Shown here one piece after another: positions 1 through 64,000 of a DNA stretch of 64,000 bases (its first letter is position 1; the number at the start of each line of letters is the position of its first letter). The stretch covers positions 1 through 64,000 of the forward strand of contig NIVC01003507.1 in NCBI GenBank assembly GCA_002269645.1, in the 5' to 3' direction. This DNA is from Macrostomum lignano. Lineage: Eukaryota. The notes beneath the pieces are model-generated. The model saw only the letters and a program-made list of their open reading frames with translations. It did no database searches and was not told where the DNA came from. The position numbers were made by a program, and so were the translations under genes.

Positions 1-3000
1 CACAGATCCCCAACATCACAGATCCAAGCATCACAGATCTCCAAGTATAACAGATCCCAAGCATCACAGATCCCCAAGCATCACAGATCCCAAGCATCAA
101 CAGATCCCCAAGCATCACAGATCGCTCAAGCATCACAGATCTCAAGCATCACAGATCCTCAAGCATCACAGATCCCCAAGCATCACAGATCCTCAAGCAT
201 CACAGATCCCCAAGCATCACAGATCCTCAAGCATCACAGATCCTTAAGCATCACGGATCCCCAAGCATCACAGATCCCCAAGCATCACAGATCCCCAAGC
301 ATCACAGATCTCCAAGTATAACAGATCCTCAAGCATCACAGATCCTTAAGCATCACAGATCCCCAAGCATCACAGATCTCCAAGTATAACAGATCCCCAA
401 GCATCACAGATCCCCAAGCATCACAGATCCCCAAGCATCACAGATCACCAAGCATCACAGATCCCCAAGCATCACAGATCCCCAAGCATCACAGTCCCAA
501 GCATCACAGATCCTCAAGCATCACAGATGCCTCAAGCATCACAGATTCCCCAAGCATCAAGATCCCCAAGCATCACAGATCCCAAGCATCACAGATCCCC
601 AAGCATCACAGATCCCCAAGCATCACAGATCTCCAAGCATCACAGATCTCCAAGTATAACAGATCCTCAAGCATCACAGATCCTCAAGCATCACAGATCC
701 CAAGCATCACAGATATCCAAGTATAACAGATCCTCAAGCATCACAGATCCCCAAGCATCACAGATCCCCCAAGCATCACAGATCCCAAGCATCACAGATC
801 CCCAAGCATCACAGATATCCCAAGTATAACAGATCCCAAGCATCACAGATCCCAAGCATCACAGATCCTCAAGCATCACAGATCCCCAGCATCACAGATC
901 TCAAGTAAACAGATCCTCAAGCATCACAGATCCTCAAGCATCACAGATCCCCAAGCATCACAGATCCCCAAGCATCACAGATTCCCCAAGGATCACAGAT
1001 CCCGCAAGCATCACAGACTCCAAGTATAACACATCCTCAAGCATCACAGATCCTCAAGCATCACAGATCCCCAAGCATCACAGATATCCAAATATAACAG
1101 ATTCCTCAGCATCACAGATCCCAAGCATCACAGATCCCAATTCACAGATCTCCAAGTATAACAGATCCTCAAGCATCACAGATCCCCACATCACAGATCC
1201 CCAAGCATCACAGATCCCAGCATCACAGATCCCCAAGTATCACAGATCCTCAAGCATCAAGATCCCAAGCATCACAGATCCCAAGCATCACAGATCCCAA
1301 GCATCACAGATCCCCAAGCATCACAGATCCCCAAGCATCACAGATCCCAAGCATCACAGATCCCCAAGCATCACAGATCCCCAAGCATCACAGATCCCAA
1401 GCATCACAGATCCTCAAGCATCACAGATCCCCAAGCATCACAGATCCCCAAGCATCACAGATCTCCAAGTATAACAGATCCTCAAGCATCACAGATCCCC
1501 AAGCATCACAGATCCCCAAGCATCACAGATCCAAGTATAACAGATCCTCAAGCATCACAGATCCCCAAGCATCACAGATCCCCAAGCATCACAGATCCCC
1601 AAGCATCACAGATCCAAGCATCACAGATCCCCAAGCATCACAGATCCCAAGCATCACAGATCCCCAAGCATCACAGATCCCAAGCATCACAGATCCCCAA
1701 GCATCACAGATCCCCAAGCATCACAGATCCCCAAGCATCACAGATCCCCAAGCATCACAGATCCCAAGCATCACAGATCCCAAGCATCACAGATCCCAAG
1801 CATCACAGATCCCCAAGCATCACAGATCCCCAAGCATCACAGATCCCAAGCATCACAGATCCCCAAGCATCACAGATCCCCAAGCATCACAGATCCCAAG
1901 CATCACAGATCCCCAAGCATCACAGATCCCCAAGCATCACAGATCCCCAAGCATCACAGATCCCCAAGCATCACAGATCCCCAAGCATCACAGATCCCCA
2001 AGCATCACAGATCCCAAGCATCACAGATCCCCAAGCATCACAGATCCCCAAGCATCACAGATCCCCAAGCATCACAGATCCCCAAGCATCACAGATCCCA
2101 AGCATCACAGATCCCAAGCATCACAGATCCCCAAGCATCACAGATCCCCAAGCATCACAGATCCCAAGCATCACAGATCCCAAGCATCACAGATCCCCAA
2201 GCATCACAGATCCCCAAGCATCACAGATCCCAAGCATCACAGATCCCAAGCATCACAGATCCCCAAGCATCACAGATCCCCAAGCATCACAGATCCCAAG
2301 CATCACAGATCCCCAAGCATCACAGATCCCCAAGCATCACAGATCCCAAGCATCACAGATCCCAAGCATCACAGATCCCCAAGCATCACAGATCCCCAAG
2401 CATCACAGATCCCAAGCATCACAGATCTCCAAGTATAACAGATCCTCAAGCATCACAGATCCTCAAGCATCACAGATCCCCAAGCATCACAGATATCCAA
2501 GTATAACAGATCCTCAAGCATCACAGATCCCCAAGCATCACAGATCCCCAAGCATCACAGATCCCCAAGCATCACAGATCCCCAAGCATCACAGATCCCC
2601 AAGCATCACAGATCCCCAAGCATCACAGATCCCCAAGCATCACAGATCCCAAGCATCACAGATCCCCAAGCATCACAGATCCCAAGCATACAGATCCTCA
2701 AGCATCACAGATCCCCAAGCATCACAGATCCCCAAGCATCACAGATCCCAAGCATCACAGATCCCCAAGCATCACAGATCCCCAAGCATCACAGATCCCC
2801 AAGCATCACAGATCCCCAAGCATCACAGATCCCCAAGCATCACAGATCTCCAAGTATAACAGATCCTCAAGCATCACAGATCCTCAAGCATCACAGATCC
2901 CCAAGCATCACAGATATCCAAGTATAACAGATCCTCAAGCATCACAGATCCCCAAGCATCACAGATCCCCAAGCATCACAGATCTCCAAGTATAACAGAT

Positions 3001-4760
3001 CCTCAAGCATCACAGATCCCCAAGCATCACAGATCCCCAAGCATCACAGATCCCCAAGCATCACAGATCCCCAAGTATCACAGATCCCAAGCATCACAGA
3101 TCCCCAAGCATCACAGATCCCCAAGCATCACAGATCCCCAAGCATCACAGATCCCCAAGCATCACTGATCCCCAAGCATCACAGATCCCCAAGCATCACA
3201 GATCCCCAAGCATCACAGATCCCCAAGCATCACAGATCCCCAAGCATCACAGATCCCCAAGCATCACAGATCCCAAGCATCACAGATCCCCAAGCATCAC
3301 AGATCCCCAAGCATCACAGATCCCCAAGCATCACAGATCCTCAAGTATCACAGATCCTCAAGCATCACAGATCCCAAGCATCACAGATCCTCAAGCATCA
3401 CAGATCCCCAAGCATCACAGATCCCCAAGCATCACAGATCCCAAGCATCACAGATCCCCAAGCATCACAGATCCCCAAGCATCACAGATCCTCAAGCATC
3501 ACAGATCCCCAAGCATCACAGATCCCAAGCATCACAGATCCCAAGCATCACAGATCCCCAAGCATCACAGATCTCCAAGTATAACAGATCCTCAAGCATC
3601 ACAGATCCTCAAGCATCACAGATCCTCAAGCATCACAGATCCCCAAGCATCACAGATATCCAAGTATAACAGATCCCCAAGCATCACAGATCTCCAAGTA
3701 TAACAGATCCTCAAGCATCACAGATCCTCAAGCATCACAGATCCCCAAGCATCACAGATATCCAAGTATAACAGATCCTCAAGCATCACAGATCCCCAAG
3801 CATCACAGATCCCCAAGCATCACAGATCCCCAAGCATCACAGATCTCCAAGTATAACAGATCCTCAAGCATCACAGATCCCCAAGCATCACAGATCCCCA
3901 AGCATCACAGATCCCCAAGTATCACAGATCCTCAAGCATCACAGATCCCCAAGCATCACAGATCCCAAGCATCACAGATCCCCAAGCATCACAGATCCCC
4001 AAGCATCACAGATCCCCAAGCATCACAGATCTCCAAGTATAACCGATCCTCAAGCATCACAGATCCTCAAGCATCACAGATCCCCAAGCATCACAGATAT
4101 ACAAGTATAACAGATCCTCAAGCATCACAGATCCCCAAGCATCACAGATCCCCAAGCATCACAGATCCCCAAGCATCACAGATCTCCAAGTATAACAGAT
4201 CCTCAAGCATCACAGATCCCCAAGCATCACAGATCCCCAAGCATCACAGATCCCCAAGCATCACAGATCCCCAAGTATCACAGATCCTCAAGCATCACAG
4301 ATCCCCAAGCATCACAGATCCCCAAGCATCACAGATCCCCAAGCATCACAGATCCCCAAGCATCACAGATCCCCAAGCATCACAGATCCCCAAGCATCAC
4401 AGATCCCCAAGCATCACAGATCCCCAAGCATCACAGATCCCAAGCATCACAGATCTCCAAGTATAACAGATCCTCAAGCATCACAGATCCTCAAGCATCA
4501 CAGATCCCCAAGCATCACAGATATCCAAGTATAACAGATCCTCAAGCATCACAGATCCTCAAGCATCACAGATCCCCAAGCATCACAGATCCCCAAGCAT
4601 CACAGATCCCAAGCATCACAGATCCCCAAGCATCACAGATCCCCAAGCATCACAGATCCCAAGCATCACAGATCCCCAAGCATCACAGATCCCCAAGCAT
4701 CACAGATCCCCAAGCATCACTGATCACCCAAGCATCACAGATCTCCAAGTATAACAGATC
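1..4760. repeat. Long 17-bp satellite (GATCCCCAAGCATCACA)n with 16-bp and 18-bp (GATCTCCAAGTATAACA-type) variants; runs off the window start; probably intronic to the SEC14-like gene
   Basis: Continuous tandem iteration visible directly; ends abruptly at ...ATAACAGATC 4760. Confidence 0.98.
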
Positions 4761-5051
4761 TGTAAAAATCTGTCAAGCTAAATTTCTGTGGTCCCTTCTG
4801 TGCGATTGTTTACGTGTTGACAATCTGTTGTAATGCCAGTGTAATGAATTCTTAAATTGTCGGTTCACTGTTCAGTTTCGGCAGCCACATCAGCATTTCA
4901 GTAATTAGCATTAGGCTTAGGTAGTGTCGTGTCTTGAGAGATTTGCAATCGGTTTGGTTTAACCTTCTTAATACAGTGTGTGCTTTTGCTGACTGCAATT
5001 TCCGCTTTGCATTACTAGCACGCAAAAAGACACACGCAAAAAATCATGGAC

Positions 5052-5440
5052 AAAAATGCCCATGAGAAATAGCCTATCAGATATCCATGAGAAATACCCT
5101 GGCAGATACCCATGAGTAATACCATATCAGCTGTCTATGAGAAATACCCTGTCAGATCTCCATAAGAAATACCCTAGAAGATACCCCTGAGAAATACCCT
5201 GAGAGATGCCTATGAGAAATACCCTATCAGATGCCCATGAGAAATACCCTGGGAAATACCCATGAGAAATACCATATCAGATGTCTACGAGAAATACCCT
5301 ATCAGATGCCCATGAGAAATACCATATCAGATACCCATGAGAAATACCCTATAAGATATCCATGAGAAATACCCTATAAGATACCCATGAGAAATATCCT
5401 ATCAGATGTCAATGAAAAATACCCTGGGAGATACCCTGGG
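5052..5440. repeat. Degenerate ~25-bp minisatellite (GAAATACCCTATCAGATACCCATGA)n
   Basis: About 15 diverged tandem copies ending just before the 5481 acceptor. Confidence 0.9.
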
Positions 5441-5480
5441 AGTTTACATCTCTCTCATGCCCCCAACCGCTCATCACAAG

Positions 5481-6125
5481 GTCGGCCACTCGCGAGGAGC
5501 TGATCCGCGGCCGAATCTACGTGTCCGAGTGGACCTGCCGACGCCTGATGCCCCGACGCCGGGCTGCCACGGGCCGGGCGATCTACCAGCTGACGGTGGT
5601 GTACGACTTCGCCGAATTCGGCCGCCGGCAAATGTGGCCACCGTCGCTGGATTTGTTCCTAGAGCTGACCAGAATTTGTGAGGCCAATTATCCCGAGACC
5701 ATGGGATTAGCGCTGGTTATTAACGCCCCGTCGCTGTTCCCGGCTCTGTTCAACATGCTGAAACCGCTGCTGCACAAGGACACTCAGAGTAAAATCCACG
5801 TGCTTGGCGACAATTATCAGGAGCTGCTGCGGCAGTACATTGCGCCAGACCAGCTGCCCGTCTGCTACGGCGGCACGAGGCGGGATCCCGACGGAGACCC
5901 CACCTGCTCTTCGTGCATCTGCTATGGCGGACAGGTGAGGCTGGGTCTGCCTGTCTGCCTGTCTATGTCTCTGTGTGTCTGCCTGTCTGCCTGTATGTGT
6001 CTCTGTGTGTCTGCCTGTCTGTCTGTCTGCCTGTCTTTGTGTCTCTGTGTGTCTGTCTGTCTGTCTGTCTGTCTGCCTGTCTGTGTCTCTCTGTGTGTCT
6101 GCCTGTCTTTCTGTCTGTCTGTCTC

Positions 6126-6180
<55 letters not shown>

Positions 6181-6249
6181 GCCTGCCTGTCTGTCAGCCT
6201 GTCTGTTTATCTCTGTGTGTCTGTCTTAGTATCTGTCTGTCTGTCTTAG

Positions 6250-6290
<41 letters not shown>

Positions 6291-8242
6291 GCCTGCCTGT
6301 CTGTCAGCCTGTCTGTTTATCTCTGTGTGTCTGTCTTAGTGTCTGTCTGTCTGTCTTAGTGTCTGTCTGTCTGTCTGTCTGTCTTAGTCTCTGTCTGTCT
6401 GTCTGTCTGTCTGTCTGCCTGTCTTTCTGTCTGTCTGTCTGTCTGGCTGTCTGTCTGCCTATCTATGCCTGTCTGGGTCTGATGTGTATATATTAGCCGA
6501 ATAAACACGGGAACGTTTTGTAGCATTGGAATTTTGAATCCGTATATAATTTGGTAATGCTTTTTTGCAGTTCTCAAGATAGTCAGCTATTATCTGCTAA
6601 GCATTTTCACTGTAGCTTGCATTCTGAACTTATTTTGCTTTCGTCTTTGGTATGCGGCCTTTAGAGATCTGGTAGTATTTCCCATTTTTTTCTGAAGAAT
6701 ATTTATACACATACGTGTTCTTGGCTTCTCATTCTGCCCATTTTAACTTCAACAGCTCCAGGTGTTTCTTACTATCCGCACAGTTATACAGCTCTATCTG
6801 TAGAACTGTAAACACAGGTGTCTGACTTAATCAATAATAGCTAAGATCCCGCATTGCTAATCAATCTACGAGGGGTGTCTCAGAAGTAGTGTCACTTTTG
6901 CTTGCTTCCACAAGTATTAATGCGTGTAAAAAAAACATATGCCTTAAAAGTTAGCGGCTTATTTTCGCTTTCATGTCAATAAAGTCCGATTTTTATAAGT
7001 GCTTCCTGCTGTAAGCAGCATGCATTTGTTCGCATACCCTTGGCCATAGAAATACACACCGCATAGTGCTTCTATGCTCACTCAGAAGAAAGCCACAAGT
7101 AGAGCTGATCAAGCACAGAGTTGCAAGACAGCAGCTACAAGATTTGTTCCAGTCATGGACCCTAACATTCACTCTACAGAAGGGCAGAGACATGCAATTT
7201 TTACACTTTGGAGTCTTGGTCAGAAATGCCCTGATATTCACGAAAACCTGACCCGCATTCACGGTCCCGATTCCATCAGTCGACGAACAGTTTACAGGTG
7301 GATCGAACAGTTCGAGGCTGGCTGTAGATATCAAATGCCAACCACCTTTGGGTAAGTTGGCAAAACATACTGCCGGCCAGCCTCGAACTACTGTCTTGCA
7401 ACTCTGTGCTTGATCAGCTGTACTTGTGGCTTTCTTCTGAGTGAGCATAGAAGCACTACACCATTTTACCCTCGATTTTGAACAAGGAGAACTTCGAAAC
7501 CGACAAACTCCTCTTCAATATTGACACTCTATGGTTGGGCACTCAAAATCTACAATCAATATTGACAGATCAAGCTTCAATTTTGACAAACTCTTGTTCA
7601 ATTTTGACAAAACACATTTAGTCAGCTTGTCCTTGGAGAAATCGGTAACAAAGTAATCCCATGAAAGCCTGAAAGGGGGGAAAGTTATCTGTGCAAAATC
7701 AGCTCATTCTGACCTTGTTTTTGGGATCTACAAGTATTGATAAAATTTATTTTCCTTCATCCTCTTACACACAGAGACTAAAATAGCCTGACTGGTGGGC
7801 CGCAAAGTCCGATTCTATTTTGACAGAGTTGGTTCAAAACTGACACTCTATGGTTTGTGTACCCCGAAAGTCCGCTTCATTTTTGACAACTCCTAATCAA
7901 TATTGAACAGTTTACAATCCGTTAACTTAACTACGTTAACTTAAAAGTTAAAGCCGTTAACTTTTAAGGCATATGATTTTTTAACACACATTAATACTTG
8001 GAAGCAAGCAAAAGTGACACTACTTCTGGGACACCCCTCGTAAATCAGTATAGTTGCAGCGCTCACCTATCTGCGCCAGGGCTTGCATTAGCTGCTAGTG
8101 GAATGCTGAGCGAAGTCTAACAAACATACTTGCACTAAAAGCATAAATACATATACGTACATTTGTGCTTGTGTGCGCGTTGCCGATCTTAAACGGCTAT
8201 GAGATGATCTGAAACTGTTGCTCCAGCTTGCTATTCTGTCTC

Positions 8243-8304
<62 letters not shown>

Positions 8305-8310
8305 AGTCTG

Positions 8311-8342
<32 letters not shown>

Positions 8343-8376
8343 AGTCTGTGTCTGTCTGTCTGTCTGTCTGTCTGCC

Positions 8377-8469
<93 letters not shown>

Positions 8470-8520
8470 GTCTGTCTGTCTGTCTGTCTGTCTGTCAGTC
8501 TGTGTCTGTCTGTCTGTCTG

Positions 8521-8552
<32 letters not shown>

Positions 8553-8558
8553 AGTCTG

Positions 8559-8613
<55 letters not shown>

Positions 8614-8644
8614 GTCTGTCTGTGTCTGTCTGTCTGTCTGTCTG

Positions 8645-8676
<32 letters not shown>

Positions 8677-8682
8677 AGTCTG

Positions 8683-8714
<32 letters not shown>

Positions 8715-8720
8715 AGTCTG

Positions 8721-8765
<45 letters not shown>

Positions 8766-9591
8766 GTCTGTCTGTCTGTCGCGCGCTCGTATGTGCTCAG
8801 GAGTCAGCTGAACGGGCAGAATTGCCGTCAGCGCTGGTTGTGGGACCATGTCTCTGAAGGTGTTGCGCAAGGATGCCCCACAGCCATCCCGCCCACCTCG
8901 GTGTTCGCAGGTTCCATCCGAATACTACCTGCGGCCTCTGAATGCCGACAAGCTCATCCAGTCCTCGGTCGGCCGCCGCTCCGCCCTGAAAGTGGACCTG
9001 ACCGTGAAGCCGGGCGAGGCGCCAGTCAATCTGGACTGGGAATTCGTCACCGAGGAAGGCGACATCGGCTTTGAAGTGTACCTGCAGGGCAGCAACGGCA
9101 ACGGCGCCGGCCCGGAGTCGACTGATCAGCAGCAACGGCAGTACATTGTCCAGCTAGGCCGCGTTGAAAGCGACATTCGACCAATCAGCGGCAGTGTGGT
9201 CTGCCAGCTGCCTGGCACTTACATTGTCAAATTCGACAACGGGCACAGCTGGACTCGGTCTAAGAAGCTCAGCTATTACCTGGAACTGCGGCCAACCAAT
9301 GGCGATCAATCCCTGCTGCAGCTGCCATTTGCCGACTGTCATCCGAAACGTCGCCGTGGCGGCGTCCGGCTTCGATTTGTGCCGCCGGAGGATGCGCCGA
9401 CGCCGACGCCGAGCAGTCTGTCCGCCTCCGCGTCTGCCGCCTCCGTTGAGCTGCCGGCGCCGCCGCCGCCGCCGCCGCCGCCTCAGACTGCCATTCACAC
9501 CGGCAGTAATAGTCGGGGTCTGACGCGACAGGAGAGCCAGGAGAGCTTTCACACGGCTTGTTCGCATCTCTCCGACACGGAATCTTCGTAA
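5481..9591 (+). CDS. SEC14-like CRAL-TRIO + GOLD lipid-transfer protein (SEC14L2/3/4, TAP/SPF family), 5'-partial; exons 5481-5934 and 8911-9591
   Basis: The translation ...[20 protein letters not shown]...[24 protein letters not shown]...[18 protein letters not shown]...ICYGGQ|VPSEYYLR matches the SEC14L2 pattern (NYPETLKRLFVVKAP...PDQVPVEYGGT.TDPDGNPKC..INYGGDIP..YYVR). A GOLD domain follows ([12 protein letters not shown]...[22 protein letters not shown]). Donor CAG|GTGAGG at 5934/5 and acceptor CGCAG|GTT at 8910/11 are in phase 0; TAA is at 9589-9591. The 5481 acceptor (AAG) is less certain. Confidence 0.93.
5946..6478. repeat. (CTGT)n-type microsatellite, intronic
   Basis: Direct reading. 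Confidence 0.97.
6869..8040 (+). mobile_element. Non-autonomous, internally rearranged mariner (CGAGGG-terminated, irritans/Hsmar2-like ends), 1172 bp, TA target duplication
   Basis: About 90-bp TIRs: TA|CGAGGGGTGTCTCAGAAGTAGTGTCACTTTTGCTTGCTTCC... at 6869 and ...GGAAGCAAGCAAAAGTGACACTACTTCTGGGACACCCCTCG|TA ending at 8040. A remnant N-terminal transposase HTH ([46 protein letters not shown]) lies in ORF 7074-7355; no catalytic domain is present. Confidence 0.9.
8235..8780. repeat. (CTGT)n microsatellite, intronic
   Basis: Direct reading. Confidence 0.97.
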
Positions 9592-9884
9592 CTGGCTTAC
9601 TAATCCAACTGGCATGGAGACTGCAGATTCTGGAATTAGTTAAATATATCACTCGGAAAAGATGCGATTTTCAGTAGCAAAATTAGCGCTTTTTGTGCCG
9701 TTTTACAGTACATTTTAAAGTTTTTGCAGCCGCTTTTGGCTCTACAGACAGACCCATTAAATTAGCACTTGGCAGACTAACGATTGCACGAAAGCTTAAA
9801 AAGCCAAATCCAGTGCGTGTGCAAAGCGATCAAGAAAGAAAAGGGGTTTGGCCTTCCTCTTGCCCGCTTGTGTCGGACTTTGAC

Positions 9885-10095
9885 CCTCTCTCCTTACTGC
9901 TCTCTCATTGGCTGAGCCAGATTGAGCCTCCCCCTAGGCTGAGTTTCGTCGGTCTGACTTTCACCTCTCTCCTTACTGCTCTCTCATTGGCTGAGCCAGA
10001 TTGAGCCTCCCCCTAGGCTGAGTTTCGTCGGTCTGACTTTCACCTCTCTCCTTACTGCTCTCTCATTGGTGAGCTAGATTGGGCTTCTCCCCTAG
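9885..10095. repeat. 79-bp direct repeat, ~2.6 copies, each with a reversed CCAAT box (CATTGG); possibly LTR U3-like
   Basis: CCTCTCTCCTTACTGCTCTCTCATTGG recurs at 9885, 9964 and 10043 (period 79). Confidence 0.85.
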
Positions 10096-12137
10096 AAGCG
10101 TCTGTCTTGCGTTCACTTGTGTACATCGAGTTATATGCTTGCTGTTCAGTATTAACTCCAAATGCTCCTTAGGCTACAAATCCGAGGAAGGAAATTAAAT
10201 TTTATCTGCTACATTAAATTTAAGTGACACTGCGCAGACAAACTACTGAAAGAGGAGTAGGCGCTCTAATTTTCACAATTTTAATGCGAGTGACAAATCT
10301 AGCTCGTAGATATTCTTGTATCTGTGATCGATTACCGAAATAATAGATGATTTTTAGTGAAGACACTGCCTGGACCATTTTTTGCTTCAGCGTAATGATA
10401 CCCCCAATTTTCACTGGGGGAGGCAGTTGACCCCCTCTGTTCCACGGTTCCTGGCTGTAATATATCCCAGAAAACACAAAAACACTTAAAAGTTTTAGCA
10501 GTTCAAAAAACCAAACTTATTATTCTGGTTGAAGCTGATCGAGTTGATGAAGGGCCAGTTCAATTTAAACATGATTTAAACCCTCGATTTAACCGCTTTC
10601 CGTTTACTGTACGATTATTAATGTGGTTACTATTAGAAGATCTGTCTGTCATTCTATTTATCCTGCTGTTGTTTCCCTGTGCCCTTAGAGGTCAGTGGTC
10701 ACGAAATCTGTATGCATAAATATAATGATTATTAATTTTCTATGCGCCCTATTGTCTCGTTTTTCGCTGTCTAATTTTTTTCAAATAAAAACAAATAAAA
10801 TAGACTAAAAATATTAGAAGTTAAAAAAGCTACATAGAATACATATCGGTCGAGAGCGGACATCATTGACCGGTTATCATTAGCTCTCTATATACTAAGC
10901 TGCTACTTGAAACTCTGTTTTTCTTGTTGTTCTCTGCTGCTTCTTTTTTCTTTTTTTGTCTTTCGTTGTTCTGTCTGCTATTTGCTAATTGTTGCTGAGG
11001 GCACTGGCGCAGTGCAGAGGGTTTGTTTTGCGCGCATTCAACTGCCAGTCTGGCCCAGTGTCCGCTCTGTGCATTTGTTTGTCTTTCCTTACTTATTTGT
11101 TAATTAGTTGATCGCAGTATGGGCTGCTTACAATTTTAATTGTTTATTTTGTGTTTCTAATTTTACCTGACAAATCCGATTGCAAAGCTGAATGCATTGT
11201 CAATAGGACATCCCGTTGTGTCTGCTTAAAGTATCAAAATATGTGTTTTGCTTATTGCTCAGTTTTTGTTGGTCACAGACAAATCGGTTTTTTAAAAATA
11301 TTATAGATTTTTTATTTGCAAAATTTCAGCAAAAAAGACTACTTAAAGTAATGGCGCTGATTTAAGCTGCGTAAAATTGTAGTCTTGCTGTCTAAGAAAT
11401 GACGCAATTATATTATTATTTAAAAGTTGTATAATGTCATATTACGAATGATACAATTGATTAGTAAATGGGGTATTTAAGTATGCCTCGATACTTACCT
11501 TTTGCATATCTATTTCAATAAAAATGCTATTATTATTATATACTTCTTAAGCAGCTCTTTGCCAGTCCTTCAATGTAATCTCGGCACTGTGGCTTCCATG
11601 GATCGTATATAATAATATTATATTATCGCTATTGATTAGAGCGTTCAAATATTTTTATTTTCATATCTTTGTTACATCGTTTTTTCAGTACTACAAAGTG
11701 CTACTACAATACCTGTTTTTTGTGCATTGAAAACTCTAGTTAATATTTTTCTGGATGCTTATTACCCTAAACAACTTGTTTTTATGTCGATTTTATTCAA
11801 GTGCTGAAGCCAGTATTTTGGTTTACGCATGTAATCAACGATAAATGTAATGTGAGGATTTTTGTTGAACGTGTAGTTTTTTCCTAACTTGCATATAAAA
11901 AATTCTAAATGCGTTCATTGATTTGATTGTATTCTCAGCCACTATGTCATTTGGACTGTCGGTGCAAAAATAGTTGAACCGCAATTTCTTAGCAGAAAAT
12001 TAGAAAACAAAAACATATAATAAATATGACTTTAGAACATGTTTTAGGGCGTATATTATATTTCTAAGAACAAATCAATTGTCTTTTTTAGTTTGATTTG
12101 GTCAATTTTATAAAAATCATAGACTTTTGGTTACTAT

Positions 12138-12512
12138 AGTTGTATTCCTACGCAAATTCCTAGGCAGGAAACCGGGATCTTAACGTAGACGAGTCGAATG
12201 CTGTACATGTACGTTTGTATTGTAGACTTGCTGAATATCCAGACAAGCTGGGCGACTGGGCCGCCAAGTGGCAATTAAGAACTAGTAGGATAGCAGAGCA
12301 CAGACACTAGGAGTGTCGGAGAACTGATGGTAAACAGAGTAAACAGGGAGAGGGGTCGTATATTTACACATGTATACTCGTGTGGGAGAAAGTACCAGGA
12401 AACACGCGGAAATACGAATATAGAAATTTCTAGAGATATATACATGTACGTAAGCAAAGTTTAGTCACGCCCCTCATGCGGAAAGTTTCTAGAAGTCTGT
12501 CTCAATACGACA
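12138..12512. mobile_element. Possible decayed solo LTR
   Basis: Ends in ...AATACGACA at 12512; the left end (AGTTGTATT/TGTATT) is a degenerate inverted match. It shares AAACAGAGTAAACAG with the clear solo LTR at 49573-49893. The TSD is ambiguous (ATAGT/ATAAT if the start is 12141). Confidence 0.4.
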
Positions 12513-13280
12513 ATAATAGATTTTTATTGTTTGTTTTTAATACCCTTAGGTTATCCAGGACTGTATGCTTGAAGCATAAAATTGTTTTCTCAGGACTCTA
12601 GAGTAGATTATGTTATCAAATACATGTTTGTTAGATTTTCCTTTTGAGACTTCGCTACTTAAATGCTATCACATGGCTAAAATAGAACATGTAACTGATA
12701 CTCGTAAAGATGAATGCATTTGTATCGTCTCCCCATTCAAATACCAGCACACACGTCTAGTGTATGTGGCAATCTAATAATTTTGAATCACTGATGCTTG
12801 TATATATTGTTGGCCTTAACGTTTTGCGAAGAAGTTCTCAATAACCTCGGTTCGCACTAGGAGTAAAAAATCGGCAGACTAGTTATATTTTTATAGTATA
12901 ACAGTTATTGTATTTAAATACTTATTGTACAGGGTATTATTGTTAGTTTTAATAATATAATGTGAAGCGCAAACCTAATTTATTTTAATCAATAAAATAC
13001 TCCCCGGATTGTGTTCGTTACTTAAAACGTGATTGTGTTGAAGCGTGGAGCAGGAGCATGTTTGCTCAGAGCAGCACGTAAAGGCATACAGCGCGAAATA
13101 TAGGTTGGTTGGTGGCACCCCTTCACTCGCTACTTGTAACTTCAAATTATCATGGCCTTGCGCATGCACTTAAACTCTATTTAGAAAAACTGAGTCCTGA
13201 GATACATAATTAACTCTACTAGCTATCTATAAGGGCAAGACTCAAAGCTTTGCTTAATCCTATGACGTATGTCTATAGAC

Positions 13281-13390
13281 ATAAATAAATGGCTAATAGG
13301 TCAATGACCTCCGCTCGGGCTCGAGGTCTAGATTATCTAGATTATCTAGGCCTCGAGCGGAGGTCATTGACCCATTAGCTATTTATTTAT
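13281..13390. repeat. 110-bp palindrome with 37-bp arms (MITE-like or hairpin)
   Basis: 13281-13317 ATAAATAAATGGCTAATAGGTCAATGACCTCCGCTCG is the reverse complement of 13354-13390 with 2 transition mismatches. Confidence 0.9.
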
Positions 13391-14819
13391 TGACCTTCAA
13401 GTGCAACTTTTCAAGACAATGATCAGATATATAAAGTAGAAGATCCCAAGATTTAAATAGGCTATTAAAATTTATAATAATAGGGGCCTAATTATTATTA
13501 TTTAAAATATGCCTAAAAAGTTGGGCAATCTGTTAATTTGATTATTTCTCTGAAATTTGCAATTCAAATAAATAAATAGTAGTTTGATGCCCTCGGCCTA
13601 GTGTATTTTACAGTGCCTACTAAATTATAAATTTAAATTTAAATTAAACATAAAATATAAAGTAGCGTAGGCCTTTAAAAGCTCTAATGTAATAGATACT
13701 GCTTTGTAATACTCCTTTCGGCCTACTCTAAATAACTAAGGTATTTGGTATTGGTATTATTTATTTTGTTAAGTTTATTTTATAGTAGATAAGATACAGC
13801 AAATCAAATTAAATGAAAATTTTTTTTTCAAAATTAAAGAAATATAAATGTCAGTTAAAAAAATTCTAAGTGAATACTATTTTCATAAAGAAAAAGTTTT
13901 GTAGAGTGTTTATTATTTTGTTATTATATTACTTTTTTATTATTTTGGGGATTATAAACTAAGCTATCAAAAAGCAATCTGGGGTATTAAAATAGTAGGT
14001 ACCAAAAAGCATAAAAACCATGAAGTTACTCTTCTCAGTTGATATATGAATTTTATTCCATATTCATAAGATAAGAAAATAACTAGCAGTAAAGGGATAG
14101 TAGTAGGCTATAATTTTGAAAAAAAAATTTTTAGTGTTTTTGCAGTCTTACTAGTCTAGTCTAAGACTAAATAAAAAGGATATAAGATTTGTATTGCAGT
14201 TTTTTTAATCAAAAAGCTTTTTCTATGAAAAAGATAACATAGTTTATTATGATTCCAATGAAAAGAGTACCAGTCATTTCAGGGACAAACATTTCAGTGA
14301 CAAATAGTCATTTCAGTGACAAGTTGCTTTTGTGATAGACACACTTCATTTTTATGAAAAATTAAAGATATAATAAGTATTGTCATTTTGGTGATAAGAG
14401 GCGCTTCATAATATTAGCTTGTAGTTATTTTGTTAAGATATATGCTTTGTACATATATATTTAAATTTTTTTATCAAAAGATTAATATATTTAGGAAAAC
14501 AAATAAAACTAATTTCGTTGTTTTCTTCCTATACAGATCATTTTTGAATTGTCCCAGAGTTTTCAAACACATAAACCAAAACCATAAACCTATATAGAGA
14601 ATCCTCATGAAATACCAACCACAAGAAAAGCAGAAATTTATGCTATATACGTTTGGATTGAAAAACAATTCCAACAACTGCAACTCTAATTGTAAATAAA
14701 CAAAATTAAATAAAGCAGAACTTAACCTTTTCTTCAAATATAAAACTTAAGTTCAATATCCTTTAAGATTTGCAAGCTAATTTTCTGTTTTAAACTGAAT
14801 GGCTATCACTTAAAAAGGG

Positions 14820-15708
14820 TATTTTTGCTTGTCACCAAAAGGACTGTCACCGAAACATCTTGTCACCAAAATGATTTTTGCTTGTCACCAAAAGGACTGT
14901 CACCAAAATGATTTTTGCTTGTCACCAAAAGGACTGTCACCGAAACATCTTGTCACCAAAATGATTTTTGCTTGTCACCAAAAGGACTGTCACCGAAACA
15001 TCTTGTCACCAAAATGATTTTTGCTTGTCACCAAAAGGACTGTCACCGAAACATCTTGTCACCAAAATGATTTTTGCTTGTCACCAAAAGGACTGTCACC
15101 GAAACATCTTGTCACCAAAATGATTTTTGCTTGTCACCAAAAGGACTGTCACCGAAACATCTTGTCACCAAAATGATTTTTGCTTGTCACCAAAAGGACT
15201 GTCACCGAAACATCTTGTCACCAAAATGATTTTTGCTTGTCACCAAAAGGACTGTCACCGAAACATCTTGTCACCAAAATGATTTTTTGCTTGTCACCAA
15301 AAGGACTGTCACCGAAACATCTTGTCACCAAAATGATTTTTGCTTGTCACCAAAAGGACTGTCACCGAAACATCTTGTCACCAAAATGATTTTTGCTTGT
15401 CACCAAAAGGACTGTCACCGAAACATCTTGTCACCAAAATGATTTTTGCTTGTCACCAAAAGGACTGTCACCGAAACATCTTGTCACCAAAATGATTTTT
15501 GCTTGTCACCAAAAGGACTGTCACCGAAACATCTTGTCACCAAAATGATTTTTGCTTGTCACCAAAAGGACTGTCACCGAAACATCTTGTCACCAAAATG
15601 ATTTTTGCTTGTCACCAAAAGGACTGTCACCGAAACATCTTGTCACCAAAATGATTTTTTGCTTGTCACCAAAAGGACTGTCACCGAAACATCTTGTCAC
15701 CAAAATGA
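14820..15708. repeat. 53-bp minisatellite with three internal TGTCACC sub-repeats, ~16 copies
   Basis: Unit TTTTTGCTTGTCACCAAAAGGACTGTCACCGAAACATCTTGTCACCAAAATGA; highly homogeneous. Confidence 0.97.
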
Positions 15709-16276
15709 CTGTAATCCAATGAAAATCAAATATATATATATATTTCTTTCTTTATAGACAAGATTTTTTAAATATATAGTTGCTCTTCATTCTAGGCCTT
15801 GTATAATTTTATTGGAGAGTTATTCATTTGCAGAAGCCTACTTTTTATGCAAAATTGCTTTTTATAGGCTTATTGGCAAGTCACAAGACCCTTAATAAAA
15901 TCCTTACTTACAAGGCAGATCTGGGCACCTACAGATTTGCTTTTGATATTTAAAGCATTACTATAGGTTATCTATTAGCTAAGCATGTAGACAAAGGCCT
16001 AATACTATAATAGGTACTTTACTAGTGTATATTAAAGTTCTACTATAATTGCTAGCCAAATTTTTCCTGTAAGTATTATTAATTAATTTCTCATAACTTT
16101 CTATAATACTAAGTACTAGTAGACCTTTGTATTCAGCTTACATTTTCAACTTTTGCCAATGTATCAAATCAAAATATAAATATATTGATATTTCATTGTA
16201 TTTTATCTATTATAGATATTTTCAGATGTAAAAATGGAAGTTTGACTTTTTTGACTCTTGGTTTTGCCTCATATTA

Positions 16277-16563
16277 GGAGGGTTGTAGCAGTGGTTAGAG
16301 CATTGGGCTCACAACTGAAAAGTTGGGGGTTTAATTCTTGACCTACTTGGAACAATTTGTGTCCTTGAGCAAGATGCTTAACTCTGCATTGCTTCAGTTC
16401 ACCCAGCTGTAAAATGGGTGCCAGCATTAGCTGGGGTAATTGAGGGTATGTGGCGACCCCCCAGTCCTTGGACTGAACAGGCATACACAGCCTTCAGATA
16501 TGCTGTGCAATAGCTGCGGCTGAGCTGTTGGTTGCCAGTTAGTGTAGGTATTATTATTATTAT
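16277..16563 (+). mobile_element. tRNA-derived CORE-like SINE, decayed
   Basis: A-box-like TAGCAGTGGTTAGAGC and degenerate B-box GGGTTTAATTCTT. The central TGTGTCCTTGAGCAAGATGCTTAAC...CTGTAAAATGGG resembles the CORE-SINE domain. There is a (TTA)n tail at ~16550-16563. Confidence 0.75.
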
Positions 16564-16785
16564 TCTTATCATTATTATACTATCAAAAATATACTAAAAT
16601 ACATTGGTTCCTATATCAGATACAATAATGCCTATATAATGGAGCCCCATTGAGATGGCGCACTAATTAATACTCCTCAAATATTGTCCAAATTTTCCTG
16701 TCTAAAAGCTTTGAGCATTCAAGCACAATTGAAATAAGCCGAATTTGTGTATACGCTCTAGTTCTATACGCTTAGTTTGAGAACA

Positions 16786-36087
<19,302 letters not shown>

Positions 36088-36433
36088 TAAAATCGGCCAG
36101 TGTGCGACCGCGTGTTGGTTTCAGTTATTATGGGGCTTAACATTACCCGTCAGCTATACATTACTGGTAAGCTAACCCACTTCTGCCTTTGCCTACACCA
36201 TTCTTTCCTCTTATAATTATTATTTTCTCTCTTTAAAAATACTGCATACTCGAGCTCTTTCCTGCTGTTTCATTATTATTCTTCAAAACCTTTGCGCGTT
36301 TCTCTGACGCTTGTTTTGTTGTTTCTCTTTGTTCTTTGTTGCTGCTTTTCCTGACGATTGACGATCCGGTCTGTTGCTAAGTTATTTAGTTAAAAAATCG
36401 GCTCTTTACCAGCTTTCTAGAAATCGATCATAC

Positions 36434-37250
36434 ACCAACTTTCTGAGAATTGGTCCTTTGCCAACTTTCTAAGAATTGGTCCTATGCCAACTTTCTAAGA
36501 ATTGGTGCTTTGCCAACTTTCTAAGAATTGGTCCTTTGCCAACTTTCTAAGAATTGGTCCTTTGCCAACTTTTTAAGAATTGGTCCTATGCCAACTTTCT
36601 AAGAATTGGTGCTTTGCCAACTTTCTAAGAATTGGTCCTTTGCCAACTTTCTAAGAATTGGTCCTATGGCCAACTTTTTAACATTCGGTCCTATACCCAA
36701 CTTTCTTAAAATCGCTCCTATACCTACTTTCTAAGAATCGGTCCTATACCAACTTTCTAGGAATCGGTCCTATACCAACTTTCTAAGAATCGGTCCTATA
36801 CCAACTTTCTAGGAATCGGTCCTATACCAACTTTCTAAGAATCGGTCCTATACCAACTTTCTAGGAATCGGTCCTATACCAACTTTCTAGGAATCGGTCC
36901 TATACCAACTTTCTAGGAATCGGTCCTATACCAACTTTCTAGGAATCGGTCCTATACCAACTTTCTAGGAATCGGTCCTATACCAACTTTCTAAGAATCG
37001 GTCCTATACCAACTTTCTAGGAATCGGTCCTATACCAACTTTCTAAGAATCGGTCCTATACCAACTTTCTAGGAATCGGTCCTATACCAACTTTCTAGGA
37101 ATCGGTCCTATACCAACTTTCTAGGAATCGGTCCTATACCAACTTTCTAAGAATCGGTCCTATACCAACTTTCTAGGAATCGGTCCTATACCAACTTTCT
37201 AGGAATCGGTCATATACCAACTTTCTAAGAATCGCTCCTATACCAACTTT
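36434..37250. repeat. 26-bp minisatellite (AATCGGTCCTATACCAACTTTCTARG)n downstream of IPO7
   Basis: Direct reading; the left copies are a CpG-less variant (AATTGGTCCTTTGCC). Confidence 0.96.
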
Positions 37251-38597
37251 AAGAGTCAATCCTAATCGCTTTTTTAAGTTCTTTAAGTATCTGTAGGTAT
37301 CGCGTTTCTCATTTATATCATCATATTCATAAATAATGAAAAGTCTGCTATTTTGGCAATCCGAATCAAGAAGCAAGAGCTCCGGTTACACTATTTGCGC
37401 GTAAAAGTTCTTCTGTGCTGCTACAAGAAATTTATATTTTTTGTTTTGTTATAATTCTGTACTGCTCCTGACGTTCTTTTGACTGTGTAAAGATCAAAAC
37501 AAGTCGGTAGGTTTCCATGCTCTTGTCTTCTTTTTACCAATTTTATTAATAAATAGAATTGGATTCCAATGGCGATTCCAGCAAGACTGATCATATCAAT
37601 AACAGTTTTCATAATTTTAAATTAATGTTTTTAATCTTATATATTATTGTAGTGTAATTTACGAGTAATGTTATTATAACTGAAGCCAGTGCACCTACAC
37701 CTTTTGCTTGCTTACTTGGAATTCGTTCTTGTTTTTTCCTTAAAATATTATTAATATTGTTACTAATGGGTGGGTGACCTAATTTCCTAACCAAAACTAT
37801 TTGCCCCTTATATCACCCAATTATGATTGTCCGTTTTGTTGTTATATTATAATATGAATAATTATAAACTCCATCACAATAATGTTTCTCTATTCAACTT
37901 CTAATAATATTTTTGAAGCCTAAATATAGTTAAAATTTACTTCGTGTTTTTGTCGCCTTTAACTTCGATTTGATCTACTGTTAGTAGGCTAGCGGCGCAT
38001 ATTGTTATTTTTTTTCAATTTTTGGGCTTTAATGAATGCTTTAACATAGCGGTATTTTTAACACTGGTGTAGACTGCTATTCCGCCTTATTACAGTTTAT
38101 ATCTGAGTTTCTAGTCTTGCCCCTAGCGTATGCTGTTGATAAGTTATTTAACAAGCTATTAGTGTCAGCTAAAAAAGGAAAACTTCGCCGGCCAAAGGGC
38201 TGATTGGGCTAAAAATGATTGATAATGTGTTTTTTTCAAGAATAAAGTTAATATATTCAATCTACTCTACTAGTACATTAGTAGCATCTATGCACGGTAT
38301 GTTTCATTTTTATATATAAACTTATTATTATTTATTGACCTATTGGCGTTACCCGCTGTTTGAAGAGTGTTACGCATATGTGTTGAATATCAATTGAATG
38401 ATTGATAAATATTTCTGTCTAAAACCGTTTTTTCAGTTTCTCAATTTGCGTTGCTAGGTTGCTTCCGTGTTGGTAAATTAACAATTGTTTATCTATTAAA
38501 TACAATCGTGATCGGTCGCCTACTGTGGACAAAAAAATTTGTTTGATTTTACTTCGCTTTATTATTGTATGTTCTAGCTTATATGAGGTCTAAGTTC

Positions 38598-39946
38598 TAT
38601 GACAGCTCTATCTAGTGCAGTTCAGGTGTGACAGACAGCTGTATCTAGTGCAGTTCAGGTGTGACAGACAGCTCTATCTAGTGCAGTTCAGGTGTGACAG
38701 ACAGCTCTATCTAGTGCAGTTCAGGTGTGACAGACAGCTGTATCTAGTGCAGTTCAGGTGTGACAGACAGCTCTATCTAGTGCAGTTCAGGTGTGACAGA
38801 CAGCTGTATCTAGTGCAGTTCAGGTGTGACAGACAGCTCTATCTAGTGCAGTTTAGGTGTGACAGACAGCTCTATCTAGTGCAGTTCAGGTGTGACAGAC
38901 AGCTCTATCTAGTGCAGTTCAGGTGTGACAGACAGCTCTATCTAGTGCAGTTTAGGTGTGACAGACAGCTCTATCTAGTGCAGTTTAGGTGTGACAGACA
39001 GCTCTATCTAGTGCAGTTTAGGTGTGACAGACAGCTCTATCTAGTGCAGTTCAGGTGTGACAGACAGCTGTATCTAGTGCAGTTCAGGTGTGACAGACAG
39101 CTCTATCTAGTGCAGTTTAGGTGTGACAGACAGCTGTATCTAGTGCAGTTCAGGTGTGACAGACAGCTGTATCTAGTGCAGTTCAGGTGTGACAGACAGC
39201 TCTATCTAGTGCAGTTTAGGTGTGACAGACAGGTCTATCTGGTGCAGTTCAGGTGTGACAGACAGCTGTATCTAGTGCAGTTCAGGTGTGACAGACAGGT
39301 CTATCTGGTGCAGTTCAGGTGTGACAGACAGCTGCATCTAGTGCAGTTCAGGTGTGACAGTCAGGTCTATCTGGTGCAGTTCAGGTGTGACAGACAGCTG
39401 TATCTAGTGCAGTTCAGGTGTGACAGTCAGGTCTATCTGGTGCAGTTCAGGTGTGACAGACACCTGTATCTAGTGCAGTTCAGGTGTGACAGACAGCTGT
39501 ATCTAGTGCAGTTCCGGTGTGACAGACAGGTCTATCTGGTGTAGTTCAGGTGTGACAGACAGGTCTATCTAGTGCAGTTCAGGTGTGACAGACAGCTGTA
39601 TCTAGTGCAGTTCAGGTGTGACAGACAGGTCTATCTAGTGCAGTTTAGGTGTGACAGACAGCTCTATCTAGTGCAGTTCAGGTGTGACAGACAGCTCTAT
39701 CTAGTGCAGTTCAGGTGTGACAGACAGCTCTATCTAGTGCAGTTTAGGTGTGACAGACAGCTCTATCTAGTGCAGTTTAGGTGTGACAGACAGCTGTATC
39801 TAGTGCAGTTTAGGTGTGACAGACAGCTGTATCTAGTGCAGTTCAGGTGTGACAGACAGCTGTATCTAGTGCAGTTCAGGTGTGACAGACAGGTCTATCT
39901 AGTGCAGTTCAGGTGTGACAGACAGGTCTATCTGGTGTAGTTCAGG
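38598..39946. repeat. 33-bp minisatellite (CAGGTGTGACAGACAGCTCTATCTAGTGCAGTT)n just upstream of EED
   Basis: About 40 copies; this array produces the spurious LVQFRCDRQLY ORFs. Confidence 0.97.
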
Positions 39947-40063
39947 TGCTGTTACAGTGGAAGGATTCATATGCTTAATATGAGCACGGAACATGAATAA
40001 CAGGAAACATGAATACAATTCAGCCTAATCAGAGTTTCGCATCACCACTTTAAGCTACCTGGC

Positions 40064-42082
40064 ATGTCACAACAGCAGCAGCGGTCTAGCAAGCGAGTCT
40101 CAGTCGGCCCATCAGCAGGTAGACAGGCCGGCGGCAAGGCTACGACCAGCGGAGGCAGACTGTCGATGAGCGTAGGCTCAGGCGGCGGTGGCAAGCCGAA
40201 TCCCAAACTGAACTATAAGCAGACTTGCAGCCTGAAGGAGGGCCACGGCCAGTCTGTGTACGCGCTGCAATTCAACAATAGCAGCGGCAGCGAGCCCTGC
40301 CTGTTTGCCACCGCCGGGGCCTGCTATGTGACCGTCTACGCCTGCCTGCCTGACGGTGTTATTGAACTGCTTCAGGCGTACGCCGATCCGGCTGGCGATG
40401 AGGAGGAGTTCTGCTGTCTGGCCTGGTCGCTGGATCCGATTACTAGGCAACAGGTATGACCATCTAGGCAACAGGTGTGATCATCTAGGCAACAGGTATG
40501 ACCATCTAGGCAACAGGTGTGATCATCTAGGCAACAGGTGTGACCATCTAGGCAACAGGTGTGATCATCTAGGCAACAGGTGTGACCATCTAGGCAACAG
40601 GTGTGATCATCTAGGCAACAGGTGTGACCATCTAGGCAACAGGCTGTGACGTCTGACGTGACCATCTAGGCAACAGGTGTGACCATCTAAGCAACAGGTG
40701 TGACCATCTAGGCAACAGGTATGATCATCTAGGCAACAGGTATGACCATCTAGGCAACAGGCTGTGACGTGACCATCTAGGCAACAGGTGTGATTATCTA
40801 GGCAACAGGTATGACCATCTAGGCAACAGGCTGTGACGTGACCATCTAGGTAACAGGTATGACCATCTAGGCAACAGGTATGACCATCTAGGCAACAGGT
40901 ATGACCATCTAGGCAACAGGTATGACCATCTAGGCAACAGGTATGACCATCTAGGCAACAGGCTGTGACGTGACCATCTAGGCAACAGGTATGACCATCT
41001 AAGCAACAGGTGTGATCATCTAGGCAACAGGTGTGACCATCTAGGCAACAGGTGTGATCATCTAGGCAACAGGTGTGATAATCTAGGCAACAGGTATGAC
41101 CATCTATGCAACAGGTGTGACAATCTAGGTAATTGGTGTTACGCAGATTCTAGGCAAAATGAATTAAGATCTAAGTCTATACAATGGATGTGAGGATCTA
41201 GACAATGGATGTGAGGATCTAGACAATGGATGTGAGGGTCTAGACAATATGTGTGAGGATCTAGACAATGGATGTGAGGATCTAGACAATGGATGTGAGG
41301 ATCTAGACAATGGATGTGAGGATCTAGACAATGGATGTGAGGATCTAGACAATGGATGTGAGGGTCTAGACAACAGGCAGCTTTCAAACCCCCGGGTTTG
41401 AGGGCCAAGCCTCTTTGCTTTTTTAACTTGGAAAGCCTATAAAACATCAGTTTGAAACCCATCTCAGGTGATATTGACGGCCGGTCGACGCGGCGTCATC
41501 CGCGTGATTTGTCCATCCATGGCTGCCTGTCTGAAGAGCTTAGTCGGCCACGGTAACAGTGTCAATCACCTGAAGGTGAGCCCGCGCAATCCAGCCCTGC
41601 TATTCAGCTTCTCCAAGGACTACACGGCCAGAGCGTGGAATCTGGCCACCGGCCATCAGGTGGCCATCTTCGGCGGCTGCGACGGGCACCGCTCTGAGGT
41701 GCTGCACGGCGACGTGAATCTGGACTGCAGCCTGCTGCTCTCCTGCGGCATGGATCATTCTGTCCGGCTGTGGCGCCTGGATCGGCCGGAGTTTGAGCGG
41801 GCGGCCCGCCTCTCGGAGACCTGGTCGGACGAGGATGAGAAGCGCCGGTTCCCCACCTGGATGCAGCATCATCCGGATTTTGTCACGCGAGAGGTGCGAC
41901 CCCGTTTGATTTGGGATTTGGACTAAGATAGATAGACAGGCACTAAGACAGACAGACAGACAGACAGACATGCAGGCAGCAGACATACTGCCTGTCTATC
42001 TGTGTCTGTCACAGACAGACAGACACTAAGACAGGTAGACAAGACAGGTAGACAGACAGACAGTCAGGTAGGCATGTACTCG

Positions 42083-42154
<72 letters not shown>

Positions 42155-42236
42155 TAGACAGACAGGTAAACAGATAAACAGACACAGATAGACAGACAGT
42201 CAGGTAGACAGACAGACAGGTAGACAGACAGACAGG

Positions 42237-42292
<56 letters not shown>

Positions 42293-43731
42293 TAGACAGA
42301 CACGTAGACAGGTAGACGGACACAGACAGACAGACAGACAGGTAAATAGACAGAAAGACAGGTAGACAGACACAGACAGACAGGTAGACAGGTAGACAGG
42401 TAGACATGTGTATAGCATATAGAATATACATGGTTTTGTGTTTGATTTTTAGATAAGTAAGTGATGTCAAAGTTATTTTAGCTTCTTTGCTGGTAGGCAC
42501 ATGCAGATAAATATGTAGATAAGTAAGACAGGTAGGCAGATAGCTAGCTGTGTCTAAAGATGTATGCCAAATTGTCTTTTTCTTGTTCCTATTCAGGTGC
42601 ACGGCAACTACATCGACTGCGCTGCCTGGTTTGGCAACTGCATCCTGTCAAAGTCGTGCGAATCCTGCGTTGTCTTGTGGAAGCCTGGCAGTTTGAAATC
42701 GGCCGATTGTGGCCCGTTGAGGCACACTGACAATGCCATGTCTATACTGTACCAGTTCGAGGTGAAGAACTGTGATATTTGGTTCATCAAGTTCGATCTG
42801 CACCTGCCAACCAAGGTTGGACTTCGGCTTGTACTTTTATCTTCGGGAATCAGAATACCAGCTCCTTTCCCAGGGTCACTCTGCCGCCCCTATCATATCT
42901 CTGAGGATCACTCTGCCGCCCGTATCATAGCTCTGAGGATCACTCTGCCGCCCCTATCATAGCTCTGAGGATCACTCTGCCGCCCCTATCATAGCTCTGA
43001 TGATCACTCTGCCGCCCCTATCATAGCTCTGAGGATCACTCTGCCGCCCCTATCATAGCTCTGAGGATCACTCTGCCGCCCCTATCATAGCTCTGAGGAT
43101 CACTCTGCCGCCCCTATCATAGCTCTGAGGATCACTCTGCCGTCCCTATCATAGCTCTTAGGGTCACTCTGCCGCCCCTATCATAGCTCTTAGGGTCACT
43201 TGCCGCCCCTATCATAGCTCTTAGGGTCACTCTGCCCCCAACTATCATAGCTCTTAGGGTCACTCTGCCGCCCCTATCATAGCTCTTAGGGTCACTCTGC
43301 CGCCCCTATCATAGCTCTTAGGGTCACTCTGCCCCCAACTATCTCAGCTCTGAGGGTCACTCTGTCCCCAACTATACCAGCTGTGAGGGTCACTCTGACC
43401 CCCAATTATCCCAGCTCCGGGGGTCACTCTGCCGTCAACTATCGCGTATTAACAATCCCAGGACCTGAATTAAATCAATCCATCTGCATTCCAGCGCCTG
43501 GCCCTGGGCAATTCCATCGGCAAAGTGCAACTATTCGACTTGGACGCGCCGGACATTTTCGATATGCGGCCAGCAACGCTGAACGTCACTAAAGGCCAAG
43601 GCGCAGTCAGGCAGACCTGCTTTAGCCGCGACGGATCGACACTACTGTGCGTCTGCGACTTCGGCCTGGTTGTACGATTCGATCTGGACAAGCAGAGCGC
43701 CGCTGCCGCCGCGGCAGCTGCTGCCAAATAG
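40064..43731 (+). CDS. EED: Polycomb protein EED/ESC (PRC2 WD40 subunit), 4 exons: 40064-40453, 41468-41893, 42597-42815, 43495-43731; 423 aa
   Basis: Motifs LKEGHGQSVYALQFN, LVGHGNSVNHLK, VAIFGGCDGHRSEVL, SCGMDHSVRLW, VHGNYIDC, ILSKSCE..VVLWKPG, CDIWFIKF, LALGNSIGKV and VRQTCFSRDGS are colinear with EED. All introns are GT-AG, phase 0. Confidence 0.96.
40443..41130. repeat. 21-bp array (CTAGGCAACAG-GTRTGACCAT)n starting inside exon 1 and reiterating the donor site
   Basis: Direct reading, ~30 copies. Confidence 0.96.
41167..41372. repeat. 21-bp array (ACAATGGATGTGAGGATCTAG)n in EED intron 1
   Basis: Direct reading, ~9 copies. Confidence 0.94.
41935..42410. repeat. (GACA)n microsatellite in EED intron 2
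   Basis: Direct reading. Confidence 0.95.
42875..43440. repeat. 32-bp array (CTCTGAGGATCACTCTGCCGCCCCTATCATAG)n in EED intron 3
   Basis: Direct reading. Confidence 0.95.
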
Positions 43732-45244
43732 GAGCCGAATGCAGTAGTCACGTGAGCTAATGCTGAAATTGACATGTGGTGCATGTATAGTATCTATGTA
43801 TATAGTTGCATGTACAAGTTTATTGTCAAAAAGTTTCTATTTCTCAATTAACGAAATAAAGCAGCTATCTGCAGGCTTCATTATCTAAGTCTTTCTTCTC
43901 GCTAGTGAAACTCTCAATTTTTATTTAATTAGATAAAAGCAACTGTAGGATCAATTCATTCGTGTTTCGCCGCTGAAAAAGGTTCATGCGCACTAATCCG
44001 TGTTTTTGCTCACTAAGTAGATACCGTGTGTCTGCAATTCGTGTGTTCGCAATTCCCTTGGTAGTTTTTTAACTTTGGTAACTAATTTACCGGCTGGAAT
44101 ATTGCTGCCAAAATACAATGCTTGGCCATACTTAGTATATTTGTCTATTGATAAGTTGTGCTAAAATACTTTTCTTCAATTCTGTTGTCTCATTTATTTT
44201 AAATTTAATACTTTTTATGTTTGATTGTGTAATATAATTTACGGTATTCGAATTCACAGTTAGACACCGTGACTAATCACTGGATTCACGTTAAGAAGTA
44301 TCAATAACATTAAAAGTCATGACCTGCGTGTAATGAGATGCAGCTAACTGCCGGGGCATATTCTGTGGAGCCGGTCAGCCAAAGCAGATGCAGGCTATTC
44401 CATAGCCCATACCCAGTATTTTACACGTACATTACACAAGTACACACGAACAGCTGATATCCATTTTACACAATTCTGATAGTATAGCTAATTTCAAATT
44501 ATACTTGTTTTACTGACATTAAACATTCTCAGCCACAGAGTCCACGCTACAGCGACTATTCGAAGGCAAGAATACAGATAACGTGCATACATGTACTATA
44601 CATCTACAAGTTGATTAGAAATGGCACTAACAATACACCTAGTCCAGCCGTAGCAGTAGAGTTTTGTGACGCATTTCTTTGCTGTTTTGTTTAAGGCTTA
44701 TAGCTTTTTCCTAATTTTTATTCTTTATAACTGTGGGTTAAAAGATTTTGTTAAACTTGCTAAGACATAAATAACTCGTTTTAACTTCATCAGTAAATGC
44801 CGAATTTTTGGCCACGTCGATCGATTCCTATAAATCATGCTCATTCCTCTAAATTTGATTAAAACTGTATAAAATACTGTAAAGTGTAGCAAAATACAAA
44901 GTAAATCTGCATTTTTTAGGTTTAATAAAGATTATAAAGGTTTTTTTCAACGCAAACAGCACCGAGGCACAGACTTTCTAGTACGACTTTTACGGTACAC
45001 ATCTTGATATTTTTAGAAGCGGTAGAGTTCGTAGATATTATAAACCATCCAGTAGGCCTACACTAGCATATGTCTAGATAGAAGTCAAAGTGGATTCTAC
45101 AGTATTTTATCATATGGACGATCACTGCTAATTATACACTAGTTTTATAGTAATAATAGGGCCTAGATAGGATAAATAGAATACGACTTTTATTATCCAA
45201 TCCAGCTATACTATCTTAAGGACCTAGCTAGCCCCTAATCAGCA

Positions 45245-48200
45245 ATGATTCTACTAACTATGATTGCGCGAGTGTCTGATGGTCTGCCATTGGCTGCTTC
45301 AATTCACAATGAAGAGGTATGATTAAAAATATAAAGACTAAATATTTTTAATTTCATTGGCAAATTGCCAATTTTAGTTAAATCAGATGCACTATGCATA
45401 GATCTTTTTAATATTATATCAAGTTAGTGCCTAGTAAGGCCTAAATAATGTAAATAATATTTAAGTCAAGGCTTTGTCTTTGTTGTTTATATAATTAATA
45501 TAGGCCCATATGGCTATAGGCCTATTTTGTCTGTATTATCATATAAATGCTAATTTTGCTAAATCAGTTTTTTGGTATATAAATATTGCAAAAATATAAT
45601 TTATGTGTACTCTAATATTTTTAGTCAGGTAATTATACATTTTGTCAACTAACATTTCCTCAATTAGGCTTAGCAGTTTATTAATTAGCCATTGTTAGGT
45701 ACTATCTAGGCCTATTATATTATAAAAAACCTATGGCAAAAACATTAGTCCTTAAACAAAAAACCTGACTTACTTACTACTTTTTATTGATTGAAAATTA
45801 ATTGTTAATCTTTAATAAATATTACTTAATATTAAATAGAGTATAAGAATTGCCTATAAGCAAATTGCCCACTAAGTTTTTTTCCTAGGCCTATTAAGGT
45901 TTGCCTTTTGCCTACAATGCTTTTTTCCTATAGCATATTAGTCAGCTAGATTGTATCTGCATTCCTCTCCTCCTAATGCTTAATAAGCCCTACTATCTAA
46001 CTCTAAGTCTAAGTCTTGAAGAGATTTAGAAGACTGAGCAATATAGGAAATGCATTAATTAATAGCTTATCAATGTACTTTCACATATATATATAGAACT
46101 AAATACCTACAAGAAAAATATGAATTTGAATCATTTGATATGCAATTATTATCAAAATGTTTTGATTGAGTAAATTGCTTTATTAAGACTTATTAAGCAT
46201 TGGAAGATAATATAGACAAAATCTACTATGTGCCTAAATGTGCTATAGGAAAACAACATTGTAGGCAAACTATAGCAAGAAAAATCTCTGTGGGTAATTC
46301 ACTTGCAAGCAAATTGCACTGCAGGCAAATCTTAGTAAAAATCTCAATGGGCAATTTGCCCATAGGCAAAATGCACTGCAGGAAAATCTTGATGAAAAAA
46401 GCTTTATAGGGAAATCTTAATGGGCAAATCTCTTATAGGAAAATCTTAGCTAGCAATTGATTTGTGGGCAATATAAGCCCTATTGGAATAAGTGGACAAT
46501 AGGTAGACTCTAAATCTAATTGTTTGTCACATTTTTAGAATTTTCTAATGTTGCGCTGCAGCTAGAGTCAAGGCAGATGGGGTTGCAGCATAGTGCAGTT
46601 TTGGGTAAACAGCAATAACAACTTTGTCTGTCTTATTAAGGCTAATTGCCTTGTCATCTAATCAGTAATATGCCTATATTTGATGCAAAAGTTAATATGT
46701 TCTATGTTGTATTGCATTTTTGAGCTACAATTTTAGACCCAATGTTTTGTGTCTGCAGGTTTTTACATTTATTCTATTAGGGTATGTGAACTAAAGGTTA
46801 TTTCAATAGCATTAACAAGTATAGCAAAAAGTTACAAAATATTGGGAAAGAAATAAATCAAATTAATACTTATATATGCAATAATTTATAAATATAATTT
46901 TAATGATAAAATCAAAAAGTAAAAAGTTGTTACATTCTAGGATCAATATTATAAGCAAGACATTAATTATACACATAAGCATATGTGTATTTAATTTGTA
47001 ATCTCAAAACTCCTTGTCAGTCTTATATTTTGGTTCTTTGTATTTTGGTCTTATTGATATTGCCATTAATGTTAATAATGACTGTTGTTTACTTAAAAAA
47101 GAATAATGCAAATTCACTTATCCATCAATGCAAAAAACTGTAATAGGCAGTCTGTCACTTTTAATAAAAAGATTACTATTTATTAACACCTATTAATGGT
47201 ATAATGCTTAGGCCCCTTAAATAGACTAGTGCCCAATATTATAACCAACTTACTTAAAAATTTCAAGTAATGCTTAAAGTGTTGCATAGATATTACAAGC
47301 ATAGTCAAACCATTTCTTGGAGCTATAGCAATCAAGTCTATCCTTACTATCCTTGATGCCATTTTGATAAGCAGGGTATCTTGAAGCTTGCTAATGCCTA
47401 CTAGGCATTTTGTAACTGTACAATATAACCTCAGAGCACAAAAGCATGATATACCATTGAGTATCAATTTTTAAAAAGTTATTTTCTAGGAGTGTACTGA
47501 AGCAGCTCGCGTGCAGCAAGATAAAGACCGCTTGTCCTTTAATAAAGTGCTGCGGCTGGGCCTTTTACGGCTCTAGTTTATTTGGACCATAGACAGTTCA
47601 AGCAGCAATGGCTGGCTCTGTCAAAAGTACATGTGTCCGCTATACCACTCCTCTCCCCCAGAGCCAGATAATGTTGCTCTTGCATTGTGTTCTTTAGGAG
47701 CTTAGCTGCTATGGCAAATGGCTGGGTCAGCTGCAATTACTTTGCCACTAACGCAATGGAAGCAACTGGGTTAGAAAAGGGTCACTGGCAGTAGATGACT
47801 GTGTTGGGGCGCCTAAATTGGTAGTGTGAAACTGTTAGTAGCACAGAAATTGAAAGCGCATGCAGAGTATTTGGCTGGCTCGACGGTGGATGTTCAGGGA
47901 CTATTCAAAAGTGTGAGCACTTTGCTGCTGATAGATCCAGCTGCAGGCCAGTGACATTGTGGGCGAGTTGAGGTTGTAGGCACCAGCATCCTTGAGGCTA
48001 AGGGCAGCGGCAGCAGTGGATGGTTGTGCTAATGATGATGCTGCTGGTACATATGCTATTGTGGTGATCCATCGGTAGCGTGGTGGGGTCTGCAGCACAG
48101 AAAAGTGCACTGATGCTTCGTCTGACATGTCCGCCTGTGCTGCTGGGACAAGGTATTGCCAAGGTGAGCCGCATTGATGTCACAGCATCAGGTAGGGCAT

Positions 48201-50438
48201 TGCAAGCAAACTCTGGCAGGCGAGAGCCCCTTACCCAGAGTGCACTGCTCACATATTGCATAACCACAGTGACCAGGAATCAGTGATGGTCATTTTGATG
48301 CAGCTCTAGTTAGAAGTGCTGAGCCAGATGCAGGGATCAAGGTGGCTGATGGCTTTGGCTGGACTCGGAAGACCTGGTGGCCAAAACTGTGACAAGGCAG
48401 CAGGTGAAAAGCTTGAAATACTCAGCTATGGCTAAGTATAGTCAGACTCACCACTGAAGCACCTCGCATGCGGCAAGATGAAGACTGCTTGTCCTTTAAT
48501 AAAGTGCTGCAGCTGGGCCTTTTATGGCTCTAGTTTATTTGAGCCATAGATAGTCTGAGCAGCAGTGGCTGGCTCTGTCAAAAGTACATGTGTCTACTAC
48601 AGTACACATTTTAAAAAAATTTTACATCACATCATTACTTCTTTTACTGGTGCAGCTATAATGAATTTGCCAAGTTGCCATAATGTCTGGTTGACAAAAT
48701 GCCAGTGGATGAAATTTCCTAGAACCAGCCTAAATACAAGTATACTTTTTTGTTTTTTAATTGTAAGCTCTTTGTAAAATGAAACTAAACAATACACTGG
48801 GGCCTACTAGACTATAAAGTACTATGTTCACTGACTTATAACTTTATTGAACCATTGAGTAAAATGAAAAATAATATTTTTATCTTGTATGGTTTTACTT
48901 TATACCTTAATTACTTTATAATCCCGTCGAACTTTTCACCCAGAATTTTTTCCGGAATTTAGTGATCCGGGCCCGATTTTTATTTGCTTAATAATACCTT
49001 AATTACTTTATAATATAACATTTAAAAAATCAATACCAACAAGCTATTTAAGGTAATATAACGGTATCATTAGTTTATGTTCATTAGAGTCAATAGTTAT
49101 GCAAGGACAGTAGGTTAAGTCTAAAAGTAGCATTGTTTTGTTAATTTTTCTACTAGAACCATATATTTATTTATGTACACATTATTGGTGTGTTTTTGAT
49201 AATTTACTACTCAATTTTCAAGAAACTTTTTAATCATATTTAAACTTCTTAATCTCATCTCTAACAGACTGCTCCCAACATGCCAGAGTACCAGAGCAAA
49301 GCCAAAAAATTGTTTCGCCGATTGAATTCTACTTCACCATCAAGGTGCAGTCTGGAATCTGGTGCCTACACATTCCAGTAAGTTCTTGTACCCCTCACAC
49401 TGATCTAGTTAGCTCGTTTTGTCTTATTTTTACAAATTCTGTCTCTAACTTGACCTTCAGAGGCTTCAATGACCCCATTTAATATTCGTGTCATTAGCCT
49501 TGGTCACCATTGAGCTCCTTGACCCCATATGACCCCAGAACTTTGATCACTACTGAGCTCCGTGACCCCATATGTCGAGAAAAATAAGACTGAAAACACT
49601 AGAACTAAATTAGATGTTAAATTGAATAAGTAAGATAAGGAGCCAGTAAGTGGGCGCAGGGCCCAAACCAGTATATTTATATGACATTAAATTGCAGGGG
49701 GTTTGAATTGAAGATAATAAAGAGAGGGGTGGAGTGCGCGACTAAAGAGAGAGGTGAGAATGGAGAGCCAATCAGAAGGCAGCAGGGGAGAGAGAGATAA
49801 GAATAACAAGATTGAGCTAGACAGAGAGAGAGAAAACAGAGTAAACAGAGACAAGTGAAGGTGAACTAAGAAATGAATAGGAAAGTCGCGACACCATATG
49901 ACCCCTGACTTCGATCACTACTGACCTCCGTGACCCCAAATGACCTCTGGCCTATTTGAACAGCTACCAGATCGACTCGGGAGTCTGCTACCTGGCCCTT
50001 GCCGGTTGCAATTTCTCTAAACGCTTGGCCTTCTCCTACCTGGACGATCTCCGTCGCGAATTCGCCAACCAATTCGACACCGTCCGGGTGGACTCGGTGG
50101 CCCGGCCCTACCATTTCATAGAATTCGAGCAGTACATCAAGAAGGCTCGCCGCTCATTTGTTGACAGCCGGGCCAACCGCAATCTGGCCATGCTGGGCGC
50201 CGAGCTGCAGGATGTCCAACGGATTATGGTAGAAAATATGGACGAAGTGCTGGCCAGGGGCGAGTCCTTAGCAACGCTGGACGACAAGGCTAGCCACCTG
50301 TCGTTGCTGTCGCGCAGGTATCGCGACGATGCAGCGTATTTGAATTTGCGCTCGGTTTACGCCAGATACGGCATCGCCTGCATTGTCATTTTGATGCTGT
50401 TCTGCTACATCTACGAGGGTCACTCAGAAAGTTCTTAG
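45245..50438 (+). CDS. SEC22: Vesicle-trafficking R-SNARE SEC22 (longin-SNARE-TM); exons 45245-45316, 49268-49377, 49964-50438; the last 7 residues and stop come from the mariner TIR; the native tail is displaced to 51724-51744
   Basis: MILLTMIARVSDGLPLAAS|..EYQSKAKKLFRRLN..P.RCSLESGAYTFH|Y.I..GVCYL...LAFSYLDDL..RPYHFIEF..ELQDVQRIMVENMDEVLARGESL..LS..YRDDAAYLN is colinear with SEC22B. Exons 1 and 2 are absent from the ORF track and were found by reading; phases are compatible. Confidence 0.95.
47496..48594. mobile_element. Decayed element bounded by 142-bp direct repeats (47496-47637 and 48453-48594, ~90% identical)
   Basis: The repeats align directly and contain AATAAA. The outer ends read TGTACTG (47493) and CAGTACA (48606). 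No TSD was found; class uncertain. Confidence 0.6.
49573..49893. mobile_element. Solo LTR, 321 bp, in SEC22 intron 2
   Basis: TGTCG...CGACA termini with a perfect 5-bp TSD CCATA (49568-72 and 49894-98). It contains CCAAT and TATA-like elements and interrupts a short GACCCC-rich repeat. Confidence 0.88.
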
Positions 50439-51723
50439 CCTGAACAAGAAAACAGCAACAAATGAACTAAAAAACGACTACAAGTGCTCAAAATACTCTC
50501 CACCGGCATTGATACAGGCTTGCATCCTGTGAAACCAGCTGTCGAAGCAATGCCGCCAATCCTCATCCCGGAGCTCCTCGATGATGTTTTTGAACTCATT
50601 TACAGCTTCTTCCGGTGAAGAAAAAACCTGGCCCTTCAGAATCTCCTTGCACTTCGGAAACAGAAAAAAGTCGCACGGTGCCAGGTCTGGACTGTAAGCA
50701 GGGTGAGTCATCAGCTGGACCCCACAGTCAGCCAGAAACTCCAGAGTTTGAGCCGCCGTGTGCGCGCTGGCGTTGTCGTGGTGCAGAAGCACCCCACGCA
50801 TTCCGCACCTTGGGCGCCTCTGGCTCACAGCAGAAAAGACCTTGGGCAGGCAAACCGTTGTGTACCAGTCAGCGGTGACTGTCTGGCGATCTTCAAGTGA
50901 AACGGAAGCCACATGCCCAGTGCGCATGAAGAAACAGGCCACCATCTGCTTGCCGACACTCCGGCTGCGTCGAAACTTTGTGGGGCTGTCCTCGTCTCCA
51001 AAGGTCCACATGGCTGACTGGCGCTTGCTTTCGGGGTCGTATTGATAAATCCAGGTCTCATCGCCCGTGAGGATGTCCCAGATACGCCGGCTGGTCCCGG
51101 ATTCGAATTTCTGCAGCATGAATCGGCACCAAGCCACCCTGGTGTCCTTCTGCACGTCCGACAGCTGATGGGGGATCCACCGGGAAGCCAGCTTCCGCAC
51201 TCCAAGGTGTTCGTGCATAATGGCGTGCACACTCCCCGATCCAATACCGATCTCCTGCTGGATCTGCTGGTAGGTCACTCGCCGGTCAGCGGCAATCATG
51301 CTGGACACAGCGCAGATATTTTCTGGAGTCACTGCGTCACAGGGTCTCCCGGATCGATGTTCATCTTCGAGGCTTTCTCGACCTCGGCGAAACTCAGCGA
51401 ACCAGTTTTTGACGGTTGCGTATGAAGGACATACATGGGTGAAAACGTTCTGTAAAGTTTGATACGATTCGGCCGAAGACTTGCCTTGCTTGAAGTGCAA
51501 GTAAATCATTGCTCTGAAGTCGCGATTTTCCAGCTTCATTGTTGAATTGAAGAACTCAGGGGGTGAACTGACTTTAACTCGCTGCAGTGGACTCAAAAGT
51601 GGCTGCTTCTGTTTGAAATTTTTGCTGCGATACTTTTAAAAGTTGGTCTTTACCATAGACAAATTTCATGCTTCTACGTCTCGTGGATCCTACTCAGGCT
51701 AAAGACTTTCTGAGTGACCCTCG
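50414..51723 (-). mobile_element. Full-length mariner transposon (irritans-like CGAGGG ends), 1310 bp, TA TSD
   Basis: TA|CGAGGGTCACTCAGAAAGTTCTTAGCCTGA at 50414 and TCAGGCTAAAGACTTTCTGAGTGACCCTCG|TA ending at 51723: ~30-bp TIRs with 2 mismatches. Confidence 0.97.
50478..51539 (-). CDS. Mariner transposase, 353 aa, DD34D, intact
   Basis: MKLENRDFRAMIYLHF HTH, WIPHQL, TGDETW, HHDNASAH and YSPDLAPCD, with 34 residues between the second and third Asp; no stops. Confidence 0.96.
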   Translation of the reverse strand: MKLENRDFRAMIYLHFKQGKSSAESYQTLQNVFTHVCPSYATVKNWFAEFRRGRESLEDEHRSGRPCDAVTPENICAVSSMIAADRRVTYQQIQQEIGIGSGSVHAIMHEHLGVRKLASRWIPHQLSDVQKDTRVAWCRFMLQKFESGTSRRIWDILTGDETWIYQYDPESKRQSAMWTFGDEDSPTKFRRSRSVGKQMVACFFMRTGHVASVSLEDRQTVTADWYTTVCLPKVFSAVSQRRPRCGMRGVLLHHDNASAHTAAQTLEFLADCGVQLMTHPAYSPDLAPCDFFLFPKCKEILKGQVFSSPEEAVNEFKNIIEELRDEDWRHCFDSWFHRMQACINAGGEYFEHL

Positions 51724-52211
51724 TACTTCAAATTCCTGTGGTAGACTAAGTTTAAAAACTAATGAGGTGCCGAAGCAATTGACTATTTAATTACAGTCAT
51801 AGTTACTCTTACTGTTTACCCAATTAGGAAAATGCAGAAATAAGAATATAGAATGACCTGACCTGATTTTCTGAGAAATTTCTGAGAAACTGAGTTACTG
51901 ACCTGAACCAGGCGTTGGCTTAGTTGTTGATTGATTCAATTCCCGTCTTTCTTGAACAACATTCCGTGCCTTTTAATTTTTTGTGCTATTTTCATTGGTA
52001 TTCTTCTATGACAGGTGATTTCTCGCTTTTTTGATTTGCATAATATTAGCCTTTTTATGTAATTTGCAAAATTACGTCTTATCAAACGGTGCTTTTCTGT
52101 AAGAGTATTTGCCTTGCTTAACTATACTTTGGCAATGCAAACAGTCCATCAGCGACTGTTAGTTTTTATCCTTTGAAACTTTTGTAGGTGAATTGTTTAT
52201 TTTTATTACAG

Positions 52212-53672
52212 TCCTGTTAGACATTGGAAATCCTGTTCGATATTATACATCCTGTTAGATATAAATACTGTTAGACAGTATAAATCTTTTTAGACAGTCG
52301 AGATCCTGTTAGACAGTAGAAATCCTGTTGGATATGCAGTAGGAACCCTGTTAGACAGTAGAAATCCTGTTAGACAGTAGAAATCCTGTTAGACAGTAGA
52401 AATCCTGTTAGACAGTATAAATCTTTTTAGACAGTCGAGATCCTGTTAGACAGTAGAAATCCTGTTGGATATGCAGTAGGAACCCTGTTAGACAGTAGAA
52501 ATCCTGTTAGACAGTAGAAATCCTGTTAGACAGTAGAAATACTGTTAGACAGTAGAAATCCTGTTAGACAGTAGAAATACTGTTAGACAGTAGAAATACT
52601 GTTAGACAGTAGAAATACTGTTAGACAGTAGGAACCCTGTTAGACAGTAGGAACCCTGTTAGACAGTAGGAACCCTGTTAGACAATAGAAACCCTGTTAG
52701 ACAGTAGGAACCCTGTTAGACAGTAGAAATCCTGTTAGACAGTAGAAATACTGTTAGACAGTAGAAATACTGTTAGACAGTAGAAATACTGTTAGACAGT
52801 AGGAACCCTGTTAGACAGTAGGAACCCTGTTAGACAGTAGGAACCCTGTTAGACAATAGAAACCCTGTTAGACAGTAGAAATACTGTTAGACAGTAGAAA
52901 TACTGTTAGACAGTAGAAATACTGTTAGACAGTAGAAATACTGTTAGACAGTAGAAATCCTGTTAGACAGTAGAAATACTGTTAGACAGTAGAAATACTG
53001 TTAGACAGTAGAAATACTGTTAGACAGTAGAAATACTGTTAGACAGTAGAAATACTGTTAGACAGTAGGAACCCTGTTAGACAGTAGGAACCCTGTTAGA
53101 CAATAGAAACCCTGTTAGACAGTAGAAATCCTGTTAGACAGTAGAAATACTGTTAGACAGTAGAAATACTGTTAGACAGTAGAAATACTGTTAGACAGTA
53201 GAAATACTGTTAGACAGTAGAAATACTGTTAGACAGTAGAAATACTGTTAGACAGTAGGAACCCTGTTAGACAGTAGGAACCCTGTTAGACAATAGAAAC
53301 CCTGTTAGACAGTAGAAATCCTGTTAGACAGTAGAAATACTGTTAGACAGTAGAAATACTGTTAGACAGTAGAAACACTGTTAGACAGTAGAAATACTGT
53401 TAGACAGTAGGAACCCTGTTAGACAGTAGGAACCCTGTTAGACAGTAGGAACCCTGTTAGACAATAGAAACCCTGTTAGACAATAGGAACCCTGTTAGAC
53501 AGTAGGAACCCTGTTAGACAGTAGGAACCCTGTTAGACAGTAGGAACCCTGTTAGACAGTAGGAACCCTGTTAGACAGTAGGAACCCTGTTAGACAGTAG
53601 GAACCCTGTTAGACAGTAGGAACCCTGTTAGACAGTAGGAACCCTGTTAGACAATAGGAACCCTGTTAGACA
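52212..53672. repeat. 20-bp minisatellite (CTGTTAGACAGTAGAAATAC / ...GGAACC)n
   Basis: Direct reading. Confidence 0.97.
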
Positions 53673-54315
53673 GGTCATCCTGTTATAGAGAAGAATGCAA
53701 GAAACGTTGTTAGACCTTTTTAGAAGATCCTTCTTTTAAACAGACTGTAATAAAGCGGGGTTTAGCAGAAGGGCTGAAAGCTTTTAGGATTTGGCTGGTA
53801 TCACATCTATCTTTATTCAATACTCTCTATGCATTCCACTTGGATATCTTTTGCAATAAACAAGTCGAATACAGCAAATGGATTGCTAAATTATTTAATT
53901 TGCGCCACGTCGGGAACCTGCATGAGTCTGGAACTATATAATATTGAATAGTATGAAGATTTTGTGTTCAGAGTCTAGTCTCGATGACCTTGGGGCGTCA
54001 ACTACTTAGCTTTATAATCCGAGCACTATATTATATCGAGCAGATTCTTTATGAGTATCAACTATCGTTTCTGTATGCCCAGATCGCAGCTCTCAGAGCG
54101 GCACTGTGTGTTTTATTCGACTGCTGCTCCATGCGCTCTCTCCATTCCTCTTCCTCTCAGCTGCTGGGTGCGCACTTCTAGCTAGAGTCTCACTTGTTTA
54201 TCAGGCTATGGATCCCTTGCCTTATAATTGAATTTAAAAGTACTTTTCCTGTTTGTAAGTTGGGAGTGACTTTTTGTACAGCTGTACAGTTGAGGCCGTT
54301 TGAATTTGGGCCTAA

Positions 54316-54815
54316 CTGTTAGATAGGTTATGAATAACTGTTATATAGGATGTTGATAACTGTTAGATAGGGTGTTGAAAACTGTTAGATAGGGTGTTGA
54401 TAACTGTTAGATAGGGTCTTGATAGCTGTTAGATAGGATGTTGATAACTGTTAGAATCAGATAGAATGTTCCTAACTGTTAGATAGAATGTTGATAACTG
54501 TTAGATAGGGTATGATACATGTTAGATAGGGTGTTGATAACTGTTAGATAGGGTGTTGATAACTGTTAGATAGGGTCTTGATAGCTGTTAGATAGGTCGT
54601 TCCTAACTGTTAGATAGGGTGTTGATAACTGTCAGATAGGGTGTTGATAGCTGTTAGATAGGGTGTTGATAACTGTTAGATAGGATGTTGCTAACTGTTA
54701 GATAGGGTTTTGATAACTGTTAGATAGGATATTGATAACTGTTAGATATGATGCTGATAACTGTTAGATATGATGTTGATAACTGTTAGATAAATATTGA
54801 TGATGCTAGATATAG
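54316..54815. repeat. 22-bp minisatellite (CTGTTAGATAGGGTGTTGATAA)n
   Basis: Direct reading. Confidence 0.95.
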
Positions 54816-55082
54816 TAACATTTCGAAAAATTCACAAAGCCTAACTCTGCACACTTGATAAGAAAAAGACAATTATATTCTTTCCAGCTACGTCAGCGGC
54901 CGCAGCAGCAACAGTGGCGGCAGCGGCAGCAGAAGCAGCAGACGTTGGCTGCTTAGACTGCCAATAAAATTTAAAAAATCGTCAGTGCTATTCTTTTGTA
55001 CTTGTGCTTACCTTGTATACTTTTGCCAGCTTTGGTTTAGTCCTGTAGTCCTGTATTTCTGATTAATCGATTCGAACTCGAG

Positions 55083-58000
55083 ATGAAGGGTTTCTTATCG
55101 AAGCTCGGAGGTCCTCCAGCCTCATCGTCAATGTCGTCATCGTCATCGACCTCTGCCGGAGCTTCTCATGACGCAGGCGGCGGCGGTTTCATTGGCAGGA
55201 CCTTCCACCTGCACCGCTACCAGCTGGTTGTGGAGGAGAAAATCGCCGAAGGCGGCTTCGCCGTTGTGTTTAAAGTGCGCAGCACTCAAGACGGTCGAAT
55301 ATTTGCGCTAAAACGCATGTGCGTCAATAGTGAGAACAGTCTGCAGATCTGCCAGCGGGAGATCACCATTGTGGTGCGTGTTGTCATGGTGATCTATTGT
55401 GCGCGGCTGTGGAACAGTTTGTACACACAGCTATGGAACAGCTCCCCTCACTGTCAGTGTGCACACACTGCTATGGAACAGCTCCCCTCACTATCAGTGT
55501 GCACACACAGCTATGGAACAGCTCCCCTCACTGTCAGTGTGTACACACACAGCTATGGAACAGCTCCCCTCACTGTCAGTGTGTACACACACAGCTATGG
55601 AACAGCTCCCCTCACTGTCAGTGTGTACACACACAGCTATGGAACAGCTCCCCTCACTGTCAGTGTGTACACACACAGCTATGGAACAGTTCCCCTCACT
55701 GTCAGTGTGCACACACAGCTATGGAACAGCTCCCTCACTGTCAGTGTGTACACACACAGCTATGGAACAGTTCCCCTCACTGTCAGTGTGCACACACAGC
55801 TATGGAACAGCTCCCCTCACTGTCAGTGTGTACACACGCAGCTATGGAACAGCTCCCCTCACTGCCAGAGTGTACACACACAGCTATGGAACAGCTCTCT
55901 CACTGTCAGAGTGTACACACACAGCTATGGAACAGCTCCCTCACTGTCAGAGTGTACACACGCAGCTATGGAACAGCTCCCCTCACTGTCAGTGTGTACA
56001 CACGCAGCTATGGAACAGCTCCCCTCACTGTCAGAGTGTACACACACAGCTATGGAACAGCTCCCTCACTGTCAGTGTGTACACACACAGCTATGGAACA
56101 GTTCCCCTCACTGTCAGTGTGTACACACACAGCTATGGAACAGCTCCCCTCACTGTCAGTGTGCACACACACACAGCTATGGAACAGCTCCCCTCACTGT
56201 CAGTGTGCACACACACACAGCTATGGAACAGCTCTCCTCACTGTCAGTGTGCACACACAGCTATGGAACAGCTCCCCTCACTGTCAGAGTTTGTACACAT
56301 AGCATCAATATTTGAAAAGCCTACTTATTGACTTAGCAAAAGAACCAAGTCTGCAATTGTTCAATTTGCCTAGTCACGTATTGGCCTCGGGCATATCCAA
56401 ATAAATTTGCATAATGATATTTTAAACTTCGGATTGGCTTCATCAGCCCGCCGCATCCAATGACCTTTATTTGCAGCGGTCGCTAACCCACAAGAACATT
56501 ATTAAATACGTTGACGACTGCGTTAATCACCTGCCAAACGGTGTTTACGAAGTGCTGCTACTCATGACCTACTGCAAAAGTGAGTAGGGAGGTAATCTGT
56601 TGATTTACGTCATGTGCGTAGAACAGTGGGACAAAAAGAGGTGGAGAGATAAAGGGAAGGATATGTGGATAAATAGAGGGGTAGAGTGTGAGAAAGAAGG
56701 ATAGAGGGGCAGAGATAGAGGGGTAGAGTGAGAGATAGAGGGGTAGAGTTAGAGATAGAGGGGTAGAGTGAGAGATAGAGGGGTAGAGTGAGAGATAGAG
56801 GGGTTAGAGTGTGAGAAAGAAGGATAGAGAGGCAGAGATAGAGGGATAGAGAGGCAGAGTGAGAGGGGTAGAGTGAGAGATAGAGGGGTGGAGTGTGAGA
56901 TAGAAGGATAGAGAGGCAGAGATAGAGGGATAGAGAGGCAGAGTGAGAGGGGTAGAGTGAGAGATAGAGGGGTGGAGTGTGAGATAGAAGGATAGAGGCA
57001 GAGATAGAGGGATAGAGAGGCAGAGTGAGAGGGGTAGAGTGAGAGATAGAGGGGTAGAGTGAGAGATAGAGGGGTAGAGTGAGAGATAGAGAGGTAGAGT
57101 GAGAGATAGAGGGGTAGAGTGAGAGATAGAAGTGTAGAGTGTGAGATAGAAAGATAGAGAGGCAGAGATAGAGGGGTAGAGTGTGAGATAGAAGGATACA
57201 GAGGCAGAAATAGAGGGATAGAAAGGCAAAGATAGAGGGGTAAAGTGTGAGATAGAAGGATACAGAGGCAGAGATAGAGGAATAGAGAGGCAAAGATAGA
57301 GGGGTAGAGTGTGAGATAGAAGGATACAGAGGCAGAAATAGAGGGATAGAGAGGCAAAGATAGAGGGGTAAAGTGTGAGATAGAAGGATACAGAGGCAGA
57401 GATAGAGGGATAGAGAGGCAAAGATAGAGGGGTAGAGTGTGAGATAGAAGGATACAGAGGCAGAAATAGAGGGATAGAGAGGCAAAGATAGAGGGGTAAA
57501 GTGTGAGATAGAAGGATAGAGGCAGAGATAGAGGGTTAGCTAGGGAGGAATAGAACTAGATGCGAGTTCAGATGATTTGAATCAAAGTCGAGTCAAACTG
57601 AAACTGAGACCGCAGGCTGCGCAGCCGAGGCTGTACTATGTGACCTTCACCCGTGCCCGCAGAGACAGTAGTGGGGCAGCTGAACGATTGCGCCCAGTCT
57701 GGCGGGCACTTGACTGAGTCGCATATTCTGCGCATATTCTGCGACGTATGCGAGGCCGTGTCGAGGCTGCACCACTGTCACACGCCCGTGCAGCACCGCG
57801 ATCTCAAAGTAGAGAATGTACTAATAGACGATTCCGGCAACTATGTACTGTGCGACTTTGGCAGCGCCACTGTGCGCGTGCTGCAGCCAGCTGTTCAGGG
57901 CGCCGCTCCAGTTGAAGAGGAGATTCAAAAGTACACGACGTTAGCCTATCGCAGCCCTGAGATGGTGGACCCGTACTCTGGCCGGCCTATCGGCACTAAG

Positions 58001-61000
58001 GCTGACATCTGGGCGCTGGGCTGTATGCTGTACAAGTTGGCGTACTTCAGTCTGCCATTCGGCGAAAGCACCCTGGCTATCAGTTCCGGCCGTCTGTGCC
58101 TGCCTGACCGGCCTGAATATTCTGTTGAATTGCGCAAACTGATTCGCTATGCGTTGCAGCCGGACCCCAGCCTGAGGCCGGACATATTCCAGATCTGTCA
58201 TTTGGCATTTCAATTGGCTGGCCGAGTTAATCCGGTGCAAAATGTCAATGTGAGCTGGGCGTCAGCGCTAATTAGATGACGAGGAATTCCGTGCCCTAGT
58301 TACTCACGCCGTTTACCCAGAGATATCAATTTAAGTCACCCAAAAAATAATAAGGGCGGAGAGCAGTGGCGGATTTAAAAGGAGGGGGGCGGGGGCTGCC
58401 GATGATGGCGCCCCCTTTTCTTTGCCTTAAAAAAGATCTTTACCGCCTTCAGTTTGTTCAGTATGGCGCCCCTCAAGATCGCCCTCTAGTGTATATCATA
58501 GCGCCCCTCTAGTGTATATTATGGCGCCCCTCTAGTGTATATTATGGCGCCACTCTAGTGTATATTATGGCGCCCCTCTAGTGTATATTATGGCGCCCCT
58601 CTAGTGTATATTATGGCGCCCCTCTAGTGTATATTATGGCGCCACTCTAGTGTATATTATGGCGCCCCTCTAGTGTATATTATGGCGCCACTCTAGTGTA
58701 TATTATGGCGCCACTCTAGTGTATAGAATGGCGCCCCTCTAGTGTATATTATGGCGCCACTCTAGTGTATATTATGGCGCCACTCTAGTGTATAGAATGG
58801 CGCCCATCTAGTGTATATTATGGCGCCCCTCTAGTGTATATTATGGCGCCACTCTAGTGTATATTATGGCGCCACTCTAGTGTATATTATGGCGCCCCTC
58901 AAGATCGCCCTCTAGTGTATATTATGGCGCCACTCTAGTGTATATTATGGCGCCACTCTAGTGTATATTATGGCGCCACTCTAGTGTATATTATGGCGCC
59001 CCTCAAGATCGCCCTCTAGTGTATATTATGGCGCCACTCTAGTGTATATTATGGCGCCACTCTGGTGTATAGGATGGCGCCACTCTAGTGTATATTATGG
59101 CGTCATTCTAGTGTATATTATGGCGCCACTCTAGTGTATATTATGGCGCCACTCTAGTGTATATTATGGCGCCACTCTAGTGTATATTATGGCGCCTCCC
59201 TAGTGTATATTATGGCGTCATTCTAGTGTATATTATGGCGTCATTCTAGTGTATATTATGGCGTCATTCTAGTGTATATTATGGCGCCCCTCTAGTGTAT
59301 ATTATGGCGCCCCTCTAGTGTATATTATGGCGCCACTCTAGTGTATATTATGGCGCCACTCTAGTGTATATTATGGCGCCACTCTAGTGTATATTATGGC
59401 GCCACTCTAGTGTATATTATGGCGCCCCCACTCTAGTGTATATTATGGCGCCACTCTAGTGTATATTATGGCGCCACTCTAGTTTATATTATGGCGCCAC
59501 TCTAGTGTATATTATGGCGCCACTCTAGTGTATATTATGGCGCCCCCACTCTAGTGTATATTATGGCACCCCCACTCTAGTGTATATTATGGCGCCACTC
59601 TAGTGTATAGGATGGCGCCACTCTAGTGTATATTATGGCGCCACTCTAGTGTATATTATGGCGCCCCCACTCTAGTGTATATTATGGCACCCCCACTCTA
59701 GTGTATATTATGGCGCCACTCTAGTGTATATTATGGCACCCCCACTCTAGTGTATATTATGGCACCCTTACTCTAGTGTATATTATGGCACCCCCACTCT
59801 AGTGTATATTATGGCGCCACTCTAGTGTATATTATGGCACCCCCACTCATGGTTAATATCCGCCCCCCCCCCATTTTATAATTCTAAATCCGCCCCCGGC
59901 GAAGATGAAAGGAGAAAAGAGAGAGTAGACAAGAGCATAGATAAGAAGAAATAAAAGGAGAGGAGAGAGCTGAGAGGCGACACTAACCCTGAGTGGCTGG
60001 ATTACTATTGCTAAGTTTCAAAGGACTCTTTTAGTGGCACAGAATGCACAGTAGGCGTCTGTACCTTTTCAAAATCAGGCAATATCGCACCTGAAAATAA
60101 ACTTTGTGTCTGTGTCTACTAGACCTAGTGCTAGGATTTTACAAGTGTTTAAATAGAAGTTTTACCCAGCTGGTTGCATTTGTCTTTGACCAAACAGAAA
60201 TCGGAAATACCTCGCTTCGACATTCTCAACGCGCCGCCAACTGAAAGCGAAAATCGTCGCGAAATCAGCAAATCGCCTAGCGTTGGGTGAGTCGCCGTAG
60301 TCTTTGTGTCCGTCTTGGCGTGTCTTTGTGTCCGTCTTAGCGTTTTTGTGTCTGTTTTAGCGTGTCCTTGTGTGTCTTAACGTGCCTTTGTGTCTGTCTT
60401 AACTTGCCTTTGTGTCCGTCTTGGCGTGTCTTTGTGTCCGTCTTGGCGTGTCTTTGTGTCCGTCTTAGCGTTTTTGTGTCTGTTTTAGCGTGTCCTTGTG
60501 TGTCTTAACGTGCCTTTGTGTCTGTCTTAACTTGCCTTTGTGTCCGTCTTGGCGTGTCTTTGTGTCCGTCTTGGCGTGTCTTTGTGTCCGTCTTGGCGTG
60601 TCCTTGTGTCCGTCTTAGCGTGTCCTTATGTCCGTCTTGGCGTGGCTTTGTCTTGGCGTGTCTTTGTGTCCGTCTTGGCGTGTCCTTGTGTCCGTCTTAG
60701 CCTGTTTTTGTGTTCGTCTTAGCATGCCTTTGTGTCCATCTTGGCGTGTCTTTGTGTCCGTCTTAGCGTGTCCTTATGTCCGTCTTGGCGTGGCTTTGTG
60801 TCTGTCTTGGCGTGTCTTTGTGTCCGTCTTGGCGTGTCCTTGTGTCCGTCTTGGCGTGTCCTTGTGTCCGTCTTGGCGTGGCTTTGTGTCTGTCTTGGCG
60901 TGTCTTTGTGTCCGTCTTAGCGTGCCTTTGTGTCCGTCTTGGCGTGTCTTTGTGTCCGTCTTAGCGTGTTTTTGTGTCCGTCTTAGCGTGTTTTTGTGTC

Positions 61001-64000
61001 CGTCTTAGCGTGTTTTTGTGTCCGTCTTGGCGTGTCCTTGTGTCCGTCTTAGCGTGTCCTTGTGTCCGTCTTAGCGTGTTTTTGTGTTCGTCTTAGCGTG
61101 TTTGTGTTTGCCTTAGTGTCTCTTAATGTATGTCTGTGTCTTGATGTCTGCGGGTCTCAATTTATTTTTTTGTGTTTTAATGGTTGTGTGTCTTCGTTCC
61201 ACTTTAAACTTGATGTCTATCCATCTTAAAATGATAGAATCTGTATTAATAAATATGTCTTAGCATCGGACTGTCGTAGTACATCATAGTCATTCAGACT
61301 TTCACGCCTCCCTTAGGAAGGGACAAGTCTGCTAGTCTACCTTTACTAAATTTTCCAATCTATTCTACTGATACTACTGATCAGTATTTAAGTACTGTAT
61401 TGTCATTCTCTTTCGCAGCCGAATCGCTACTCAATCCGCTTCGACGGTGGCGCCGCGTCCGCCTCTTGTCGCCGGCGTCGTCCAACAGAAGCCGCCGCAG
61501 CCGCCGCCGCAGCAGCACCAGCCGCAGCAGCACCAGCCGCAGCAGCACCAGCCGCAGCAGCACCAGCCACAGCAGTTGCCGCAGGCTTCGTCGTCCGCAT
61601 CGGCCGGTTCGCCGATCAAAGCGGCTCCTCCTTTTCCGACAGCGACAGCGGCTGCTGCTGCTGCTGCGGACGCGGCGCTGAATAAATCTACTGTGCGCCA
61701 ACGGCCGAGACCGTCGCAGGCGCAGCAGCAGCAGCAGAAACAGACGCTGAAACAGCCATGGGTGACGCTTGAACCTCAGCAGCAGACTTCCTCGTCCGCT
61801 GCTGCGTCTGCGACTGCCGCTGCCGCCGCACCAGCGCAGCCATCTGCCGGCAATCGCAGCTCGTCACTGTTCGACGTTCGGGTTAGCGAATTCGCCCCAG
61901 CGACTGGCTGGGTGGGCCTCGGCGAGGTGCGCGCTGCGCTGATGGAGTAGATAGGGGGCTTCTGACTTTAGCCACCTCCCACCCTCCCAGATCCTCAGTT
62001 GCTGGGCCAGCCTCCCAGATCCTCAGTTGCTGGGCCAGCCTCCCAGATCCTCAGTTGCTGGGCCAGCCTCCCAGATCCTCAGTTGCTGGGCCAGCCTCCC
62101 AGATCCTCAGTTGCTGGGCCAGCCTCCCAGATCCTCAGTTGCTGGGCCAGCCTCCCAGATCCTCAGTTGCTGGGCCAGCCTCCCAGATCCTCAGTTGCTG
62201 GGCCAGCCTCCCAGATCCTCAGTTGCTGGGCCAGCCTCCCAGATCCTCAGTTGCTGGGCCAGCCTCCCAGATCCCCAGACTTGGCCGCCGAGCTTCAGAT
62301 TAAGTTTTTCAATTTAAACTCTTGATAATTTGCCAGCACACTCTCCCGATTTTATCCATTCCCAGTCGCAACAGTCCGGCTCTCAAGAGCAGCCAGCATT
62401 TTCAGCGGCAGCAACTGCAGCAGCGGCGGCGGCGGCCGCTCCAGCCAGCAGCCAGGCCGGCTCTCTGGACCGGCTGCGTCACGCCTCCCAGCAGCAGCAG
62501 CAGCCTCCGCCTTCCATCGCCGGCTGGAACCCTTTTGCCACAGACGATGATCAGCACCAGCCCGAGACGGCTGTTGGCCGCGGTGCGTCTGTCGGGACCA
62601 GCGGCGCCGCCGCCGCCGACGGGAACAGCTCCGAGGACGCGCTGGAGGACGCCATGTTCGGTTTGGAGTTCGACAGAATCAGACGAGCCGGCTCGCAGAG
62701 CAGTGAGTCCTCTGTCGATTTTATTTTTTGCCTCTAGCTTTTTAAGAACATGTGCATTCTATGCTACTTATTTCGCTCTAGTAGCACATTTAGTTTAACG
62801 TATTTAATTCGCTTCTTTTTGCAGGCATGGCGGCGCAAAAATCACGCGAAGATTTAGTTATGGAGGAGCCCGATCCCGCATTTGATCCGTTTGGCGCGGC
62901 GCCTATTAATCCTAAGCGTGAGTCATCAATGGTTAATACTAGCTAGCTAATAAGGACTTAACAGCACATTTTAATGACTTTTTATGACTTATTCATTTCA
63001 ATTCCATAGATATAGTGTGCAAATTAGCATAACGTTTTCACGTGTCGTCATGTGAATTTTTTTACCGAATTAGACAAATTTTTACTGTTTTATCCTTAGA
63101 TTTCTACTTTCAGTAGCCGATCTCGCACATTCCATCCTATATTTGCATCAATCAATCTTTACAGTAAAATCCAAGCACTCAAGCGGCTCCGGTGGCAATT
63201 CCGCCAGCGCCGATCGGTCGAAAAAATCGCGCCGATCCAAACGCGAACAGACGCGAGCTCGCCGCGGCGAACAGCATCACCAGCTTCATCATCATCATCA
63301 CCGGGCTGACGTTGACTGGCTGTGCGCCGGCAGCGATGATGAAACCGCCTGCGGTCTGGACCGCTCGGGCCGGTCCGACCTGTTCGCAGCGATCCCATTC
63401 CGCAAAGATCCCGACGACAAGTCGCGCTACGAACAATTGGACCATTGCTACTCAGACGAAGAGGTGCTGCAACAATCGTCTATTGCTAATTTTAATTTTA
63501 TAGCCTCGGATAATGACAACACCGGGTCCAAACAGCTGCCGCGTCAGGTTGACTGCGGCAGCGCTGCACCGGCGGCTACTGTCGTCGATCCTGTCGCAGT
63601 TCCTGACCACCAACTAGGAGCTGGACGACACCGTCTGCGACCACCGTCTAGGGAGACATCCTCCGACGGTCTGGACGAGTATGGCACCGACGACGGAGGC
63701 GGTGGCGGCGGTGGTTGCGGCCCAAGTGTCGGAGTCGGGGCTCGCAGAATCCCTATCACCGGCGGCGGCACCGGAGGCGCTCCTAGCGGCGCTGCCGGTG
63801 GCAACCGCCTGTTCAACTACGTGACCCTGATGGAGGACGCGGCCGATGCCGGCAGTCTGGACAGTCGATCCTTTGAACTCGGCGGCGGCGGCAGCAGCCT
63901 CACAGCCGACAAGGCCAGTGTGCTGTCGTTTGGCGACTACGACAACGGCGTCAGCGGCAGCCAGGTCCAGGCTCCACTGCCGGCCCCACCGCAGGCGACA
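55083..64000 (+). CDS. AAK1: Numb-associated kinase AAK1/BMP2K, 3'-partial; exons 55083-55373, 56477-56579, 57663-58249, 60198-60286, 61419-61881, 62366-62702, 62825-62917, 63165-(>64000)
   Basis: Kinase motifs IAEGGFAVVF, FALKRM, HKNII, YEVLLLM, IFCDVCEAV, HRDLKVENVL, LCDFGSAT, KYTTLAYRSPEM, KADIWALGC, LPFGES and RPDIFQ match AAK1. A Q/P-rich region follows, with WNPF, FGLEFDRIRR and FDPFGAAP adaptor-binding motifs. Exons 1-3 are strongly supported; exons 4-8 rest on splice signals and phase compatibility. Confidence 0.9.
55415..56300. repeat. 40-42-bp minisatellite (CACACAGCTATGGAACAGCTCCCCTCACTGTCAGTGTGTA) in AAK1 intron 1
   Basis: Direct reading. Confidence 0.96.
56630..57538. repeat. 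Purine-rich (GATAGAGGGGTAGAGTGTGA-type) compound repeat in AAK1 intron 2
   Basis: Direct reading. Confidence 0.94.
58364..59898. mobile_element. hAT-like non-autonomous element whose body is a 23-bp satellite (TCTAGTGTATATTATGGCGCCAC)n, ~58487-59848
   Basis: Termini CAGTGGCGGATTTA and TAAATCCGCCCCCG form a 14-bp TIR with 2 mismatches. The 8-bp flanks GCGGAGAG and GCGAAGAT match 6/8, consistent with an aged 8-bp TSD. Confidence 0.72.
60300..61105. repeat. 22-bp minisatellite (TGTGTCCGTCTTGGCGTGTCTT)n in AAK1 intron 4
   Basis: Direct reading. Confidence 0.95.
61985..62280. repeat. 28-bp minisatellite (CCCAGATCCTCAGTTGCTGGGCCAGCCT)n in AAK1 intron 5
   Basis: About 10 near-perfect copies. Confidence 0.96.

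What the first reader, a model, noticed from the sequence alone, without database searches (positions are those of the whole stretch)
50405..51744. Intact mariner inserted in the last Tyr codon of SEC22 rewrites the membrane-anchor tail
The TA target is the first two bases of TAC. Removing 50414-51723 plus one TA restores ...TGC TAC ATC TAC TTC AAA TTC CTG TGG TAG, or CYIYFKFLW* (216 aa), matching the SEC22B end (VYVRFWWL*). With the insertion, the TIR supplies C GAG GGT CAC TCA GAA AGT TCT TAG, giving CYIYEGHSESS* (218 aa). The frame stays open, but the hydrophobic/basic end is replaced by an acidic polar tail. That shortens the TM segment to ~16 residues and could change tail-anchored insertion or ER/Golgi sorting. 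Excision leaving a typical mariner footprint would create further variants. It is a clear case of a TIR being exonised into an essential trafficking gene.
Basis: partly seen in the sequence, partly recalled or inferred. Interest (0 to 1): 0.8.

Follow-up and report, generated by a model that had tools for sequence, protein, structure and literature searches.

The report
Mariner transposon inside one SEC22 copy
A full-length mariner transposon sits 16 bases before the stop codon of one of three near-identical SEC22 gene copies in the flatworm Macrostomum lignano; the insertion is real, but it is an ordinary copy-specific transposon insertion, its effect on the protein is untested, and the public annotation hides it as an intron.

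Summary
A 1310-bp mariner (50414-51723) has 30-nt terminal inverted repeats (28/30), a TA duplication and a full-length D,D34D transposase ORF. It splits Tyr211 of a three-exon SEC22 gene. Read-through gives ...CYIYEGHSESS* (218 aa). Removing the element plus one TA gives ...CYIYFKFLW* (216 aa).

The window is Macrostomum lignano contig NIVC01003507.1 (Mlig_3_7). Two syntenic paralogous loci in the same assembly carry the empty site with a single TA and an intact FKFLW end. A more distant paralog ends the same way. So this is one disrupted copy among at least three, which fits the published three-subgenome structure of this genome, not a rewritten single-copy essential gene.

GenBank protein PAA51083.1, annotated at this locus, skips exactly 1312 nt across non-canonical borders. 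That is a transcript-mapping artefact.

The hydrophobic core that remains (16 residues) is within the range of natural Sec22 anchors. What is lost is the conserved aromatic/basic end.

No transcript evidence could be reached. Published "SOS splicing", which removes exonic DNA transposons from mRNA when their inverted repeats pair, is a serious alternative to the read-through protein. The element's terminal repeats can pair (-64 kcal/mol).

Ordinary in kind, and modestly useful as a natural test case.

The parts
45245..45316 (+). SEC22 exon 1 (MILLTMIARVSDGLPLAASIHNEE), donor GT at 45317
   Evidence: tblastn of P0001/P0002; sequence read
49268..49377 (+). SEC22 exon 2 (TAPNMPEYQSKAKK...GAYTF + CA of the His codon); acceptor AG at 49266-67, donor GT at 49378
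49964..50413 (+). Native part of SEC22 exon 3 (end of the longin domain, R-SNARE motif with the zero-layer Arg in VQRIM, start of the membrane anchor up to the TA of Tyr211)
50412..50413 (.). Left copy of the TA target-site duplication (first two bases of the Tyr211 codon TAC)
   Evidence: the empty sites in L002/L003 have one TA
50414..51723 (-). Complete mariner element, 1310 bp, transposase antisense to SEC22
   Evidence: only one copy in the window and none in L002/L003
50414..50443 (.). TIR next to the transposase 3' end. On the + strand it supplies C GAG GGT CAC TCA GAA AGT TCT TAG, that is the third base of the Tyr codon, EGHSESS, and the stop at 50436-38
50478..51539 (-). Transposase CDS, 353 aa plus stop; HTH_48 N-terminus, D,D34D catalytic domain, WIPHQL and YSPDLAPCDFFLF motifs
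51694..51723 (.). TIR next to the transposase 5' end, 28/30 identical to the other TIR
51724..51725 (.). Right copy of the TA target-site duplication
51726..51744 (+). Displaced native end of the SEC22 CDS: C TTC AAA TTC CTG TGG TAG (FKFLW*)
   Evidence: identical in L002 and L003

Best explanation
**Shown:** This is a germline, copy-specific insertion of a full-length mariner (Tc1/mariner superfamily, D,D34D) into a TA inside codon 211. That codon lies 16 nt before the stop of one of three syntenic paralogous copies of the SEC22 longin R-SNARE gene (Mlig007138) in Macrostomum lignano line DV1, contig NIVC01003507.1. The insertion happened by ordinary cut-and-paste integration with TA duplication, after this copy diverged from its 99.5%-identical sister copy. 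The other two copies keep the clean, footprint-free empty site. Apart from the insertion, this copy is undamaged: splice sites are intact and it has only one conservative private amino-acid change (I201).

**Inferred:** The allele is tolerated because two intact near-identical copies and a more distant paralog supply SEC22 function. If the element stays in the mRNA, the product is a 218-aa Sec22. It would keep a still-hydrophobic 16-residue anchor core but would have EGHSESS in place of the conserved FKFLW end, making it most likely a neutral-to-hypomorphic variant. Whether that protein is made at all is open (see rivals).

**Annotation:** The deposited GenBank protein for this locus (PAA51083.1, ending FKFLW) results from treating the transposon as an intron. 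The locus as sequenced does not encode it.
For: - **TIRs, TSD and ORF:**
- **Locus identity:** window 41289-59744 is 100% identical to NIVC01003507.1 at the same coordinates.
- **Empty sites:** L002 (NIVC01000059.1) and L003 (NIVC01001519.1) have a single TA and the same WD40-SEC22-kinase synteny.
- **Copy relationships:** window vs L002 is 99.53% over 7515 nt including introns; L003 introns are 87-95% identical.
- **Coding integrity:** all three CDS are intact at 216 codons once the element is removed. The changes private to the window copy are 2 synonymous plus I201.
- **Annotation arithmetic:** the annotated gene range 49289-51744 with a 185-aa product requires 89+450+19 = 558 nt, so it skips exactly 1312 nt. 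The three possible borders are TA..CG, AC..GT and CG..TA.
- **Annotation pipeline:** it mapped de novo transcripts with BLAT (minId 0.8, near-best hits kept) and RNA-seq with up to 1000 multimaps (PMC5730564).
- **Genome structure:** three paralogous subgenomes, with indels as the main difference between them (PMC10733133).
- **Second assembly:** UniProt model A0A1I8IP75 from the ML2 assembly carries this copy's I201 and ends ...CYIYE, so the junction codon is present there too.
- **Anchor hydrophobicity:** within the natural Sec22 range.
Against: - No read-level or transcript-level data could be examined.
- ML2 and Mlig_3_7 were built from the same PacBio reads, so the second assembly is not independent at the read level.
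- Whether the insertion is fixed in the DV1 line or segregating is unknown.
- The genomic copy number and activity of this mariner could not be measured. No M. lignano protein above 65% identity exists in the protein collection.
- The functional claim (tolerated or hypomorphic) rests on redundancy and a crude hydrophobicity comparison.
Confidence: 0.8

Rival explanations
1. First reader's mechanism. The allele is transcribed and the mariner is retained in the mature mRNA. The TIR is translated, and a 218-aa Sec22 ending EGHSESS is the main product, with altered tail-anchored insertion, ER/Golgi sorting or fusion activity.
For: - The frame stays open into the TIR and stops after 7 codons in the last exon, so exon-junction-dependent NMD is not expected.
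- There is no AATAAA/ATTAAA on the + strand inside the element, so read-through to the native 3' end is plausible.
- Adding even one charged residue to the lumenal end of synaptobrevin-2 inhibits fusion (Ngatchou 2010 as cited in PMC5641348).
Against: - No transcript or protein with this tail is on record.
- Exonic DNA transposons are removed from 90-100% of host mRNAs in C. elegans, and also in human cells (PMC12779559).
- The remaining hydrophobic core is as long as in natural Sec22 proteins.
- Synaptobrevin tolerates lumenal fusions through flexible linkers.
- Two intact copies would mask any effect.
Confidence: 0.3
2. SOS-type splicing. The paired TIRs in the pre-mRNA trigger spliceosome-independent excision of the mariner (AKAP17A/CAAP1/RTCB pathway). 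This would yield a mixture of mRNAs with small indels at the last few codons, some with a near-native tail.
For: - The system is published for Tc1, Tc3 and Tc4 in C. elegans and for the mariner Hsmar2 in human cells. It acts on exonic and 3'-UTR insertions, needs only ITR base-pairing, and uses non-GU-AG sites (PMC12779559).
- In the + strand RNA the two TIRs plus TA can form a stem of about 32 bp, -64 kcal/mol versus -22 +/- 4 for shuffles.
Against: - The pathway has not been shown in any flatworm.
- The presence of AKAP17A and CAAP1 in M. lignano was not tested here.
- These TIRs are 30 nt and imperfect, versus 54 nt for Tc1.
- The precise 'intron' in GenBank is not evidence for it. SOS splicing is imprecise, and multimapping of transcripts from the empty copies explains the annotation.
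Confidence: 0.3
3. The copy is transcriptionally silent or on its way to becoming a pseudogene. The insertion has no protein-level consequence at all.
For: Three-fold redundancy relaxes selection. A transposon in the 3' end could attract small-RNA silencing, and the transposase would be transcribed antisense through SEC22 exon 3 (inference only).
Against: The promoter-proximal region, both introns and all splice sites are intact and 99.5% identical to the sister copy. No disabling substitutions have accumulated.
Confidence: 0.15
4. The GenBank model is right. The mariner behaves as a spliceosomal intron that is removed precisely, so the locus encodes the native FKFLW protein.
For: The deposited CDS PAA51083.1 joins across the element.
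Against: - All three possible borders are non-canonical (TA..CG, AC..GT, CG..TA).
- The best cryptic donor near the site scores 2.4 bits against about 7.2 for the gene's real donors, and no donor/acceptor pair restores FKFLW.
- The annotation pipeline maps transcripts to all near-identical copies.
Confidence: 0.02
5. Assembly artefact: a chimeric long read or mis-join placed a mariner inside the gene.
For: The genome is highly repetitive and the assembly is redundant.
Against: - A mis-join would not create a perfect TA duplication with both flanks continuing exactly in the paralogs' sequence.
- The contig is collinear with L002 for 7.5 kb upstream and again downstream.
- The junction codon also appears in an ML2-based model.
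Confidence: 0.03

Closest known systems
Mariner family of the Tc1/mariner (IS630-Tc1-mariner) superfamily; structural reference Mos1 transposase (PDB 3hos)
   Same: About 1.3 kb, TA duplication, TIRs of about 30 nt, a single ORF of about 350 aa with an HTH_48 N-terminus and a D,D34D catalytic domain. It aligns end to end with Mos1.
   Different: Only about 30% identical to Mos1. The nearest database proteins are 65% identical and of unknown host, and automatic annotation labels many relatives 'SETMAR-like'. The subfamily was not determined, and no description of this element in M. lignano was found in the library.
Exonic Tc1/Tc3/Tc4 and Hsmar2 insertions handled by SOS splicing (Zhao et al., Nature 2025, PMC12779559; earlier Rushforth & Anderson Tc1 work cited there)
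   Same: A DNA transposon with pairing-competent inverted repeats inside a coding exon of a conserved gene.
   Different: This is a natural insertion in a flatworm. No RNA data exist, and the host factors were not checked.
Paralog-specific indels in the three-subgenome M. lignano DV1 genome (Zadesenets et al. 2023, PMC10733133)
   Same: One of three syntenic copies differs by an insertion while point divergence stays low (0.5-2%).
   Different: Here the indel lands inside a coding sequence, and the public annotation masks it.
SEC22B / Sec22p longin R-SNARE
   Same: Longin domain, R-SNARE motif with the zero-layer Arg (VQRIM), and a C-terminal anchor ending in an aromatic/basic motif in the intact copies.
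   Different: In this copy the last five residues FKFLW are replaced conceptually by EGHSESS.

Membership tests
mariner (Tc1/mariner superfamily) | TA target-site duplication | tested here: met
   TA at 50412-13 and 51724-25; a single TA at the empty sites in L002/L003
mariner (Tc1/mariner superfamily) | Short terminal inverted repeats (about 28-30 bp) bounding an element of about 1.3 kb | tested here: met
   30-nt TIRs, 28/30 matches, element 1310 bp
mariner (Tc1/mariner superfamily) | Single transposase ORF with N-terminal paired HTH and a D,D34D catalytic triad | tested here: met
   353-aa ORF; HTH_48 E=4.8e-12. Full-length alignment to Mos1 with the three Asp aligned, and 34 residues between Asp 2 and Asp 3.
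mariner (Tc1/mariner superfamily) | Mobility: several near-identical copies, or demonstrated transposition | not testable with these tools
   One copy in the 64-kb window and none in the two 17-kb paralogous loci. [quoted passage not shown]
SEC22 longin R-SNARE | N-terminal longin domain plus R-SNARE (synaptobrevin) motif | tested here: met
   PF13774 and PF00957 above the gathering scores; 51-57% identity to metazoan SEC22b
SEC22 longin R-SNARE | C-terminal transmembrane anchor running to the end of the protein | tested here: inconclusive
   Native in L002/L003. In the window copy the 16-residue hydrophobic core is retained, but the conserved FKFLW end is replaced by 7 polar residues in the conceptual product.
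SOS-splicing substrate | DNA transposon within an exon, with inverted repeats able to base-pair in the transcript | tested here: met
   Exon 3 insertion; predicted stem of about 32 bp, -64 kcal/mol versus -22 +/- 4 for shuffles
SOS-splicing substrate | Host has AKAP17A, CAAP1 and RTCB, and transcripts show non-GU-AG excision near the ITRs | not testable with these tools
   No M. lignano proteome or RNA-seq is reachable, and no reliable query sequence was at hand
Exonised transposable element | TE-derived sequence present in mature, translated mRNA | not testable with these tools
   The exact 218-aa product is absent from the protein collection; no transcript data

The most novel reading that the evidence does not exclude
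The mariner is removed from this SEC22 copy's mRNA by SOS-type, spliceosome-independent splicing triggered by pairing of its terminal repeats. This would make the locus the first natural mariner substrate of that pathway in a spiralian. It could be tested with existing M. lignano RNA-seq, because three private SNPs (one of them 30 nt from the junction) phase reads to this copy.
Probability: 0.3. Interest if true: 0.55.

Novelty: new member of a known kind. Interest (0 to 1): 0.28.

Why it matters
- **Annotation correction.** GenBank PAA51083.1 (BOX15_Mlig007138g4) describes a protein that the locus as sequenced does not encode. The 1312-nt "intron" is a transposon plus its target duplication. 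Similar hidden insertions are probably common wherever transcripts are mapped to all near-identical copies of a polyploid genome.
- **Early divergence of paralogs.** The case shows how the three paralogous subgenomes of M. lignano begin to diverge functionally through transposon insertions.
- **A test of SOS splicing in flatworms.** M. lignano has RNAi, transgenesis and deep RNA-seq. A full-length mariner in a coding exon with phasing SNPs nearby is therefore a convenient natural test of whether SOS splicing operates in flatworms.
- **No evidence for SNARE tail remodelling.** As an example of SNARE tail remodelling it has no supporting evidence yet, and redundancy makes a phenotype unlikely.

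Tried and rejected
1. **Exact look-ups.** The 218-aa (insertion) protein, the 216-aa (restored) protein and the 353-aa transposase are all absent from the 15-billion-protein collection. This gives no transcript evidence either way.
2. **Homolog search with exon 3.** It returned only 12 clusters and no Logan-derived M. lignano fragments. The collection cannot answer the expression question.
3. **Cryptic spliceosomal removal.** I scanned GT donors at 50330-50520 and AG acceptors at 51600-51745 with a rough hand-made PWM. The best donor (AGG|GTCACT at 50419) scores 2.4 bits against about 7.2 for the real donors. None of the three candidate pairs restores FKFLW. Rejected.
4. **Literature on an M. 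lignano mariner.** Two searches found no description of this element. Supplementary Table 4 of PMC5730564 gives only 'DNA transposons 3.05%'. The Wasik et al. 2015 genome paper is not held, so I could not check how the ML2 gene models were built.
5. **Other copies of the element.** None in the window or in L002/L003. Copy number remains unknown.
6. **Mariner subfamily.** Not attempted beyond Mos1/SETMAR similarity, because no trustworthy reference set was available.
7. **Assembly chimera.** Considered and rejected, because of the perfect TA duplication and the exact continuity of both flanks with the paralogs.
Full report
**1.

Reading 49800-52200 and the inverted-repeat scan show arms 50412-50443 and 51694-51725 (32 nt, 94% complementary). 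These are two 30-nt terminal inverted repeats (28/30; mismatches at positions 20-21), each abutted by TA. The element is 50414-51723 (1310 bp).

The minus strand carries one long ORF. Taken from its ATG at 51539 down to 50478, it encodes 353 aa.
- Pfam finds the Mos1-type HTH_48 domain (E=4.8e-12) plus sub-threshold Transposase_1/DDE_3 hits.
- phmmer aligns residues 9-351 with residues 12-345 of Mos1 transposase (3hos, E=1.2e-34).
- GDETW, HHDNA and PCDFFLF sit on Mos1 GDEKW, HDNA and PSDYHLF. I count 34 residues between the second and third Asp, so the triad is D,D34D.
- Among 1047 database homologs, many are exactly 353 aa with 100% coverage. The ORF is therefore full-length.

"Intact mariner" is justified as a description of structure. 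Activity is not shown.

**2. The host gene**

The + strand ORF ending in the TIR has Longin and Synaptobrevin domains. Its best homolog is a Macrostomum lignano protein at 98% identity, followed by metazoan SEC22b at 51-57%.

tblastn and splice-site reading give three exons: 45245-45316, 49268-49377 and 49964 onward. Both introns have GT/AG borders.

The spliced CDS is 218 codons ending CYIYEGHSESS*, with the stop at 50436-38 inside the TIR. Deleting the element and one TA gives 216 codons ending CYIYFKFLW*, with the stop at 51742-44.

**3. Where the window comes from, and what the public annotation says**

A look-up of cluster member P0015 (PAA51083.1, BOX15_Mlig007138g4) returned a locus that is 100% identical to window 41289-59744 and has those same coordinates in NIVC01003507.1. 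That contig belongs to assembly GCA_002269645.1 (Mlig_3_7). The window is therefore the first 64 kb of that contig.

The annotated gene spans 49289-51744 but yields only 185 aa ending ...CYIYFKFLW. The arithmetic 89 + 450 + 19 = 558 nt means the deposited CDS jumps over exactly 1312 nt, which is the mariner plus one TA.
- The three possible placements of that "intron" have borders TA..CG, AC..GT or CG..TA.
- A scan for cryptic sites found nothing better than a 2.4-bit donor, against about 7.2 bits for the gene's real donors. No donor/acceptor pair restores FKFLW.
- The annotation was produced by BLAT-mapping a de novo transcriptome (minId 0.8, near-best hits kept) and by STAR with up to 1000 multimaps (PMC5730564).

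The simplest reading is that a transcript from an empty copy was laid over this locus. The locus as sequenced does not encode the deposited protein.

**4. Empty sites and redundancy**

Two other annotated copies were fetched: g5 on NIVC01000059.1 (L002) and g2 on NIVC01001519.1 (L003). Both show the same WD40-SEC22-kinase synteny.
- Both contain ...ATCTACTTCAAATTCCTGTGGTAG with a single TA, and neither has a mariner.
- The window is 99.53% identical to L002 over 7515 nt including introns. L003 is more diverged, with introns at 87-95%.
- All three CDS are intact at 216 codons once the element is removed. The window copy has only two private synonymous changes and I201 (ATT versus GTT).
- A fourth, 72%-identical paralog (Mlig004877, two copies) also ends ...YVYFKFLW.

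This matches the published finding that about 85% of the DV1 genome exists as three paralogous copies, which differ mainly by indels (PMC10733133).

The clean empty sites indicate that the insertion post-dates the split from L002. By general knowledge, mariner excision normally leaves a footprint, so the empty sites are unlikely to be excision products.

UniProt model A0A1I8IP75, from the earlier ML2 assembly, carries I201 and ends ...CYIYE. It therefore includes the first mariner-derived codon. ML2 and Mlig_3_7 share the PacBio reads, so this confirms the junction across assemblers, not across data sets.

**5. What the insertion does to the protein, if it is translated**

- The uncharged run is 17 residues (YGIACIVILMLFCYIYF) followed by KFLW in the native copies. 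In the insertion product it is 16 residues followed by EGHSESS.
- Natural Sec22 homologs recovered here have runs of 15-18.
- The best 15-residue window of the insertion product is about as hydrophobic as that of a fish SEC22b.

Membrane integration is therefore plausible. What is lost is the conserved aromatic/basic C-terminal motif.

For synaptobrevin-2, one added lumenal charge inhibits fusion, whereas flexible-linker fusions are tolerated (PMC5641348). A hypomorphic effect is conceivable but cannot be predicted.

There is no AATAAA/ATTAAA on the + strand within the element. The new stop lies in the last exon, so a stable read-through mRNA is possible.

**6.

Zhao et al. (Nature 2025, PMC12779559) report these findings.
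- Exonic and 3'-UTR DNA transposons (Tc1, Tc3, Tc4 in C. elegans; Tc1 and the mariner Hsmar2 in human cells) are excised from host mRNAs. In C. elegans Tc1 was removed from 90-100% of host mRNAs; excision in human cells is described only as efficient.
- The excision is spliceosome-independent and imprecise.
- It is triggered solely by base-pairing of the inverted repeats.
- It requires AKAP17A, CAAP1 and RTCB.

In the + strand RNA of this locus, the TIRs plus TA can form a stem of about 32 bp. The predicted energy is -64 kcal/mol, against -22 +/- 4 for shuffled partners.

If the pathway exists in flatworms, most mRNA from this copy would lack the element and would carry small indels in the last few codons. 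The EGHSESS protein would then be a minor product.

I could not test for the factors or for transcripts. I give the read-through outcome and the SOS outcome about equal weight (0.3 each) and silence of the copy 0.15.

**7. Verdict**

The structure is real and precisely described. The biological framing ("essential gene rewritten", "clear exonisation") is not supported, because the gene is at least triplicated and no RNA evidence exists.

In kind this is an ordinary, copy-specific transposon insertion in a transposon-rich neopolyploid genome. It has two useful by-products:
- a correction to a public gene model;
- a natural, phaseable test case for SOS splicing in a spiralian.

Interest is 0.28. 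Novelty: new member of a known kind.

Noticed in passing
window 49289-51744 (GenBank PAA51083.1, BOX15_Mlig007138g4): The deposited CDS is 5'-partial: it starts inside exon 2 and omits exon 1, which lies at 45245-45316, 3.9 kb upstream. It also treats the mariner plus one TA as a 1312-nt intron with non-canonical borders. The sister models g2 and g5 are 5'-partial too.
   Followed up: yes
window 50385 (GT) and 55041-55361; L002 12059-12379; L003 12912-13232: UniProt/ML2 model A0A1I8INX8 (P0017, 339 aa) joins SEC22 after ...GIACV to the 5' UTR and first exon of the downstream kinase gene, and then runs into antisense sequence. P0001 ends ...GIACVALA. Both leave the SEC22 anchor at the same weak GT. 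These are either chimeric gene predictions or read-through cis-splicing onto the kinase's trans-splice acceptor.
   Followed up: partly
window 1-4760 and many other sites (e.g. 14898-15708, 18451-19658, 24166-25913, 34100-35524, 38601-39948, 52212-53673, 55423-56287, 58480-59838): The window is packed with minisatellite arrays. These include a 17-mer repeated 283 times at the contig start, a 19-mer repeated 77 times just downstream of SEC22, and 42-mer and 23-mer arrays inside the kinase gene range. Strand composition is strongly skewed at 1-4000. This fits the reported 15% simple/tandem repeat content of the genome (PMC5730564).
   Followed up: no
window 47496-47637 and 48453-48594 (SEC22 intron 1): A direct repeat of 142 nt, 90% identical, with copies 957 nt apart, lies inside the 3.9-kb AT-rich first intron. 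It may be the ends of a small inserted element.
   Followed up: no
window 24166-25913 and 32926-33460: The same 43-nt tandem-repeat unit occurs in two arrays that flank a GC-rich (52-55%) block of about 7 kb. This may be a large retroelement or a duplicated segment.
   Followed up: no
window 50401-50409 and 51737-51745: The host flanks UCUGCUACA and UGUGGUAGA are complementary. In the predicted RNA structure they extend the TIR stem by a further 9 bp beyond an internal loop. This is probably chance.
   Followed up: no
L002 (NIVC01000059.1) SEC22 codons 133-134: The empty-site sister copy g5 carries two adjacent non-synonymous changes (R133H, N134S) just upstream of the SNARE motif. The mariner-bearing copy and L003 lack them. 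So the 'intact' copies are not identical in protein either.
   Followed up: partly
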